In this document: positions 1 to 64,000 of the stretch, in pieces | How positions within the stretch are numbered: position 1 is the stretch's first letter | Layout: each line of letters starts with the position of its first letter | DNA from: an uncultured Clostridia bacterium | GTDB lineage: Bacteria > Bacillota > Clostridia > UMGS1810 | Direction of reading: 5' to 3' | Length of the DNA stretch: 64,000 bases | Assembly: GCA_934500875.1 (NCBI GenBank) | Contig: CAKSTL010000005.1 | Coordinates: 71,671-135,670, forward strand | The notes under the pieces: generated by a model | Databases searched by the model: none | What the model was told of the DNA's origin: nothing | Seen by the model: the letters and a program-made list of their open reading frames with translations, nothing else | Program-made: the position numbers and the translations under genes

Positions 1-525
1 TTCGCTTGTCCACAAATTTTTTCTGAAGTTTAAATCGCAGCTTACGGTAATGTTTTTAGCCTTAGCCGCTTTGCATGCGTCAAGACAAATTGCCGCACAG
101 TTATCCGAAAGCGCCGGTGTAATTCCCGTAAAATGGAACCAGTCTGCGCCGTCAAAAATTTTATTCCAGTCAAAATCAGACTGCTCTGCCATTGAAATAG
201 CCGAATATTTTCTGTCGTAAATAACCTTTGAAGCCCTCTGCGACGCACCTTTTTCCACAAAATAAAGGCCAAGTCTTTCGCCGCCGATTACGATATCGGA
301 GGTGTCAACGTCGTGAGCCTTAAGCTCTCTTATAGCCGATTTTGCAATGTCATTTGCGGGCATTTTTGTAACATACGACGCCTTAACGCCATAGTTTGCG
401 AGCGATACGGCAACATTTGCCTCGCCGCCGGCATAGGAAATTTCAAAATCCCTTGCCTGAACAAATCTCTGATAACCCGGTGGGTTGAGCCGGCCCATAA
501 CTTCGCCGAAACATACTACTTTCAT
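1..525 (-). CDS. PfkB-family sugar kinase, 2-dehydro-3-deoxygluconokinase-like. The N-terminus is present and the C-terminus runs off the window edge.
   Basis: The reverse-strand translation from the ATG at 523-525 reads MKVVCFGEVMGRLNPPGYQRFVQARDFEISYAGGEANVAVSLANYG. The GG..N motif and an N-terminus like KdgK/ribokinase are present. The ORF is open to position 1. Confidence 0.7.
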   Translation of the reverse strand, partial: MKVVCFGEVMGRLNPPGYQRFVQARDFEISYAGGEANVAVSLANYGVKASYVTKMPANDIAKSAIRELKAHDVDTSDIVIGGERLGLYFVEKGASQRASKVIYDRKYSAISMAEQSDFDWNKIFDGADWFHFTGITPALSDNCAAICLDACKAAKAKNITVSCDLNFRKNLWTSE

Positions 526-596
526 ACCTTAATCTCTCCTTATTAAATATATATTTCAGGCATAGGATTAATTTTCCTATGCCTTGAAAACAAATA

Positions 597-1121
597 TTAA
601 TATAAATCTTTTGTATACCACAAGCTGAAGTACGGCATTTTTGAAAGGGTGATGATAAAGAGGGCAACCAAAATTGCCGAAATTGCCAGAAACACCGTTA
701 CAAGCACCGTCTGCGTTCTTTGCGAAAGCGTAAATTTTTCAAAAAACGAGTGATAAGCAAAGCTTAAAACCCAGTAGAGCACAATCAGCGCAATGGTGAC
801 GATTGCCGCATTTTTCGCCGATATAAACGGAATTCCCCTCATTGAGAAAAAGCACACCGCAAGCACCGACAAAAGCAGCGAATACTCTGCAAAAAACTCG
901 CTTTTCTTAAGCGTTAAAACCGTTAAAACCGCCGAGCATATCCAGCTTGCAAAGCTGAGCACCAAAAGCGTGTTGTAGAGCGGAAGAACGGCGTCAACCT
1001 GCCCGAAAAGACGGGTATACACAAAAAATATGAATGTCAAAAGCGCCATACTTATTATTGTTGAAATAAGCATTGCGTTTGAATGTTTTTCTTCAAGAAT
1101 ATTTCTTTTGGTATTTTCCAT
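597..1121 (-). CDS. hypothetical polytopic membrane protein
   Basis: The 174 aa product has several long hydrophobic segments. A good RBS (AAGGAGA) lies upstream of the ATG. No family was recognised. Confidence 0.5.
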   Translation of the reverse strand: MENTKRNILEEKHSNAMLISTIISMALLTFIFFVYTRLFGQVDAVLPLYNTLLVLSFASWICSAVLTVLTLKKSEFFAEYSLLLSVLAVCFFSMRGIPFISAKNAAIVTIALIVLYWVLSFAYHSFFEKFTLSQRTQTVLVTVFLAISAILVALFIITLSKMPYFSLWYTKDLY

Positions 1122-1150
1122 TTTTATCTCCTTATATAAGCGCTTGAAAA

Positions 1151-1885
1151 CTATCTTTCCCAGCCGCCCAGCTCATACATACACGCCGACAAAACTGCAA
1201 TCGGAGCCGTTTCGGTTCGCATAATTCTCGGGCCGAGCGTAACCGTGCAAACGCCGTTTTCTGCGGCAAACTGTGTTTCCGAAACGTCAAATCCGCCTTC
1301 GGGACCGATAAACACCGCAATGCTTTTCGGCTTTGCGTTTGCAAGAATATTTTTAAGCGTTGTGTTTTCTTCGTTTTCGTAGGGCATAATCTTAAGGTCG
1401 GCGCCCTTTGCCGCCAAAACAGCGTCTTTAAAAGATACGGGAGATAAAATTTCAACCCGTTTTCCCCGTCCGCACTGCTTTGCCGCCTCGTCGGCGATTT
1501 TTTGCCAGCGTATGCGCTTTTTTTCGCCGTCCGAAATTTTTACAACCGAGCGTTTCGCAGCGGTCGGCACAATTTTCACCGCACCCAGCTCAACGCATTT
1601 TTGAATAATGTATTCAAGCTTGTCAGACTTTGGCAAACCCTGAAACAGAGTTATGTCAATCGGCGGTTCAAGCTTGTTTTCGCAAAATGACAAAACCGAA
1701 AGCGAAACGTTATTTTCACCGATTTTATCAATTTTGCAAAGATAATCGGTATTTTTAAAATCGCACAGCACAACCTCATCGCCCTCTTTAAGGCGCAGAA
1801 CTTTTTTAATATGCTTTACGTCGTCGCCCTCTATAACTGCGTTTTTATCGCCCGGGCAAAGGTTTTCGGTATAAAATCTATGCAA
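1151..1885 (-). CDS. rsmE: 16S rRNA (uracil1498-N3)-methyltransferase RsmE
   Basis: The 244 aa product has an N-terminal PUA-like region and a C-terminal SPOUT fold with the motif IAVFIGPEGGF..E typical of RsmE. It uses a TTG start with an AGGAAGG RBS. Confidence 0.85.
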   Translation of the reverse strand: MHRFYTENLCPGDKNAVIEGDDVKHIKKVLRLKEGDEVVLCDFKNTDYLCKIDKIGENNVSLSVLSFCENKLEPPIDITLFQGLPKSDKLEYIIQKCVELGAVKIVPTAAKRSVVKISDGEKKRIRWQKIADEAAKQCGRGKRVEILSPVSFKDAVLAAKGADLKIMPYENEENTTLKNILANAKPKSIAVFIGPEGGFDVSETQFAAENGVCTVTLGPRIMRTETAPIAVLSACMYELGGWER

Positions 1886-2101
1886 ATTATTTACCTTCCT
1901 GACAAAATCTCAAAATTATACATTCAATAGTTTAACATATTTTTACCATATAATCAAGCCATTTTTTTAATTTTATTTAAATTTCGCTTTTTAATTTCAG
2001 AAAATACAAAAAATTTTTTGAATTTATTGAAATTTTTTATCAGGATATAACATTTAAATCAGGTTAAGTTAAAAACGAGAAAAAAATTTGAGGTGAAAAA
2101 A

Positions 2102-3304
2102 GTGAAATTCAAAAAAATTACAATTTTTGTTCTGATAGCGGCAGTGTGCGCATTTTTTTCATATATGACGGTAAACGTTTTGGATATTGGCGGACGTCTT
2201 AAAAATTTAAAGGAGCAAAACATAGGCGGCAAGCCTTTTTCAAACCAGATCGAAGCAGGCGACAGCGGGGTTTTAAAAGACGGCGTTTATACCAGCGACA
2301 AGAAAAAACAGGACGCAAACATAAATCTTTTCGGCGTGCAGACAAAAGGTGCGGACTTTAAAATTCCGGCGGAAAAAAAGGTTATCGCCTGCGGAAACAG
2401 CATTGGCGTAAAGCTTTATACCGACGGCGTTCTGGTTGCGGACATCACCGGATTTGACACAAAGGACGGCAAAAACGTTTCGCCGGCAAGGGGCGCAGGG
2501 CTTAAGGCGGGCGATTTTATAACAAGCGCAGGCGGAAAAAAGATTACCGATATAAATTCTTTAAAAGAGCAGACGCAAAAATATGCCGGCAAAAAAATGA
2601 AGCTTAAATTTTTGCGCAATTCAAAGGAAAAAGAGGTTGAAATCGAGCCGAAGCAGGATAAAAACAGCTCGCTCTGGCGGCTTGGAATGTGGGCAAAAGA
2701 CAGCACCGCCGGCATTGGCACGCTTACCTTTTACGACCCTGCGACAAACACCTTCGGCGCACTCGGACACGGAATTTCGGGCGGCGACGGCGGAAATGTT
2801 CTTGCGGTTAAAAACGGCTCGGTTGTGCGTGCAAACATTATTGACGTAAAAAAAGGAACACCGGGCGACCCGGGCGAGCTTCAGGGAGTTTTTTCGGGAA
2901 CGGATTCAAAGATCGGCACAATCGCAAAAAATATAAAATACGGAATTTTCGGCACAACCGACGGCACGGTGCCTTCAAAAACCGAATACACCGTAGGCAC
3001 CGCCGACAAAATATCCGAGGGAAAAGCCTATATTTTAAGCAACATTTCGGGTACCGAGGTAAAAAGGTATGAAATAGAAATTTTGAAAGTAATGCGCTAC
3101 AACGAAAATTCGACAAAAGGAATGGTAATTAAGGTTACCGACAAGGAGCTTATTGAAAAAACGGGCGGAATCGTTCAGGGAATGAGCGGCAGTCCGATTA
3201 TCCAGAACGACCTTTTAATCGGCGCCGTTACGCACGTTTTTGTGAACGATCCCACAAAAGGATACGGAATTTTTCTGGAAACAATGTTAAAAAACGCAAA
3301 CTGA
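2102..3304 (+). CDS. spoIVB: SpoIVB peptidase (stage IV sporulation signalling serine protease)
   Basis: A PDZ-like segment (GLKAGDFITSAGGKKITDINSLKE) is followed by a peptidase S55 region (GIGTLTFYDP...GALGHGI, GMSGSPIIQNDLLIGAVTHV). The likely GTG start at 2102 follows a GAGGTG RBS. The ORF track starts at 2093. Confidence 0.85.
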   Translation: MKFKKITIFVLIAAVCAFFSYMTVNVLDIGGRLKNLKEQNIGGKPFSNQIEAGDSGVLKDGVYTSDKKKQDANINLFGVQTKGADFKIPAEKKVIACGNSIGVKLYTDGVLVADITGFDTKDGKNVSPARGAGLKAGDFITSAGGKKITDINSLKEQTQKYAGKKMKLKFLRNSKEKEVEIEPKQDKNSSLWRLGMWAKDSTAGIGTLTFYDPATNTFGALGHGISGGDGGNVLAVKNGSVVRANIIDVKKGTPGDPGELQGVFSGTDSKIGTIAKNIKYGIFGTTDGTVPSKTEYTVGTADKISEGKAYILSNISGTEVKRYEIEILKVMRYNENSTKGMVIKVTDKELIEKTGGIVQGMSGSPIIQNDLLIGAVTHVFVNDPTKGYGIFLETMLKNAN

Positions 3305-3334
3305 AGAGGAATTTCGCCGCTTTTTTGCATTAAA

Positions 3335-3364
3335 AAAGCCGCTGCTTTTATTTTGCAGCGGCTA
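3335..3364. terminator. bidirectional hairpin terminator between spoIVB (+) and the oxidoreductase (-)
   Basis: The stem AAGCCGCTGC/GCAGCGGCT is flanked by A-runs and T-runs. Confidence 0.5.
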
Positions 3365-3372
3365 TAAATTTT

Positions 3373-4431
3373 TTAAATATTAACTTTTACAGACCTGTTC
3401 TGACGCTCCGATTTAAACGCAGCCTCCATAACACGCATAACACGCATAGCCTCCGAAGGCTTTACCAAAAGCTCTTTTTTGCCGTCGATTACTTCTGCAT
3501 AGTTGCCGTAATATTCTGCCCATTCGTCACATTCAACGTGCGGCAGAGAATGCTCAACAGTCGATTTATCGGTTCTCGGCGCCATGGTTTTTGTAAGACC
3601 TGCGCCTGCCTCAATGGGGATTGCGTCCTCGTTTTCTTTGCCCTTTTGAATGTTAACTATTTTTCCTGTGCAGCTCCAGTCGTCAATAACCGCAGTTCCT
3701 TCGCTGCCGCAGATGTGCCATCTGGGAAGGTTTATGTAACAGGAGGTGTAAACCTCGATTGTGTAAACAATTCCGTTTTCAAACGTAAGAATAAGCGTAA
3801 ATCCGTCGTCAACCTCGGAATAATGCACGTGCTGCATACGAACGTAAACCTCTGAAACAGGCGAATCTATCATATTAAGCGCCTGGTCGATAAGATGAAC
3901 GCCCCAGTCAAGCATCATACCGCCGCCGAAAGCCTTTTTTGCACGCCAGTCGCCCGGAATTCCCCTCGAGCCCATAACTCTTGACGAAATTGAAAAAACC
4001 TTGCCGACTTTATTTTCTTCAAGAATTTTTTTGACTGTAAGAAAATCCTTGTCCCAGCGCCTGTTCTGATGAACCGAAAATACCCTGTTGTATTGTTTTG
4101 AAGCGTCAATCATTTTCTGAAGATTTTTGCTTGAAGTGGTAACGGGTTTTTCGGTAATAACGTGCTTTCCTGCCTGCATAGCCTTAATTGCATAGGGACA
4201 GTGAAAGTGGTTGGGCGTGGCAATAACGAGGATGTCAACCGAGTCGTCTTTTAAAATTTTATTTATATTGTCATAGGTTTTAAGCCCGAAGCTTTCAGCT
4301 TTTTTTCGTGCGCTCTCTTTAATGTCGCACACGGCAACGGGGTTAATTCTGTCAATTCTGTCCATATTAAGGTGGTGCCATTTGCCCATTCCGCCGTAGC
4401 CGACAATGCCGAGATTGTATTGTTTTTTCAT
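3373..4431 (-). CDS. Gfo/Idh/MocA family NAD(P)-dependent oxidoreductase
   Basis: The N-terminal Rossmann motif GIVGYGGMG is present. EKP and a conserved C-terminal alpha/beta domain are typical of this family. Confidence 0.85.
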   Translation of the reverse strand: MKKQYNLGIVGYGGMGKWHHLNMDRIDRINPVAVCDIKESARKKAESFGLKTYDNINKILKDDSVDILVIATPNHFHCPYAIKAMQAGKHVITEKPVTTSSKNLQKMIDASKQYNRVFSVHQNRRWDKDFLTVKKILEENKVGKVFSISSRVMGSRGIPGDWRAKKAFGGGMMLDWGVHLIDQALNMIDSPVSEVYVRMQHVHYSEVDDGFTLILTFENGIVYTIEVYTSCYINLPRWHICGSEGTAVIDDWSCTGKIVNIQKGKENEDAIPIEAGAGLTKTMAPRTDKSTVEHSLPHVECDEWAEYYGNYAEVIDGKKELLVKPSEAMRVMRVMEAAFKSERQNRSVKVNI

Positions 4432-4657
4432 AACTAAAACTTCCTTTTGAAGTGGTTTTTATCATATTGTACCATATAAAAAATTTTTTGCAACAGTTAT
4501 TTTGAATTTTGGCAATATTTTATAACAACAAGTCAAAATAGTGCAAATTATTGTATGTATCGCTTTAGTAAAAATGTAATATTTTTAAAGTTTGGCATAT
4601 ATATTTTTAGTGGACATAAGTTTGCGGCAAAAAGGGGGAATTTTGGTGGAAATTGAG

Positions 4658-4915
4658 ATGTTTTCAAAATTTTTGGGATATATTCTCGGACTGCTTATTA
4701 TTTTTACGGTTTGCAAAATATTTTTTAAGCCGCTTAAGGTAATTTTCAAATTCTTTTTCAGCAGTTTTTTGGGGCTTGCAATTTTGTTTATAATCAATTC
4801 TTTTTCGCACATTACAAATTTTTACATAGGAATAAACCCGGTAACTGCGCTTGTTTTGGGACTTTTGGGCGTTCCGGGGCTTATTATGATTATTATTCTT
4901 AAGTTTTTTATCTGA
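4658..4915 (+). CDS. bofA: pro-sigma-K processing inhibitor BofA family protein
   Basis: The product is an 86 aa two-TM protein. Its C-terminal LGVPGLIMIIILKFFI matches the B. subtilis BofA C-terminus (ILGIPG..VIKQFI). A GGTGGA RBS is upstream. Confidence 0.65.
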   Translation: MFSKFLGYILGLLIIFTVCKIFFKPLKVIFKFFFSSFLGLAILFIINSFSHITNFYIGINPVTALVLGLLGVPGLIMIIILKFFI

Positions 4916-5042
4916 ATAATCGAAAAAAAGGATTTTTTAAAATTTTGTGGTATTATATTAAATAAGGAAGGAAAATCAACGCAAAAAATTTTTTTGCGTC
5001 AGAATTTTATGCCGGCATATGGCGGCGGAACGGAGATTTTTT

Positions 5043-5621
5043 ATGAAAAAAATAATCGCAATAAACGCAAGCCCTCACAAGGACGGCGACGTTGCATTTT
5101 TACTTAAGACGGCTTTGTCAAAGCTTTCGGAAAAAGGCTTTGATACAGAGCTTATATATCTTCAGAGCGCACTCGATTCGGCAAAAACCCCGTTTTGCGT
5201 GTGCTGTTCGTCACCGTGCAGCAAGGCCTGTTACAAAGGCACCGCCCTTGAAGAGGTTCTTAACAAAATGGAGGATGCGGACGGCATTATTTTCGGCACG
5301 CCGGTATATTTCGGCGCAATGACCGCCCAGCTTAAATGTTTGTTTGACAAAACCAGGGATGCACGCTCAAGACGTGCATTTGTCGGAAAGACAGGATGCG
5401 TGTTCACGTCGGGGGCGTCGCTTTTCGGCGGACAGGAGGCAACGGTAAGGTCTGTTCAGGACGCTATGCTTGTGGACGGATTTACAATAATCGGAACAAG
5501 CTCCGAAAAATTGGGAGCAGGTCATATGGGTGTGTGTTCTCTGCGCCCCGCAAGGGAGGACAAAAACGCACTTTCACGCATCGACCTTATATGCGAAAGA
5601 TTTGCCGAGGAGGTAAAATAA
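5043..5621 (+). CDS. flavodoxin-like fold NADPH-dependent FMN reductase / iron-sulfur flavoprotein family protein
   Basis: MKKIIAINASPHKDG is the classic N-terminus of NADPH-dependent FMN reductase and iron-sulfur flavoprotein (Isf) family proteins. A Cys cluster CVCCSSPCSKAC is present. The start was chosen at the ATG with a GGAG RBS. Confidence 0.7.
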   Translation: MKKIIAINASPHKDGDVAFLLKTALSKLSEKGFDTELIYLQSALDSAKTPFCVCCSSPCSKACYKGTALEEVLNKMEDADGIIFGTPVYFGAMTAQLKCLFDKTRDARSRRAFVGKTGCVFTSGASLFGGQEATVRSVQDAMLVDGFTIIGTSSEKLGAGHMGVCSLRPAREDKNALSRIDLICERFAEEVK

Positions 5622-5625
5622 TACA

Positions 5626-6615
5626 TTGAACATACGTATGCAAAGCGAAATGCTGGAGGAAAAATATCTTTGCGAGTATGCCTGTTTTTCAAAAAACACA
5701 AAGGGCAGAAAAAAAGATGAGGAAAAATGCGGTATACGCACCGAGTTTTGCCGTGACCGTGACCGCATTGTTCATTCCAAAGCATTCAGAAGGTTAAAAC
5801 ACAAAACGCAGGTTTTTATATCGCCCGACAACGACCATTACAGAACACGTCTTACACACACGCTTGAGGTTTCGCAGATTGCAAAAACCATTGCAAAGGC
5901 GCTTCGGCTTAACGTGGATTTGACCGAAGCGATAAGCCTCGGGCACGATTTGGGTCACACGCCGTTCGGGCATATGGGCGAGCATATTTTAAACAATCTT
6001 TCAAAGCACGGCTTTAAGCATTACCGGCAAAGCCTGAGGGTTGTTGACGTGCTTGAAAAGGACGGCAGAGGGCTTAATCTTACCTATGAGGTTCGTGACG
6101 GAATTTTAAATCACGCAGGCGATATGACGGCAGAAACGTTTGAAGGAAAAATTATAAAATATGCCGACCGTTTTGCATATCTTAACCACGATATAGACGA
6201 CGCAATAAGGGCAGGAATAATAAAAGACAGCGACCTTCCGAAGGAATATATCAAAATTCTCGGCGAGCGCCATTCAAAAAGAATCAACACGCTTATATGC
6301 GACATCATATCCTCGACGCTTGAAAAAAAAGAGGTTTCAATGAGCAAAAAAACCGAGGACGCTATGATGGGGCTTCGCAGTTTTATGTTTGAAACGGTTT
6401 ACAAAAAAATAGGCGAGCAGGATAAAAAAGTGGAGCTTGTAATTGAAAAAATGTTTAAATATCATTTTGAAAACCCCGAAAAAATGCCGCCGGAATTTGT
6501 AAATCTTTTGAAAGATTACGATAAAGACACCGTTGTGTGCGATTATATCGCAAGTATGACGGATGGGTATATTCTTAAAAAATTCAACGAATTGTTTATA
6601 CCGCAGACGTGGTAA
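5626..6615 (+). CDS. dgt: dGTP triphosphohydrolase-like HD-domain phosphohydrolase
   Basis: The HD motif (LTHTLEVSQI...GHDLGHTPFGH) is present. The gene sits immediately upstream of dnaG, as in many Firmicutes. Confidence 0.8.
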   Translation: MNIRMQSEMLEEKYLCEYACFSKNTKGRKKDEEKCGIRTEFCRDRDRIVHSKAFRRLKHKTQVFISPDNDHYRTRLTHTLEVSQIAKTIAKALRLNVDLTEAISLGHDLGHTPFGHMGEHILNNLSKHGFKHYRQSLRVVDVLEKDGRGLNLTYEVRDGILNHAGDMTAETFEGKIIKYADRFAYLNHDIDDAIRAGIIKDSDLPKEYIKILGERHSKRINTLICDIISSTLEKKEVSMSKKTEDAMMGLRSFMFETVYKKIGEQDKKVELVIEKMFKYHFENPEKMPPEFVNLLKDYDKDTVVCDYIASMTDGYILKKFNELFIPQTW

Positions 6616-6717
6616 AATAAGGTATTTTGCAAAAATATGAATTTTAAAGAAGGAATTTATAAAAAAAAGTCGAATTAAATAACTTGTGCAAAAAATAAGG
6701 AAATATGGTGATGGATT

Positions 6718-8454
6718 TTGCCCCGGTATCCCGAGTATATTATTCAGGAAATCATTGATAAAAACGATATTGCGGACGTTGTTTCGGAGTATGTTCCGCT
6801 GAAAAAAAGCGGGTCGAATTATGTCGGTCTGTGCCCGTTTCATAACGAAAAAACACCGTCGTTTTCGGTGTCGCAGCAAAAGGGAATTTTTCATTGCTTC
6901 GGCTGCGGCGAGGGCGGCACGGTTGTAAGTTTTGTTATGAAAATGGAAAATATTACGTTTACCGAGGCAATTGCAAAGCTTGCCCAAAGGGCAGGAATTG
7001 CCCTTCCCGAAACGAATTACCGTGATTCTAAAAAAGAGGCGGCGCTGCGGGATAAAAAAGAGCTTTATTTTGAGCTTAACAAAGAGGCGGCAAACTTTTA
7101 TTACAGTATGCTTTCAAAAAAAGAGGGTGCCGTTGCGGTTGCCTATTTTAAAGAAAGGGCGCTTGACGGCAAATGCGCAAAGTTTTATACGCTCGGTTAT
7201 TCGCCAAACGAAAGATGTGCGCTTTTGGATTATCTTACTCAAAAAGGATATAAGAAGGAAGATATTTTTTCTGCCGGGCTTGCCTCAAAAAACGAGTCGG
7301 GAACTTATTACGACCGTTTCAGAAACCGCATTATGTTTCCTATTTTCAACGCAAACGATAAGGTTATAGGCTTCGGCGCACGGCGCATAACAGAAGATGT
7401 TAACCCGAAATATCTTAACACAGCCGATACGCTTATATACAACAAAAGCAAAAACCTTTATTCGCTCAACGTTGCAAGAAGGGCAAGAAAGGGCGAGGTT
7501 ATCCTGGTTGAAGGGTATATGGACGTTATATCGGTTGTGAAAAACGGTATTCCCAACGTTGTTGCAACGCTCGGCACTGCGCTGACAAGCGACCAGGCAA
7601 AGCTTTTGAAACGCTATTTTAACGAGGTTATAATTTGCTACGACAGCGACGACGCAGGTCTTGAAGCGAAAAAACGTGCGATTTTAATACTTCGTGATAT
7701 GGATATCAAAACAAGCGTTATGACGGTTGAAGGCGCAAAAGATACTGACGAATTTTTGAAAAAATACGGGAAAGACAGGTTTTTGACGCTGATAAACAAA
7801 AGAAAATCCGACATTTTGTATTTGATGGATATTTTTGGGGCAAGATATGAACTGCAAATAAACGTTGAGGACAGAATAAGCTATGTTTCCGACCTTTTGC
7901 CGTATCTTGCAAAAGTCAAAAACGAGGTTGAGCTTGATATTTATGTTGAAGAAATTGCAAAGCGTGCAAAAACGGGCGTTCAGGCAATATATGCAAGCCT
8001 CGGAAGAACACGCAGCGCAAAGAATACAAACGGCGCAAAAAGCCCCGATATTCTTCCGTATGCAGGGGCGATTGTGTCGGACAGGCTGGATAAAACAAGA
8101 GAGCTTCTTTTGTCTGTCCTTGCAGAAAATATGAGCATTGCACAGCGGCTTGCCGGTACTTTGGATATAAGCCTTTTTGAAAAGGAAATCCACAAGAAAC
8201 TTTTTAAAATTATTATGGATAAGGCTGAGGATAACCAAAAAATCGAGGCGGGGGACGTTATGACCCTATTTGACGAGGATGAAGTCGGCACAGTTACAAA
8301 AATTCTTGCAATAGACGCAATGTGCGACGACAAAATGCGTGCGGCGCACGATTATGCCGAGGCGGTAAGAGAAGAAATGCGCAAGGCGAAAATACAAAAA
8401 CTTTTGCAGAGCGGCGATGTTAACGCTTTGAACGAGTTTTTGAAAAATAAATAA
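6718..8454 (+). CDS. dnaG: DNA primase
   Basis: The zinc-binding CHC2 motif is present ([29 protein letters not shown]). A TOPRIM region (EGYMDVIS) is also present. The length is 578 aa. Confidence 0.95.
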
Positions 8455-8486
8455 TTTTTACTTATGAAAGGAGGAGCAGGCAGAAT

Positions 8487-9599
8487 ATGGCTGAAGAAAA
8501 AAACACCGTCAAGGGCAAAGAAAACCGAAGTGTTGCCGACAAAAAAGCGATTATTAAAACGCTTATCGCAATCGGTCAGAAAAAAGGGGTTTTGTCCTAT
8601 AAGGAAGTTATGGATGCTCTTTCCGAGATTGATTTAGATGTAAAGCAGATTGAAAAAATCTACGAAACTTTGGAACACTTGGGTATTGAGCTTGTTGAGG
8701 ATTTGGACAGAGAGCTTGCTGAAATTCAAACAAATGAGGAGGAAATTGACCTTTCGATTCCCGAGGGTGTGGGTCTTGACGATCCTGTAAGAATGTATCT
8801 TAAAGAAATTGGAAAAGTTCCGCTGCTTACCGGCGACGAGGAAATAGAGCTTGCCGAAAGAATGCACAACGGCGACGAGGCGGCAAAAAAACGTCTTTCC
8901 GAGGCGAATTTAAGGCTTGTTGTAAGCATTGCAAAACGCTATGTCGGCAGGGGGATGCTTTTTCTCGACCTTATCCAGGAGGGCAATCTGGGTCTTATCA
9001 AGGCCGTTGAAAAATTTGACTATACAAAAGGCTATAAATTCAGCACATATGCAACCTGGTGGATAAGACAAGCAATTACAAGGGCAATTGCCGACCAGGC
9101 AAGAACGATAAGAATTCCCGTCCATATGGTGGAAACAATAAATAAGCTTATCAGAGTGTCACGTCAGCTTTTGCAGGAGCTTGGCAGAGAGCCGCACGTG
9201 GACGAAATTGCAAACGCTATGGGCGTGAGCGAGGACAGGGTGCGTGAAATTATGAAAATCGCACAGGAGCCTGTGTCGCTTGAAACGCCTATCGGCGAAG
9301 AAGAGGACAGTATTCTGGGAGATTTTATTCCCGATAACGACGCACCCGCACCGTCAGATATGGCGGCGTTTATGCTCTTGAAAGAACAGCTTATGAACGT
9401 TCTTGAAACTCTTACCCCACGTGAGGAAAAGGTGCTGAGGCTGCGTTTCGGTCTTGACGACGGAAGGGCAAGAACGCTTGAAGAAGTGGGAAAAGAATTT
9501 AACGTTACAAGAGAGAGAATCCGTCAGATTGAGGCAAAGGCTTTGCGTAAGCTGCGCCATCCGAGCAGAAGCAAAAAACTTAAGGATTTTCTTGAGTAA
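8487..9599 (+). CDS. sigA: RNA polymerase primary sigma factor
   Basis: Regions 1.2, 2 ([17 protein letters not shown]), 3 and 4 ([25 protein letters not shown]) of RpoD/SigA are recognisable. Confidence 0.95.
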
Positions 9600-9621
9600 A
9601 ATTAATATCAAAACAAAATTA

Positions 9622-9657
9622 AAAGCAAGCGGAGCTTTATGTTCCGCTTGCTTTTTT
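9622..9657 (+). terminator. rho-independent terminator downstream of sigA
   Basis: The GC-rich stem AAGCAAGCGG/CCGCTTGCTT is followed by a T-run. Confidence 0.6.
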
Positions 9658-9715
9658 AGTCATTACGAAATCAAACCTCTAATGCCTGTCAAAATCCGAA
9701 AACCGCTTTTCTTGT

Positions 9716-10351
9716 TTAATCGGAGTTTTGACGGTCTAACTTATACGACAGCAGCATAAGACTGTCCGAAAGATGGACGTTTTCAATCACAACGTTTTCC
9801 TGTTCGTCAAGCTCGGTGTACGAAAAATTCCAGATTGCCTTAATTCCGAGCGAAATAAGGTTTTGCGCAACCGATTTTACCGACGTTTGCGGCACGGTAA
9901 GAATTGCAATGTCGGGATGATGCTCTTTTATAAAATCCGCAATACCGTCATAGTCCGACACCGTTATGTCGCTTATTTTTTTGCCGACCTTCGACTTGTC
10001 GTTATCAAAAACGCCTGTGAGCGTAAAACCTCTTTTTTTGAAATTTGTGTGGTTTGCCAGTGCGTGACCCAAAAATCCCGCACCGACAATAATTGTTGTT
10101 CTTCCTGAATATAAGCCCAAAATCGTGCCGATTTCACGGTGCAGCATTTCAACGTTATATCCGTATCCCTGCTGACCGAAACCGCCGAAAAAGTTAAAAT
10201 CCTGCCTTATCTGCGAGGCGGTAACACCCATTTTGCGGCTCAGTTCGCTTGATGATATTCTGAAAATCTGTTTTTTCATAAGGTCGTCAAGATATCTGTA
10301 ATATCTCGGCAGTCTGCGTGCAACCACGTCGGGAACTTTCTTATCCTTCAC
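9716..10351 (-). CDS. rex: redox-sensing transcriptional repressor Rex
   Basis: The N-terminal winged helix (RLPRYYRYL) and the Rossmann motif GAGFLG are present. The start was reassigned to the GTG at 10351 after a GGAGGTG RBS. The longer ORF in the track would overlap the upstream gene. Confidence 0.85.
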   Translation of the reverse strand: MKDKKVPDVVARRLPRYYRYLDDLMKKQIFRISSSELSRKMGVTASQIRQDFNFFGGFGQQGYGYNVEMLHREIGTILGLYSGRTTIIVGAGFLGHALANHTNFKKRGFTLTGVFDNDKSKVGKKISDITVSDYDGIADFIKEHHPDIAILTVPQTSVKSVAQNLISLGIKAIWNFSYTELDEQENVVIENVHLSDSLMLLSYKLDRQNSD

Positions 10352-10380
10352 CTTAACACCTCCGAAGGGCTTTGAAATTT

Positions 10381-11541
10381 TTACAGTTTTTCTATCGTTT
10401 CCATAACATAAGCTGCAAATTCTTTTGCCGTTGCGCCTTCCTTTGTGCCGGTAACAACAACCTTTTTCTCCTTGTCTGCGCATATGGTAAGCGCCTCGCC
10501 GAGAAGGTGCGCCTGTTTTGCAAAACCAATGTGCATAAGCAGCATTTCGGTTGCTTTAAGTATGCTGGAGGGATTTGCATATTCTGCAATGCCTTCCTCA
10601 ACCATACGGGGCGCCGAACCGTGGATTGCCTCAAACATAGCGTATTTTTTGCCGAGGTTTGAGCTTCCGGCAGTGCCCACGCCGCCCTGAATCTGAGCCG
10701 CTTCGTCGGTTATTATGTCACCGTAGAGATTCGGCAGAACAAACACCTCAAACGAGCTTCTTATATCCTCGTTGATAAGGTTTGCCGTCATAATGTCAAC
10801 ATACCACGAATCGAGCGTGATACCGGGGTAATCCTTTGCAACCTCTTTGCAGATATCCAAAAATTTTCCGTCTGTGGTTTTTATGATATTTGCCTTTGTA
10901 ACGGCAGAAACACGCTTCTTGCCGTTGTTTTTTGCAAATTCAAACGCCGCTCTTGCAATTCTTTCGCAGCCGCCGGTTGTATGTATGCAAAAATCCACCG
11001 CAAGGTCGTCGGTAACGTTTATGCCTTGCGAGCCGACAGCGTATGAGCCTTCGGTGTTCTCTCTGAAAAACGTCCAGTCAATGCCTTTTTCGGGCACTTT
11101 TACCGGTCTTACGTTTGCAAAAAGGTCAAGCTCACGGCGCATTGTAACGTTTGCGCTCTCAAGATTAGGCAAGCCGTCGCCCTTGCTCGGTGTGGTTGTG
11201 GGGCCTTTTAAAAGCACGTTGCATTTTTTAATTTCTTCCATAACGTCGTCGGGAATGGATTTTAACTGCTTTACACGGTTTTCAATTGTAAGACCTTCAA
11301 TTTTTTTAAGCTCAATCCTGCCGCTTTTTATCTCGTCCTTAAGAAGGAATTTTAAAATGTTTTCCGCCTCGCTGAGGATAATCGGACCTATTCCGTCGCC
11401 CGGAATTATGCCGATAACAATTTTGTCAAGTGCCGAAAAATCGGTAAATTCTTCGCCCTCGCCAAGCCTTTGCGCACGCTCAATCTGCTTTTTTAAAAGC
11501 TGTGCAAATTTTTCTGTCGCCTGATTAATATAATCGTTCAT
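10381..11541 (-). CDS. isocitrate/isopropylmalate dehydrogenase family protein, probably NAD(P)-dependent isocitrate dehydrogenase
   Basis: The beta-decarboxylating dehydrogenase signature NLYGDIITDEAA and the motif GSAPRMVEEG are present. It is adjacent to and co-oriented with aconitase, which favours Icd over LeuB. Confidence 0.7.
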   Translation of the reverse strand: MNDYINQATEKFAQLLKKQIERAQRLGEGEEFTDFSALDKIVIGIIPGDGIGPIILSEAENILKFLLKDEIKSGRIELKKIEGLTIENRVKQLKSIPDDVMEEIKKCNVLLKGPTTTPSKGDGLPNLESANVTMRRELDLFANVRPVKVPEKGIDWTFFRENTEGSYAVGSQGINVTDDLAVDFCIHTTGGCERIARAAFEFAKNNGKKRVSAVTKANIIKTTDGKFLDICKEVAKDYPGITLDSWYVDIMTANLINEDIRSSFEVFVLPNLYGDIITDEAAQIQGGVGTAGSSNLGKKYAMFEAIHGSAPRMVEEGIAEYANPSSILKATEMLLMHIGFAKQAHLLGEALTICADKEKKVVVTGTKEGATAKEFAAYVMETIEKL

Positions 11542-11556
11542 ATCTCTCTCCCGTCT

Positions 11557-13488
11557 TTATTTTGACATCTCTTTTGTATAGTTTAACAGTCCGCCAAGAA
11601 GCATCATATCTCTCTGACGGTCGGACAGCGTGAAGTTAACTTTAAATTCAGTGCCTTTTGTAATGTTTTTAACAATAAGCGAGCTGTCGTTTTTAACGCT
11701 TTCGATTGCGTTTTCAATCACAAGTTCGTCCATTGCGCCGATACTGTCGTAGTCTGCCTCGTTATCGAACGTAAGGGGCAAAATTCCCGAATTTATAAGG
11801 TTTGCCATATGAATACGCGCAAACGATTTTGCAATAACGCCCTTTATGCCGAGATACAAAGGCGCAAGCGCTGCGTGTTCTCTTGACGAACCCTGACCGT
11901 AGTTTGAACCTGCGATAATAAATCCGCCGCCGTTTTCTTTTGCACGCTCCGAGAATTTATCGTCGCACGGAGCAAGGCAGAAGTTTGAAAGATACGGTAT
12001 GTTTGAACGGAACGGCAAAAGCTTTGCGTTGGACGGCATAATGTGGTCGGTCGTGATGTTGTCCTCAACCTTTATAAGAGCCTTGCCCGATACAGTGTTT
12101 TCAAGCTTTTTGTTTATGGGAAATTCCTTTATGTTCGGACCCCGCACTACTTCGACGTCATTGTTTTCGGGCGCCGGTTCAACAACCATATTGTCGTTTA
12201 TAAGAAATTTTTCGGGCATTTGTATTTCGTTTGAAATATCAAGTTCGGTCGGGTCGGAAAGATATCCGTTAATTGCCGAAAGCGCCGCAGTTTCGGGGCT
12301 TACAAGGTAAACCTTTGCGGATTTTGTGCCGCTTCTGCCTTCAAAGTTTCTGTTGAATGTTCTAAGCGATACAGCGTCCGTCTTGGGCGACTGACCCATA
12401 CCGATACACGGACCGCACGCAGTTTCCAAAATTCTTGCGCCGGCTGCAATCATATCTGCAAGAGCGCCGTTTTGCGAAAGCATATTGAGCACCTGACGTG
12501 AACCCGGAGATATAACAAGGCTTACGTCCTCGGCAACGGTTTTTCCTTTTAAGATTTTTGCAACCTTCATCATATCCATATAAGACGAGTTTGTGCAGCT
12601 TCCGATTGCCACTTGGTCAACCTTGATTTTGCCGATATTTTTAACGCTGTCAACAAGGTCGGGCATATGCGGTTTTGCCGCAAGCGGAACAAGTTTTGAC
12701 AAATCTATCGTAAGCTCTTCGTCATACTGTGCGTCATCATCGGGAAGAATGTACGAAAAATCGTCCTCTCTGTCCTGCGCCTTAAGAAACGCTTTTGTAA
12801 TGTCGTCGCTCGGGAAAACGGAGGTTGTTGCGCCAAGTTCCGCACCCATATTTGTGATTGTTGCCCTTTCGGGAACGGATAAGGTTTTAACGCCTTCGCC
12901 CGAATATTCTATAACCTTGCCCACGCCGCCTTTAACGGTTAAAATACGAAGGACCTCCAAAATAATGTCCTTTGCGGCAACCCAGGGCTTTAATTTTCCT
13001 GTAAGATTAACCCTTACAACCTTGGGCATTGTAATATAATATGCGCCGCCGCCCATTGCAACCGCAACGTCAAGACCGCCTGCGCCGATTGCAAGCATAC
13101 CTATGCCGCCGCCCGTGGGGGTGTGGCTGTCCGAGCCGAGAAGGGTCTGACCGGGAATACCGAAACGTTCAAGATGCACCTGATGGCAAATTCCGTTTCC
13201 GGGACGTGAAAAGTAAATTCCGTGTTTTTTTGTAACGGTTTGAATATACTTGTGGTCGTCCGCATTTTCAAAGCCCGACTGAAGCGTGTTGTGGTCGATA
13301 TAAGCAACCGAGCGCTTTGTTTTAACCCTCGGAATACCTATTGCCTCAAACTCAAGATACGCCATTGTTCCGGTTGAATCCTGCGTAAGCGTCTGGTCAA
13401 TTTTAATTGCAATTTCTTCGCCTGCGGTCATATTGCCCGAAACAAGGTGGCTTTTTATAATTTTTTGTGTAATGTTCAAAAAAATCAT
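11557..13488 (-). CDS. aconitate hydratase
   Basis: This is a 643 aa aconitase-family protein. Fe-S ligand cysteines are present (GSCTNSS, CGPCIG) and the swivel domain is C-terminal. Confidence 0.85.
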   Translation of the reverse strand: MIFLNITQKIIKSHLVSGNMTAGEEIAIKIDQTLTQDSTGTMAYLEFEAIGIPRVKTKRSVAYIDHNTLQSGFENADDHKYIQTVTKKHGIYFSRPGNGICHQVHLERFGIPGQTLLGSDSHTPTGGGIGMLAIGAGGLDVAVAMGGGAYYITMPKVVRVNLTGKLKPWVAAKDIILEVLRILTVKGGVGKVIEYSGEGVKTLSVPERATITNMGAELGATTSVFPSDDITKAFLKAQDREDDFSYILPDDDAQYDEELTIDLSKLVPLAAKPHMPDLVDSVKNIGKIKVDQVAIGSCTNSSYMDMMKVAKILKGKTVAEDVSLVISPGSRQVLNMLSQNGALADMIAAGARILETACGPCIGMGQSPKTDAVSLRTFNRNFEGRSGTKSAKVYLVSPETAALSAINGYLSDPTELDISNEIQMPEKFLINDNMVVEPAPENNDVEVVRGPNIKEFPINKKLENTVSGKALIKVEDNITTDHIMPSNAKLLPFRSNIPYLSNFCLAPCDDKFSERAKENGGGFIIAGSNYGQGSSREHAALAPLYLGIKGVIAKSFARIHMANLINSGILPLTFDNEADYDSIGAMDELVIENAIESVKNDSSLIVKNITKGTEFKVNFTLSDRQRDMMLLGGLLNYTKEMSK

Positions 13489-13589
13489 TCCCTTCGTCAG
13501 TATTGTAAATTTTTGGGTTTTCAGCCTTTATGATAATTATATTTTATAAAAATATACAGCCTGTGTCAATGTGCGCTTTACACATAAGT

Positions 13590-14945
13590 TTACATAACTT
13601 TGATTTGTTTTTTATACACTTTAATATACATAAATATGCAGAATACGAGCGAAACCGACTCGGCAATCGGAAAAGCGAACCAGACGTTTGTTACGCCGAA
13701 CCCGGACAAAAACTTTGCAACGGGCAAAATCAGCACAATCTGCCGCAGAAACGACACTGTAAGCGAGTAAACCCCTTTGCCGGTTGCCTGGAAAAACGTA
13801 CCGAATATTATGCCTATCGCAGCAGGCACAAAGTTTAACGATATAATCCTTAAAGCCGGAATACCGATTTCGAGCATATCGGGCTTTGCGTTGAAAATCA
13901 AAAGCAATTGTTTCGGAAAAATGGAGAAAACAGCCATTCCCAAAGCCATAATGACCGCCGCAATGGCAGTGCCTTTTTTAACTGCGTCAACAAGGCGCCT
14001 TCTGTTTCGTGCGCCGTAGTTGTAGCCCATAATGGGCATAACCCCCTGTGTAAGACCGAAAACAGGCATAAACACAAACGATTGCAGCTTGTAATACACT
14101 CCCAGCACCGTAACGGCGGTAGGGGTAAGCACGATAAGAATTTTATTGAGCAGGGTAATAAGCACCGACGCTATGCTCTGCATAACGATAGACGGTATTC
14201 CCACAATGTAAATATCCTTTATCGTTTTTGCACGGAATTTAAAGTTTTTAAGCGAAAATTTCACGTGAAAATCTTTTTTGTGCGCAATATAAACTGCATA
14301 AAACATTGATACAATCTGCCCCATAACGGTTGCGATTGCTGCGCCGGCAACGCCCATGGGCGGAATAAAGCCTGCACCGAAAATAAAAATCGGGTCGAAA
14401 ATAAGGTTTATAACAGCGCCGATAAGCTGAAAAATCATAGGATAGAGCATATTGCCCGTAGCCTGTATGGATTTTTCAATGTTCACCTCTATAAACACGC
14501 CGAACGAGAAAACCATAACAATCCACATATAGTCGTTTCCCCAGTTTATGATGTTTTGCGAAACGTTTTCGGCGCCCTTTGCCATAGAGGCAATGAACGG
14601 CTTTGTAAAAAACAGCCCTATAAGCGCAAAAACAACCCACGTTATAAACGCCAGAACAATTCCGTGGTTTGCTGCGTGCGAGGCTTCGTCATATTCTTTT
14701 TCGCCCAGTCTTCTTGAAATAAGCGAGTTTACGCCGACTCCCGTGCCGACGGCGAACGATATAATAAGCATTTGCATTGGATACACCAGCGACACCGCCG
14801 TAAGAGCGTCCTCGCCGATAAGTGATACGAATATACTGTCCACAATATTATACAGTGCCTGAATCAGCATTGAAAACATTGCCGGCAGCGACATTGAAAA
14901 AATAAGCTTGGTCATAGGCATTGTGCCCATTTTGTTTTCTGACAT
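13590..14945 (-). CDS. MATE family efflux transporter
   Basis: This is a 451 aa 12-TM protein with a MATE-type N-terminus (LPAMFSMLIQALYNIVDSIFVS). Confidence 0.85.
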   Translation of the reverse strand: MSENKMGTMPMTKLIFSMSLPAMFSMLIQALYNIVDSIFVSLIGEDALTAVSLVYPMQMLIISFAVGTGVGVNSLISRRLGEKEYDEASHAANHGIVLAFITWVVFALIGLFFTKPFIASMAKGAENVSQNIINWGNDYMWIVMVFSFGVFIEVNIEKSIQATGNMLYPMIFQLIGAVINLIFDPIFIFGAGFIPPMGVAGAAIATVMGQIVSMFYAVYIAHKKDFHVKFSLKNFKFRAKTIKDIYIVGIPSIVMQSIASVLITLLNKILIVLTPTAVTVLGVYYKLQSFVFMPVFGLTQGVMPIMGYNYGARNRRRLVDAVKKGTAIAAVIMALGMAVFSIFPKQLLLIFNAKPDMLEIGIPALRIISLNFVPAAIGIIFGTFFQATGKGVYSLTVSFLRQIVLILPVAKFLSGFGVTNVWFAFPIAESVSLVFCIFMYIKVYKKQIKVM

Positions 14946-15044
14946 TTCTTTTGTAAAATCCTTTCAGTTAGCGCTATCATATTATTTTATCATAAATTTA
15001 AAATGCTGTCAAACAAGAATTTTAATTAAAAAAAGACTGCCTTT

Positions 15045-15091
15045 AGCCGCTCCTCGATAAGAAGGCAATGCTTACTTATCGAGGAGCGGCT
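15045..15091. repeat. imperfect palindromic element (17 bp arms, 13 nt loop), one member of a local repeat family
   Basis: The left arm AGCCGCTCCTCGATAAG and right arm CTTATCGAGGAGCGGCT are separated by the loop AAGGCAATGCTTA. The same arms and loop occur at 33988-34017 and 34239-34267. Confidence 0.6.
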
Positions 15092-15129
15092 TTAAAAAAT
15101 ATTTTTATAAGACAGTCCTTTTTTAAATT

Positions 15130-15375
15130 TTAAAGATATGCGGCGTTCGACTTTAATTCCCTGTTTTTCATCCTCGTATAAATGCGCCTTTTCGCAAGCC
15201 TTTTGGCAAAGGCGAACGCTCTTTTTAAAAACGCACCCGAAACAATAAGCTTCAGTGCAAAAACAAGCTGCGACGCCGTCTGCGCTATGCTTATCGTCTC
15301 CGAGTCGGACGCACCTGCCGTGCCGATTATGAGTATTATGCCTGCAACAATTAAAAGATTGAAAATGTTTTTCAT
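15130..15375 (-). CDS. small membrane protein, hypothetical
   Basis: The 81 aa product has an N-terminal TM helix and a basic C-terminal tail. An AGGAAG RBS is upstream. Confidence 0.45.
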   Translation of the reverse strand: MKNIFNLLIVAGIILIIGTAGASDSETISIAQTASQLVFALKLIVSGAFLKRAFAFAKRLAKRRIYTRMKNRELKSNAAYL

Positions 15376-15533
15376 TGTGATTACTTCCTTTCTTTATCTT
15401 ATGGCACCATTATAAAATACTAACTGTCCCAAAAAACGGACAATAAAACGTTTGCATATTTTTATATTTTGTGATACAATACTGTAGAATAAAATTTTTT
15501 AATTTTTTTATTGCAAATCCGGAGGCTTTATAT

Positions 15534-17906
15534 ATGGATAAAAAGGTTTTGAAAACACTTGAATTTGACAAAATATTAAAACGGCTTGCCGACTTTGCCG
15601 TTATGGAAACCACAAAAGACGAAATTATGAATATAATGCCTGCAAAAACCAAAAAGGCGGCGCAGAAAATGCAGAGCGAAACCAAAGAGGCGGCTGCCGT
15701 TCTGGTAAAATGCGGCTCTCTGCCGATTTTGTGCGTGTCGGACGTAACGGCTTCTTTAAAGCGTGCGGATATGGGCGGAACGCTTACGCCGAGCGAGCTT
15801 TTAAACATTGCAAAGGTTCTTGAAACGGCAAGAAGAATAAAAATGCACACAAAAAACGCAGAATGTACCCTTCTTTCGGAGCATATAGACGCTCTTTACG
15901 AGGACAAGCGTCTTGAAACCGACATAACGGGCAAAATTATAGACGCCGAAACAATTGCGGACGACGCAAGCAGCACCCTTCTTGACATACGAAGAAAAAT
16001 ACGTTCGGCAAACAACAGGGTTAAAGACATTCTGCAAAAAATAATAACTTCGCCGTCGCACCAAAAGCACCTTCAGGAGCAGATTATAACGCTTAGGGGC
16101 GACAGATACGTTATACCGCTCAAGGCAGAATACAAGGGCGTTATACAGGGCGTCGTGCACGACGTTTCGGCAACCGGGTCAACCCTGTTTTTGGAGCCTA
16201 TGAGCGTTGTTGAAACAAACAACGAAATAAGAAGGCTTTCGGGCGAGGAAAAGGACGAGATAGAAAAAATTCTTGCAGATCTTACAAATCAGGTATCTCT
16301 CGTTTCAAAGCTTGTAAAAATGAGCTACGACACCGTTTCGTATATCGACCTTATATTCGCAAAGGGCAAATATGCGCTTGAAACCGACGCTTTTGCGCCC
16401 GAAATAAACGATAAAGGGCAGATTAACCTAAAGCGTGCAAGGCATCCTCTGATAGATGCGAAAAAAGTGGTTGCAACCGATATTTATCTCGGAAAAAACT
16501 TTGATACGCTTGTCATTACCGGCCCCAACACCGGCGGAAAAACGGTAACTCTTAAAACAATCGGGCTTCTGACGGTTATGGCGCTGTCGGGATTGCACAT
16601 CACAGCAGAAGAAGGGTCGGAAATTTCGGTTTTTGAAAACGTTTTTGCCGATATCGGCGACGAACAGAGCATTGAGCAGAGCCTGAGCACCTTCTCGGCG
16701 CATATGGTTAACATTGTTGACATTCTTTCAAAAATCAGTGATAAAAGCCTTTGCCTTTTTGACGAGCTCGGCGCAGGAACAGACCCCACGGAGGGCGCCG
16801 CTCTTGCGATAAGTATTCTCGAATACGTTAAGGGCAGCGGTGCAAAATGCGCCGCAACAACGCATTACAGCGAGCTTAAGATTTATGCCCTTTCCACAAA
16901 CAGGGTAGAAAATGCGTCCTGCGAGTTTGACATTGAAACGCTTGCGCCCACCTACAGGCTTCTTATAGGAATTCCGGGAAAGAGCAACGCTTTTGCAATT
17001 TCAAAACGTTTGGGACTTTCCGAATTTATAATAGACAACGCAAAAAAGCATATTGACAGCGAAAGCGTTAAATTTGAGGACGTTATATCAGAGCTTGAGA
17101 AAAACAGAATTTTGACCGAGCGCGAAAAAAACAAGGCGCAAAGCTATAAAACCGAAGCGGAAAACATTAAAAAAGAAATGGCAAAGCGCAATAAAATTCT
17201 GGACGAAAAAACCGAAAAAATTATAGAAAAAGCCCGCAGCGAGGCTAAAAAAATAATAGAGGACGCAAAAAGGGAAACCGAAGAAGCGCTGAGTCAAATT
17301 AAAAAAGCGCAGAAAATGAGGGATTTGACCGAGGCAAACCGTGAAATGGAGCGTGCAAGGCAGAAGCTCAGCAGCAAAAACAAAGAAAACGCACAAAAGC
17401 TTTCGCAGAGAAAAACGGAGCAGGAAAAGAACACAAAAGCGCCGAAAAGCGTAAAATTGGGCGACAGCGTTGAAATTGTGAGCATAGGTCAGAAGGGCGA
17501 CGTTGTAACCCTTCCCGACAGAAGCGGAAACCTTGTTGTAAAGGTTGGAATTATGAAGCTTAAGTCAAATTTGTCGGATTTGCGCCTTATTAAGGAGGAA
17601 AAACCGAAAAACAGTCAAAAAAAGCAGGGTGGTGCGTTCGGCGGAAACGCAAAGTATATGAACGTTTCGACAGAGCTTGATTTAAGGGGCGAAAATATTG
17701 AAGACTCGATATATATACTCGACAAATTCTTGGACGACGCAGTTTTGTCGTCGCTTACGCAGGTGCGTATAATCCACGGCAAGGGTACCGGCGCATTAAG
17801 ACAGGGGATACATCAGTATCTTAAAAAACAGCCGAGGGTTGAAAGTTTTGCGCTTGCCTCATACGGCGAGGGCGACAGCGGCGTTACGGTAGTTAAGCTT
17901 AAATAG
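15534..17906 (+). CDS. mutS2: endonuclease MutS2
   Basis: The MutS ATPase core with a Walker A motif (GPNTGGKT) and a C-terminal Smr domain are present. The start was chosen at MDKKVL after a GGAGG RBS. Confidence 0.9.
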   Translation: MDKKVLKTLEFDKILKRLADFAVMETTKDEIMNIMPAKTKKAAQKMQSETKEAAAVLVKCGSLPILCVSDVTASLKRADMGGTLTPSELLNIAKVLETARRIKMHTKNAECTLLSEHIDALYEDKRLETDITGKIIDAETIADDASSTLLDIRRKIRSANNRVKDILQKIITSPSHQKHLQEQIITLRGDRYVIPLKAEYKGVIQGVVHDVSATGSTLFLEPMSVVETNNEIRRLSGEEKDEIEKILADLTNQVSLVSKLVKMSYDTVSYIDLIFAKGKYALETDAFAPEINDKGQINLKRARHPLIDAKKVVATDIYLGKNFDTLVITGPNTGGKTVTLKTIGLLTVMALSGLHITAEEGSEISVFENVFADIGDEQSIEQSLSTFSAHMVNIVDILSKISDKSLCLFDELGAGTDPTEGAALAISILEYVKGSGAKCAATTHYSELKIYALSTNRVENASCEFDIETLAPTYRLLIGIPGKSNAFAISKRLGLSEFIIDNAKKHIDSESVKFEDVISELEKNRILTEREKNKAQSYKTEAENIKKEMAKRNKILDEKTEKIIEKARSEAKKIIEDAKRETEEALSQIKKAQKMRDLTEANREMERARQKLSSKNKENAQKLSQRKTEQEKNTKAPKSVKLGDSVEIVSIGQKGDVVTLPDRSGNLVVKVGIMKLKSNLSDLRLIKEEKPKNSQKKQGGAFGGNAKYMNVSTELDLRGENIEDSIYILDKFLDDAVLSSLTQVRIIHGKGTGALRQGIHQYLKKQPRVESFALASYGEGDSGVTVVKLK

Positions 17907-18074
17907 CGTAAGAAGGGTAAGCGACAACGGTTTAAACGGAAAAAACGCTGCGCTAAGGGTTTGCGCCCGATATCAAGCCGAAAAAATTAAAAATTGCCAT
18001 CTTTTTCGGATTATCTTCTTTCGGCAAAACGGCGCATTTATACTCAAAATAAGTTTTAAAAGGCGTGATTTAAA

Positions 18075-19067
18075 GTGGCAAAGGAAAGCAATCAGAAGCT
18101 TAAGCTTTTATACCTTTTGAAGGCGCTTTACGAAGAAAGCGACGAGGAGCATTTTGTTTCTATGAAGTATCTTACGGCATATCTTTCGTCGCACGGAATT
18201 TATGCCGAGAGAAAGTCGGTTTATTCGGATATATGCGAGCTTGAGCGCTTCGGGTTTGACATAATAAGCAAAAAGGGCAGAAACGCAGGCTATGCGCTTG
18301 TCGGGCGCAGTTTTGAAACCGCTCAGCTTAAGCTTTTGTGCGATTCGGTAAATGCGTCACGGTTTATAACCGAAAAAAAGAGCAGGGAGCTTATTAAAAA
18401 AATAGAGGGTTTAACAAGCCGCCACAGCGCAAAAAAGCTGAACCGCCAGCTTTATACCACAGATAGGGTAAAGAGCGGAAACGAAACCATTTATTACAAT
18501 GTAGATACGCTTCACGACGCAATTTCCGAGAAAAAGAAGGTTGCGTTTATGTATTTTGAATATAACACCGACAAGCAAAAGGTTATGAAAAACGGCGGTG
18601 CGGAATATGTTGTTTCGCCCTATGCGCTTACCTTCAGCGACGAAAACTATTATCTTGTTTCGCACTATGAAAAGCACGGAAACCTTACAAATTTCAGGGT
18701 TGACAAAATGGAAAAAATACGCATTTTGAAAGATGAGTGCGAAAATATTGAAAACGTTACGCAAAAAGGATTTAAGCTTTCAAGCTATACAAAAAGGCTT
18801 TTCGGAATGTTTGCGGGCAGCGAGGTAAACGTAAAGCTTTTGTGTGAAAATTCGCTTGTCAATGCGGTTACAGACCGTTTCGGAAGGGATATTTTAATCC
18901 GCAAAGAGGGAAGCGAACATTTTGTTGCGACGATAAGCGTTGCCGACAGTCCTACATTTTTTGCGTGGGTTTTCACCTTCGGGCGAAAAATAAAAATAAT
19001 TTCGCCGCCCGAAATTTCGGAAAAATTTAAGAATATGGCGCAGAGCGTCTGCGATATTTATAAGTAA
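18075..19067 (+). CDS. HTH plus WYL-domain transcriptional regulator (YafY/PafBC-like)
   Basis: An N-terminal HTH is followed by WYL-type sequence (YFEYNTDKQ...YVVSPYALTFSDENYYLVSH). Confidence 0.75.
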   Translation: MAKESNQKLKLLYLLKALYEESDEEHFVSMKYLTAYLSSHGIYAERKSVYSDICELERFGFDIISKKGRNAGYALVGRSFETAQLKLLCDSVNASRFITEKKSRELIKKIEGLTSRHSAKKLNRQLYTTDRVKSGNETIYYNVDTLHDAISEKKKVAFMYFEYNTDKQKVMKNGGAEYVVSPYALTFSDENYYLVSHYEKHGNLTNFRVDKMEKIRILKDECENIENVTQKGFKLSSYTKRLFGMFAGSEVNVKLLCENSLVNAVTDRFGRDILIRKEGSEHFVATISVADSPTFFAWVFTFGRKIKIISPPEISEKFKNMAQSVCDIYK

Positions 19068-19083
19068 AGGAGTTTTTGTAAAA

Positions 19084-19755
19084 ATGTATAAAGCAGCGGT
19101 TTTTGACTTGGACGGCACAATTGCCGATACCATTGACACTATTTGTTACTACGGCAACCGTTCAATGAAAAAGTTTAATTTGCCGTGCATTGAGCGTGAC
19201 AGATATAAATATCTTGTCGGCTGCGGCTATGAAAATCTGGTGAAGGGTATGCTGTGCGAAAAGGGCGCATACACCGACGGGCTTTTTGACGAGATGAAAA
19301 GCTATTACCACGACGATTACGAAACCGATTCAATGTATCTTACAAAGCCTTACGACGGAATTTTGGAAACGGTTGCGTTTTTGAAAAACCAAGGCTTTAA
19401 GCTGGGCGTTTTGTCAAACAAGCCCACCGGCGCAGTGCACGACGTTATAGACGCATTTTTTGAAAAAGGCACGTTTGACATCTGCCTCGGAGGGGGAGAG
19501 GGATTTCCTTTAAAGCCCGACCCGTCGGCGCTTTTTCATATTTTGAAAGAGCTTGATGTCAAGCTTTGCGAATGTATTTATATCGGCGACACAAAAGTGG
19601 ATGTTGAAACGGGAAAGGCGGCAAACGTTTTCACAATCGGCGCATTGTGGGGATTTCGCACCTACGACGAGCTAAAGAGCGCAGGAGCGGACGTTATTGC
19701 AAGCGTTCCTTCCGACATCTGCGATATTGTGAAAGAGAAAAATAATATTAATTAA
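19084..19755 (+). CDS. HAD family hydrolase (phosphoglycolate phosphatase-like)
   Basis: HAD motif I (VFDLDGTIADT), the SNKP motif and motif IV (GDTKVD) are all present. Confidence 0.8.
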   Translation: MYKAAVFDLDGTIADTIDTICYYGNRSMKKFNLPCIERDRYKYLVGCGYENLVKGMLCEKGAYTDGLFDEMKSYYHDDYETDSMYLTKPYDGILETVAFLKNQGFKLGVLSNKPTGAVHDVIDAFFEKGTFDICLGGGEGFPLKPDPSALFHILKELDVKLCECIYIGDTKVDVETGKAANVFTIGALWGFRTYDELKSAGADVIASVPSDICDIVKEKNNIN

Positions 19756-19792
19756 AAATTTTTTGTGCGCATAAAATTTAAGAAGGATTTAA

Positions 19793-20578
<786 letters not shown>

Positions 20579-20613
20579 TTGGGCAAAAAATTTAAAAAAG
20601 GAGCGAAAATATT

Positions 20614-21165
20614 ATGGCAAAATACGAGCAGTTTGAAACGAAAATGAAAAAATGCATATCTTCTCTGGAGTTTGATTTAAACACCATAAGAGCAGGCAGG
20701 GCAAACGCTGCCGTGCTTGATAAAATTACGGTTGAATATTACGGAGTTGCCTCGCCCCTTGCGCAGGTTGCTTCAATTTCGGTTCCCGACGCAAGAACAA
20801 TTGTCATTGCGCCGTGGGATATGAGCCTTGTGGGCGAAATAGAAAAGGCAATTTTAAAATCCGAGCTCGGCATCAATCCGCAGAACGACGGCAAAAGCGT
20901 AAGGCTTAATTTTCCGCCGCTTACCGAGGAAAGAAGAAAAGAACTTGTTAAAGAAGTAAGCAAAAAAGGCGAAAATTCAAAGGTTGCGGTGCGAAACGTG
21001 CGCAGGGACGCAATGGAATTTTATAAAGCCGAAAAGAAAAACGGAGACGTTACCGAGGACGAACTTAAAACAATCGAAAAGGACATTCAAAACCTTACCG
21101 ACAAGTACATCAAAAATGTTGACGACACCGTTTCGGCAAAGGAAAAAGAAATTTTGTCGGTTTGA
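20614..21165 (+). CDS. frr: ribosome recycling factor
   Basis: This is a 183 aa RRF with the motifs LNTIRAGRAN and ITVEYYG. Confidence 0.95.
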   Translation: MAKYEQFETKMKKCISSLEFDLNTIRAGRANAAVLDKITVEYYGVASPLAQVASISVPDARTIVIAPWDMSLVGEIEKAILKSELGINPQNDGKSVRLNFPPLTEERRKELVKEVSKKGENSKVAVRNVRRDAMEFYKAEKKNGDVTEDELKTIEKDIQNLTDKYIKNVDDTVSAKEKEILSV

Positions 21166-21192
21166 TTTATTTAAATTCGGAGGACGCATAAA

Positions 21193-21930
21193 ATGTTCTT
21201 TAAAAAGCATAAAAACATAAAAGCCGATAAAATGTCGTTTCCGAAGCACATTGCAATTATTATGGACGGCAACGGCAGATGGGCTAAAAAAAGGGGACTT
21301 CCGAGAAGTGCGGGACACTCTGCGGGGGCAAAAAATCTTGAAAATATTGTAAAGTATCTTAAGGACACAAGCGTAAGATACCTTACGGTTTATGCGTTTT
21401 CCACCGAAAACTGGAAAAGACCCAAAGCCGAGGTTGACGACCTTATGGCGCTGCTTGAAAGGTATCTTAGAAACTACGACGAGCTTCTCGGCGGCGAGGA
21501 TGTGCGCCTTAAGGTAATCGGCAGAAAAGACGGGCTTTCGGATACGCTTATAAAGCTGATTGACGAAGTTGAGGAAAAATCGAAAAACCGCAGGCAGCTT
21601 ACCGTAAACATTGCCTTAAACTACGGCGGCAGGCAGGAGATATGTGATGCGGCACGGCGTATTGCCTCCGATGTTTCGGACGGAAAGATAGCGCCCTCCG
21701 ATATAGACGAAAGCCTCTTTTCAAACTATGTTTACACAAAAGACGTTCCCGACCCCGACCTTATAATCCGCCCGAGCGGAGAGGAGCGGCTCAGCAATTT
21801 TCTTCTTTGGCAGTGCGCATATTCCGAGTTTTGGTTTTCTGATGTTTGCTGGCCCGATTTTACGCCCGGCAGGCTTGAAGAGGCGCTTTTGGATTTTCAG
21901 AAAAGAAACAGACGTTTCGGAGGTGTGTGA
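21193..21930 (+). CDS. uppS: isoprenyl transferase (undecaprenyl-diphosphate synthase)
   Basis: The motifs HIAIIMDGNGRWA, LTVYAFSTENWKRP and RLSNFLLWQ are present. Confidence 0.95.
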   Translation: MFFKKHKNIKADKMSFPKHIAIIMDGNGRWAKKRGLPRSAGHSAGAKNLENIVKYLKDTSVRYLTVYAFSTENWKRPKAEVDDLMALLERYLRNYDELLGGEDVRLKVIGRKDGLSDTLIKLIDEVEEKSKNRRQLTVNIALNYGGRQEICDAARRIASDVSDGKIAPSDIDESLFSNYVYTKDVPDPDLIIRPSGEERLSNFLLWQCAYSEFWFSDVCWPDFTPGRLEEALLDFQKRNRRFGGV

Positions 21931-21933
21931 TTT

Positions 21934-22779
21934 ATGCTGAAGGAAAGAGTTATATACGGCACGCTCGGCTTTGCGGCGGCGGTTGCGGTAATTTTGCAGG
22001 GCAGCATAGCGCTGAGCATTGCAATTTTTGCGCTTGTGGTTATGTCGCTGTTTGAAATGTATAAATCAACGGGACTTTTGAAAAAATATAAAGAGCTTAC
22101 CGCAATGGGATTTATATTTGCCTGTGCGGCAATGATATTCCTTTTGAATGCGGCAGTCAAGGGCGAAATAAATTATCGCGTCTTTTCGCAGGGCGTTTTG
22201 CAGGCGACGCTTGCATTCGGCTTTGTGCTTATGCTTTTTATGATTTTTATGCACGAAAAGGTGCATTTTTCCACCGTTTCAATGCTGTTTTTGGAAACCG
22301 TGTATATAACGGTGACGTTTGCGCATATAATTTTAATCAGCGGAGAAGATAACGGAAAATTCACCGTGTGGCTTGTGTTTTTCGGCGCCTGGGGGGCAGA
22401 TACGTTCGCCTATTTTGCAGGCAAAATTTTCGGCAGACACAAGCTTATAGAAAAGGTGTCGCCCAAAAAAACCGTTGAGGGCGCTCTCGGCGGAATTTTC
22501 GGAGATATTATCGTTTATGCGGTGTACGGCATAATTCTTTCAAAAAATCATATCGGCGTAAACTACATAAACCTTGTTGTATCGGGCGCTTTGGCGGCGG
22601 CTGTTTCGCAAATCGGCGACCTTATTATGTCGTGCATAAAGCGTGAAAATCACATAAAGGACTACGGCGATATCATTCCCGGCCACGGCGGAATTTTAGA
22701 CAGGTTCGACTCTGTTTTAACCGTTGCGCCGCTGATATTTTATCTTAACATCTATCTGCCGTCGGTTTTTATAAAGTAA
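21934..22779 (+). CDS. cdsA: phosphatidate cytidylyltransferase
   Basis: The CTP-transferase signature (KT.EG..GG..G...S..KR...KD) is present near the C-terminus of a polytopic membrane protein. Confidence 0.9.
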   Translation: MLKERVIYGTLGFAAAVAVILQGSIALSIAIFALVVMSLFEMYKSTGLLKKYKELTAMGFIFACAAMIFLLNAAVKGEINYRVFSQGVLQATLAFGFVLMLFMIFMHEKVHFSTVSMLFLETVYITVTFAHIILISGEDNGKFTVWLVFFGAWGADTFAYFAGKIFGRHKLIEKVSPKKTVEGALGGIFGDIIVYAVYGIILSKNHIGVNYINLVVSGALAAAVSQIGDLIMSCIKRENHIKDYGDIIPGHGGILDRFDSVLTVAPLIFYLNIYLPSVFIK

Positions 22780-22802
22780 GGGTATAAAAAAAGGAAAAAC
22801 AT

Positions 22803-23957
22803 ATGAAAAATATAACGGTTATGGGCTCTACCGGCTCAATCGGCACGCAGAGCCTTGAAATTGCCGAAAAAGACGAAAATATAAATATCTGCGCCCTTTC
22901 GGCGAACTCAAACGCAAGGCTTCTTTCGGAGCAGATACGCAAATTCAGACCGAACATTGCGTGCATTGCGGACGAAAAAAAGTACAGAGAGCTTTGCCTT
23001 GCGACAAATGATTTGAACACAAAAATCGTGTGCGGAAAAGACGGAATGATTGAAACTGCGTCGGAAAAAGAGGCTGACAGCGTGATTAATGCGGTTGTCG
23101 GCATAGCAGGGCTTGTTCCCACAATCTGCGCCGTGAAAGAAAAAAAGCGCCTTCTTCTGGCGAATAAGGAGTCGCTTGTGTGCGCAGGCGAAATTGTTAT
23201 GAGCCTTGCGGAAAAAAACGGTGTTGACATTATCCCCGTCGACAGCGAACACAGCGCAATTTTTCAGTGCTTAAACGGCGAAAACAGAAAAAACATCAAA
23301 AAAATATGGCTTACTGCGTCGGGCGGCCCGTTTTACGGCAAAAAGCGAGAGGAGCTTTGCAATAAAACCAAAACCGACGCTTTGAAACATCCTAACTGGA
23401 CTATGGGTGCAAAAATTACAATCGACAGCGCAACCCTTATGAACAAAGGGCTTGAAATTATTGAAGCAAAGCACCTTTTCGGGGTGGATATTGACGATAT
23501 AATTCCCGTAATTCACACCCAAAGCATTATACATTCAATGGTCGAGTTCTGCGACGGTTCGTTTATTGCGCAGCTCGGCTCGCCCGATATGCGCCTTCCT
23601 ATAAGCTATGCGATAAATTATCCCGAAAGAAAAGGTGCAATTTCGGATAAACTCGACATTTTCAAACATCCTTCGCTCACCTTTGACAAGCCCGATTACG
23701 ATACTTTTAAATGCCTTGGCCTTGCGGTTTCGGCATACAAAAGGGGCGGTCTGTACCCTGCCGTTTTAAACGGCGCAAACGAGGCGGCGGTGGATTTGTT
23801 TCTTAACGATAAAATCAAATTTTTGGATATTGCCGGTCTGGTGGAGGAGGCTCTTAAGAGCTTTGACCCGCCCTCCGCTCTTTCGCTCGATTCGGTTTTT
23901 GCGGCTGACAAAGAAGCGAGGAATATTGTATATGAGAAGGGATTAAGCCTATGTTGA
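22803..23957 (+). CDS. dxr: 1-deoxy-D-xylulose-5-phosphate reductoisomerase
   Basis: The motifs GSTGSIGTQSL, LANKESLV and DSEHSAIFQ are present. Confidence 0.95.
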   Translation: MKNITVMGSTGSIGTQSLEIAEKDENINICALSANSNARLLSEQIRKFRPNIACIADEKKYRELCLATNDLNTKIVCGKDGMIETASEKEADSVINAVVGIAGLVPTICAVKEKKRLLLANKESLVCAGEIVMSLAEKNGVDIIPVDSEHSAIFQCLNGENRKNIKKIWLTASGGPFYGKKREELCNKTKTDALKHPNWTMGAKITIDSATLMNKGLEIIEAKHLFGVDIDDIIPVIHTQSIIHSMVEFCDGSFIAQLGSPDMRLPISYAINYPERKGAISDKLDIFKHPSLTFDKPDYDTFKCLGLAVSAYKRGGLYPAVLNGANEAAVDLFLNDKIKFLDIAGLVEEALKSFDPPSALSLDSVFAADKEARNIVYEKGLSLC

Positions 23958-24982
23958 CGGCAGTTTGGACAGTTTTAATTTTTTGTGCAATAATTTTTAT
24001 ACACGAGCTTGGGCACTTTACCGCCGCAAAAGCGGTGGGAGTTACCGTTCACGAATTTTCAATCGGAATGGGTCCTAAGCTTTTTTCATTCGGCAAAAAA
24101 GAAACGGCATACAGCGTCAGGCTTTTGCCGCTGGGCGGATTTGTGCGTCTTGAGGGCGAGGATGACGACAGCGACAGCGAGGGCGCTTTGTGCAACAAAA
24201 AGCCGTGGCAGAAGTTTGTTGTGCTTTTTGCCGGCGGATTTATGAACTTTGTGCTGGGATTTGCAATTTTTATCTTTATTGCGGCAAATTCTTACCTTAC
24301 ATCAAATATAATCGGCACCGTTACAGACGGTTATTCCATGAAAGAGGCAGGCTTTTTGCCGGGCGACAAAATTGTTGCAATGCAGTCGGACAAAAAGGCG
24401 CACAAAATTTCAAGCTACAACGATATTATGCTGTTTAACATAACAAATTCAGCCGATAAGGCAAACATCACCGTTGTAAGAAACGGCGAAAAAATAACAA
24501 AACAGGCAGTGCTTAAGGCGGATGAGTCGGGCAGAAAAATTTTCGGCTTTACCCCGAAAATTTTGCCGAACACGCCGTTAAACGTCATAAAAGCGGCATA
24601 CGACAACTCGGTTTATATGGTAAAAACCGTTGCGCTGTCGCTGTGGTGGCTTGTAACGGGAAAGGTGTCGGTCACGCAGGTTTCGGGTCCTGTCGGAATT
24701 GTGACCGAAATCAATTCGGCAGTGTCAGAGAGCGGCGGATTTGAAGGCTTGATTCGTGCGCTGTCGCTTGCGGGGCTTATATCGATAAACCTCGGCGTTA
24801 TGAACCTTCTTCCTCTTCCGGCGCTTGACGGCGGCAGAATAGTTTTTGTAATCGCCGAAAAAATAATCGGACACAGGGTAAACCCCGAAAAAGAAGGGCT
24901 TGTTCACTTTATCGGATTTGCGCTTTTGATGGCTTTTATGATTTTTGTAACTTTTTCGGACATCCGCAAGCTTTTCGGGTAA
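23951..24982 (+). CDS. rseP: RIP metalloprotease RseP (site-2 protease)
   Basis: An HELGH zinc motif, an internal PDZ domain and the C-terminal motif LNLLPLPALDGG are present. Confidence 0.9.
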   Translation: MLTAVWTVLIFCAIIFIHELGHFTAAKAVGVTVHEFSIGMGPKLFSFGKKETAYSVRLLPLGGFVRLEGEDDDSDSEGALCNKKPWQKFVVLFAGGFMNFVLGFAIFIFIAANSYLTSNIIGTVTDGYSMKEAGFLPGDKIVAMQSDKKAHKISSYNDIMLFNITNSADKANITVVRNGEKITKQAVLKADESGRKIFGFTPKILPNTPLNVIKAAYDNSVYMVKTVALSLWWLVTGKVSVTQVSGPVGIVTEINSAVSESGGFEGLIRALSLAGLISINLGVMNLLPLPALDGGRIVFVIAEKIIGHRVNPEKEGLVHFIGFALLMAFMIFVTFSDIRKLFG

Positions 24983-25043
24983 TTAATTGCGTCCTTTTCT
25001 CATAAAATTATACTAAATCTTAATTAGACAAGAGAGGTTTGGT

Positions 25044-25940
25044 ATGGATTTTAATAATCTTGATTATGAAAAAATGACAAAGCACTTGTCAAATCTTGTG
25101 AAAAAATACCCGTTTGCAGGCGTGTTTTCGTGCGGAAAATCGGTTTTGGGACGGGATATTCTGTGCATAAGACTGGGCAAGGGAAAAAGAAAAATCTTTT
25201 TAAACGGGGCGCACCATTCGCTTGAGTGGATAACATCATCGCTGCTTTTAAGCTATGCGCTCGATTATGCCGCAGCGCTCAGGGACGAAACGGAAATCTG
25301 CGGCTGCGACATTTTGAAAATCTATGAAAGCGCAACCTTTTTTATTATGCCAATGGTAAATCCCGACGGGGTTGATTTTGTGATAAACGGCATAAAAAAG
25401 GAAAATCCTTCGTATCAGCTTGTGAGGGACGCTCTTTGCGGCAAAAATGTTAAAAAATACTGGCAGGCAAACGCAAACGGCGTTGACCTTAATCACAATT
25501 ACGACGCAATGTTTGACGAAGGTAAAAAAATGGAGCGGAAAATGGGGATATCGGGTGCAAATTACACAAGATATTCGGGAGAAAAACCGTTTTCCGAGCC
25601 TGAAACACAGGCGGTGAAATCGCTCTTTGAGAAAGAAAAATTCGATATTTCGGTCGCCTTCCATTCGCAGGGCGAAGAAATTTATTACGACTTTGCAAAA
25701 AAATCAAAATATAAGCATATCGCCAATCTTCTGGCAAAAAGCTCGGGATATACCGTTGCCGAAACGGACGGAATTGCCTCTGTAACGGGGTTTAAAGACT
25801 GGGTTGTGGATAAATTCGGCAAGCCGTCGTTCACGGTGGAGGTCGGAAGCGGTCAGAATCCGCTGCCGTATTCTCAGTTTGAAAAAATACGAAAGGATAA
25901 CTATGCGCTCATAACCGAGTGCGCATTTTTGCGACTATGA
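25044..25940 (+). CDS. M14 family zinc carboxypeptidase (gamma-D-glutamyl-meso-diaminopimelate peptidase-like)
   Basis: The zinc ligand context NGAHHSLEW is present. Motifs NPDG and H..G typical of M14 family proteins were also seen. Confidence 0.75.
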   Translation: MDFNNLDYEKMTKHLSNLVKKYPFAGVFSCGKSVLGRDILCIRLGKGKRKIFLNGAHHSLEWITSSLLLSYALDYAAALRDETEICGCDILKIYESATFFIMPMVNPDGVDFVINGIKKENPSYQLVRDALCGKNVKKYWQANANGVDLNHNYDAMFDEGKKMERKMGISGANYTRYSGEKPFSEPETQAVKSLFEKEKFDISVAFHSQGEEIYYDFAKKSKYKHIANLLAKSSGYTVAETDGIASVTGFKDWVVDKFGKPSFTVEVGSGQNPLPYSQFEKIRKDNYALITECAFLRL

Positions 25941-26920
25941 AAAAAAAGCTTCTTATCGTCTGCATATTTTTTGCACTTCTCGCTCTTGTATCCGGCATAA
26001 CTTTTATGTATTCGTACGAAAAAACCGAGTTTTTGCTCAATACATACGTTACGCTGAGCATTAAGGGGTTCGGCTCAAAAAAAGCGGCGGACGAGTGCTT
26101 TGAAAAGATAAGAAGTTTTGAGAAAAAATGCAGTGTTTATATAGAAAACAGCGACATTTCAAATCTTAACAAAAGCGGCGGAAAGACTCTTGACAATGAG
26201 GAGGCAGACCTTATAAAAAGAGCCTGCGAATATTCAAAAATCACAGACGGAGCGTTTGACATAACCGTAAAACCGCTGACGGATTTGTGGAATATCAAAA
26301 ATTTTACACGTGTTCCGTCTGATGATGAAATTTTAAAAACAATGCCGAAAATCGGGTATGAAAACATCAAAATTTCGGATAGTTTTGTGCGGCTCGAAAA
26401 CGGTGCGCAGATAGATTTCGGCGGCATTGCAAAGGGATATCTTGCAGACAGGTGCGCCGAAATTATGCAAAAATACCGCATAGAAAGCGCAGTTTTGGAT
26501 TTGGGCGGAAATATTTATGCCGTCGGCAAAAAGGATATCAAAATCGGTCTGCAAAATCCAAACGGCGCAAGAGGCGAATATTTCGGCTACATAGAGGGAA
26601 ATAATATATCGGTCACAACAAGCGGCGGCTATGAGCGGTTTGCCGAATTTAACGGAAAAAAATATCATCACATTATAAGTCCGTTTGACGGGAAATGCGC
26701 CGAAAGCGGCGTTATAAGCGCAACGGTGTGCGGCAAAAACAGCGAGGAATGTGACGCTCTGGCAACGGCAATCTGCGTTCTGGGTACGGACAAGGGTCTT
26801 GAAATCATAAATTTGCAAAAGGGCGCCGAGTGTGTTATCGTGGACGAAAATAACCGTGTTTACACTTCGGACGGTATAAATTTTAAAATTACGAATGACG
26901 ATTTTGTAAGGGGAAACTGA
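25937..26920 (+). CDS. apbE: FAD:protein FMN transferase (ApbE family)
   Basis: A signal/lipoprotein-like N-terminus is followed by ApbE core motifs ([21 protein letters not shown]). The start ATG overlaps the upstream stop (ATGA). Confidence 0.8.
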
Positions 26921-26921
26921 T

Positions 26922-27827
26922 ATGGAAAAATATGATGTTGTAATAATAGGCGCAGGCCCGGCAGGGCTTAATGCGGCGCTGTATTCCGCACGTGCAGGGC
27001 TTAAAACCCTTGTTCTGGAACGTCTTTTTGCGGGCGGACAGGCAGCCACCACAAGCGAGGTTGATAATTTTATCGGCACCGGTAAAATAGGCGGCGCTGC
27101 GCTTTGCATGCAAATGGAAAAACAGGCAAAATCATTCGGCGCAGAGGTGAAATATGAGGACGTTTTAAGCCTTGATACGTCCGAAAAAAAGATTGTCACA
27201 AAAAAGAATACCTACCTTGCAAGAGCGGTGATTATCGCAACAGGTGCAAGTCCGAGAAAAATAGGCGTAGACGGCGAAGAAAAGTTTCGCGGAAGGGGCG
27301 TTTCGTACTGCGCAACGTGCGACGGCGGATTTTTTAAAGACAAAACGGCGTGTGTGCTCGGCGGCGGCGACACGGCGGCAGAGGACGCACTTTATCTTTC
27401 AAATATCTGCAAAAAAGTGTATGTAATTCACCGTCGGGATAAATTCAGAGCGGCGGCAAAAACCGTCGAAAAGCTTTATAATAACAGCAAAATTGAAATT
27501 GTTTTGAATACCGTTGCCGAAAAAATAAACGGCGGCGATTTTGTAAATTCCGTCAGCGTAAAAAACGTTGCAAGCGGCGAAAAAAGAGAAATTTCAACCG
27601 ACGCAGTGTTTGTTGCCGCAGGAAACATTCCGTCAAATGCGCTCTTTAAGGGAATGATAAAAACCGACGAGAACGGATATATAATAGTAGATAAAAATAT
27701 GCGCACCGATAAAGAGAATATCTATGCGGCGGGCGACGTGTGCCAAAAGCCCTTGCGGCAGATAATTACAGCGTGTGCGGACGGTGCGGTGGCGGCTTCT
27801 TCGGCGGCGGAGGACATTATGGAGTAA
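26922..27827 (+). CDS. trxB: thioredoxin-disulfide reductase
   Basis: The FAD motif GAGPAG, the redox-active CATC and the NADPH motif GGGDTA are present. Confidence 0.9.
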
Positions 27828-27892
27828 ATGCACAAAAAGCAGTGCTTTATTTGTATAAACTCACGAAAAAACAAAATTATTTAAATTTGCTA

Positions 27893-27934
27893 TTGAAAAA
27901 TTTTAGCGTTGGCTTTATAATAAACTTGTATAAT
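27893..27934 (+). promoter_or_regulatory. sigma-A type promoter(s) for the surface-protein locus
   Basis: TTGAAA (27893-27898), a 17 nt spacer and TATAAT (27916-27921) form one promoter. A second extended -10 TGTATAAT lies at 27927-27934. Confidence 0.5.
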
Positions 27935-28061
27935 TGGAAAAATGGCTTTAAATCCTTATAAGGCTGTTTTGCAAAAAGGAGGGATTTGGAAAAATCATTT
28001 CTTTGCAAGGTCATTTATACGAAACGTTTTTTAAAATTAAAAAAGGAGATGGAGAAAGATT

Positions 28062-29135
28062 ATGAAAAACATTTTCAAAAGAGCTTTGGCTCTCACAATG
28101 ACAACGGCTTTGTTCGCTGTTTCCGCTTTTGCAGCACCTGCACCTGTATACAACAGTGTATCTTATGATAAGACGACAGGTGAGCTTAAAGCAACGGTTT
28201 CGGGCTATGAACAGGGCAAGGACGCAACAATTCTTATTCTTAGAAAAGGTGTGGCACCCGCAACCGCAGGCAGTGATGATATTATTTATATCGATCAGAT
28301 TGACGGCAAAGACATTGCCGCAGACGGTACATACACATTTACCGCTCCCATTAAAGAAAGAGCGGCTGAAAAATCCGCTGCAGAAGTTAACCTTTATGTG
28401 GGCGGCGAAAACGTTACTGCGGCTAAGGTTTATACAAAAGCAGGCGACACAGGCGCAACCGATATCAACCTTTCGGACGGCGGCGATACACCCGAAGTTT
28501 CGTATGATGCATCTGTTCCGACAGGTACATATAAAACAATTGATGAAGCAATCGCTGTATTGGTTGTAACAAAGACAGAAGGCGCTACAACTACAACCCT
28601 TACTTCTTCCGACTACACGGTTGAAAAAGTGCAGGATGCAACAGATGCAAATAAGTATACTCTTATAATTAAAATCGGCGGCGCAGAAGTTGCAAGAACA
28701 ACTGCTACTGTTACTCCCGATACACCGACTCCGGGTACGGCAACAGGCATTAAGGGCGAAGTAAAATACGCTTTGAGTTCAGGCGACAAAGTTGCTCCTT
28801 ATGCATTGGTATTGGTAACAAAGACGAACAGTGCGGATATTGTTAAAACAGCTGTAACAGGCGCTGACGGTAAGTTTGAAATTGAAGGGCTTGACGCAGG
28901 CGATTACAGAGTGATTGTTAGATGGGTTCTCTTGCGTCCGGCTAGAGTAACAAACTATCCGAATGCTGTAACTACAGTGACAGTAACAGAAGGAAATATG
29001 ACAACGGCTGAAACAGACAGCAAAGGCTACATCCGCATAAGATCTGTGCTTACCGGTGATACGAACGAGGACGGTAAGGTTGATGGTACTGACTATTCAA
29101 ACGTTGTAAATAATTACGGTAAGTCTGTAAACTAA
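28062..29135 (+). CDS. secreted protein with CnaB/carboxypeptidase-regulatory-like beta-sandwich domain and a single C-terminal dockerin-like Ca-binding repeat
   Basis: A signal peptide (MKNIFKRALALTMTTALFAVSAFA) is present. A CnaB-like segment (KGEVKYAL...ADGKFEIEGLDAGDYRVIV) follows. The C-terminal DTNEDGKVDGTD plus DYSNVVNNYG resembles a dockerin F-hand. Confidence 0.6.
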   Translation: MKNIFKRALALTMTTALFAVSAFAAPAPVYNSVSYDKTTGELKATVSGYEQGKDATILILRKGVAPATAGSDDIIYIDQIDGKDIAADGTYTFTAPIKERAAEKSAAEVNLYVGGENVTAAKVYTKAGDTGATDINLSDGGDTPEVSYDASVPTGTYKTIDEAIAVLVVTKTEGATTTTLTSSDYTVEKVQDATDANKYTLIIKIGGAEVARTTATVTPDTPTPGTATGIKGEVKYALSSGDKVAPYALVLVTKTNSADIVKTAVTGADGKFEIEGLDAGDYRVIVRWVLLRPARVTNYPNAVTTVTVTEGNMTTAETDSKGYIRIRSVLTGDTNEDGKVDGTDYSNVVNNYGKSVN

Positions 29136-29230
29136 TCTGTATAGAAAGCTATGCAAATAAGATTGGGTTACCTCAATCTTATTTGCGGCTTTATTAATAA
29201 CTAACAACACTATATAGGAGGAACCAGTTA

Positions 29231-32200
29231 ATGAAAAATTTTAACAAGATTATCAGTTTAATAACTGTAGCAGTTCTTGTTCTGTCAATGATGGCAGTTC
29301 CCGCATTTGCCGTTACTGCAGTTAACACTATTCCCACATCACTCGGTGGAGAAAAAGTTGCTGTTACATATTATTCTGATGCAGCACTTTCAACCCCTAT
29401 TACTTCGGCAAATAAGGGTGATGAAATTTACGCAAAAGTAACACTTAATATTCCTACCGGTACGTTTTCAAAGCTTCAGGTAGCTCTCGCAGCTCAAAAT
29501 GCTACAATTGAGCAGTCTTTGGATACTTTTACTGCAAGTAAACCGGCAGAACTTTCAATATTTGAATATGCGGCAGTCGGCAACGAAATTTCTGCTGACA
29601 AAACAAGTGCAAAATTGTTTATCAGTAAGTCAACAGAAGGTCAGTTTGATTCGCCTAAAGACGCTTGGGCGGATTATGAACCTGATATGACAGGTCCGTG
29701 GTACAGCAATGTAGGAATTTATTCGTTTGATGTTAATGCATACAAATTAACAGTTACCGGCGATACAGGTAAAGTTGCCTTTAGTCGTGTATCGGGCGGC
29801 GAAAACGTACTCGAAATCGGTGAGTTTGACGTTGATAACTATACTACTGTACCTACTTCCTTCACTGTTGAAGATGCAGGTGTTACAATCGGTGGAAGTG
29901 AACCTGCAAAGAAAAAGGTATCGTATTCTGCTGCATGGACAGACAGCAGCGTAACATATGACGAATCTTTGGATGATGAAGCTCTTAAGGCAGCAATAAA
30001 AGCAAACCTCACGGTTAAAAAGCTTGTTGACGGCACACCTGAATCCACAAATCCGGTTTACGAAATTGTTATGGACAGAGCTGCTAAGACAATTAAAGTA
30101 ACTATAACAGATACGTTGCTTGCAGACGAAGAACTTGCAGTCGGCGCAGAAAAAGCATTTAATCTTAACTTTGATTATACTGCTAAAACGGATACTTATA
30201 CTCTTAAATCTATCAAATTCGGCGAAGAAGATATCACAGGTAAAACCGAATTTGACGTAGATTACACAAATTATAAAACTCTCGGCGATGTCGCAAATGC
30301 TATCACTGTTACAATGCTTAAAAACGGCACTGACGAAGTTCCGGCAGCGCTTGGCAGCGATTATGTTTTAAACTCTAAATTTGTTGAAAATGCAAATCGC
30401 TCAACACTTGAAATTAAATTTGAAGGCCTTGACGGTGCTATCAGCAGACTTAAAAACGAAGCTGCAAAGACATTTGTTGCTAACTGGAAAAATACAGAAA
30501 TTGTTTGGTCGAATGTCAAAGTTAATGTCCCCGACCCGTTCTCATTTGCCAAGAGTACAGTTTCGGAAAAGGTTATTAAAGACTCTATAACTGTTACAGG
30601 CGACAGAAAAGACGGCTTTAAAGACGTTGAAGAAGGCATTAAACTTACAGAGGGAGTACACTATACAGTTACGGTTCCCGCAGATTTGAAAAACGGCGAC
30701 GAGATTATCATTAAATTTAATGACGCTGTTGACAACCTTAGCACGGTAACTGATGTTACCAGATTTATTGAGATAACCGAAGACGAAATTACCTGGTCTG
30801 GTTATGAGGCTTCGTTTAAGGACGTAACAACATTTACAGGTAAAGAAACAGACGATTATATTAAGGGCAATGTTGTTGTTAAAGCGTTAAGAAGTGTGAA
30901 CGGCACTCCCGACAGTGAAAAAACAGCGATTTCGGGTTATGATGTTGCAATCACAAGAGCAGAGGGCGAAAACGCTTCAAAAGCTGTAATCACCTTCGGT
31001 GACGGCGAACACAAAGACGCTGCAGTTGACGATTTGACATTTACCGTTCAGCCGAATTACGATACGGTTGTTGCTGATATGCCCAAAACTTCGTTTGCCG
31101 AAGGCGCAACAGATGAAGAAATTTTGAATGCATTGAAAGTTACAGCTAAAAAATGGTTCTACGGTTCTGACAAACCGGAACTGGCAGAAACTGTAACACT
31201 TGAACGCGGTTCGGATTACACCGCAGTTCTTGAAGGCAACACAGTCAGAATTTCGGCTGCCGGTGCTGATTTTAATGAAGTTATCGGCAAGACATTTACT
31301 ATTGTTAAAGGCGCAAAAGCTACGGCTGTTATCGCATTTACAAATGCAACAGATAACAAAATCAACAAAGGCACAGCTTTGAAAGGTAAACTTTCTTTAG
31401 ATACCACAGAAAATATTTACGGCGGTAAAATTACACTTTCAACCACAAAAGGTGAATTTGATGAATTTACCATCAACAGCAATTGCGAGATCAAGAATGT
31501 AGATAAGACTGTTTCCGGTAAGTATACATTCGAGTTTACGAAAAAAGCCGGTGTGGCATCTGTAAGCGACATTGGTACATTCACAATTAACACTGATTCT
31601 ATGAACAAAGATGACGAAATCAGGGTTGAGGTTGAGTCTGTTGCTCTTGACACTGTAGGCGGAGGCGATTTTGTTGACGTTCCTTCGGCTAAGGGTGATG
31701 CGAAAACCGCTACCGTTACGGAAACAGCTCCTGCTCCGACAGAAGCTAAGCTTCCCGACGCTTCGTTTGATATCAAAACTCTCGGCGCATTAAATTCTGT
31801 TATTGACAGATTTAAAGACGCTGTTACACTTGTAAACACAACAGATTCTTCGGTTGTTGCAGATGCTGCCGCTCTTAAGGCTGCTATCACAATTGACGAA
31901 ACAGACCTTAATAACAAGAAACTTGTTATCAAGGATTTGACAGTTCCGGCTTTGAGCACAACAGCTTATACTTATGAGCTTGCTGTTGCAGTTCCGGGTT
32001 ACACAAAAGCTAAAGTTACATTCACAGTAACATACAACGAAACAACTAACGATTATGATGTTACAGGCGGTACAGTCGGCGAAGGCGCAAAGAAAAACAC
32101 AATCTATGCCGGCGACAACGATTCTGACAACACAATCACAGCTACTTCGGTTACAGCTAACGACTATGCTAACCTCGTTGCAAAATTCGGCGAAGCTGTT

Positions 32201-32335
32201 ACAGGAAACGAAGCATTTGATATCTACCAGAACGCAGAAACAACCATTGACCGTTACGACATTATGACTATGGTTTGGATGTTTGAAAACTATGGTATGA
32301 AACTTGTCAGCGAAGCAGGTATTATAGCTGACTGA
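29231..32335 (+). CDS. large secreted T/V/D/K-rich multidomain surface protein with a divergent C-terminal dockerin-like module
   Basis: The 1034 aa product has a signal peptide and repetitive beta-rich Ig-like sequence. The C-terminal GDNDSDNTITATS...DYANLVAKFG and IDRYDIMTMVWMFENYG align to the dockerin-like tail of the 28062 protein. Confidence 0.55.
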   Translation: MKNFNKIISLITVAVLVLSMMAVPAFAVTAVNTIPTSLGGEKVAVTYYSDAALSTPITSANKGDEIYAKVTLNIPTGTFSKLQVALAAQNATIEQSLDTFTASKPAELSIFEYAAVGNEISADKTSAKLFISKSTEGQFDSPKDAWADYEPDMTGPWYSNVGIYSFDVNAYKLTVTGDTGKVAFSRVSGGENVLEIGEFDVDNYTTVPTSFTVEDAGVTIGGSEPAKKKVSYSAAWTDSSVTYDESLDDEALKAAIKANLTVKKLVDGTPESTNPVYEIVMDRAAKTIKVTITDTLLADEELAVGAEKAFNLNFDYTAKTDTYTLKSIKFGEEDITGKTEFDVDYTNYKTLGDVANAITVTMLKNGTDEVPAALGSDYVLNSKFVENANRSTLEIKFEGLDGAISRLKNEAAKTFVANWKNTEIVWSNVKVNVPDPFSFAKSTVSEKVIKDSITVTGDRKDGFKDVEEGIKLTEGVHYTVTVPADLKNGDEIIIKFNDAVDNLSTVTDVTRFIEITEDEITWSGYEASFKDVTTFTGKETDDYIKGNVVVKALRSVNGTPDSEKTAISGYDVAITRAEGENASKAVITFGDGEHKDAAVDDLTFTVQPNYDTVVADMPKTSFAEGATDEEILNALKVTAKKWFYGSDKPELAETVTLERGSDYTAVLEGNTVRISAAGADFNEVIGKTFTIVKGAKATAVIAFTNATDNKINKGTALKGKLSLDTTENIYGGKITLSTTKGEFDEFTINSNCEIKNVDKTVSGKYTFEFTKKAGVASVSDIGTFTINTDSMNKDDEIRVEVESVALDTVGGGDFVDVPSAKGDAKTATVTETAPAPTEAKLPDASFDIKTLGALNSVIDRFKDAVTLVNTTDSSVVADAAALKAAITIDETDLNNKKLVIKDLTVPALSTTAYTYELAVAVPGYTKAKVTFTVTYNETTNDYDVTGGTVGEGAKKNTIYAGDNDSDNTITATSVTANDYANLVAKFGEAVTGNEAFDIYQNAETTIDRYDIMTMVWMFENYGMKLVSEAGIIAD

Positions 32336-32450
32336 TATCATTAAAGTGTAAGTAAAAAACAGTTTTTCTCACAGCGAGAGCGGAAAACCGTTCTCGCTTG
32401 AGGACTATTTAAACGATTAAAAATGTGAATACAATAGCGAGGATATACAT

Positions 32451-33956
32451 ATGAAAAATTTTAAAAAGCATATATCATTGGTTTTGGCACTTGCAATGCT
32501 TATATCGGTTATCTCGGTAAGCGCTTTTGCTGCCAATCCTTATTCGGAGTATACCCCATTGACGGGAACAATTTCGCTTGAGGACAATACAATCAAAATC
32601 AGAAAAGACGATACCTTTAAGGTTTATGTTTCGGCAAACCTTGACGATATTTCAAAAGACAGAGTTACGGCGTTCCATATTTTGGGAACTGTTTCCGATA
32701 ATCTTGAAATTGTAGGTTCGGGTTTCGCCGCTGATGAAGATTTGACAAAACTTCCCGCCGGCGGAGATATTGACGGAATAAACTATGAAAAAATGATTCA
32801 TAACAGCAAAACTTCGGATAAAACAATAGATTTTACCGCTGTTGTTATGAAAAATGCAGAAGGCAAAGCAATTGAAAAAGACGCCGACGGCAAAGCAGCC
32901 CTTATCTGGCTTGAGCTTAAGGCCGTAGGAACGGGCGTTCTTTCGGTTAACATTGCCGATTCGTATGTAAGAACAGCTTTTGAAGATAACGCCGCTGATA
33001 AGTTTTGTATGTCGGCAAGTTTTTCAAAGAGAACATACACAAGTGATGACGGCGACGGCAGACGTCCGACAGGAACAAGAGGAAATACCGGCAAGGCAGG
33101 TTCGATAGACAAGGTTACCGTTGACAAGATTGACGGCGCCGAGGTTTCAATCGACCAGGATAACAAAAAAGTTACAATCACGCTTCCCGAAGGCGCAAAC
33201 CTTACGGATTTGGTTCTTAGCATAGGCTATACAGGAAGCACAATTTCCTATAAAAAGGGCGATACAATCGACCTTACCGAGCCTAAAGAAATCACCGTAA
33301 AAGGCACCGACGGCAAGACTGTTACTTATACGGTTGAGGCAAAGATTAAAACAACCGAGTCGACTCCGAGTGACGACGGCAGCGAATACAGTGACGTTGA
33401 AAAGTCGAGATGGTCTTACGATATGATTGACGCCATGATTAAATCCGGACTTGTTGACGGATACGGCAAGGACGAGGCAGGCAAACTTATCGTTAAACCG
33501 ACAGGTCTTATCACGAGAGAAGAGGCTGCTAAAATTTCTGTGACGGCATACGGCGTTGAAATTGATAATTCGGCTGTTGCTCCGTTTGCAGACGCTGATG
33601 CAATCTCCGATTGGGCACGTCCCTATGTTGCGGCAGGCGCAAACCATCCGAACAGAATGGTAAGAGGCTACGCTGATGACAACACGTTCCGTGGCAAGAG
33701 AAACGTTACGAGAGAAGAGCTTGTAACTATGATTATCAATACGTTCGGTTTCGGTGCAGACGCTGATGCTAAACTTTCGTATGCAGACAATGACGAAATT
33801 ACCTGGTCCGCAGGCTATATTTCAAAGGCTGTAAGCCTCGGCGTAGTTCTCGGATATGAGGATAACACATTTAAACCGTCGCAGTATGTGACAAGAGAAG
33901 AAGCGTTCACAATGTTTGAGCGTGCTCTTAAAATTTACAGAAGTCTTACTGCGTAA
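32451..33956 (+). CDS. SLH-domain cell-surface protein with N-terminal cohesin-like domain
   Basis: A signal peptide is followed by a cohesin-like module (VTAFHILGTVSDNLEI...ALIWLELKAVGTG) and an Ig-like domain. Three SLH repeats follow (YSDVEKSRWSYD..., FADADAISDWARPYV..., YADNDEITWSAGYI...). Confidence 0.7.
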   Translation: MKNFKKHISLVLALAMLISVISVSAFAANPYSEYTPLTGTISLEDNTIKIRKDDTFKVYVSANLDDISKDRVTAFHILGTVSDNLEIVGSGFAADEDLTKLPAGGDIDGINYEKMIHNSKTSDKTIDFTAVVMKNAEGKAIEKDADGKAALIWLELKAVGTGVLSVNIADSYVRTAFEDNAADKFCMSASFSKRTYTSDDGDGRRPTGTRGNTGKAGSIDKVTVDKIDGAEVSIDQDNKKVTITLPEGANLTDLVLSIGYTGSTISYKKGDTIDLTEPKEITVKGTDGKTVTYTVEAKIKTTESTPSDDGSEYSDVEKSRWSYDMIDAMIKSGLVDGYGKDEAGKLIVKPTGLITREEAAKISVTAYGVEIDNSAVAPFADADAISDWARPYVAAGANHPNRMVRGYADDNTFRGKRNVTREELVTMIINTFGFGADADAKLSYADNDEITWSAGYISKAVSLGVVLGYEDNTFKPSQYVTREEAFTMFERALKIYRSLTA

Positions 33957-33987
33957 ATTTAAGTCTGACAGTACAAAGACCCGCTAA

Positions 33988-34017
33988 AGCCACTTCCCGA
34001 TAAGTAAGCATTGCCTT
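33988..34017. repeat. left arm (arm plus inverted loop) of the palindromic repeat family, split copy
   Basis: AGCCACTTCCCGATAAGTAAGCATTGCCTT matches the reverse complement of 15045-15074 with about 3 mismatches. Confidence 0.5.
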
Positions 34018-34238
34018 AAAAACATATTTTTTGCGCCTTTCTGCGTTAAAAAAACTCGCAATCCGTCAGGATTACTCGCTTTTTTGCCTTGAAATTCATC
34101 AAAAAATCTTGTTTTTAAGGTGCAAAGCAGTTTTGAATATCGGATTATTTTACGATTCAGACAAGAAATAAAATCTGCCATTATGCTTGCCGCATATGGC
34201 AGGTTTTTGACGTAGTATGAATTTAAAATACGGTTTCA

Positions 34239-34267
34239 AAACCAATGCTTTCTTATCGAGAAGCGGC
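34239..34267. repeat. right arm (loop plus arm) of the palindromic repeat family, split copy
   Basis: AACCAATGCTTTCTTATCGAGAAGCGGCT matches 15062-15091. It forms an inverted repeat of about 30 bp with 33988-34017 around a 221 bp insert. Confidence 0.5.
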
Positions 34268-34347
34268 TCAAGCTGCTCCTATTTAAGTAGGAGCAGTCGA
34301 GTGGGTTTTGTTTTTCTAAAGTAAAAATATACAACAGGAGCGATAAA

Positions 34348-35643
34348 ATGAAAAAATTTTTAACATCTCTGCTGATTGCCGTTATGCTTGCATCATCCTT
34401 CACATCTGCGCTTGCCGCAGCAACGCCGTATGATGAATATACCAAGATTTCGGGCAAAATCGAGCGTGACGGCTCGGGCGATATCAAGGTCGGCGATAAG
34501 GTGAGGGTTAATATCTGCGTAAATTACGGTGACAGCACCCCGATTGAAAAAATTACTGCGTTCCATATTCTCGGAAATTGCAGCGATAACCTTAAAATAA
34601 GCAGTTTTGATTTTTGCGACGCTTCAAAAAAGCCGCAGAATACGATAACTTCAAAAACGAAGGACCATACAATTGATTATCTTTCCGCAAACACGCCGAA
34701 CGAAGAGGCTGTTACGGCGGACTCCGACGGCTTCGGCAGACTTATTTGGGTTGAGTTTGAGGCGGTTTCTTCGGGAACGGCAAAAATTCACCTTGACGGG
34801 TCGTATATCAGAACCGACACGGCAGACGAGCCGCAGTATAAAAGATGTCTTTCGGTGAGCGATTTTGATATAACCGTTTCGTCAAACGGCAGCCCGGACG
34901 ACAGCAACGATAACAGCGGCGGTAACGGCAGCAGTTCCGGCGGCAGTTCGTCAAGACCTTCGGGAAACAAGGGCGGAACGGCTGTTTCTGGCGGAACGGC
35001 GAAAAACGACGACGCCAAGACGGACGATACCAAAACCGATAACACCAAAACTGACGAAAACAACGGCGCTCAGCCTGCTTCGCACAATTTTGCGGACGTC
35101 CCGAAAGACCACTGGGCATACGAGTATGCAAACTATCTTTTCGACAGGAAGATAATTTCGGGCGCAGGCACAAACGAATCGGGCGAGGTATTTTTAAATC
35201 CTGATTCGGCGATAACGAGGGAAGAGGCGGTTAAAATTGCGGTTGCGGCGGCAAATATTGCGCTTGATAACGAATTTGACCTTGCGTTTGCCGACAAAGA
35301 TTTTGTGTCAGACTGGGCAAAACCGTATGTTTTTGCCGGCGTTAAGAGCGGAATTCTGACGGGTTACGGCGAGGATAACACCTTCAGACCGAAAAATCAA
35401 ATCACACGTGAAGAGCTTGTTAAGGTAATTGTAAGCGCTTTCGGCATTGAAATAAGCGAAAATGCCGACGTTTCCGCCTTTTCGGACGCAGACAAAATCA
35501 CTTGGTCGGCACCCTATATAGCGGCGGCTGTCAAAAGCGAAATTATTAAAGGTTATGCCGACGGTTCGGTAAAACCGCAGAGCAGCGTTACGAGAATTGA
35601 GGCAATAACTATGTTTGCAAGAGCGCTCGGCAGCGCAAAATAA
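34348..35643 (+). CDS. SLH-domain cell-surface protein with N-terminal cohesin-like domain (paralog of 32451..33956)
   Basis: A signal peptide is present. The N-terminal domain is collinear with the upstream paralog (PY.EYT, ITAFHILGNCSDNLKI, RLIWVEFEAV, GSYIRT). An S/G/N/T-rich linker precedes three SLH repeats (FADVPKDHWAYEYANYL..., FADKDFVSDWAKPYV..., FSDADKITWSAPYI...). Confidence 0.7.
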   Translation: MKKFLTSLLIAVMLASSFTSALAAATPYDEYTKISGKIERDGSGDIKVGDKVRVNICVNYGDSTPIEKITAFHILGNCSDNLKISSFDFCDASKKPQNTITSKTKDHTIDYLSANTPNEEAVTADSDGFGRLIWVEFEAVSSGTAKIHLDGSYIRTDTADEPQYKRCLSVSDFDITVSSNGSPDDSNDNSGGNGSSSGGSSSRPSGNKGGTAVSGGTAKNDDAKTDDTKTDNTKTDENNGAQPASHNFADVPKDHWAYEYANYLFDRKIISGAGTNESGEVFLNPDSAITREEAVKIAVAAANIALDNEFDLAFADKDFVSDWAKPYVFAGVKSGILTGYGEDNTFRPKNQITREELVKVIVSAFGIEISENADVSAFSDADKITWSAPYIAAAVKSEIIKGYADGSVKPQSSVTRIEAITMFARALGSAK

Positions 35644-35660
35644 GCTTTTTTAAAACAGCA

Positions 35661-35695
35661 AAACGGAATGTCTGATGTGACATTCCGTTTTTTTG
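35661..35695 (+). terminator. rho-independent terminator after the SLH-protein gene
   Basis: The stem AAACGGAATGTC/GACATTCCGTTT is followed by TTTTTT. Confidence 0.6.
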
Positions 35696-35783
35696 TATTT
35701 AGGTAAAAATTTTAAATATCATAAAAATTTAAATTTTGGTATTTACAAAAAATTTTGAAAATTACCAATCCGAAATTTTTGCT

Positions 35784-37505
35784 TTACTGCCTGTAGAGCA
35801 TCATAATCATTTGAATATACACGGCGGCGCTGACGCCGAAATCACGGACGTTCGGACGTTTAACCGACGGGATATACGCAAACAATGCGTCGCCCTTGCG
35901 CCTTAATTTTGACGGCGAAACGGTTGATTTTGAATCGTAAAATTCATATATTACGCCGTCATTTTCATACCATTTTGTAATGTTTGAAACCGTGTCGCAA
36001 ACAATCTTGTGCGCCTCTTTTTTGTAGCCGTAGTCATAAAGCGACAACGCAACAAAGTACGAATAAAACGGATGAGCCGCACCGTGCCACATTCCGCCGT
36101 CAAATTTTTCGTCATCCTTTGAAAGGCTGGGAACGGGAAACGGAGTGAAAAACTCGGCGGTGTTGAAAATGTGGTTTGTAACAATGTAATCGGCACGTTT
36201 TTTATCGCAAAATCCGACAAAAAGCGGCAGAAACGACGCAGGTGTTTTAACCTTTATAAGTTTGTCGGAATTTGCACATCTGTCATAGTAAAATCCGTCA
36301 TCCTCGTCGTAGAGATAGCGGTTAACCGCCTCTTTTATGCGGTCGTAAATCACGCTCCAGTAAAGGTGTTCGCCCGATTTTCCCAGAATTTCGGCAATCT
36401 CGGAAAGCGCCTTTGCCTCGTTTGCCATATAACACGAAAAGTCGAGCGCATAAATTTTGGAAATATCGTCAAACCGTGGCGAACTGTCCATTCTGCTTTC
36501 TTCGCAGCGGTTTTCAACCTCCGAAATTTTTATTTTCCATTCAAACAGCATTTTATCCTCTGCCGAGCGGTTTTCGATAAAATAGTTGAGATATTTTTTG
36601 AGCTTGTCAAAGCTTTCCGAAAGAATCGAAATATCGCCCTGAGCCTTAAAAAGTCTTAAAATTCCCCACGCAAGAACGGGCGGATTTGCCGCCTCTCCCT
36701 TATAATTATAAAGTCCCTCGCCGGGGATAAATCCGTTTTCGTCCTGCAAATCGAGCGCTGACATCAGGCATTGTTTTGCAGCGTCATAGGATACATAACG
36801 CATTGAATCGGCATACAAAACGGCGTCAAAAAGGGTGTATTTTTCATTCGGAATACGTGAAGGAGTACACCACATACCCTTGAAAAATCCTTCGGGCGAA
36901 AAAGTGAGCGATTTTAAAACCGAAAAACTTTTTGCAAACAGCGAGGAGATGTTTTTGGGAATATTTTCCAAAATAGGCAGTTTTGCAAAAAAGTCAAGTT
37001 TGTTTGAAATTTCACGGTTTATCTCTTCGGTAAATGCATTTTCGGCATCCTCCGCCGCATTTTTTCCGTATGCGAAAGCCGATATTTTATATTCCTCGTT
37101 TTCTTCGGAATAAAGGGCAAAAACGCCATTTTCGGCAGAGTAGATTTCAGTATTTCCCTTCCTTATATATTCGGTTTTCTCGTCAAATTCCAAAACAAGA
37201 CGGTATGCCTTTGAATGACGTATCAGCACGGCGTTTTGCCGTACAAAAATAAATTCCGCCGCCGTAATAATTCCGCTGTCGTCAACGATATTTGCCTTGA
37301 TAAGGTCGGACGAAACAACTTCAAAAATCACGTCGGAAACATTTTTGAGCGCAATGTGCAAATATGCGCAAACAGGCGTGTTAAAGGCTAATCCGAGCCT
37401 GTCGGACAAAAGATTTGCACAAATTGCTTCATTATATATATTGTCGCCGTCGAGTGCGGAAAACGCAAACGCTGCGCCGCCGCCCCAAACATTTGGAAGT
37501 GCCAT
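35784..37505 (-). CDS. cytoplasmic (alpha/alpha)6-barrel glycoside hydrolase, GH63/GDE-like family (family level only)
   Basis: The roughly 573 aa product has no signal peptide. Its composition and motifs resemble six-hairpin glycosidases (GMWHGAAHPFY, acidic residues in the EW.I..SE and DSSPRFDD regions). The start was moved to the ATG at 37505 after a GGGGGA RBS. Confidence 0.5.
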   Translation of the reverse strand: MALPNVWGGGAAFAFSALDGDNIYNEAICANLLSDRLGLAFNTPVCAYLHIALKNVSDVIFEVVSSDLIKANIVDDSGIITAAEFIFVRQNAVLIRHSKAYRLVLEFDEKTEYIRKGNTEIYSAENGVFALYSEENEEYKISAFAYGKNAAEDAENAFTEEINREISNKLDFFAKLPILENIPKNISSLFAKSFSVLKSLTFSPEGFFKGMWCTPSRIPNEKYTLFDAVLYADSMRYVSYDAAKQCLMSALDLQDENGFIPGEGLYNYKGEAANPPVLAWGILRLFKAQGDISILSESFDKLKKYLNYFIENRSAEDKMLFEWKIKISEVENRCEESRMDSSPRFDDISKIYALDFSCYMANEAKALSEIAEILGKSGEHLYWSVIYDRIKEAVNRYLYDEDDGFYYDRCANSDKLIKVKTPASFLPLFVGFCDKKRADYIVTNHIFNTAEFFTPFPVPSLSKDDEKFDGGMWHGAAHPFYSYFVALSLYDYGYKKEAHKIVCDTVSNITKWYENDGVIYEFYDSKSTVSPSKLRRKGDALFAYIPSVKRPNVRDFGVSAAVYIQMIMMLYRQ

Positions 37506-38238
37506 ATTTTTTCCCCCGATAATCAGTTTTTTATACAAAATTTTTTAACAGAATACAGAAATTTTTGTTTTATGAAGTTATTGTACCATATTTTTCAAAA
37601 ATATGCAACCCCGGCGCCGTTTTCGGATGTTTCGGGACATTAAAAAGGTAAGATTTGTGCGGTTTTAACAGGCAAAATCCGTTGCAAAATTGAGATTAAT
37701 ATTCAAAAATCACGGCAAAAAACCTTTGCCGAATGTTAACTTTGCTCCCACTTGTGTGAAATTCGGGGCTGATTTCGGACAAAAAACAGTCGAAAAATGT
37801 CGTTTTTGAGGTAAATTTATGGGATTTTTCATAAATTTTAATATTTTTGCGCATAAAAACAGCCGTCTTTGTGTAATTTTACGCACAGCAAAAACGCCCG
37901 AAGCTTAAATTTGCGATTTTCAGCATAATAAAGGCAAAAACGGCGGTTAAAAAAACTTAAAATTGACGGTGAAAAGGTGCAAAAAAATGTGCGTCGGAAG
38001 TGCAAAAACGGCTGTAAAATTTAAAGTTGTTAAAATTTTGTTAAATTTGCACTAAAATCTTAACAATTTTGAAAAACAGGTATTTTTGCCTTAAAAAGGC
38101 GATATACTGTATTACAAAGGCAATTACGGACACTTTTTTATGCAAAAAACGAAAATTTTGAAAAACTTAAAAGTTACAAAATAGTTAAAAAACTTTGTGG
38201 AAATTAACAATAACTTTTTTCCATATTTTGTAAAAAAT

Positions 38239-38268
38239 TTGACAAATGCGTGTTTTGAGCGTTAAAAT
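38239..38268 (+). promoter_or_regulatory. sigma-A type promoter for the G5/3D-domain protein gene
   Basis: TTGACA is followed by a 17-18 nt spacer and TAAAAT. It lies about 130 nt upstream of the start codon. Confidence 0.5.
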
Positions 38269-38395
38269 GTAAGTCCAAAACCGCTGCGATATGTTTTTGC
38301 AGTTTTTAAATTGCCGAAAATACACATTTTGAAATGCTTGGGATTTTCAAAATCTTCGGCGAAATAAAAAGGTGTTTTGGAATTAGGAGGATATT

Positions 38396-39418
38396 ATGTT
38401 ACAAAAAACAGCACGAGGCAACAAGAGAATTGCTGTTATTTCAGGCCTTTTAGCGTCTGTTCTCTTGACGGTGACGGTTTATGCTGCGTCTGAACGCACA
38501 CCTTCCGTATCCGGCGGCGACCGAGCTTTGTTTTCAAACATCACTGTAACACAAAAGGTTGTCGATTTGCTCGAAAACGGCATATCCGTCCGTAAAACGG
38601 ATAATTCCTTTACAGGCATTGAAAGTTTTGCTCTCGGCAGAACAAAAAGGGTTGTCATTGACGACGGTGCAAACGTAAAGGAAATTTACACATCAAAAAC
38701 TTATGTAGGTCAGCTTATTGAGGACGGAAGCATAAAGTATACAAGCGATTTTGATTTTATTGACGCTGCGCCCGACGCAGTTATCACAAACAATCTTAAA
38801 ATCGGCGTGACGCACGTGACTTCCGAAAGCTATAAAACCGAGTTCGACATTCCGTACAACACTGTTACCGAGTATGACAATACACTTCGCATAGGCGAAA
38901 CGGTTGTTGTGCAGGAGGGTGAGAACGGCAAAAAAGAAGAAAATGTTGAAATTGTTTATCACAACGGCGTTGAGTTTGATAAAAAGGTTTCGCAAACAGT
39001 CGTAAAAGAGGCAAAGAACAAAATTGTAAAAATCGGCACGCTCGAATACGAGCCTGTTCAGCCTCAGATTGTAGAGCCTGTTTCAAGTGCGGCGGTCGAG
39101 GAGAGCGCAAAGCCCGCCCCCGTAAAATTTAAGGCTTCGGCATATTGTGCGTGCAGAGCGTGCTGCGGAAAATCTAACGGCATTACAGCCTCGGGCACGA
39201 AGGCGGCATACGGCACTGTTGCGGTTGACCCTAAAGTTATTCCGCTCGGCACAAAGTTATATATCGAAGCGTCCGACGGCTCGTTTATTTACGGCGAGTG
39301 CGTTGCGGCAGATACCGGCGGCGCAATTAAGGGAAACAGGGTTGATTTGTTTTTCCCGAGCCATTCCGAGGCGTTAAACTTCGGCAGACGCACCGTTGAC
39401 GTTTACATTTTGGGATAA
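38396..39418 (+). CDS. G5 plus 3D domain cell-wall protein (YabE/YocH-like, MltA-type 3D domain)
   Basis: An N-terminal TM/signal anchor and a G5-like segment (RIGETVVVQEGENGKKEENVEIVYHNG) are present. A C-terminal 3D domain (ASAYCACRACCGK...GT.AVDPKVIPLGTKLYI...D.GGAIKGNRVDLFF) follows. Confidence 0.8.
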   Translation: MLQKTARGNKRIAVISGLLASVLLTVTVYAASERTPSVSGGDRALFSNITVTQKVVDLLENGISVRKTDNSFTGIESFALGRTKRVVIDDGANVKEIYTSKTYVGQLIEDGSIKYTSDFDFIDAAPDAVITNNLKIGVTHVTSESYKTEFDIPYNTVTEYDNTLRIGETVVVQEGENGKKEENVEIVYHNGVEFDKKVSQTVVKEAKNKIVKIGTLEYEPVQPQIVEPVSSAAVEESAKPAPVKFKASAYCACRACCGKSNGITASGTKAAYGTVAVDPKVIPLGTKLYIEASDGSFIYGECVAADTGGAIKGNRVDLFFPSHSEALNFGRRTVDVYILG

Positions 39419-39563
39419 TTTTATTTTTGATAAAAAGGATTGCGAAATTTTTAAGGATTGCAAATTTTTGCAGTCCTTTTTTGCGCCTTCTTTAAAAAAC
39501 TATTGCAAAAAATAAATAAATGTGTTATAATTTCTTCATATATGGTGAAAGGAAGTATAAAAA

Positions 39564-40217
39564 ATGGAGAAGCAAAAAGTTATTCAAAAAATTAAGGACG
39601 CAGGCATTGTGGCAGTTGTCAGAGCAGAAAACGGAGAGAGTGCAAAAAAAATATCTGACGCTTGCCTTGAGGGCGGTGTACCGGCAATCGAGCTTACGTT
39701 TACCGTTCCCGGCGCTCACAGAGTTATAGAGCAGCTTGCGGCAGAGTACAAAAACGGAGAGATGATTCTCGGCGCAGGCACTGTTTTGGACGCTGAAACC
39801 GCAAGAATTGCCATTCTTTCGGGCGCACAGTACATAGTAAGCCCTTATTACGACGAGGCTACGGTTCGTCTTTGCAACCGATACGCAGTTCCGTGTATGC
39901 CCGGCGTTATGACAATCAAAGACGTTGTTGCCGCTCTTGAAATGGGCGTTGACATTATAAAACTGTTCCCCGGCGACACATTCGGCCCCGGTATGGTTAA
40001 GGCTATAAAAGGACCCATTCCTCAGGCAAACATTATGCCCACGGGCGGTGTTGACGTAAACAACGTTGCACAGTGGATTAAAGCAGGCGTTGTAGCAGTA
40101 GGCGCAGGCAGCTCGCTTACAAAGGGCGCAAAAACAGGCGATTACAAGGCTATTACCCAGGTCGGCAAACAGTTTGTTGAGAACATTAAAAATGCACGTG
40201 CCGCTTTGGCAAAATAA
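39564..40217 (+). CDS. eda: bifunctional KHG/KDPG aldolase
   Basis: The motifs VAVVRA, IELTF, GAGTV and KLFPG are typical of Eda. The length is 217 aa. Confidence 0.85.
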   Translation: MEKQKVIQKIKDAGIVAVVRAENGESAKKISDACLEGGVPAIELTFTVPGAHRVIEQLAAEYKNGEMILGAGTVLDAETARIAILSGAQYIVSPYYDEATVRLCNRYAVPCMPGVMTIKDVVAALEMGVDIIKLFPGDTFGPGMVKAIKGPIPQANIMPTGGVDVNNVAQWIKAGVVAVGAGSSLTKGAKTGDYKAITQVGKQFVENIKNARAALAK

Positions 40218-40288
40218 TTTTTTCTGTACGGTTTACAGGACAGTTAAAATGATAAAATGTTCCTAAGATATACTTTGGGAGGATAAAA

Positions 40289-41419
40289 ATGGCAAAGAAA
40301 GAAGATAAGAAAATAACCGTCATAGACGCTAACGTTGAAGGACGTGACAAGGCAATAGCGGAGGCAATCCGCCAGATTGACAAAAAATACGGCGAAGGTG
40401 CAATTATGCGCCTCGGTTCGGCTCCGCTCAAAGAAGTGGACGTAATCCCCACCGGTGCGCTGTGTGTTGACATTGCGCTCGGCATAGGCGGTATTCCGAG
40501 AGGAAGGGTTACCGAAATTTACGGCCCCGAATCGTCGGGTAAAACCACCGTGTCGCTCCATATTATTGCAGAGGCGCAAAAAAGAGGCGGTGAGGTTGCG
40601 TTTATTGACGCAGAGCACGCTCTTGACCCTGTTTATGCGCGAAAACTCGGCGTTGACGTTGACAAGCTTATTGTTTCGCAGCCCGATTCGGGTGACGACG
40701 CACTTGAAATATGCGAGGCGCTTGCACGAAGCAATGCGTTTGACTTAATTGTTATAGACTCGGTTGCCGCACTTGTTCCAAAGGCGGAAATTGCGGGTCT
40801 TATGGGAGATTCGTTTGTGGGTCTGCACGCAAGGCTTATGTCGCAGGCTTTAAGAAAGCTTACGCCTATTTTGAGCAAAAGCAATACGGCTGCCATTTTT
40901 ATTAACCAAATCCGTGAAAAAGTCGGCACTATGTACGGCAACCCCGAAACCACAACCGGCGGACGTGCGCTTAAGTTTTATTCGTCTATCCGCATTGAGG
41001 TGCGCAGGGGCGAGCCTATCAAGGTTGGCGACCAGAAAATTGGTAATCTTACCAAGGTTAAAATTGTTAAAAATAAAATGGCGCCTCCGTTTAAAGAGGC
41101 GGAATTTGACATTATCTACGGCGAGGGTATTTCAAAAGAGGGCTGCGTAATAGATGCCGCCGTGTCGTATGATATCATCAAAAAGAGCGGTTCGTGGTTC
41201 TCGTATGAGGGCGACAGAATCGGTCAGGGAAAAGAAAAGGTTAAGCTTTATTTAAAAGAGCACGAGGGTCTTATTGACGAAATTTCAAATAAGGTTATCG
41301 AGGCTCATAAAGAGGCAATGGAAAAACAGCGTCAGGCAAACAAATACGCTGAAAAAACCGTTGAAAAAGAGGATGAAGCAAAGCCGGAAGAAGCTTCTTA
41401 CGACGGCGGAGATGAATAA
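40289..41419 (+). CDS. recA: recombinase RecA
   Basis: Walker A (GPESSGKTT), the L1/L2 loops and the overall 376 aa RecA sequence were recognised. Confidence 0.97.
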
Positions 41420-42030
41420 TGAAAATTACAGACATCACGCCGCAAAAGCATAATAAAAACAGAGTATCGGTGTTTGTTGACGGAAAGTATTCGTTTTCGC
41501 TCGACAGCGCCGATATGGTGCGTTTGAAGGTTAAAACGGGAAACGAAATTACCGAAAGTGAGATTGAAATTTTAAAAAAAGAATGTAATCTTTCCAAGGC
41601 AATGTCCCGTCTTATGCAGGTTATAAACCGCAAGGCGGCAAGCAAAAAAATGCTGTCGGACGACCTTTACAAGCACGGCTTTGACAGAGAAATTATCGAT
41701 ATTGCAATCGACGAATTTGAACGGCTCGGCTATATCGACGACGAGCAGTTTGCGCTTGAATATGCAAAAGCGGCTTATTCGTTCAAGCACCACGGAAAAA
41801 TACGGATTGTGTCTGACCTTGTGTATAAAGGCGTTGCGAGGGATATTGCGCAAAACGTTGTGGATGACCTTGACGAGGACGAGAGCGAAAGTATTGAAGA
41901 AATTATCCGTCAGCGTTTTATGGATGTTGATTTTTCCGATTATAAAGAAAAACAGCGTGTTGTGCGCTATTTTGCCTCAAGAGGGTTTAATTTTTCCGAT
42001 ATTTTTGCGGTTATCGACAAGTTCAGATGA
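41419..42030 (+). CDS. recX: regulatory protein RecX
   Basis: The gene lies immediately downstream of recA with stop and start overlapping. The 203 aa product is a helical repeat protein with a RecX-like N-terminus. Confidence 0.8.
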   Translation: MKITDITPQKHNKNRVSVFVDGKYSFSLDSADMVRLKVKTGNEITESEIEILKKECNLSKAMSRLMQVINRKAASKKMLSDDLYKHGFDREIIDIAIDEFERLGYIDDEQFALEYAKAAYSFKHHGKIRIVSDLVYKGVARDIAQNVVDDLDEDESESIEEIIRQRFMDVDFSDYKEKQRVVRYFASRGFNFSDIFAVIDKFR

Positions 42031-42048
42031 ATTTAAGGAGTTTTTGAT

Positions 42049-43377
42049 TTGAAGAAAAAAATAGGGTTTGTTTCGCTCGGATGTGCAAAAAATCTTACCG
42101 ATACCGAAACAATGCTTGCACTTTTGAAAAATGAAAACTACATAATCACGCCCGACGCAGACGACGCAGACGTTATTGTTATAAACACCTGTGCGTTTAT
42201 TGACAGCGCAAAGGAGGAGTCGATTAACACCATTCTTGAAATGGCAGAAAAAAAGAAGGCAAAATGCGAGCTTTTGGTTGTTGCCGGCTGTCTTGCGCAA
42301 AGGTATGCGGACGATATAAAAAAAGAAATTCCCGAGGCGGATATAATACTGGGCACAAACGATTATCCGCATATTGCCGAGGCGATTGACGATTTTTACA
42401 AAAAAGGGAAAAAGGACGTTTTTGTAAGCGGCGCAAACGAGCACGTTACAGACGAGCTTCCCCGTGAGATTTCAACTCCTGCGCATTATGCGTATCTTAA
42501 AATTGCCGACGGCTGCGATAATTTCTGCACTTACTGCATTATTCCCAAACTCAGGGGAAAGTACCGTTCACGAAGCTTGCAGAGCATTGTGAGCGAGGCA
42601 AAGTCTTTGGCTGAAAGGGGCGTAAAAGAGATTATTCTTGTTGCGCAGGATACGGCGTATTACGGTTGTGATAACGGAAAAAGCGAGCTTTGCACCCTTC
42701 TTGAAAGTCTTTCCGAAATTGACGGTATCAGGTGGATAAGGCTTCAGTATTGCTATCCCGAAAACATTACCGACGATTTGATAGATGAAATTGCGAAAAA
42801 TGAAAAAGTTGTAAATTATATAGATATGCCGCTTCAGCACGTAAGCGACAGAATTTTGAAGAAAATGGGAAGAAAAAGCAGTTTTTGCGAGATAAACAGT
42901 CTTATTGACAAGTTAAGAGCAAAAATCCCCGATATTTCAATAAGAACCTCGCTGATTGCGGGATTTCCCGGAGAAACAAAAGAAGATTTTGAAATTTTAA
43001 AAGGTTTTCTTGCCGATAAAAAACTTGACAAAGTCGGCGTTTTCACATATTCGAGAGAAGAAGGCACACCTGCGGCAGGTTTTGACAATCAGATTGACGA
43101 TTTCGAAAAGGAAAGCCGCAAAAATGAGCTTATGGAGCTGCAAAACAAAATTTCGCTTGAAAAAAACAAGGCGAAAATCGGCAAAACTGCCTGTGCAATA
43201 ATCGATTTCTATGACGAAGGCGAGCTTTGCTATATCGGCAGAACATACGGCGATACGCCGGACGTGGACGAGTGTGCGTATATCTACAGCGCATATGAGC
43301 TTGCGAGCGGCGATATCGTAAAAATAAAGGTGCTTGACGCACACGATTATGACATAACGGGGGAGGTAATTCTGTGA
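42049..43377 (+). CDS. rimO: ribosomal protein S12 methylthiotransferase RimO
   Basis: The MTTase N-domain (GFVSLGCAKN), the radical SAM motif CDNFCTYC and a TRAM domain are present. It uses a TTG start. Confidence 0.9.
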   Translation: MKKKIGFVSLGCAKNLTDTETMLALLKNENYIITPDADDADVIVINTCAFIDSAKEESINTILEMAEKKKAKCELLVVAGCLAQRYADDIKKEIPEADIILGTNDYPHIAEAIDDFYKKGKKDVFVSGANEHVTDELPREISTPAHYAYLKIADGCDNFCTYCIIPKLRGKYRSRSLQSIVSEAKSLAERGVKEIILVAQDTAYYGCDNGKSELCTLLESLSEIDGIRWIRLQYCYPENITDDLIDEIAKNEKVVNYIDMPLQHVSDRILKKMGRKSSFCEINSLIDKLRAKIPDISIRTSLIAGFPGETKEDFEILKGFLADKKLDKVGVFTYSREEGTPAAGFDNQIDDFEKESRKNELMELQNKISLEKNKAKIGKTACAIIDFYDEGELCYIGRTYGDTPDVDECAYIYSAYELASGDIVKIKVLDAHDYDITGEVIL

Positions 43378-43916
43378 ACTTGCCAAATAAAATTACGCTT
43401 GCACGAATATTTTTAATTCCGCTGTTTATAGCGGTGCTTATGACAAGAGGCTTTATGTTCTGCGATATTGCTTCGGCACTGATTTTTGCCGTTGCGGCGC
43501 TTACCGACGGCATTGACGGTTACCTTGCCCGAAAAAACAATCAGGTTACAGATCTCGGCAAGTTTTTGGACCCGATTGCCGACAAGCTTCTTATTGCTTC
43601 GGCGCTTATATGCCTTGTGGAGCTTCAGAGAATACCGGCATATATGGCGATTATCATTATCGCACGTGAGTTTATCGTGACGGGGTTAAGAATTGTGGCT
43701 ATTTCAAACGGCGTTGTTATGGCGGCTGAAATGACGGGGAAAATCAAAACCGTAATTCAGATTATTGCAACGGTTATTACGCTTCTTTTCCCGAACGTTC
43801 CGGTATTCGGCACAACGCTCGGATGGGTTGCAATGCTTATTGCAACGCTTTTTACAATATATTCGGGCTATGTTTACCTTTCCAAAAACTGGGATATGGT
43901 TATAAATTCCAAATAA
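43374..43916 (+). CDS. pgsA: CDP-diacylglycerol--glycerol-3-phosphate 3-phosphatidyltransferase
   Basis: The CDP-alcohol phosphatidyltransferase motif DG..AR......GK..D...D is present. The length is 180 aa. Confidence 0.9.
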   Translation: MNLPNKITLARIFLIPLFIAVLMTRGFMFCDIASALIFAVAALTDGIDGYLARKNNQVTDLGKFLDPIADKLLIASALICLVELQRIPAYMAIIIIAREFIVTGLRIVAISNGVVMAAEMTGKIKTVIQIIATVITLLFPNVPVFGTTLGWVAMLIATLFTIYSGYVYLSKNWDMVINSK

Positions 43917-43936
43917 ATTTTATACAAAAAACATAT

Positions 43937-43974
43937 AAAAGTGATATTTTTAAGACGAAAAATATCACTTTTTC
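43937..43974 (+). terminator. rho-independent terminator after pgsA
   Basis: AAAAGTGATATTTTT and AAAAATATCACTTTT form a long A/T-flanked hairpin followed by a T-run. Confidence 0.6.
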
Positions 43975-44068
43975 ACATAATAATATAAAAAATTTGATTT
44001 TTTGCGCATAGTATGATAAAATGTTGAAAAATCGGTCATTCAACCTTATTTTGAAAGGACGAAAAAAG

Positions 44069-45562
44069 ATGAAATATATCAGCACCAGAAGCGATAAATA
44101 CGTATACGAAAGCGCCGCGGCAATAAAAATGGGAATTGCCCCGGACGGAGGACTTTTTGTGCCCGAAAAAATTCCTTGCGTCACAAAAGACGAAATAGAG
44201 GGCTTTGCAAATCTTACTTATCCCGAGCTTGCAAAAAAAATTCTTTCGCTCTATCTTACCGATTACACCGATGATGAGCTTTCGGAGTGTGTAAAAGGGG
44301 CGTATGAAAGCGGAAAATTTGAGTCCGACGCTGTTGCGCCGCTTCATAAGCTTGACGAAAAGGTGTCGGTTCTGGAGCTGTGGCACGGTCCCACCTGTGC
44401 GTTTAAGGATATGGCGCTTCAGATTTTGCCGCATTTTTTGGTTAAGGCAATCAAAAAAACCGGCGAGGACAGAGATGTCATAATTCTGGTTGCAACGTCC
44501 GGAGATACCGGCAAAGCGGCTTTGGAAGGCTTTAAGGACGTTAAAAACACAAAAATTCAGGTGTTTTATCCTGTTTGCGGCGTATCGAAAATTCAAAAGC
44601 TGCAAATGGCAACGCAGGACGGCTCAAATGTCAGCGTTATTTCGGTTGACGGCAATTTTGACGACGCACAGACAGGCGTTAAGAAAATTTTCGGAAACGA
44701 GGAATGTATAAACGAAGCCGCAGACTTAGGCTATGTTTTCTCCAGCGCAAATTCCATTAACTGGGGAAGGCTTGTTCCGCAGATTGTTTATTATTTTTAC
44801 GCATATGCAACGCTTGTTAAAAACGGCGAAATAAAATGCGGCGACAAAATAAACATTGTTGTTCCCACGGGCAACTTCGGAAACATCCTTGCGGCGTATT
44901 ACGCAAAGGAAATGGGTCTTTTTGTTGACAGGCTGATATGCGCCTCCAACAGCAACAATGTGCTTACCGACTTTATAAAAACGGGCACATATGACAGAAA
45001 CAGAAAGTTTGAAACCACAATTTCGCCTTCTATGGATATCCTTATTTCAAGCAACCTCGAAAGGCTTTTGTTCCATATGTCAAAAGGAGATTTCAAGCTT
45101 GTAAAAGAATATATGACCCTCCTTTCAACTGACGGAAAATACAGCGTAAACAGTGAAATTTTTGATAAAATCAAAAGCGTATTTTCGGCAGACTGCTGCG
45201 ACGACTGCGGCACAAAGAAAACCATAAGGGATACGTTTGAAAAATACGGCTACACAATAGATACGCACACTGCGGTTGCGAAAAACGTTTACGATAAATT
45301 CGAGTCGGAGAATAAGTCCGATACAAAAACCGTTATCGCATCCACCGCAAATCCTTATAAATTCAATAAGGCAGTGCTTGAGGCAATTTGCGATACTCCC
45401 CTTCCCGAAGGCGAATTTGAGCTTATTGACCTGTTGTGCGAAAAAAGCAAACTTCCCGTTCCCAAATCGCTCTCGGGTCTTAAAAGCAAGTTTATCCGCT
45501 TCAACACCGTTTGCGGCAAGGACGCTTTGTGGGCGGAAACCAAAAAATTCTTGACAAAATAG
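44069..45562 (+). CDS. thrC: threonine synthase (long form)
   Basis: LWHGPTCAFKD and TSGDTG align with E. coli/Bacillus ThrC (LFHGPTLAFKD, TSGDTG). The start was chosen at MKYIST after GAAAGGA. A promoter-like TTGATT-17-TAAAAT lies at 43994-44022. Confidence 0.85.
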   Translation: MKYISTRSDKYVYESAAAIKMGIAPDGGLFVPEKIPCVTKDEIEGFANLTYPELAKKILSLYLTDYTDDELSECVKGAYESGKFESDAVAPLHKLDEKVSVLELWHGPTCAFKDMALQILPHFLVKAIKKTGEDRDVIILVATSGDTGKAALEGFKDVKNTKIQVFYPVCGVSKIQKLQMATQDGSNVSVISVDGNFDDAQTGVKKIFGNEECINEAADLGYVFSSANSINWGRLVPQIVYYFYAYATLVKNGEIKCGDKINIVVPTGNFGNILAAYYAKEMGLFVDRLICASNSNNVLTDFIKTGTYDRNRKFETTISPSMDILISSNLERLLFHMSKGDFKLVKEYMTLLSTDGKYSVNSEIFDKIKSVFSADCCDDCGTKKTIRDTFEKYGYTIDTHTAVAKNVYDKFESENKSDTKTVIASTANPYKFNKAVLEAICDTPLPEGEFELIDLLCEKSKLPVPKSLSGLKSKFIRFNTVCGKDALWAETKKFLTK

Positions 45563-45607
45563 GCTTGTTCATTTATACTGTTTATATAAAAATACGGAGA
45601 AAAAATT

Positions 45608-45700
45608 ATGCTTACTCATTCTTTTGAAATTTACTTTATTATCACCCTGATTCTTTTTGGATTGGGTTACTTTGTGATAGAAAAAAATTTTTGCAAATGA
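45608..45700 (+). CDS. 30-codon hydrophobic Phe/Tyr-rich small ORF (putative small membrane peptide or leader)
   Basis: A GGAG RBS lies 7 nt upstream of the ATG. The peptide MLTHSFEIYFIITLILFGLGYFVIEKNFCK sits 88 nt upstream of aroB. It is below the ORF-track size cutoff. Confidence 0.3.
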   Translation: MLTHSFEIYFIITLILFGLGYFVIEKNFCK

Positions 45701-45788
45701 GTTTGAGCGTAAAAACAAATATCGCATTTAAAAAGCTCATTTACATTTTGTAAATGGGCTTATATTTTTATAAAAGGGACTTGGTAAA

Positions 45789-46841
45789 ATGGTTATTAAC
45801 GCAGCGGCAAGCACACGCAGCTATGACATAATTATCGAAAACGGAATTTTTGACAAAATCGGCGGCATAATAAAAGATTTTTCAAACGGCGCAAAGGTGT
45901 TTTTTGTTATAGACGAAAACTTTTTCGATATCTTCGGCGAAAGGCTTAAAGCCATTATTTCGGGCAGCGGAATTGACTTTTTATACTATGTGCTTGAGTC
46001 GGGCGAAAAATCAAAATGCAAAGAAAAGCTTTTTGAAATTTATTCTTGTCTTGCAAAGCACAAAATTTCAAGAAAAGATACCGTTGTTGCGCTGGGCGGC
46101 GGCGTTTGCGGCGACCTTGCGGGTTTTGCGGCGGCGACGTATCTCAGGGGCGTTAAGCTTATTCAAATTCCCACAACGCTTCTTGCCCAGGTTGACAGCT
46201 CGGTAGGCGGCAAGGTTGCAATCGACCTTCCCGAAGGAAAAAATCTTGTCGGAAATTTCTATCCTCCGCATATGGTAATTATCGACCCGACCCTTTTAAA
46301 AACCCTTCCCGAAAGCGTTTTTAACTGCGGTATGGCAGAGGTTATAAAGTACGGCGCAATATATGACGCAAGCCTTTTTGATGCGCTTTGCGACAAAAAA
46401 TATACCGAAAAAAACCTTGAAAAAATAATCGCAAGATGCGTTGATATAAAGCGCATTATCGTGCAGAACGACGAGTTTGACACGGGCGAGCGAATGATTC
46501 TTAACTTCGGTCATACCTACGGTCACGTTGTTGAAAAGTATTTTAACTACGAAAAATACAGCCACGGCGAGGCGGTGGCAATAGGAATGGCGCATATAAC
46601 CAAAATTTCGCAGGATGCGGGCATTTCGGAAAAAGGCACTTACGAAAGGCTTTGCACACTTTTAAAAACCTATTCTCTTATGTTTGACGACGTAAAAATT
46701 CCGTATGAGGCGGCAAAAGAAACGCTTCTTCTGGATAAAAAGAGCGAAACGGAGTATATAAACTATATCGTTTTGGAAAAAATAGGAAAATGCAGGATTT
46801 TAAAGCTTAAAAAAGAGGATAATTTTTTATGGAAAAACTGA
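45789..46841 (+). CDS. aroB: 3-dehydroquinate synthase
   Basis: The motifs GGGVCGDLAGFAAATYLRG and GGKVAIDL, plus metal ligand histidines, are present. Confidence 0.9.
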   Translation: MVINAAASTRSYDIIIENGIFDKIGGIIKDFSNGAKVFFVIDENFFDIFGERLKAIISGSGIDFLYYVLESGEKSKCKEKLFEIYSCLAKHKISRKDTVVALGGGVCGDLAGFAAATYLRGVKLIQIPTTLLAQVDSSVGGKVAIDLPEGKNLVGNFYPPHMVIIDPTLLKTLPESVFNCGMAEVIKYGAIYDASLFDALCDKKYTEKNLEKIIARCVDIKRIIVQNDEFDTGERMILNFGHTYGHVVEKYFNYEKYSHGEAVAIGMAHITKISQDAGISEKGTYERLCTLLKTYSLMFDDVKIPYEAAKETLLLDKKSETEYINYIVLEKIGKCRILKLKKEDNFLWKN

Positions 46842-48091
46842 CTTTGACAGGCAAAAAGGATTTTAAAAAGCGCATTTTCGCACCGCCGTCAAAATCGTAT
46901 TCGCACAGGATGATACTTTCTGCGGCGCTGTCGGACGGTATATCGAGAATTGAAAATCTCATTTTTTCAAAAGACGTGCTTGCAACGCTTGATTTTGCGA
47001 AAAAATGCGGAGCGTATGTTTTTCGGGGCGAAAATTTTGCCGAAATAAAGGGCGGAACGGCGCCTGATGAGGCTGAAATTTTCTGCGGCGAATCTGCCTC
47101 CACATTAAGATTTGTTATTCCCGTTCTTGCCGCAAAGGGCATAAAGGCGCACATCACCGGCGCAGGCAGGCTTATGCACCGTCCGCTTGATGTGTATACC
47201 GAAATTTTTGACGAAAAGGGCATAAATTACCGATACGAAAAGGGCGGATTTTTTGACATAAATTCTTGTATTCCGAGCGGAATTTACAATGTCAGAGGAG
47301 ATGTTTCGTCGCAGTTTATAACGGGTCTTTTGTACGCTCTGCCCCTTCTTTCGGGCAATTCCGAAATAAACATCACAACGCCCCTTATGTCAAAGCCGTA
47401 TATTGACATCACGCTGGACGTTTTAAAACGCAGCGGTATAGAAATTGAAAACGATAACTTCAAAACCTTTAAAATAAAGAAAAATCAAAAATATCTGCCG
47501 TTAAACGCCGCTGTTCCGGGCGATTTTTCGCAGTGCTGTCCGTTTGTTGCGGCGGCGCTTTTTGCAGGGCATATCGAAATGCTTAACCTTGATTTGAAAT
47601 CTCTTCAGGGTGACAAAAAAATAATCGAATATTCAAAGGCGCTCGGAGGAAGGATTTTTGCAAACGAGAGCAAAATTACGGTGGAAAAATCAAACCTTAC
47701 GTCGGGCAAAACGTTCGATATTTCGGATTGTCCCGATATTGCGCCCGTTTTTTCGGTAATATGCGCTCATGCTGAGGGCGAAACAATTCTTACCGGCACA
47801 AACAGGCTGAAAATCAAGGAGTGCGACAGAGAGGCTGCGATTGTATCAACGCTTAAAAAGCTTGGCGCAGAGTGCTCTGCCGGTGATGACTATATAAAAA
47901 TAAAGGGCGTAAAAACCTTTAACGGCGGCACATTCGATTCGTTCAACGACCACAGAACGGCAATGGCTTTGTGTGCGGCGTCGGTGTGCGCAAACGAAAA
48001 AATCACCGTTTTAAATCCTATGTGCATTGAAAAATCGTATCCTTCATTTTACGACGATTTTAAGGATTTTACCTATCAGACAAGGAGTTAG
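46829..48091 (+). CDS. aroA: 3-phosphoshikimate 1-carboxyvinyltransferase (EPSP synthase)
   Basis: The motifs PPSKSYSHRMIL and DHRTAMA are present. The length is 420 aa. Confidence 0.9.
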   Translation: MEKLTLTGKKDFKKRIFAPPSKSYSHRMILSAALSDGISRIENLIFSKDVLATLDFAKKCGAYVFRGENFAEIKGGTAPDEAEIFCGESASTLRFVIPVLAAKGIKAHITGAGRLMHRPLDVYTEIFDEKGINYRYEKGGFFDINSCIPSGIYNVRGDVSSQFITGLLYALPLLSGNSEINITTPLMSKPYIDITLDVLKRSGIEIENDNFKTFKIKKNQKYLPLNAAVPGDFSQCCPFVAAALFAGHIEMLNLDLKSLQGDKKIIEYSKALGGRIFANESKITVEKSNLTSGKTFDISDCPDIAPVFSVICAHAEGETILTGTNRLKIKECDREAAIVSTLKKLGAECSAGDDYIKIKGVKTFNGGTFDSFNDHRTAMALCAASVCANEKITVLNPMCIEKSYPSFYDDFKDFTYQTRS

Positions 48092-48094
48092 AAT

Positions 48095-49153
48095 ATGAAC
48101 ATTTTCGGAAATAATATTAAATTTTCAATTTTCGGCGAGTCGCACGGCACTGCAATCGGCGGAGTTATCGACGGAATAAAACCCGGTGTGAAGCTTGATT
48201 TTGAAAAAATCGATTATATGATGAAAAAGCGCAATCACAGGGCGGTGTATTCCACAAGCCGTGCCGAGGCGGATAAGTATGAAATTCTGTCGGGGGTAAG
48301 AGATGGCGTAACAACCGGCTCTCCGCTTGCGTTTGAGATACGCAATGCCGATACAAAGAGCGGTCACTATTCAGAGCTTGAAAACGTTATGCGCCCCTCG
48401 CACGCAGATTACGGCGCATATGTAAAGTATAACGGTTTTGCCGATTACCGTGGCGGCGGTCATTTTTCGGGCAGAATTACCGCACCGCTCACCTTTGCCG
48501 GCGCAATTTTTAAAAACGAGCTTGAAAAGCAGGGAATTTTTATTTATCCGCACATTTTGTCGATAGGAAACGTGCGTGACAAAAGCTTTCTTGACGGCGA
48601 CGGCAAATATATAGGCGACCTCGGGTTTTTTCCCGTGACGGACAAGAGCGTTGAAGAAAAAATGCTTGCGCATATAGAGAAAGTCAGGGCGGACAAAGAT
48701 TCGTGCGGCGGCATTGTCGAAGTTGCGGTGTGCGGCGTAAAGGCAGGGTTCGGAAATCCGTTTTTCGGCTCGGTCGAAAGCGAAATTTCACGGATGATGT
48801 TTTCAATCCCGGCGGTAAAAGGCGTTGAATTCGGCAAAGGTTTTGACATAACCTATCTTACCGGCTTTGAGGCGAACGATAATTATTATTATGACAGCGA
48901 TAAAAACGTTTGCGTGAAAAAGAACAACAACGGCGGCATTGTCGGCGGAATTACAAACGGTGCACCAATAATTTTTAAGGTTGCAATAAAGCCGACGCCG
49001 TCAATTTTTAAAACGCAGGACACCATAAACGTGAAAACAAAGGAAAATACAAAACTGAGCCTTGAAGGACGGCACGATTCGTGCATTGTTCCCAGGGCTG
49101 CGGCTGCCATAGAGGCGGCTTGCGCAATGGTTATTTACGATATTATCAGCTAA
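48095..49153 (+). CDS. aroC: chorismate synthase
   Basis: The motifs GESHG and RPSHADY are present. The length is 352 aa. Confidence 0.95.
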   Translation: MNIFGNNIKFSIFGESHGTAIGGVIDGIKPGVKLDFEKIDYMMKKRNHRAVYSTSRAEADKYEILSGVRDGVTTGSPLAFEIRNADTKSGHYSELENVMRPSHADYGAYVKYNGFADYRGGGHFSGRITAPLTFAGAIFKNELEKQGIFIYPHILSIGNVRDKSFLDGDGKYIGDLGFFPVTDKSVEEKMLAHIEKVRADKDSCGGIVEVAVCGVKAGFGNPFFGSVESEISRMMFSIPAVKGVEFGKGFDITYLTGFEANDNYYYDSDKNVCVKKNNNGGIVGGITNGAPIIFKVAIKPTPSIFKTQDTINVKTKENTKLSLEGRHDSCIVPRAAAAIEAACAMVIYDIIS

Positions 49154-49168
49154 AGGGTGGTTTTTAAA

Positions 49169-50269
49169 ATGGATAAACTTGATGAGTACAGGCAAAATAT
49201 TGACAAAATCGACAGGCAAATGGTAAGCCTTTTTGAACAGCGTATGAAAAATGCGTCTCTGATAGGCGAATATAAAGAAAAGCACAATCTTCCGGTGCTT
49301 AACGCAGGCAGAGAAAAAGAGGTTATAAGAAAAGCGGCGGCAAATCTTGAGGACAAAAACCTTGCCGTTTATGCCGAGGATTTTTTTGAGAATATGATGC
49401 GCATAAGCCGAAAATATCAGGCGGACAACAAAAAAAGCGGCAAAAAAATTGCATATTTCGGCATAGAGGGCAGCTTTACATACGAGTCGGTCTTAAAATA
49501 CGGCGAAAATCTTATGTCGTTTGAGGCAATCGGCTGCGGCACAACGGAGGAGGTTTTCCGTCTTTTGCTCAACGACGGCGCCGACCTTGCGGTTATTCCG
49601 TTTGAAAATTCCACCACGGGTGCGGTTGTGGACGTTTACGACCTTCTTATTAAATACGATTTTTTCATAGCGGACGAAATGTATCTGAAGGTTTCGCAGC
49701 ATCTTATGGCGAAAAAGGGCGTTAAAAAAGAGGATGTAAAAACGGTTTATTCGCATCCGCAGGCATTGGCGCAGTGCAAAAGGTTTATTGATTTTAATTC
49801 GTATGACGCAATTCCTTATCTTAATACGGCGCTTTCGGCAAAGTTTGTAAGCGAAAGCGATAAAACGGACATTGCGGCAATAGCCGGGGCGAGTGCGGCA
49901 AAAATATACGGCCTTGAAATTCTGTCGGCAAACGTAAATACCGAAACCGATAATTTTACAAAATTTATCGTTCTTTCAAAAAAAGAAAAACGCTCGGAGG
50001 ACGCCGATAAAATAAGCGCCGTTATTTCGCTTTCGGACAAAGCGGGTATGCTCTACAACATAGTTAAAATTTTTAAGGACGAGGGAATAAACCTTACAAA
50101 AATAGAGTCACGTCCCGACCACAAAAACCCGTTTGAGTATATGTTTTTCATTGATTTTGACGGCAATGTGAATGATAAAAGAGTTCAAAATGCAATTGAA
50201 AAGGTTAAAGAAAACACCAAAATATTCAAGTATCTCGGAAATTACAAAAGAAGGAGCGTTCAGTCGTGA
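49169..50269 (+). CDS. pheA: bifunctional chorismate mutase / prephenate dehydratase
   Basis: An N-terminal AroQ-type chorismate mutase helix (IDKIDRQMVSLFEQRM) is followed by a PDT domain and a C-terminal ACT domain (ESRP). The start was chosen at MDKLDEY. The track ORF begins 12 nt earlier. Confidence 0.85.
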   Translation: MDKLDEYRQNIDKIDRQMVSLFEQRMKNASLIGEYKEKHNLPVLNAGREKEVIRKAAANLEDKNLAVYAEDFFENMMRISRKYQADNKKSGKKIAYFGIEGSFTYESVLKYGENLMSFEAIGCGTTEEVFRLLLNDGADLAVIPFENSTTGAVVDVYDLLIKYDFFIADEMYLKVSQHLMAKKGVKKEDVKTVYSHPQALAQCKRFIDFNSYDAIPYLNTALSAKFVSESDKTDIAAIAGASAAKIYGLEILSANVNTETDNFTKFIVLSKKEKRSEDADKISAVISLSDKAGMLYNIVKIFKDEGINLTKIESRPDHKNPFEYMFFIDFDGNVNDKRVQNAIEKVKENTKIFKYLGNYKRRSVQS

Positions 50270-51054
50270 AATACGCATTGATAGGCGAAAAACTCACTCA
50301 TTCGCTCTCAAAGGTTCTGCACGAAAAATATTTTGAAATAAAAAACGAAAATTCGTCCTACGATTTGATTGAAATAAAAAAAGACAGCTTTGATATGGAG
50401 TTTAAAAGGCTTTTGAAAAAAGGCTATGACGGAATTAACGTTACAATTCCGTATAAAAGGGACGTTTTGCCTTATCTTGATTATATTTCGCCCGAGGCAA
50501 AAAAAATAGGTGCGGTGAACACGATAAAAATTAAGGACGGGCAGCTTTTCGGCTATAATACCGATTTTTTCGGCATTATAAAAACGTTTGAAAGATATAA
50601 AATAGATATCAAAAACAAGAACGTTGTAATTCTCGGAACGGGCGGAGCGAGTGCGGCGGTTGTTGCGGCGGTTCTGCACCTCGGGGCAAAATCGGCGGTT
50701 TTTGTGTCAAGAAAGCGGAAAATCCACTGCGGAATGCTTACAAAAACCTACGACGAATTTATTTTCGGCGATGTGCTTATAAACGCCACGCCGGTGGGAA
50801 TGTATCCCGATACATTTGCCTGCCCGATTGACAAAATAAACTTTTCCTGCGTGTTCGACCTTATTTACAATCCCGAAAAAACGCTTCTTTTAAAGCGTGC
50901 CGAATCGGAGGGCAAAAAGGCGGTAAACGGGCTTTATATGCTTGTTTCGCAGGGCATTTATGCGCAGAGTATATGGAAGGAAATTCCGTTTGAAAATGAT
51001 ATAAACGAAAAAGTTTTTGACGAGGTGAAAAAATATGAAAATTATGGTAATTAA
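50266..51054 (+). CDS. aroE: shikimate dehydrogenase
   Basis: The motifs GEKLTHSLS, NVTIPYK and GTGGAS are present. Confidence 0.85.
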   Translation: MKYALIGEKLTHSLSKVLHEKYFEIKNENSSYDLIEIKKDSFDMEFKRLLKKGYDGINVTIPYKRDVLPYLDYISPEAKKIGAVNTIKIKDGQLFGYNTDFFGIIKTFERYKIDIKNKNVVILGTGGASAAVVAAVLHLGAKSAVFVSRKRKIHCGMLTKTYDEFIFGDVLINATPVGMYPDTFACPIDKINFSCVFDLIYNPEKTLLLKRAESEGKKAVNGLYMLVSQGIYAQSIWKEIPFENDINEKVFDEVKKYENYGN

Positions 51055-51478
51055 CGGTCCGAACATTGATATGCTGGGCATAAGGGAGCCTGAAATCTAC
51101 GGCGAGGCAACATATGCAAACCTTCTTGAAATGCTCTCTTTGTATGCCGAAGAAAAAAATGTTGACATTGTGCCGTTTCAGTCCAATATCGAGGGCGAGA
51201 TTGTAAACGCAATCCACACGGCTTATTTTGACGGTTTTGACGGCATTGTGATAAACCCTGCCGCATACACTCACTACAGCATTGCCGTTGCGGACGCAAT
51301 AAAGGCGGTGGATACGCCGTGCGTTGAGGTGCATTTGTCAAATATTTCGGCACGTGACGACTTCAGAAAAACCTCGTACACTGCGCAAAACTGTGTAGGT
51401 CAGATTGCAGGATTCGGATTTTTCGGCTACAAAATGGCAATAGACGCACTTATCAATATGGGTAAAAACTATGAATAA
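51035..51478 (+). CDS. aroQ: type II 3-dehydroquinate dehydratase
   Basis: The motifs NGPNIDMLGIREPEIYG and INPAAYTH are present. Confidence 0.9.
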   Translation: MKIMVINGPNIDMLGIREPEIYGEATYANLLEMLSLYAEEKNVDIVPFQSNIEGEIVNAIHTAYFDGFDGIVINPAAYTHYSIAVADAIKAVDTPCVEVHLSNISARDDFRKTSYTAQNCVGQIAGFGFFGYKMAIDALINMGKNYE

Positions 51479-51974
51479 TATATATTTTACGGGTATGCCC
51501 GGCTGCGGAAAAACCACGCTGGGCATATCTTTGGCAAAGAGGTTCGGCAAAAAGTTTATTGACCTTGACGATTTTATCGAAAAAAGGCTCGGTATGAAGA
51601 TAAGCGAGGTTTTTGCGTCTTTCGGCGAGGATTTTTTCAGAAAGGAAGAGGGCGCCTGCCTTCTTGAAGTTTCAAAGGAAAACGGCGTTTTTGTGTCCAC
51701 GGGCGGCGGAATTGTTAAAAATGCGGAAAATATAAAAATTATGAAAAACAGCGGAACGGTTATTTATATCAACACGCCCGCAGAAAATATACTGCAAAAT
51801 TCCGCTCTTTTAAACCGTCCTCTTTTAAAGGACAAAAACGCAATTTTTAAGCTTTATGACGAGCGCAGGGCACTGTATGAAAATTCGGCGGATTTTGCAT
51901 ATGACAACCTTTCTGCAAAAGAAAAAGCGGAAGATGAGCTTTTTTGCATACTGGAAAAAATTTTAAATAAGTAG
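51471..51974 (+). CDS. aroK: shikimate kinase
   Basis: A Walker A motif (GMPGCGKTT) is present in a 167 aa product. Confidence 0.85.
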   Translation: MNNIYFTGMPGCGKTTLGISLAKRFGKKFIDLDDFIEKRLGMKISEVFASFGEDFFRKEEGACLLEVSKENGVFVSTGGGIVKNAENIKIMKNSGTVIYINTPAENILQNSALLNRPLLKDKNAIFKLYDERRALYENSADFAYDNLSAKEKAEDELFCILEKILNK

Positions 51975-51994
51975 CTTTAAAAGGAGAATTTGCG

Positions 51995-53533
51995 ATGGCG
52001 GAAACGGTAAAAATTTTTGACACAACCTTAAGGGACGGCGAACAGTCGCCCGGCTGCACTATGAATCTGAAAGAAAAGCTTCAGGTTGCACGAAAGCTTG
52101 AAGAGCTTAACGTTGATATTATCGAAGCAGGCTTTGCGGCGTCAAGCAAGGGCGATTTTGCCTCGATAGAAGAAATTTCAAAAATCGTAAAAAATGCGTC
52201 GGTTGCAGGTCTTTCACGCCTTGTCGAAAGCGATATAGACCTTTCGGCAGACGCTTTAAAAGACGCTGCAAGCCCAAGACTGCACCTTTTTATCGCAACA
52301 TCTCCCATACATATGAAGTATAAACTTAAAATGAGTCCCGACGAGGTGATACAAAGCATAGAGAGAGCGGTAAAATACGCAAAAAATAAAATCGGCGACA
52401 TAGAATTTTCAGCCGAGGACGCAACAAGAAGCGATTTTGACTTTCTTATGCGTGCCGTAAACACTGCGGTTGCGGCAGGGGCGACAACCATAAACATTCC
52501 CGATACGGTGGGATATTCCACGCCGCTTGAATTTTCGGCGTTTATCAAAAAAATTATGGAAAATATTATTTCTCCCGAAAAAATTACCCTTTCGGTGCAT
52601 TGCCACAACGATTTGGGTCTTGCCACGGCAAATTCGCTTGCAGCGGTAAAATCGGGCGCACGCCAGATTGAGTGCACCGTGAACGGAATAGGCGAGAGGG
52701 CAGGAAATGCGGCGCTTGAGGAAATTGTTATGGCGCTTAATGTGCGGAATAATTTTTATGACGCAAAAACCAATATAAATACCTCGTTTATCGTGCCGGC
52801 TTCAAGGACGGTCAGCGCCGTTACGGGTTCTGTTGTTCAGCCAAACAAGGCGATTGTCGGAAAAAATGCGTTTTTGCACGAGGCGGGCATACATCAGCAC
52901 GGCATTATGGAAAACAAGGCGACATACGAAATTATGACTCCCGAAGAGGTCGGCTACAAACAGCAGCAGCTTATTTTGGGAAAACATTCCGGAAGGCACG
53001 CTTTTGAAAAGTGGCTTACAGAGAACAATCACGTTGTGACCAAGGAGGAAGAAAAAGAGCTGTTTAAAAAGTTCAAGCAGCTTTGCGACAAGAAAAAAAC
53101 CATTACAGAGCGTGATTTGGAGGCTCTTGTGCAGAATAAAATTTCTGTCGGCGAAGAAAAATTCAAGCTTAAACGCTTTGTTATAAACGTTGGAAACACA
53201 ATAACCAGCACGGCGGTTTTGACCGTTACTGCGGACGGAAAGGACATTGAGGACGTTGCAATCGGCGACGGCCCGGTTGACGCTGCGTTTAAGGCGATTG
53301 AAAAAATTGCCGGCGTTACGCCATCTCTTGACGATTACAACATCCGTTCCATCACCCAGGGCGTGGATTCGCTCGGCGAGGCGCTTGTCCGCCTTAAATA
53401 CAAAGACCGCTATTTTAAGGGCAGAGGTCTTAGCACCGACGTTATTGAGGCAAGCATTTTTGCCTATATAGACGCTGTAAACAAACTTGAGGCGGTTGTA
53501 TCTGAAGGGGGTGCGGATGAAAATGAAGGTTGA
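51995..53533 (+). CDS. leuA: 2-isopropylmalate synthase
   Basis: The motifs DTTLRDGEQSPG and HCHNDLG are present. A C-terminal LeuA regulatory/dimerisation domain is present. The length is 512 aa. Confidence 0.85.
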   Translation: MAETVKIFDTTLRDGEQSPGCTMNLKEKLQVARKLEELNVDIIEAGFAASSKGDFASIEEISKIVKNASVAGLSRLVESDIDLSADALKDAASPRLHLFIATSPIHMKYKLKMSPDEVIQSIERAVKYAKNKIGDIEFSAEDATRSDFDFLMRAVNTAVAAGATTINIPDTVGYSTPLEFSAFIKKIMENIISPEKITLSVHCHNDLGLATANSLAAVKSGARQIECTVNGIGERAGNAALEEIVMALNVRNNFYDAKTNINTSFIVPASRTVSAVTGSVVQPNKAIVGKNAFLHEAGIHQHGIMENKATYEIMTPEEVGYKQQQLILGKHSGRHAFEKWLTENNHVVTKEEEKELFKKFKQLCDKKKTITERDLEALVQNKISVGEEKFKLKRFVINVGNTITSTAVLTVTADGKDIEDVAIGDGPVDAAFKAIEKIAGVTPSLDDYNIRSITQGVDSLGEALVRLKYKDRYFKGRGLSTDVIEASIFAYIDAVNKLEAVVSEGGADENEG

Positions 53534-55097
53534 AATATTTGACTGTACGCTCCGTGAGGGGGTTCAGTCGCAGGGGATAAGTATGAGCAACGAGGACAGG
53601 CTTAAAATCGCAAAAAAGCTTGACAGTATCGGAATTGATTATATCGAAGCCGGAAATCCTGCCTCAAACCCCAAGGAAACGGAATTTTTCGGCTCTGTGA
53701 ACGGCACGGGATTTAAAAAATCGAAAATTGTCGCTTTCGGCAGCACAAGAAGGGCGCATACCGAGGTGTCAAAGGACGAAGGGATTAAAAATCTTATAGA
53801 TGCCGGCACCGATATCGTTACGGTTTTCGGAAAATCGTGGGATTTTCACGTTACCGATATCCTCGGCGCATATCTTTACGAAAATTTAAATATGATTTAC
53901 GACACGGTGTGTTACCTAAAAGAAAACGGCAAAGAGGTTTTTTATGACGCAGAGCATTTTTTTGACGGTCTTAAGCATAATAGGGAATATGCCCTAAAAA
54001 CCATTGAGGCGGCATATTACGGCGGTGCGTCGAGAATAATTTTGTGCGATACAAACGGCGGCGCATTTCCGGATGAGATTGAAAAGGCTGTATGCGAGCT
54101 TTCGGAAAAATATAAAAATATGATTGGCATACACTGCCACGACGACTGCGGAATGGCGGTTGCAAATTCTCTTGCGGCGGTAAAGGGCGGCGCTGTTATG
54201 GTTCAGGGCACGCTTTGCGGCTGCGGCGAGAGGTGCGGTAATGCAAATCTTGCCACGGTTATAGCAAATCTGCAAACAAAAATGGGCATTGACGCAATAG
54301 GCGATAACCTTAAAAACCTTACCGAAGCGTGCGTGTATGTATCGGACGTTGCAAACCAGACTCTTTCGCCCAATGCGCCGTATGTGGGCAGAAACGCATT
54401 TGCGCACAAGGGCGGTATGCATATTGACGCTGTGTGCAAAGAGCCGAAATCGTTTGAGCATATCCCTCCCGAAACGGTGGGCAACAAGCGAAGAATTCTT
54501 GTGTCGGAGGTAAGCGGAAAAAGTGCGGTTTATTCAAAAATACAAAAGCTTTTTCCCGAGATTAAAAAAAGCGACCCTGCGGTTGCAAAAATTACAAAAC
54601 GCTTTAAAGAGCTTGAGCATTTGGGATATCAGTTTGAGGCGGCGGAGGGCAGCGCAGAGCTTGTAATACGAAAAATAATCGGCAAATATTCCACCGTTTT
54701 TACGCTTAATATGTTCAGGATTTTAAGCGAACAGGACAGCAGCCGCAAAAGCAATCTTACAACGGCGCTCATAAGCATAAGCGTAAACGGAAAGTCTGAG
54801 ATTACCGCCGTTGAAGGAAACGGCCCGGTAAACGCACTCGACAAGGCGTTACGAAAAGCGGCGGAGGTTTTTTATCCGCAGATTAAAAACGTAAAACTTT
54901 TGGATTACAAGGTAAGGGTTATAGATTCCAAAGCAACGGCTTCGACGGTACGGGTGCTTATTGAATCGTGCGACGGCAAGGAACGCTGGACAACCGTCGG
55001 CGTGTCGGACGACGTTATCAAGGCAAGCTGGATTGCGCTTGTCGATTCTATTGAACTTAAAATAATAAAAGACTCGGAAAAAGGTGAAAAACAATGA
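53517..55097 (+). CDS. cimA: (R)-citramalate synthase-type LeuA-family protein
   Basis: The motifs DCTLREGVQSQG and HCHDDCGMAVANSLAAVKGG are present. The roughly 526 aa length and sequence are typical of CimA (TIGR00977-like). It overlaps the leuA stop. Confidence 0.75.
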   Translation: MKMKVEIFDCTLREGVQSQGISMSNEDRLKIAKKLDSIGIDYIEAGNPASNPKETEFFGSVNGTGFKKSKIVAFGSTRRAHTEVSKDEGIKNLIDAGTDIVTVFGKSWDFHVTDILGAYLYENLNMIYDTVCYLKENGKEVFYDAEHFFDGLKHNREYALKTIEAAYYGGASRIILCDTNGGAFPDEIEKAVCELSEKYKNMIGIHCHDDCGMAVANSLAAVKGGAVMVQGTLCGCGERCGNANLATVIANLQTKMGIDAIGDNLKNLTEACVYVSDVANQTLSPNAPYVGRNAFAHKGGMHIDAVCKEPKSFEHIPPETVGNKRRILVSEVSGKSAVYSKIQKLFPEIKKSDPAVAKITKRFKELEHLGYQFEAAEGSAELVIRKIIGKYSTVFTLNMFRILSEQDSSRKSNLTTALISISVNGKSEITAVEGNGPVNALDKALRKAAEVFYPQIKNVKLLDYKVRVIDSKATASTVRVLIESCDGKERWTTVGVSDDVIKASWIALVDSIELKIIKDSEKGEKQ

Positions 55098-55645
55098 AAC
55101 GGTTAAACAACGATTTGGCGTTTATTATAATCGCCGCAGTTTTTGCCGCCTCCGGGCTTTTGGGAACGTTTCTTCAAAAGTACGATACTTCGTTTTCCGA
55201 CGCAGAGCTTTCCGAAAAGATTGTGACAAGCGAAGTAAACGACGATATTTCGGTGCACGTAAAGGGCGCTGTCAAAAACGAGGGTGTGTATAAGTTTAAA
55301 GAGGGCGACAGGCTGGAGGACGCTTTGTCCGCTGCCGGCGGTCCTTCGGATAACGCCGACATCGAAAGAGTTAATCTTGCAAGCTTTCTGTCGGACGGCG
55401 AAGAGATTTATTTTCCCGAAAAGGGCGAGAATTTTTCGGTTACGAAAAGTGGCATCGTAAACATCAACGAGGCGGATGCGGATACTCTTAAAACCATTCC
55501 GGGCATAAGCGAAAGGCTTGCGGAAAAGATTGTTCAATACAGAGATGAAAACGGAAAATTTGAAAACAAAGCCGACATTATAAACGTAAGCGGCATCGGC
55601 GAAAAAACATATGCGGCAATTGCGCCGTACATAATGGCAGGGTAG
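55094..55645 (+). CDS. comEA: ComEA family DNA-binding protein (SLBB plus tandem helix-hairpin-helix)
   Basis: An N-terminal TM segment and an SLBB-like region (VHVKGAVKNEGVYKF) are present. C-terminal HhH motifs follow (INEADADTLKTIPGISERLAEKIV, GIGEKTYAAI). Confidence 0.8.
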   Translation: MKRLNNDLAFIIIAAVFAASGLLGTFLQKYDTSFSDAELSEKIVTSEVNDDISVHVKGAVKNEGVYKFKEGDRLEDALSAAGGPSDNADIERVNLASFLSDGEEIYFPEKGENFSVTKSGIVNINEADADTLKTIPGISERLAEKIVQYRDENGKFENKADIINVSGIGEKTYAAIAPYIMAG

Positions 55646-55704
55646 AAATCTTTGCGTCTTTATCGTGCAAAGTTTAAAAATTACGGATAATTTTGTCAAA
55701 ACTA

Positions 55705-55733
55705 TTGCAAAAGTTAAAAATATGCTGTATAAT
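55705..55733 (+). promoter_or_regulatory. sigma-A type promoter upstream of yajC
   Basis: TTGCAA is followed by a 17 nt spacer and an extended -10 TGTATAAT. Confidence 0.45.
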
Positions 55734-55769
55734 AAATGTTACTAACTTAAAAAATGAGGTGCTATTATA

Positions 55770-56114
55770 ATGTTTTTTGAAACAGTTTTTGCAGAGCCGG
55801 CAGCAACGGCGGCAAACGGTGCGGCAGCAACGGGCGGAAGCCTTATTTCAGCTTTTGCTTTGCCGGTTATTATGATTGTGGTTTTGTATTTTATTATGAT
55901 AAGACCGCAGAGAAAAAAGGACAAGCTCGTTAAAGAAATGCTTTCGCAGCTTACGGTTGGCGACAAAATACTTACAATCGGCGGTATTCACGGCAAAATT
56001 ACGGCGATAAAGGATGACAAGCTCATTATCGAATCGGGTATGGGCGCAGACGTTTCGCATATTAAAATTGAAAAATGGGCTGTTAAAGAGGTTATAAAAC
56101 CCTACGAAGCTTAA
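55770..56114 (+). CDS. yajC: preprotein translocase subunit YajC
   Basis: A single TM segment is followed by the conserved IMIRPQRKK.K...M...L..GD...T.GG..G.I motif. Confidence 0.9.
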   Translation: MFFETVFAEPAATAANGAAATGGSLISAFALPVIMIVVLYFIMIRPQRKKDKLVKEMLSQLTVGDKILTIGGIHGKITAIKDDKLIIESGMGADVSHIKIEKWAVKEVIKPYEA

Positions 56115-56172
56115 AATTTTGTAATTAAATCGCAATTCCCCGAATAAGCTTAAATATAAAGCTTTATTCGGG

Positions 56173-56586
56173 GTGATTTTTTTGAAAAAAACTGAATTTT
56201 CCGTCAGCGAAGAAACAGGCGCGTCAAAAATAAAAACCATACTTATTTCGGTTGGCGCCGCATATCTTATATCGCTGCTTCTGCTGCTTGTTCTGGCGGT
56301 TTTGGTTACATATACATCTTTAAACGAGGATATTTCGGCAGCAGCGGTCGGAATAATCGGTGCGGTTTCTGCCCTCGCCGCAGGAATAATTGCGGCAAAA
56401 AATGCGCAGTCGAGAGGATACCTTCACGGTATGATTGCGGCGGTTATATACAGAATTCTGCTGTCTGTTGCGGGTGAGCTTATTTATACCGGCGCCGACT
56501 TCGGATTAAAATTTTTCTTGTCGCTTGCGCTTGCGGCAGTTTTCGGCGCAATCGGCGGTATTATAGGAATTAATATAGGAAAATAA
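56173..56586 (+). CDS. small polytopic membrane protein, TIGR04086-like (YrzE-type), commonly found downstream of yajC in Clostridia
   Basis: The 137 aa product has 3-4 TM helices with G/A-rich faces. The family assignment is by resemblance only. Confidence 0.5.
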   Translation: MIFLKKTEFSVSEETGASKIKTILISVGAAYLISLLLLLVLAVLVTYTSLNEDISAAAVGIIGAVSALAAGIIAAKNAQSRGYLHGMIAAVIYRILLSVAGELIYTGADFGLKFFLSLALAAVFGAIGGIIGINIGK

Positions 56587-56606
56587 CGCATACTTTCTGC
56601 CATAAA

Positions 56607-56645
56607 AAATATCCGTCTGCACATCGTTTGCGCAGGCGGATATTT
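56607..56645. terminator. bidirectional hairpin terminator between convergent genes
   Basis: AAATATCCGTCTGC and GCAGGCGGATATTT form a near-perfect stem. Confidence 0.5.
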
Positions 56646-56717
56646 GCTTTGAAGGCATTTTGCCTCCGTTGCAGATACATATTTATATAGGGTGATTACG
56701 GGCATATTTTTTAAAAA

Positions 56718-59714
56718 TTATGCGTCTTTTGAAAAAGGCTCTATCGTAATTTCAAAATCAATCTTATCGCCGGGGTTAATTCTCGCATCTTCGCTCGGAA
56801 CCTGACCTCCCACGGACTTTGAGCCTACTCCGCTCATAAAAAAGTCAATGTAGAGAAAGAGATTTTTGCTGTTTTTAAGTTCATACAAGTGCCGTGCGTT
56901 TGTCATTTCGTGAATGTCATAACGGCTTGCCGAAAACGAGAAGTTTCCGCACACCTTAATGCCGTTTGAGTTTTTGTCGGTAACGGTGACAAATTTTGTT
57001 CCGCACCGGCTTTGGCACTCCTGCGGTTTTTCGTAATGCTGCGATAAATCGTCAACTGTGTAACCGTAAAGATTGCGCACAGCGCCCGAGCATTTGTCGG
57101 CATAGCACTCCATAGGGCCTTTTCCGAAGTATTTTATATTGTCAAATTCTTCTCCGAGCGCAAAAACGTAACCGTATCGGGGAAGCCAGTACGGCAGCGT
57201 TTCATTGAAAAAGCCTTTTTGCGAAATTCTGATTTTTCCGTTTCCGTAAAAGACAAATTCATATTTTGCCTCTGCAATGTGCCTTCTTCCCTGGACGGCA
57301 AAAATAAGGTCGCCGCTTATTTTGAAAAATCCTTCGCCCTCCTCGGTTTTAATGTTTTTGAGCACCTGCTCGGGATATTCAATATTGCCGAATTCCCTTG
57401 TCATATTCCATTTTTCTTTCATATTCGACACCTTAACGGGCGCATTGTCGTTGTCCGTCGGCGCACGCCAGCAGTTTATTGCCTGCGGCGCATTAAGAAT
57501 TTCTTTTCCGCCCGTTTTCATAGATACAATTGTGCCGTCGTCGGTCGAAAATGTGTATTCAAAGTTTTTGCCGCTTATTGTTATATCGGCAAAATTTCTT
57601 TTTACACAGGGCGTTTCGGTGCATATTTTGTCCTCTTTGCACACGCCGTTTAATTCAAACTGAAATCTTGCAATTTCGTGTCCTTTATCGCACCAGTCGG
57701 TCTTGTTTTTAAACCTTGCAAAAACTGTAAGATACGAAAGGCTTTCGGACGAAAGCTTAAGATTAAGCTTTGCTTTTTCGCTTTTTCCGGGCTTGGTGTC
57801 AACAAAAAAGCTCTCTTTTTCAATAACTTTTCCGCACACCTCGGTCTGCGCCGTAAATTCAATGTACGAAAGGTCGCAGAAATAGTTTCGGTTAAAAATT
57901 TCTATTTCAGCCAAGTTTTTATCGGGCATAAAAATTCTTACCGGCGCAAAAACCGCCTTTGCCTCACAGAGCGCAGAATGTGCGATTCTGTCGGGATTTA
58001 CAATTCCGTCCATACAAACGTTTCTTAAATTGTGCTTGTCGCCAAAATCTCCGCCGTAGCCGTAATATTCTTTTCCGTTTTCGTTTTTAAGGCAGAGTGC
58101 ATGGTCGCACCATTCCCAGATAAACCCTCCCATAAAGCGTTTGTCGCTTTCAAAAAGGTCGTCATATGCCTTAAGGTCGCCGCAGCTGTTGCCCATTGCG
58201 TGAGAATACTCGCACAACAGGATGGGGTTTGTGTTCTGCTCGTCGTCATAAAATGTTTTAAGCGTTTCAATGGGCGTATACATATGCGAATAAATGTCCA
58301 AAAGCGGCTTTACGTCGGGATTATTTGCATATTCGTGGTTGGGCATTTTCTGCGCAACGCCCTCGTACTGCAAAATTCGGGTATCATCATAGCTGCGTAT
58401 AAATTCCGCCTCTTTTTTTATGTTTTCGCCCCAGCTCGATTCGTTTCCGAGCGACCAGATAATAACCGAGGTATAGTTTTTAAGAGCGTACACCATTCGG
58501 TGCGCCCTGTCAAGAATTGCCCCTTCAAACACGGGATTGTCGTTTATCGCTTCAAAATCGTCGGGGTAATATCCGCCGTGGCACTCCATATCCGCCTCGG
58601 CAATCACATAAAATCCAAGCTCGTCGCACAGCTCATAAAAATCGTGAGTATTCGGATAGTGCGAACAGCGTATTGCGTTGATGTTGTTTTTCTTCATCAT
58701 AAGAAGGTCACGCTTTATATGCTCGGTATTCACCGTGTAGCCCGTTCTCGGGTCGCTGTCGTGGCGGTTTACGCCGTAAAATTTTATGGGTGCGCCGTTG
58801 AAATAAAAAACGCTGTCTTTAACCTTAACGCTTCTGAACCCGAATTTCTGGCGGATAAATTCATTGCCGCACTTAAGGATAAGCGTATACAGATACGGTT
58901 TTTCTGCCGACCATAATTTGTGATTTTCAACGGTAAATTCTGCCTTGCCGTCCGATTTTTTTTCGGCGATAAGGTTGTTTTCGGCGTCGAATACCGAGAG
59001 CGAAAATTCTTTGTCCGATGCAACATCCGCAAAAACCCTTCCGCTTTCGGGGTCTGCTTTTATAAAAAAGTCACGGACGCACTCTTTTTCACGTTCAAGA
59101 ATAAAAACGCTTCTGAAAATTCCCGAAAGCCTTATTTTGTCCTGGTCCTCAATGTATGAGCCGCTGCACCACTTCAAAACCATTACGCAAAGCCTGTTTG
59201 AGCCGTTTTTCAAATAAGGCGTTATATCAAACGCCGAGTCGCAGTGCGGACATTCGCCGTAGCCTGCAAACGAGCCGTTGAGCCATACATAAAACGACGA
59301 ATCAACGCCTTCAAAGTGAAGTTCGTAGTTTTTATCCTCGCATTTTTCAATTTCAAATTCACGTATGTATTCCCCGACGGGGTTCTTTTGCGGAACGTTC
59401 GGAGGGTCGAAAATAAAGGTGTAGGGCGACGACTGATACTGCGCATTGCCGTAGCCGAAGCACTGCTGACAGGACGGAACGGGAATTTTATCAAAGTGCG
59501 AATAATCAAAGCCTTCTTCAAAAAAGCGGTCTGCCTTTGAAATACTGTCTTTATACAAAAAATTCCACTCGCCGTCAAGAAGATGAAAATAAGACGATTT
59601 TGTGCGGTCAAAGTCTATTTCGTCCGCACTTGCAAACGGAATGAAATACGCTCTGTCGTCAAGCTCGTTTACCCTGAAAATTTCCGGATTTTTCCACTCT
59701 GTATATCTTTCCAT
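56718..59714 (-). CDS. beta-galactosidase, glycoside hydrolase family 2 (LacZ-like)
   Basis: The 998 aa product contains a GH2 sugar-binding region and a TIM barrel. Acid/base and nucleophile regions (WSLGNESS, ILLCEYSHAMGNS) are present. A C-terminal small-chain domain is present. There is no signal peptide. Confidence 0.85.
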   Translation of the reverse strand: MERYTEWKNPEIFRVNELDDRAYFIPFASADEIDFDRTKSSYFHLLDGEWNFLYKDSISKADRFFEEGFDYSHFDKIPVPSCQQCFGYGNAQYQSSPYTFIFDPPNVPQKNPVGEYIREFEIEKCEDKNYELHFEGVDSSFYVWLNGSFAGYGECPHCDSAFDITPYLKNGSNRLCVMVLKWCSGSYIEDQDKIRLSGIFRSVFILEREKECVRDFFIKADPESGRVFADVASDKEFSLSVFDAENNLIAEKKSDGKAEFTVENHKLWSAEKPYLYTLILKCGNEFIRQKFGFRSVKVKDSVFYFNGAPIKFYGVNRHDSDPRTGYTVNTEHIKRDLLMMKKNNINAIRCSHYPNTHDFYELCDELGFYVIAEADMECHGGYYPDDFEAINDNPVFEGAILDRAHRMVYALKNYTSVIIWSLGNESSWGENIKKEAEFIRSYDDTRILQYEGVAQKMPNHEYANNPDVKPLLDIYSHMYTPIETLKTFYDDEQNTNPILLCEYSHAMGNSCGDLKAYDDLFESDKRFMGGFIWEWCDHALCLKNENGKEYYGYGGDFGDKHNLRNVCMDGIVNPDRIAHSALCEAKAVFAPVRIFMPDKNLAEIEIFNRNYFCDLSYIEFTAQTEVCGKVIEKESFFVDTKPGKSEKAKLNLKLSSESLSYLTVFARFKNKTDWCDKGHEIARFQFELNGVCKEDKICTETPCVKRNFADITISGKNFEYTFSTDDGTIVSMKTGGKEILNAPQAINCWRAPTDNDNAPVKVSNMKEKWNMTREFGNIEYPEQVLKNIKTEEGEGFFKISGDLIFAVQGRRHIAEAKYEFVFYGNGKIRISQKGFFNETLPYWLPRYGYVFALGEEFDNIKYFGKGPMECYADKCSGAVRNLYGYTVDDLSQHYEKPQECQSRCGTKFVTVTDKNSNGIKVCGNFSFSASRYDIHEMTNARHLYELKNSKNLFLYIDFFMSGVGSKSVGGQVPSEDARINPGDKIDFEITIEPFSKDA

Positions 59715-59854
59715 ATGATTTGTACCTCTTTACAAATAAAAATCTTTATGTTATGCTAATTATATAAAAATGAGAAAAAAAGCGCAACAAAATAAGAAAA
59801 ATTTGCTGTATATTTAAAAAAAATGCTACAAAAACTGCCCTTTCGAGGTGAAAA

Positions 59855-61609
59855 ATGATAAATCTTATAAGAAAGCTTAAATTAAAAAATAAAATACTTA
59901 TTTCCTACATTCCCATTGTGCTTATTTTGGTGACAGTGTTTTTTGTGTATAACAAAAGAATTGTAAACAGTTATATAGAAAAACAGCTTATGTATTCGTC
60001 AAAAAATTCGAGCGACCGCACCATTGATTTTATCGAGCAGAAAATAGTGGGTCTTTCAAGCGTTATGAGCTTTATCATTGCCGACCCTGCCGTTGAGGAG
60101 GCGATTTTCTCCGATTATTCAACCCTTGACTATTACGAGCAGTATAATCTTGTGTACCGTCTTGAGCAGAATTTTATTGAAACCATTGAAAAAAACGATT
60201 TGGACAGCATAAAAATTTTTCTGCCCGACGAATTTGAATTCCGCAACGTTGAGTATATCGGAAGCTTTTCGGACGTTGAAAAAAGCGACTGGTACAAGAG
60301 AATGATAGCCGACAAAAAGGCGCTTATGTGCACAAAAGAAACGCTCTCCGACGGCAAAAGCTATATAAGCGTAGGCAGGCTTATCTCGGAAAAAAACAAT
60401 TTTACAAAGCGTATAGCGGCGGTTAAAATTTATATTTCGGAGGAAAAAATAAAAAGTATTCTCGGCAAAAACGCCGTGTCCGACAAAGGCGTAAGCTATA
60501 TTTTAAACGAATACGGCGAGGTTATATGCTCTTCGGATTATGCTCTTTTGGACGAGTACAGAACAAACGAAGCCGTGTTTAAAACCGCACTCGAAAGCCA
60601 GCAGTGGGTGCATACAAACGAGGGCGGAAAAAGGTTTTGTATGGTAAGAAAAATCGACTATCCGAGCTGGTATTTTGTAGACGTTATAAGCGACAGCCTT
60701 CTTACCGACGAGCTTGGGCATCTTAACAGGATTATGGCGCTCAATATGATTGTCGCAATGATTATGGCATATGCGCTGGCATATTTTATTTCACGCTCGG
60801 TAAACAAGCGTATTATAAGGCTTAACACCTCCATTGAGCGTGCGTCAAACGGAAAGTTTGCACCCATAAAGCTTAATGCCGTCGCAAAGGATACGTCGGA
60901 CGAGATTGACGTTTTATCCGAAAATTACAACAAGATGATAAAAGAGCTTGAAAATGCAATGAAACAGCAGTACGAGAACGGTAAAATAATAAAAAATGCC
61001 GAGCTTAAGGTTTTGTACGAACAGATAAATCCGCATTTTCTCTACAACGTTCTCGACCTTATAAACTGGATGGCAATAAACAACGAAACAAAAAATATTT
61101 CGTCCACCGTCACAAAGCTTGCAAATTATTACAAGCTGACGCTCAACAAGGGAAACGAAATTATTTCCATAAGCAACGAGCTTGAACACGTAAGGCTTTA
61201 TTTTGAAATTCAGAAAATACGATTTGAAAATATGGAGCAGATTGTTGTGGATGTTCCGGCAGAGCTTTTGGAATGCAGAATTTTAAAAACCATTTTTCAG
61301 CCCCTTCTTGAAAACTTTATAAAGCACGGTATGAAAGAGGACGACGATTTTAAAGGGATTTTTTCGATAAAGGCAAAGAGTGACAAAGATGACATTATAT
61401 TTACCGTGTCGGACAACGGAGAGGGTATAGAAAAAAGCGTTTTGGCAGCCGTTGAGGACGGCACGTTTGAGAGCAAAAGCGGCAGCGGCTTCGGTTTAAG
61501 AAGCATTAACGAGCGGCTTAAGCTTTTTTACGGCGACGGTTACGGCCTTTCGTTCGGCGACTGCACAAACGGTGCTGTAATTTACGTCAAAATTCCCAGG
61601 GTTGAATGA
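59855..61609 (+). CDS. sensor histidine kinase, YesM/LytS-type (two TM helices, HAMP, His_kinase, HATPase)
   Basis: An N-terminal TM helix, an extracytoplasmic domain and a second TM helix are followed by HAMP. The His-kinase motif INPHFLYN and HATPase G-boxes (DNGEGI, GSGFGL) are present. Confidence 0.8.
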   Translation: MINLIRKLKLKNKILISYIPIVLILVTVFFVYNKRIVNSYIEKQLMYSSKNSSDRTIDFIEQKIVGLSSVMSFIIADPAVEEAIFSDYSTLDYYEQYNLVYRLEQNFIETIEKNDLDSIKIFLPDEFEFRNVEYIGSFSDVEKSDWYKRMIADKKALMCTKETLSDGKSYISVGRLISEKNNFTKRIAAVKIYISEEKIKSILGKNAVSDKGVSYILNEYGEVICSSDYALLDEYRTNEAVFKTALESQQWVHTNEGGKRFCMVRKIDYPSWYFVDVISDSLLTDELGHLNRIMALNMIVAMIMAYALAYFISRSVNKRIIRLNTSIERASNGKFAPIKLNAVAKDTSDEIDVLSENYNKMIKELENAMKQQYENGKIIKNAELKVLYEQINPHFLYNVLDLINWMAINNETKNISSTVTKLANYYKLTLNKGNEIISISNELEHVRLYFEIQKIRFENMEQIVVDVPAELLECRILKTIFQPLLENFIKHGMKEDDDFKGIFSIKAKSDKDDIIFTVSDNGEGIEKSVLAAVEDGTFESKSGSGFGLRSINERLKLFYGDGYGLSFGDCTNGAVIYVKIPRVE

Positions 61610-61810
61610 CGGGCGGAAAATGAATATTTTCGTTTCGTCAAAATTCCCAAAAATAAAAAAATTTTAAAAAACTCTTTTATTTTTTTTCATATAGTGATAT
61701 AATAGTAAAATATGAAATTATAAACTTTAAAGGCGTTGGCCGCTTATTTGATTTGTAAAGGGCATTTTTGATTTTTAAAGTAAAGGCGGCTTTTTAAGGC
61801 AAAATAAAGG

Positions 61811-63082
61811 ATGGGTGAAAATACCTTGGAAAAATTTGTTATAAACGGCGGAAAAGCTCTTTGCGGAAGCGTTGATATTTCGGGTGCAAAAAACGCCGCT
61901 GTTGCAATTATCCCGGCTGCTATTTTAATTGAGGACGAGTGTATTATCGAGAATGTTCCCGATATAAAGGACGTCCGCATTATTTTGGATATTCTTTCAT
62001 CTTTGGGCGCAAAGGTGGAAAAAATTGACGCAAACACCGTAAAAATTGACGCTTCAACCTTAAATACATACATTGCCGAAAAGGAAATGGCGTCAAAAAT
62101 GAGAGCGTCGTATTACCTTCTCGGCGCACTTTGCTCACGTTTCAAAAAGGCGGTTGTGCCTCCTCCGGGCGGCTGCAATTTCGGCATACGTCCCATTGAC
62201 CAGCACATTAAAGGGTTTGAGGCTCTAAACTGCAAAGTTGAAATAAAGCACGGCAGCATTTATGTTGACGGCGAAAATATAAAGGGCGGTCAGGTGTATT
62301 TTGACGTTGTAAGCGTGGGTGCAACCATAAACCTTATGCTTGCGGCGGTGCGTGCGCCGGGCGTTACGGTTATGGAAAATGCGGCAAAAGAGCCGCACAT
62401 TGTTGACGTTGCAAACTTTCTTAATTCTATGGGCGCAAACATAAAGGGCGCAGGAACCGACGTTATAAAAATTACGGGGGTTGAAAAGCTTCACGGCGGA
62501 ACATACGGCGTTATTCCCGACCAGATTGAGGCGGGAACGTATATGTTTGCGGCGGCGGCGACAAGGGGAGATGTTACCATCAAAAACGTAATTCCCAAGC
62601 ATCTTGAGGCGATTACGTCAAAATTTATCGAGATGGGCGTGGACGTTACCGAGGGCGACGACGAAATAAGGGTGTGTGCAAAAGGAAATCTTAATAAAAT
62701 CAACGTTAAAACCCTTCCGTATCCGGGATTTCCCACAGATCTTCAGCCGCCAATGGTGGCGCTTTTAACAACGGTAAACGGCACAAGCATTGTCACCGAA
62801 AGCGTGTGGGATTCACGTTTTCAGTATGTTGCCGAGCTTGAAAAAATGGGTGCGAAAATCACCGTAAACGGCTCTGTTGCGGTTATTGAGGGAGGGCATC
62901 CCCTGACCGGTGCGGACGTAAAATCAACCGACCTTCGTGCGGGCGCAGGCATGGTTATTGCCGCACTTTGCGCAAACGGCACAACCGAGGTTTTAAACGT
63001 TCATCATATTGACAGAGGATACGAAAATATTATAGAAAAACTTACAAATCTCGGAGCGGATATAAAAAGAACAAATGATTAG
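61811..63082 (+). CDS. murA: UDP-N-acetylglucosamine 1-carboxyvinyltransferase
   Basis: The motifs [11 protein letters not shown]...ISGAKNAA are present. The active-site Cys region is CNFGIRP. The length is 423 aa. Confidence 0.95.
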
Positions 63083-63851
63083 ATTTATTACACTGTTCAG
63101 CGGAAGCAGCGGCAATTGCACGCTTATTTCCGGAGGCGACACCAACATTTTAATAGACGCAGGAGTAAGCTGTGCGAGAATTTGCACAGCTCTTTCGCAA
63201 ATCGGGATAAATCCCGGTATGCTGGACGCAATTCTTGTAACGCACGAACATTCGGATCACATAAGCGGTGTAAGGGTTCTGTCAAAAAAGTTCAATATCC
63301 CCGTTTATGCAACCGAAAAAACGATAGAAGCAATGAATCTGTATGACGTATACAGTCATAACATTCGTGTTATCGAGGCGGCAAAGGCGTTTGAAATACG
63401 TGAATTTGAAATTTTTCCGTTTTCCATTCCGCACGACGCCGCAGACCCTGTCGGCTACAGCGTGCTTGCCGAAAACAAGCGTTATACCGTCGCAACCGAT
63501 TTGGGGCATATAAGCGAAAGGCTTTTAAAATGCTTATACCGCAGCGATACGGTGCTGCTTGAGTCAAATCACGATATACAAATGCTTAAAAACGGACGGT
63601 ATTCGTATCCTTTGAAAAAGAGGATTTTGTCTGATTTGGGGCATCTTTCAAACGATAATGCAGCCTGGGCGGCAACGCAGCTTGCAATGTGGGGAACGTG
63701 CAAAATCATACTCGGACATTTGTCGGGCGAGAACAATACCCCCCATCTTGCGTATGAGGCGGCGTACGGTATGCTTGAAAAAAACGGTGCGCAAATCGGC
63801 GGTGATGTGGTGCTTAAGGTTGCGCCGAGAAACGGAATTTTAGAGGTTTGA
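63075..63851 (+). CDS. MBL-fold metallo-hydrolase (YycJ-like)
   Basis: The metal-binding motif HEHSDHISG is present. A beta-lactamase-like fold is predicted for the 258 aa product. Confidence 0.8.
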
Positions 63852-63888
63852 TTACATATTGTTACATATAATGAAAGGGGTTTTGCAG

Positions 63889-64000
63889 ATGAATAATACG
63901 CCTGTAAACGAGGTTGCGCAAAGAATAAGAGAGCTCAGGGAAGTGTGCGGATATTCAAAAGAAAAGCTTGCAAGGGAGCTTGGAATTGACCCTTCGGTAT
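63889..64000 (+). CDS. XRE-family helix-turn-helix transcriptional regulator, N-terminal fragment (continues beyond window)
   Basis: The N-terminus reads MNNTPVNEVAQRIRELREVCGYSKEKLARELGIDPSV. An HTH_3-like sequence is present. The ORF is open at the window end. Confidence 0.6.
   Translation, partial: MNNTPVNEVAQRIRELREVCGYSKEKLARELGIDPSV

Follow-up and report, generated by a model that had tools for sequence, protein, structure and literature searches.

We find that four consecutive genes (p1 to p4, Table 1) in a 64-kb stretch of DNA from an uncultured Clostridia bacterium (hereafter the window) probably form a self-contained cohesin-dockerin operon for surface display, one that lacks enzymes and would serve an adhesin or fibril. 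The interpretation offered in the initial annotation, of a non-cellulosomal system for adhesion or surface decoration, is supported, and the feature set of the four genes is far above chance level. Their open reading frames, which had been described as co-oriented and encoding signal-peptide proteins, were recovered with the same coordinates and all on the + strand, and direct reading finds a Sec-type signal peptide on each product (K/R-rich N-terminus, hydrophobic core, A-x-A). The description of the host as a spore-former with housekeeping neighbours also holds, as SpoIVB is present and the genes flanking the operon are housekeeping genes.

Table 1 Features of the p1-p4 locus, with positions in the window
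Feature	Position	Strand	Residues	Character and basis
Sigma-70-like promoter-like site	27893..27921	+		TTGAAA-17-TATAAT; 11/12 consensus matches, best in region; ~140 nt before p1 start codon
p1	28062..29135	+	357 aa	Secreted, non-catalytic
p1 transthyretin/prealbumin-like domain	28749..28985	+	230-308	CarboxypepD_reg, E=8e-8
p1 C-terminal predicted single dockerin repeat	29037..29132	+	326-357	GDTNEDGKVDGTDY plus helix; family-profile PDB search
Hairpin, p1-p2 gap	29152..29187	+		16-bp; -30.4 kcal/mol, z=-6.2
p2	29231..32335	+	1034 aa	Secreted multi-domain stalk; cohesin plus dockerin (adaptor-scaffoldin-like)
p2 N-terminal beta-rich tip	29336..29905	+	36-225	Hypervariable recombining cassette
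p2 five ~90-aa alpha/beta repeats (stalk)	29906..31291	+	226-687	hhalign probability 68-96% between repeats
p2 internal cohesin-fold module	31292..31735	+	~688-835	Predicted structure, sequence profile
p2 linker domains X and PEGA-like beta domain	31736..32095	+	836-955	Weak PEGA matches
p2 C-terminal divergent two-repeat dockerin-like module	32096..32332	+	956-1034	Profile search
p3	32451..33956	+	501 aa	SLH-anchoring monovalent scaffoldin-like
p3 N-terminal cohesin-fold module	32532..33050	+	28-200	
p3 middle Ig-like spacer	33063..33353	+	~205-301	DUF6242/DUF5018-like; DUF6242 E=6e-5, sub-threshold
p3 three SLH repeats (cell-wall anchor)	33378..33929	+		E=7e-24, 83.9 bits, 3 stretches
p4	34348..35643	+	431 aa	Second SLH-anchoring monovalent scaffoldin-like; ancient p3 paralog
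p4 N-terminal cohesin-family module	34420..34905	+	25-186	Homology to p3 module
p4 low-complexity S/G/N/D/T/K-rich linker	34906..35082	+	187-245	Direct reading
p4 three SLH repeats	35083..35631	+		E=7e-32, 109.6 bits, 3 stretches
Bidirectional intrinsic-terminator-like hairpin, operon end	35660..35691	.		13-bp stem, T-runs on both strands

The predicted anchors of the system are p3 and p4, which, as had been proposed, are paralogs with three SLH repeats each, above the gathering score of the SLH HMM; their likeness extends over the full length (N-terminal domains 37-39% identical). A PDB sequence search also matches the SLH structures of B. anthracis Sap (6bt4/3pyw, E=7e-9), and DUF5018 is matched in one p3 ortholog (P0030). 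The p3-type and p4-type cohesins represent two old orthologous groups, both of which have been kept. Given the definition of an SLH-anchoring scaffoldin as at least one cohesin plus SLH (PMC11557425), both secreted proteins qualify, with the cohesin assigned by fold rather than by HMM. The nearest layout to theirs is that of SdbA, OlpB, Orf2p and the monovalent OlpA and OlpC, which serve Acetivibrio (Clostridium) thermocellus as SLH-anchoring scaffoldins; however, the cohesins described here are 8-15% identical to those and unmatched by PF00963, the family is tiny and confined to uncultured gut Clostridia, and the operon partners are non-catalytic, with neither a CipA-like multi-cohesin scaffoldin nor a CBM.

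That the N-terminal domains of p3 and p4 are cohesin-like is upheld for p3 by predicted fold and for p4 by homology, its module belonging to the modelled cohesin family because of its identity to that of p3, with the Pfam cohesin model silent on both. Consistent with a nine-stranded jelly-roll beta-sandwich, the modelled domains of p3 and p2 fit solved cohesins more closely in superposition than they fit other folds, and cohesins outrank every other fold class, pilins/adhesins coming next. The best structural matches to both are the cohesin-dockerin modules of C. perfringens NanJ/NagJ/NagH (2vo8, 2w1n, 2ozn, 2jh2), and the same set of C. perfringens cohesins provides the sole sequence-profile matches of the p2 module. 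Those modules likewise stand outside plant-fibre degradation, yet they reside on secreted glycoside hydrolases and build enzyme complexes, with no SLH anchoring and no structural-protein cargo.

Sequence comparisons are far less informative. With a limit of E<=1, PF00963 matches none of p2, p3 and p4, nor their orthologs, and scans of Pfam and NCBIfam return no cohesin, with dockerin sub-threshold throughout (best 18.9 bits vs 22.9). A word-indexed protein search finds almost no relatives of the N-domains, and an exhaustive HMM search of protein databases with the p3/p4 N-domain profile finds 10, reaching no canonical cohesin. Against the PDB, single sequences and N-domain profiles return SLH matches or nothing, bar one weak match (E=0.2) between the p3/p4 profile and residues 1126-1222 of R. 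bromii Amy4, which may be taken as a lead only. Alignment of the p3/p4 cohesin profile to each p2 segment with hhalign detects no significant relationship, and consequently the two kinds of cohesin are linked by fold alone. HMM searches of the four proteins therefore bear out the initial annotation in part, recovering SLH (p3, p4) and, marginally, CarboxypepD_reg, but not cohesin, and leaving dockerin (PF00404) under its cut-off; because the Pfam models either miss these modules or stay sub-threshold, their identity rests on predicted structure and lineage-specific profiles.

The first gene product, p1, comprises a signal peptide, an N-terminal beta domain, a middle domain whose weak likeness to the p2 repeats (probability 25-35%) is suggestive of kinship, a transthyretin-like domain and a single dockerin repeat. 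Its earlier label of CnaB-like holds at the level of the fold clan and not for the CnaB family proper, because CarboxypepD_reg just passes (a marginal 32.9 bits vs a cut-off of 32.3), whereas the CnaB-type kin SpaA (16.8 vs 23.1) and SdrD_B (15.8 vs 29.7) lie under their cut-offs. The dockerin-like end attributed to p1 is confirmed by a family profile of the tail, whose top 16 PDB matches are all dockerins (from CelS 1daq, E=1e-9, to E=6e-3; 9gvb_B is among the matches), the first EF-hand protein following behind all of them at E=0.015. As judged from sequence, the tail is thus dockerin-like in particular and not generically EF-hand-like. It consists of one F-hand, GDTNEDGKVDGTDY, whose loop DTNEDGKVDGTD fits the pattern D-x-[DN]-x-[DN]-G-x-[IV]-x-x-x-D (Asp as residue 12, then a helix), as do the loops of all orthologs. 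A stop codon falls where a second repeat would start, and every ortholog likewise stops after a single repeat rather than carrying two tandem repeats of ~22 residues. Pfam Dockerin_1 scores the tail at 16.0 bits (cut-off 22.9), covering profile positions 2-21 of 57.

The p1 tail appears to be a naturally truncated dockerin, comparable with the group-2 dockerins of R. flavefaciens (PMC12270676; 9gvb), which also present a single calcium loop/repeat on non-catalytic proteins. However, the counterpart of a group-2 dockerin is the C-terminal half of a group-4 dockerin, whereas in alignments the p1 repeat falls on the first repeat of p2, and it finds its best match in repeat 1 of the CelS dockerin. 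The natural single-repeat dockerins of group 2 dock onto the cohesin of a scaffoldin that anchors to the cell, and full affinity is retained by the CelS dockerin when reduced to its N-terminal half (PMC12270676).

The description of p2 as a repetitive, Ig-like protein of 1034 aa is borne out by its five related units, for which AF2 gives a pLDDT of about 75-88 and a fold resembling chains of Ig-like domains; the model as a whole has a pTM of 0.28, and the arrangement of its domains is not readable from it. Its divergent dockerin-like end is likewise substantiated, since a broad profile of the tail finds the Cel48 dockerin 2y3n_B as its top PDB match over the whole module (E=6.5e-6), with calmodulins at E>=2e-3, although a narrower, less diverse profile does not separate dockerins from calmodulin. 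Family-profile searches therefore class both tails, of p1 and of p2, as dockerin-type. The p2 tail is made of two loop-plus-helix units (helices predicted by AF2 at 977-990 and 1008-1028, with a low pLDDT of <50), and the profile search makes it a putative dockerin. Pfam Dockerin_1 does not match the p2 of the window, and its orthologs score 13-18.9 bits, under 22.9. The module is conserved in 23/23 full-length homologs, which range down to 31% identity, and the p2 tails of sister clades contain the canonical loop GDVNGDGVIDAVDY, their loop 1 fitting the F-hand calcium-loop pattern. In the clade of the window, 5 residues are inserted in loop 1 and loop 2 departs from the canonical form, and calcium binding by this tail is consequently uncertain.

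The internal cohesin of p2 was absent from the initial annotation, and the operon therefore offers one socket more than was then assumed; this module could recruit proteins encoded elsewhere. With a single cohesin-fold module and a dockerin-like module at its C-terminus, p2 resembles the monovalent adaptor scaffoldins (PMC11557425), but it adds ~650 residues (variable tip and five repeats) N-terminal to the cohesin, and its tip is diversified by cassettes.

Conservation along the operon is graded. The p2 tip, whose profile has no sequence match in the PDB, shows 64% mean identity within the clade, as against 84-97% over the remaining protein, and falls into at least five discrete allele types, with alleles common to different species. 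By comparison, the cohesin, X, PEGA-like and dockerin modules of p2 reach 95-99% (95-96% for the X/PEGA-like linker), the p3/p4 cohesins 98-99%, and the p1 tail 100% among close strains. The cassette itself is found in no fewer than six lineages, set in two chromosomal contexts, every complete copy having a p1 ortholog, and a comparative check of the four-gene block finds the order p1-p2-p3-p4 retained in the window, L001, L002/3, L004, L007/8 and L010/11, with partial retention in L006/L009, and this holds down to p2 identities of 31-39%. The L007 cassette lies in another chromosomal neighbourhood.

From these parts we infer binding between plug and socket, its specific pairings and calcium dependence, and an adhesive role for the product, as follows. 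After secretion, p3 and p4 would be held non-covalently on a cell-wall polymer by their three SLH repeats, as established SLH biology suggests, each offering one N-terminal cohesin outward. The ~1000-residue stalk p2 would insert its C-terminal two-repeat dockerin into one anchor cohesin, projecting its five repeats and hypervariable tip off the cell, and the single repeat of p1 may occupy the other anchor or the internal cohesin of p2. The tip would be the working end, serving in adhesion or ligand binding or being recognised by phage or antibodies, and exchange of cassettes would diversify it with the plug and socket modules left unchanged. Sortase pili and MSCRAMM fibrillar adhesins have a similar Ig-like stalk with a distal variable or binding domain; in contrast, the p1-p4 locus contains neither LPXTG nor sortase, and attachment would be non-covalent, by cohesin-dockerin and SLH.

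The dockerin-bearing partners had been judged to look like adhesin or structural proteins and not glycoside hydrolases, and this is supported, as Pfam, NCBIfam and predicted folds reveal no catalytic domain in p1 or p2, nor in p3 or p4. Neither the operon, the 64-kb window nor 179 kb of related loci contains a dockerin-fused carbohydrate-active enzyme, and beyond the p1/p2 orthologs no dockerin-type F-hand occurs in the window or those loci. The GH63-like gene adjoining the operon has neither signal peptide nor dockerin, and is ruled out as enzyme cargo. Dockerin-fused enzymes, by which cellulosomes, amylosomes and mucinolysomes are recognised, are therefore missing locally, both from the window and from the 179 kb of related loci. 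Two such systems of gut Clostridia, the amylosome of R. bromii and the mucinolysome of Limousia (PMC4611034, PMC12997984), likewise have cohesins poorly found by standard HMMs, but what defines them is amylases or mucinases fused to dockerins, and no such enzyme is seen at the loci studied here.

An alternative that we regard as fairly unlikely, if worth keeping in mind, is that the four genes supply the core by which a larger enzyme complex like these is anchored, in which dockerin enzymes encoded elsewhere load the p2 cohesin or p3/p4, and p2 is a true adaptor scaffoldin. The layouts of p2 and p3/p4 match the definitions of monovalent adaptor and SLH-anchoring scaffoldins (PMC11557425), sequence methods long overlooked divergent gut cohesin systems (PMC13463774), and gut Clostridia still yield new enzyme-loaded systems (PMC12997984). 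Moreover, one socket is formally free, because the operon has three cohesins and two dockerin tails. However, both the lack of further dockerin-type F-hands in the window and 179 kb around related cassettes and the unsuitable GH63-like neighbour weigh against such a core, the compact cassette moves as one block, and a hypervariable tip suits recognition or adhesion more than enzyme scaffolding.

It is less probable still, and in our view distinctly so, that p2, with p1, is the principal coat of the cell, forming a lattice or sheath like an S-layer and held through cohesin-dockerin contacts on SLH anchors instead of by SLH domains of its own, with the p2 cohesin and dockerin joining subunits. 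Having both modules in one protein would permit head-to-tail chaining, and the strong promoter-like site, the ~140-nt leader and a strong ribosome-binding site would also suit a coat. The cassette of the window also occupies a housekeeping chromosomal position and is inherited vertically, and S-layer proteins typically show strain-level cassette variation of the exposed domain, which the p2 tip resembles. Foldseek matches include the S-layer assembly domain of B. anthracis Sap, yet this is one among many generic matches to multi-Ig chains, and the p2 model, given its pTM, is uninformative on domain arrangement. That the four are independent wall proteins without mutual binding, their cohesin folds serving carbohydrate binding or spacing and their F-hand tails acting as calcium-dependent stabilisers, would accord with the failure of the Pfam cohesin and dockerin models and with the non-canonical p2 loops of this clade, but is very improbable given the clear lead of cohesins among fold classes for both modelled domains, the specifically dockerin-like p1 tail, and the strict co-occurrence of plug and socket genes in fixed order across distant lineages, with tails and cohesins as exactly the near-invariant parts.

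Within the favoured reading of an enzyme-free display operon, a more speculative extension, which we hold with considerable doubt, is that cohesin-dockerin pairing is a non-covalent counterpart of sortase pilus assembly. Here p2 would stand singly or chained head-to-tail on the two SLH anchors, with the p1 half-dockerin capping or decorating it (with two p1 tails possibly sharing one cohesin, after the tripartite mode of R. flavefaciens), and the resulting fibre or coat would bear interchangeable alleles of the distal tip, traded between species, that change adhesion specificity or escape phage or IgA.

To our knowledge, cohesin-dockerin pairs are known almost solely as the glue of enzyme complexes. 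If the display reading is true, they also act as a general device for surface display and adhesion in gut Clostridia, and the p1 tail is a second, independent natural single-repeat dockerin. The locus contributes two new families of cohesin and one of dockerin, all invisible to standard HMMs, which backs the recent view that cohesin-dockerin systems are much under-counted, and its three sockets and two plugs could form a compact orthogonal part set for protein engineering. Should dockerin-fused enzymes exist elsewhere in the genome, the cassette would instead anchor a new enzyme complex as its core, a more ordinary yet useful outcome.

Some features of the non-coding sequence also deserve mention. 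No RNA family in Rfam was matched in the window. The locus ends at 35695, just past the 13-bp terminator hairpin, the site at 27893 is promoter-like by its consensus match alone, and the hairpin between p1 and p2 is possibly an attenuating terminator.

The genes p1 to p4 are consecutive and co-oriented, lying where the initial annotation placed them, and direct reading of the sequence identifies a Sec-type signal peptide at the start of each. The block is bordered by a promoter-like site and a terminator hairpin, while a further hairpin could attenuate read-through between p1 and p2, in which case an excess of p1 over p2 could be set. Flanking genes are of the housekeeping type previously described (cdsA, dxr, an M50 protease, an M14 peptidase, apbE and trxB on the 5' side; a cytoplasmic GH63-like enzyme, a G5/3D protein, eda, recA and recX on the 3' side), with shikimate pathway genes, leuA, lacZ, dnaG, sigA and mutS2 farther away in the window, and G+C content gives no signature of a genomic island. 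The host is indeed a spore-former, given the presence of a SpoIVB peptidase gene. The GH63/MGH1-like glycoside hydrolase gene, convergent to the operon, also adjoins the cassette in the related loci L001 and L004 (not in L002 or L007); as a cargo candidate it was rejected, since its product lacks both signal peptide and dockerin and is probably cytoplasmic.

Coordinates of the operon, its regulatory elements and other features of the window
Feature	Position	Strand	Remarks
SpoIVB peptidase gene	2093-3304		
Promoter-like site	27893-27921		11/12 consensus matches, best of region; 5' border of block
p1	28062-29135	+	357 aa
p1-p2 hairpin	29152-29187		16 bp, stable, weak T-tail; -30.4 kcal/mol, z=-6.2
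p2	29231-32335	+	1034 aa
p2 N-terminal domain	29336-29905		aa 36-225
p3	32451-33956	+	501 aa
p3 cohesin (predicted)	32532-33050		
p3-p4 spacer	33957-34347		391 nt
Spacer palindrome	roughly 33976-34270		
Spacer hairpin	34273-34296		followed by T-run
p4	34348-35643	+	431 aa
Terminator hairpin	35660-35691		3' border of block
GH63/MGH1-like gene	35784-37538	-	
EPSP-synthase-family gene	46829-48091		
LeuA/HMGL-like pair	51995-55097		47-nt overlap
EPSP-synthase-family gene	61811-63082		

The anchors p3 and p4 are paralogs over their entire length and each carries three strong SLH repeats (p3 E=7e-24, p4 E=7e-32), in a region matching B. anthracis Sap structures; attachment through SLH repeats depends on csaB and on genes for pyruvylated wall polymer. 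Their N-terminal domains (~170 residues; aa 28-200 of p3, aa 25-186 of p4) match no Pfam or NCBIfam family and nothing significant among PDB sequences, and an HMM search run exhaustively over 1.84 billion entries returned ~10 cluster representatives and 0 canonical cohesins. Consequently, the earlier description of these domains as cohesin-like holds at the level of fold, by predicted structure for p3 and by homology to it for p4, but not as membership of a Pfam family. The sole PDB sequence match of the p3/p4 cohesin profile is a very weak one (E=0.2), to residues 1126-1222 of 9qf3_A, near the C-terminus of Ruminococcus bromii Amy4, where the amylosome cohesin lies; a remote relationship with cohesins of the Ruminococcus type is thereby hinted at. 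An additional Ig-like middle domain is present in p3 (DUF6242/DUF5018-like, sub-threshold), whereas the corresponding stretch of p4 is a low-complexity linker. The cohesins of the p3 and p4 types separated long ago into two groups of orthologs, neither of which has been lost, and this retention argues for distinct partners.

Profile searches support the dockerin-like ends proposed for both p1 and p2, although Pfam Dockerin_1, their recurring best match, always falls below cut-off. In p1, which has a transthyretin-like domain (CarboxypepD_reg, marginally above cut-off), the C-terminus consists of one F-hand, GDTNEDGKVDGTDY, and a short helix. When a profile built from the tails of six p1 orthologs was searched against the PDB, the first 16 matches were all solved dockerins (CelS 1daq, E=1e-9), generic EF-hand proteins appearing only from E=0.015. 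All p1 orthologs end after this single repeat, and the best pairwise alignment of p1 with p2 covers the equivalent C-terminal stretch, p1 stopping where repeat 2 of p2 would begin. For p2, a profile of diverse tails ranks the dockerin 2y3n_B first (E=6.5e-6, whole module covered), with calmodulins about 300-fold weaker. This tail is kept in 23/23 homologs, its loop 1 having the canonical form GDVNGDGVIDAVDYADLV in sister clades and a 5-residue insertion in the window's clade; for the window's own p2 tail, AF2 predicts, at low confidence, two helices only.

Between its signal peptide and dockerin, p2 comprises an N-terminal beta domain, five related repeats of ~90 aa (hhalign probability 68-96%), a cohesin, and X and PEGA-like domains. 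The internal cohesin-fold module was overlooked in the initial annotation; we place it at residues ~688-835 because the C. perfringens cohesins 2vo8 and 2ozn are the top PDB matches of a profile of that region (E=0.014). With SLH-anchored cohesins in p3 and p4, and both cohesin and dockerin in p2, the operon encodes three sockets and two plugs. In published vocabulary, p3 and p4 fit SLH-anchoring scaffoldins and p2 a monovalent adaptor scaffoldin (PMC11557425).

Comparative genomics shows that the four-gene block is conserved. The order p1-p2-p3-p4 recurs in L001 (p2 39% identical), L004 (NCBI MAG GCA_964319035.1), L002/L003 (p2 32% identical; a gut sample from the Hadza), L010/L011 (flanked by trxB, as in the window) and L007/L008 (in another neighbourhood, with murC, uvrBA and rpoB), and is partial in L006 and L009. 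In each locus the small protein ends with one F-hand and the large protein with two. All relatives originate from uncultured 'Clostridia/Clostridiales bacterium' MAGs or gut metagenomes, and their proteins are unlabelled in databases or listed as generic SLH proteins. The complete genome CP091729.1 (L005, 'MAG: Clostridiales bacterium isolate nC33_bin.2') was the sole match among 185,579 species-representative genomes; its cassette genes are split into many short ORFs, which look like assembly indel errors rather than real pseudogenes, and both dockerin tails are still recognisable. In L009 1-21200 (NCBI MAG GCA_054290445.1), P0033, the most distant member of the family, is encoded alone beside an AraC-type regulator, near an 805-aa secreted protein with a Cu_amine_oxidN1 domain and a serpin. 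The same MAG also has a cassette of the type of homolog P0032 (a protein of 1233 aa whose dockerin tail has two repeats, then an SLH-cohesin protein), and several copies of the system per genome are therefore possible.

Conservation is uneven along p2. In the window's clade, mean identity is 64% in the N-terminal domain, 79-90% in the repeats and 95-99% in the cohesin, X, PEGA-like and dockerin modules; for the same strains the values are 98-99% in the p3/p4 cohesins, about 99% in the SLH regions and 100% in the p1 tail, with the caveat that the clusters compared are themselves defined at >=90% identity. Among homologs P0003-P0025, the N-terminal domain occurs in at least five discrete allele types within a single clade that is otherwise 84-97% identical. 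Outside that clade, P0014 and P0015 are 35% identical in this domain and 93% elsewhere. The domain of P0014, from a different species, is 65% identical to one of the alleles in the window's clade, and the remainder 33%. The domain thus behaves as an interchangeable allele cassette that crosses species lines, which suggests that lineages recombine or exchange it and that diversifying selection acts on an exposed p2 tip. Together, the gradient and allele pattern bear the signature of a conserved base for anchoring that carries an exposed tip open to exchange.

The best-supported reading, held with moderate confidence, is a four-step display system whose binding, pairing, calcium dependence and adhesive role are all inferred: p3 and p4 would be fixed to the wall via their SLH repeats, the p2 and p1 dockerins would dock onto the cohesins of these anchors, p2 would extend outward as a long stalk that ends in the variable tip, and p1 would sit on the second anchor or on p2's own cohesin. 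Natural single-repeat dockerins of R. flavefaciens bind an anchoring cohesin, and two can share one cohesin; the CelS dockerin, when reduced to its N-terminal half, retains wild-type affinity (PMC12270676). The cassette might instead serve as the anchoring part of an enzyme complex whose cargo is encoded elsewhere, which we consider unlikely; dockerin-type F-hands outside p1/p2 orthologs were absent from the 64-kb window and 179 kb of related loci. An S-layer-like coat attached through cohesin-dockerin contacts is less likely still. That p1-p4 are four unrelated wall proteins is the least credible explanation, contradicted by the fold ranking (cohesin first), the dockerin specificity of the tails and the strict co-occurrence of the genes.

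SLH-anchoring scaffoldins, adaptor scaffoldins, truncated dockerins and non-cellulosomal cohesin-dockerin pairs are already known, as are HMM-invisible cohesins (PMC13463774). The novelty lies in bringing these elements together in one compact operon, vertically conserved and enzyme-free, with no dockerin-fused enzyme in the window or 179 kb of related loci, that would display a protein, p2, with a recombining tip and that is built on sequence families missing from domain databases.

In the p3-p4 spacer, a long nested palindrome with imperfect symmetry precedes a separate hairpin and a T-run, the latter immediately 5' of the p4 ribosome-binding site; each strand of the spacer is predicted to fold with extreme stability (-126 and -137 kcal/mol, z about -9.7). 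The spacers of orthologous cassettes, at 12-260 nt, are far shorter, and the window's spacer has no Rfam match and no second copy within the window; an inserted MITE-like element is one possibility, a large terminator or insulator another. Elsewhere in the window, two LeuA/HMGL-like paralogs lie in tandem, and of two EPSP-synthase-family genes one lies within the shikimate cluster and the other is likely MurA.

Follow-up and report, generated by a model that had tools for sequence, protein, structure and literature searches.

What is the split palindrome that lies between two SLH genes of an uncultured gut bacterium, and how did it come to be there? In the window, by which we mean the whole 64-kb stretch of DNA analyzed here, one half of this palindrome begins at 33988 and the other follows beyond a stretch of AT-rich sequence, while an intact hairpin with the same arms is found at 15045-15091. 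The initial annotation regarded the two as members of a palindromic repeat family and left open whether the split copy is a miniature inverted-repeat element (MITE) or a REP-like palindrome whose loop received an insertion; it also suggested that recombination at these repeats could have produced the SLH duplication. Our best reading is that the window holds two members of an undescribed family of small, non-coding, self-folding mobile repeats from human-gut Oscillospiraceae-type Clostridia, relatives of Qingrenia yutianensis. We consider it likely that this MITE-like family is mobile and targets terminator hairpins.

The full copy in the window, which we call E1, is a single unit of 281 bp formed by two arms and a 221-nt interior. 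The split palindrome reported at 33988-34267 is therefore real, with its right end placed one base further, at 34268, and its arms do form an imperfect inverted repeat of about 30 bp, although we count 25 matching positions of 30 where about 26 had been given. The end sequence of the element is AGCCRCTCCTCRATAAG. The arm motif AGCCGCTCCTCGATAAG, allowing up to three mismatches, occurs four times in the window (at 15045, 15075, 33988 and 34252); shuffled versions of the window contained it 0.11 times on average, and none of 100 shuffles reached four. A repeat search placed two inverted matches of 33 nt among the longest of the window, one between 15062-15094 and 33985-34017 (91%) and the other between 15041-15073 and 34240-34272 (85%). 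Other MITE-like inverted repeats in the 64-kb window were not convincing. The 221-bp interior is AT-rich, as had been described (33.5% G+C versus 42.9% for the window), but it is not featureless, since the 281 nt fold far beyond shuffled sequences on both strands (z of -10.4 for the plus and -11.8 for the minus strand). The positions of the element and its surroundings are collected in Table 1; the reference strand of our alignments, E-forward, is the minus strand of the window.

Table 1 Positions in the window of the two E1-family copies, their parts and the adjoining host terminator sequences.
Feature	Position	Strand	Remarks
Mini form, 47 bp (two 17-bp arms and a 13-nt loop)	15045..15091		Present in the window, L028 and L029; absent from L015-L018 and L030
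Host terminator half-stem GACTGCC of the 81-aa ORF	15035..15041	-	Pairs with 15111-15118, A- and T-tracts outside; mini element in the loop
Full-length E1 element	33988..34268	-	Homology with copies at unrelated loci begins and ends here; missing in L025, L026 and L027
Terminal inverted repeat, window-left arm AGCCACTTCCCGATAAGTAAGCATTGCCTT	33988..34017		25/30 match to the reverse complement of 34239-34268; helix 1 of the consensus fold
Terminal inverted repeat, window-right arm ...CTTATCGAGAAGCGGCT	34239..34268		Pairs with the left arm
Internal long hairpin hp1	34014..34120	-	Alignment columns 149-257; consensus fold and pair counts
Internal long hairpin hp2	34130..34242	-	Alignment columns 27-139; consensus fold and pair counts
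Two extra bases CA, counterpart AA at 33986-33987	34269..34270		Occupied allele equals empty allele plus 283 nt (281 + 2)
Micro-hairpin AGCTGCTCCT-ATTTAAGT-AGGAGCAGTC	34271..34298	+	Already in the empty allele (AGCCGTTTCT...AGGAACGGTT); absent in the sister species L027 and L031
Host terminator stem, 5' half ACCCGCT, of the 501-aa SLH gene	33979..33985	+	Partner AGTGGGT at 34300-34306, then TTTGTTTTT at 34307-34315

Wider sequence searches revealed nine further copies of E1, full-length or partial, in genomes and metagenomes of other Oscillospiraceae-type gut bacteria, where they lie at unrelated loci and show 80-93% identity. Together with the terminal inverted repeats, these copies bear out the description as a MITE-like repeat family. 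The homology ends sharply at AGCC...GGCT, beyond which the flanks are unrelated; the full element measures 277-281 bp, the copies overall 276-281 bp. They occupy at least eight distinct insertion sites in at least four genome lineages, with two contigs of one sample holding one copy each, and adjoin unrelated genes in both orientations relative to them. Scanning species-representative genomes with the pattern CTYCYCGATAAGWARGCAWTG matched one true copy, which lies between unrelated genes of a complete Clostridiales MAG (CP091729.1, locus L005) and spans about 280 bp, arms and interior included; this pattern is too strict to provide a census, because most copies have CAATAAG or ACAACATTG. Two JGI contigs (L006 and L007) were reached through a protein search with the translation of a spurious 65-aa ORF of E1, and seven human-gut loci (L008-L014) through a metagenome scan with a conserved internal 22-mer. 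The copy found in contigs with an SLH protein named for Qingrenia yutianensis, Qingrenia being a member of the Oscillospiraceae, is the same copy as that of L011. Three scans of viral contigs, a plasmid BLAST and a phage BLAST gave no E1 matches, and Rfam yielded no match at gathering score over the whole window; with E values up to 10 over the region, the best match scored 17 bits against a gathering score of 55. A description of the E1 family was not found in a limited literature search.

Next to the number of copies stands their similarity. In an alignment of eight full copies the mean column identity is 93%, L014 being the most divergent, and the interior is conserved to the same degree as the arms. 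The window copy is about 92% identical to those of L011 and L013, while the alignable genes of the same contigs are only about 73% identical. As E1 is conserved much better than the genes of its hosts, this suggests recent activity or horizontal spread.

Both copies of the window are missing from near-identical strains. In L025 and L026, whose 431-aa SLH protein is 99% identical to that of the window, the spacer between the two SLH genes measures 108 nt, compared with 391 nt in the window, and in the sister species L027 it measures 104 nt, also without E1. By hand alignment, the window corresponds to the empty allele plus 283 nt, that is, the 281-nt element and two bases (...GCTAA[AGCC...GGCT]CA AGC...). 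At the site of the 47-bp hairpin, exactly 50 nt are missing in five conspecific contigs with 97-98% identical MatE. The conspecific strains with empty sites are 97-99% identical. The initial annotation had held that a lack of further copies and of empty sites would speak against it; neither half holds.

The empty alleles also inform on the bases added upon insertion. Two bases (AA/CA) were added at E1, the cleaner of the two sites, and two to three at the mini copy, with other changes nearby in both pairs of alleles. The CA after E1 and the AA before it are probably a degenerate 2-bp target duplication, which reads TT / TG on the E-forward strand. Across nine sites the left flank ends in TT in seven and the right flank starts with TT in six; TT is present on both sides in four and on at least one side in all nine. 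The ends of the left flanks vary beyond this dinucleotide (ATTT, TTTT, GTTT, AATT, AGTT, CTTG and AGAA), and the flank data would equally fit an element that carries one more base at either end and duplicates nothing. Clustered sequence changes adjoin the insertion.

E1 sits between the 501-aa and the 431-aa SLH gene, whose products are old paralogues with 29% identity over their full length. Since the two genes are adjacent in the strains and in the sister species without E1, the element did not cause the duplication, and we rejected the proposal that recombination at the repeats produced it.

The hairpin at 15045-15091 had been described with a 17-bp stem, and we confirmed a perfect stem of this length with a 13-nt loop (RNA fold of -36.1 kcal/mol, z -8.9). 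Its loop, AAGGCAATGCTTA, has the same sequence as the 13 nt that adjoin the 33988 arm of the full copy on its inner side, and the hairpin consists of arm, inner 13 nt and arm. This is the arrangement expected from a deletion, and for the 47-bp hairpin we prefer the reading of an internal-deletion derivative, or miniature form, of E1. We hypothesize that the mini form was left by a slipped deletion whose endpoints were the short repeats AAG-AARGCA at the base of the folded interior; the 28-bp hairpin beside E1 may perhaps have arisen likewise. As no site among the loci examined carries both forms, the 47-bp unit may also be mobile on its own. The real empty allele here is the terminator of an 81-aa ORF, with the insertion in its loop, and the minus strand of the region (15026-15125) folds at -52.3 kcal/mol (z -11). 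This terminator also accounts for the imperfect direct repeat AAGACTGCC / AAGACAGTCC, which had been put forward as a possible target-site duplication: the two sequences are the host terminator halves (GACTG...CAGTC with A-tract and T-tract), which pair with each other and already exist in the empty allele.

Insertion into a terminator is not peculiar to the mini copy. Nearly all copies are flanked by the separated halves of a hairpin composed of an A-tract, a GC-rich stem and a T-tract, as in L007 (AAAAATGCCC...GGGCATTTTT), L008 (CGGAGCG...CGCTCCG-T5), L011 (GGCGG...CCGCC-T5) and L012 (CAGACG...CGTCTG-T7). The empty sites, reconstructed or real, fold as hairpins in the order A-tract, stem, loop, stem and T-tract. 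In the reconstructed empty-site folds of L007, L008, L011, L012 and L014 the insertion point is the apical loop; it is the loop region for the mini copy and an internal loop for the full copy of the window. In the latter case, the empty allele of L025 folds as one interrupted hairpin, with an outer stem (ACCCGCT/AGTGGGT), an inner 10-bp hairpin and then a U-tract, and E1 occupies the internal loop that separates the outer stem from the inner hairpin of this SLH terminator.

The inner hairpin is the one that had been annotated as an independent 9-bp stem hairpin at 34273-34296. The hairpin is present, extending over approximately 34271-34298, but it is not independent, for it pre-exists in the empty allele and its arms are E1-end-like: AGCYGCTCCT...AGGAGCRG resembles the outermost 10 nt of the E1 arms. 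Because the terminator of the sister species (L027 and L031) is simple at this position (CCCGC-CTTGC-GCGGG), the micro-hairpin is itself an earlier insertion into the loop. Together with the E1 end it forms a junction of end, 2 bp and end. Such a succession of element end, 2 bp and end-like hairpin arm is found at 34259-34280 of the window and at 4020-4041 of L008.

We also compared the targets with the abutted ends of E1 (GGAGYGGCT-TT-AGCCRCTCC). The target of the full copy in the window, represented by its true empty allele, matches at 17 of 24 positions, that of L008 at 17 of 24 and that of L011 at 15 of 24, and the right flank of L006 matches at 10 of 11 positions; about 115 control terminator hairpins averaged 10.2 and reached 15 at most. 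The targets of L005, L007 and L012 showed no likeness to the abutted ends.

The element that enters these hairpins is itself highly structured. Its consensus fold comprises an outer stem of 24-26 bp, a hairpin of about 113 nt, a mini hairpin of 3 bp and a hairpin of about 109 nt, and its terminal inverted repeats span 26-30 bp, starting with AGCC and ending with GGCT. Over the eight copies, 97.7% of the alignment cells at consensus pairs do pair, and the 24 pairs of helix 1 are paired in 97.9%. Compensatory changes affect nine pairs, versus 1.5 +/- 1.1 in shuffles (0/500) and 0-2 in controls with slid partners. The terminal stem contains four of the nine and the internal helices five, and most come from the one divergent copy, L014. 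The co-variation in the terminal stem could equally reflect one protein that binds both ends. The apex of hp1 (34048-34085) has the A-tract, GC stem and T-tract of a terminator on both strands, with a terminator scan match at 34075-34058, and the apex of hp2 (34170-34207, AAAAACCTGCC...GGCAGATTTTATTT) is a second bidirectional terminator-like hairpin, which in L014 has another sequence but the same form. From this arrangement we infer that transcription out of the 501-aa gene now encounters two additional terminator-like hairpins before it reaches the 431-aa gene, and occupied strains may express the 431-aa gene differently. In six of the eight copies the strand corresponding to the window minus strand, which has conserved G-U pairs, gains 9-19 kcal/mol in folding over the other; this asymmetry is absent in L007 and reversed in L014, and in view of such inconsistency we rejected strand-specific folding as evidence for an RNA or single-stranded DNA strand.

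A second subfamily, E2, was found upstream of the MatE gene of a sister species (L019, 174-449; L020, 1-276). It measures 276 bp and has a perfect 24-bp terminal repeat, TAGCCGAAAGAAAGTAATCCGAAC, unlike that of E1, with the same three-way architecture; the hp1 apex is the sole part common to the two, at 80-85% identity over 52-65 nt. E2 lies in the same intergenic region as the 47-bp hairpin. We did not retain placement at exactly the hairpin site, the similarity of the flanks being loose and AT-rich.

Coding capacity was examined in the 65-aa ORF of E1. It contains no Pfam domain, its ATG is lost in L008, L010 and L011, and its stop codon lies in the flank; the two protein-database matches are both spurious calls on other E1 copies. 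We thus rejected this ORF as coding. A scan of the window copy found no promoter-like site inside E1.

Could the element be something other than a mobile unit with its own ends? One possibility is that a REP-like palindrome of 47 bp is the basic unit, and that at 33988-34268 an unrelated 221-bp sequence was inserted in its loop, as the initial annotation had considered. The 47-bp hairpin does occur alone and is itself insertion-polymorphic, and the family does enter hairpin loops. However, arms and interior occur together, with the same junctions, in every other full copy; with 283 nt missing, the empty allele at 33988 is without the arms too, conservation is equal in interior and arms, the loop of the mini form is inner arm sequence, as left by a deletion, and about 400 kb of sequence yielded no other palindrome standing alone. 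Insertion into a REP-like loop is therefore highly improbable, and that part of the annotation is better set aside. Equally hard to sustain is the idea that E1 is a structured non-coding RNA gene, or a cis-regulatory leader of the downstream SLH gene, and not mobile. Strong conserved secondary structure with covariation is what such an RNA would display, but E1 is absent from strains 99% identical at the locus, lies beside unrelated genes in both orientations, has no promoter-like site within it and matches no Rfam family even at E values up to 10; we give this explanation very little credence.

How, then, might E1 move? The putative two-base repeat, the insertion near the center of palindromes and the liking for sites that resemble or adjoin its own ends are as in IS30, and we tentatively propose an IS30-like mechanism, copy-out-paste-in and in trans, by analogy with that element and from behavior assessed on nine sites and partly judged after the fact. 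In our model, a transposase encoded elsewhere would bind the terminal repeats and mobilize E1 in trans. It would make a 2-bp staggered cut at the T-rich centers of GC-rich palindromes, with palindromes that look like E1's own abutted ends being favored. We further propose that insertions are cheap and persist because E1, although it splits a terminator, brings two bidirectional terminators and rejoins the halves of the host hairpin by folding. A transposase gene with matching terminal repeats was not found in the window or in the 34 loci (about 400 kb of related sequence). The only transposase gene seen there is an IS200-like tnpA (Y1_Tnp) that adjoins a truncated E1 copy in L006. We rejected it as the mobilizer: this insertion sequence has end hairpins of its own, CCTCCGGTTCTACCGGAGG and CCACCAGTTTACTGGTGG, which differ from E1, it cuts the copy at about consensus column 104, E1 does not resume beyond it, and the other loci contain no homologue. 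We read it as an insertion into the E1 copy or a chimeric assembly with it.

The same gene brings to mind a single-strand route, in which E1, as the palindrome-associated or REPIN-like partner of a tyrosine (HUH, Y1) transposase of the IS200/IS605 or RAYT type, would move as folded single-stranded DNA and recognize hairpins at replication forks. The extreme foldability, the compensatory changes in the internal hairpins, the hairpin nature of the targets, the better-folding strand in six of eight copies and the Y1_Tnp gene directly beside the L006 copy would all fit. Yet IS200/IS605 elements have no terminal inverted repeats and add no bases on insertion, whereas E1 has repeats of 26-30 bp and two added bases. 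Its arms are not self-palindromic, unlike REPs, no conserved tetra- or pentanucleotide lies 5' of the insertions, the fold asymmetry is reversed in L014 and gone in L007, and no Y1 gene occurs in the window or in loci other than L006, where the insertion sequence interrupts the copy and has differing left-end and right-end hairpins of its own. We regard this route as unlikely. Site-specific recombination would explain other features: a circular form with abutted ends would recombine with look-alike terminator palindromes through an IS110-like enzyme or a recombinase of the serine type whose crossover spans 2 nt, and TT would be the crossover dinucleotide and not a duplication. The distribution of TT over the nine sites, the resemblance of targets to the joined ends and the insertion at palindrome centers agree with this; against it, no recombinase was found in the loci examined, the L005, L007 and L012 targets are unlike the E1 ends, long perfect terminal repeats typify DDE elements, and the unpaired sequence is too little for a bridge-RNA-like guide. 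We consider such recombination quite improbable. A different thought arises from the fold. A MITE mobilized by a DDE transposase has no need of a conserved internal three-way fold with compensatory changes, and such a fold hints at a single-strand role, as RNA or single-stranded DNA, that is loosely covered as terminator function. Since the fold is kept in subfamilies with different stem sequences, it could be the functional substrate by which the element homes to terminators via single-stranded DNA or RNA hairpin structure, a mechanism undescribed for elements with terminal inverted repeats, and then puts its own terminator in place of the host's, as a portable terminator cassette that spreads horizontally in gut Clostridia; we think this rather unlikely, and keep the IS30-like mechanism as our working proposal.

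In the poorly charted mobile DNA of uncultured gut Oscillospiraceae, E1 represents a well-delimited, recently active non-autonomous element for which empty and occupied alleles are known. Through its regular location within terminator hairpins and the two bidirectional terminators that it brings, it offers a natural test case for the choice of structured targets by small repeats and for the rewiring of operon 3' ends. The element also causes breaks and chimeric contigs in metagenome assemblies, and such breaks or chimeras coincide with it in L002, L009, L013 and L020. A cultured relative, Qingrenia yutianensis, appears to carry E1, which makes experiments feasible.

Among known systems, IS30 generates 2-base direct repeats, inserts at the central 2 bp of near-palindromic hot spots and targets its own inverted repeats, a process for which 'sequence conversion' has been reported (PMC9333248). 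E1 resembles it in its two added bases, its palindromic targets and the end, 2 bp and end-like hairpin at 34259-34280, and the clustered changes beside the E1 insertion recall the 'sequence conversion' of IR-targeting. The resemblance is behavioral only and implies no family assignment, as no IS30-type transposase or end sequence was found with E1. Other insertion sequences are directed at palindromes: IS1397 and ISKpn1 insert into REP loops, and IS621, ISPpu9 and ISPa11, of the IS110 family, target REP palindromes (PMC1525189, PMC3184786, PMC12288879). They share with E1 the direction of insertion to extragenic palindromic hairpins, but they are autonomous and target a repeat family, whereas E1 is non-autonomous and targets varied ordinary gene terminators. 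In a limited literature search we found no description of an element with terminal inverted repeats that sits systematically inside such terminators.

The REP/REPIN-RAYT systems and the palindrome-associated elements of the IS200/IS605 type are also extragenic hairpin repeats, and a Y1 gene does lie beside one truncated E1 copy. In contrast to REPs and REPINs, the 17-nt arm of E1 has no internal palindrome and pairs only arm to arm. In contrast to IS200/IS605, E1 possesses true terminal inverted repeats, added bases and no fixed tetra- or pentanucleotide, and the Y1 element of L006 has different ends. SPRITE of the pneumococcus is a small interspersed repeat with a motif like a rho-independent terminator, located near the 3' ends of genes, and repeats of this kind insert into each other (PMC3184786, PMC10969869). 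E1 is likewise small, terminator-like and near gene 3' ends; at about 2.7 times the length, it differs by its long terminal inverted repeats, by having two hairpins of the terminator kind and by lying inside pre-existing host terminators.

The closest company of E1 is that of the bacterial MITEs. Correia/NEMIS, RUP, ERIC, bcr1 and QMITE are shorter than 300 bp, AT-rich, non-coding and intergenic, with terminal inverted repeats; their transcripts are predicted to form very stable stem-loops, and they show insertion polymorphism and size variants produced by internal deletion (PMC10969869, PMC3184786, PMC2229807). E1 agrees with them in size, AT-richness, terminal inverted repeats, stable fold, polymorphism and the presence of a deletion variant; it is small and non-coding, occupies multiple unrelated loci and displays empty sites. 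It differs in its sequence, for which Rfam, plasmids and phages gave no match and no relation to a described family was found, in its host, an uncultured gut Oscillospiraceae, in the addition of just two flanking bases and in its preference for the loops of terminator hairpins. It differs, finally, in the three-way architecture that E1 and E2 have kept despite different terminal repeats, and it is this persistence of the internal fold in both subfamilies that could lift E1 beyond an ordinary MITE.

Among the related loci compared with the window, we observed metagenome contigs that end within the elements or precisely at element ends (L002, L020 and L013, each at position 1; also L009). In L009, the left flank belongs to the L011 insertion site and the right flank to that of L012, a junction which shows that one sample holds both sites. 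Evidently, these assembly breaks and chimeras are caused by the repeat. In L006, an IS200-like element adjoins a truncated copy of E1, the 281-bp MITE-like repeat, and has CCTCCGGTTCTACCGGAGG and CCACCAGTTTACTGGTGG as its end hairpins. Beyond the far side of this IS200-like element the DNA is not E1, and this suggests that the L006 arrangement is either a chimeric assembly or a deletion.

When the occupied allele is compared with the empty one in strains 97-99% identical elsewhere, substitutions are clustered beside both insertion sites, that of E1 and that of the 47-bp hairpin. On one side of the insertion, the nearest 30 nt contain 9 differences, compared with a divergence of ~1.4% farther out. 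The stems hit by these substitutions keep their pairing through compensating changes. The cluster may reflect conversion that accompanied insertion, the presence of an old allele, or the replacement of one micro-hairpin by another.

The flanks of two unrelated E1 copies (L005 and L010) share ACTA..AATTTTGTGTAAA, with ~65% identity across 37 nt; this likeness may represent an additional repeat layer or a preferred neighbour. An ordinary terminator-like hairpin in the window begins with AGCCGC, exactly as the E1 arms do. Stems of this type seem to be common in these genomes, and their commonness may account for the likeness between element ends and targets.

A 65-aa ORF runs through E1, and its frame is open in every copy; the indel in L005 is 3 nt long and preserves it. 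We rejected it as coding because the ATG is lost in 3 copies and the stop codon lies within the host flank.

Coordinates of the features discussed in the text
Feature	Locus	Position	Remark
IS200-like element	L006 (JGI 3300029783)	35-787	
Y1_Tnp gene, 159 aa	L006	169-648	inside IS200-like element
Flank segment with ACTA..AATTTTGTGTAAA	L005	5924-5960	reverse complement
Flank segment with ACTA..AATTTTGTGTAAA	L010	689-725	
Terminator-like hairpin	window	3337-3363	AAAAAAGCCGCTGC-TTTTATTTT-GCAGCGGCT
Substitution cluster, E1 site	window	34269-34298	versus L025 4915-4944
Substitution cluster, 47-bp hairpin site	window	15092-15119	versus L015
E2 copy	L019	174-449	
E2 copy	L020	1-276	
Surface-protein block	window	29231-35643	three genes
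65-aa ORF through E1	window	33984-34181	minus strand

The second subfamily, E2, is 276 bp long and is bounded by a perfect terminal repeat of 24 bp, TAGCCGAAAGAAAGTAATCCGAAC. In a sister species, E2 is positioned immediately upstream of the MatE promoter, in the same intergenic region as the 47-bp hairpin of the window, and the two possibly occupy the same spot.

The surface-protein block comprises a 1034-aa protein, which has no Pfam match, together with a pair of SLH-domain paralogues (501 aa and 431 aa). Its gene order is kept in Qingrenia-like relatives, where its fast-diverging sequences show 61-65% protein identity, while the neighbouring housekeeping genes are far more identical.
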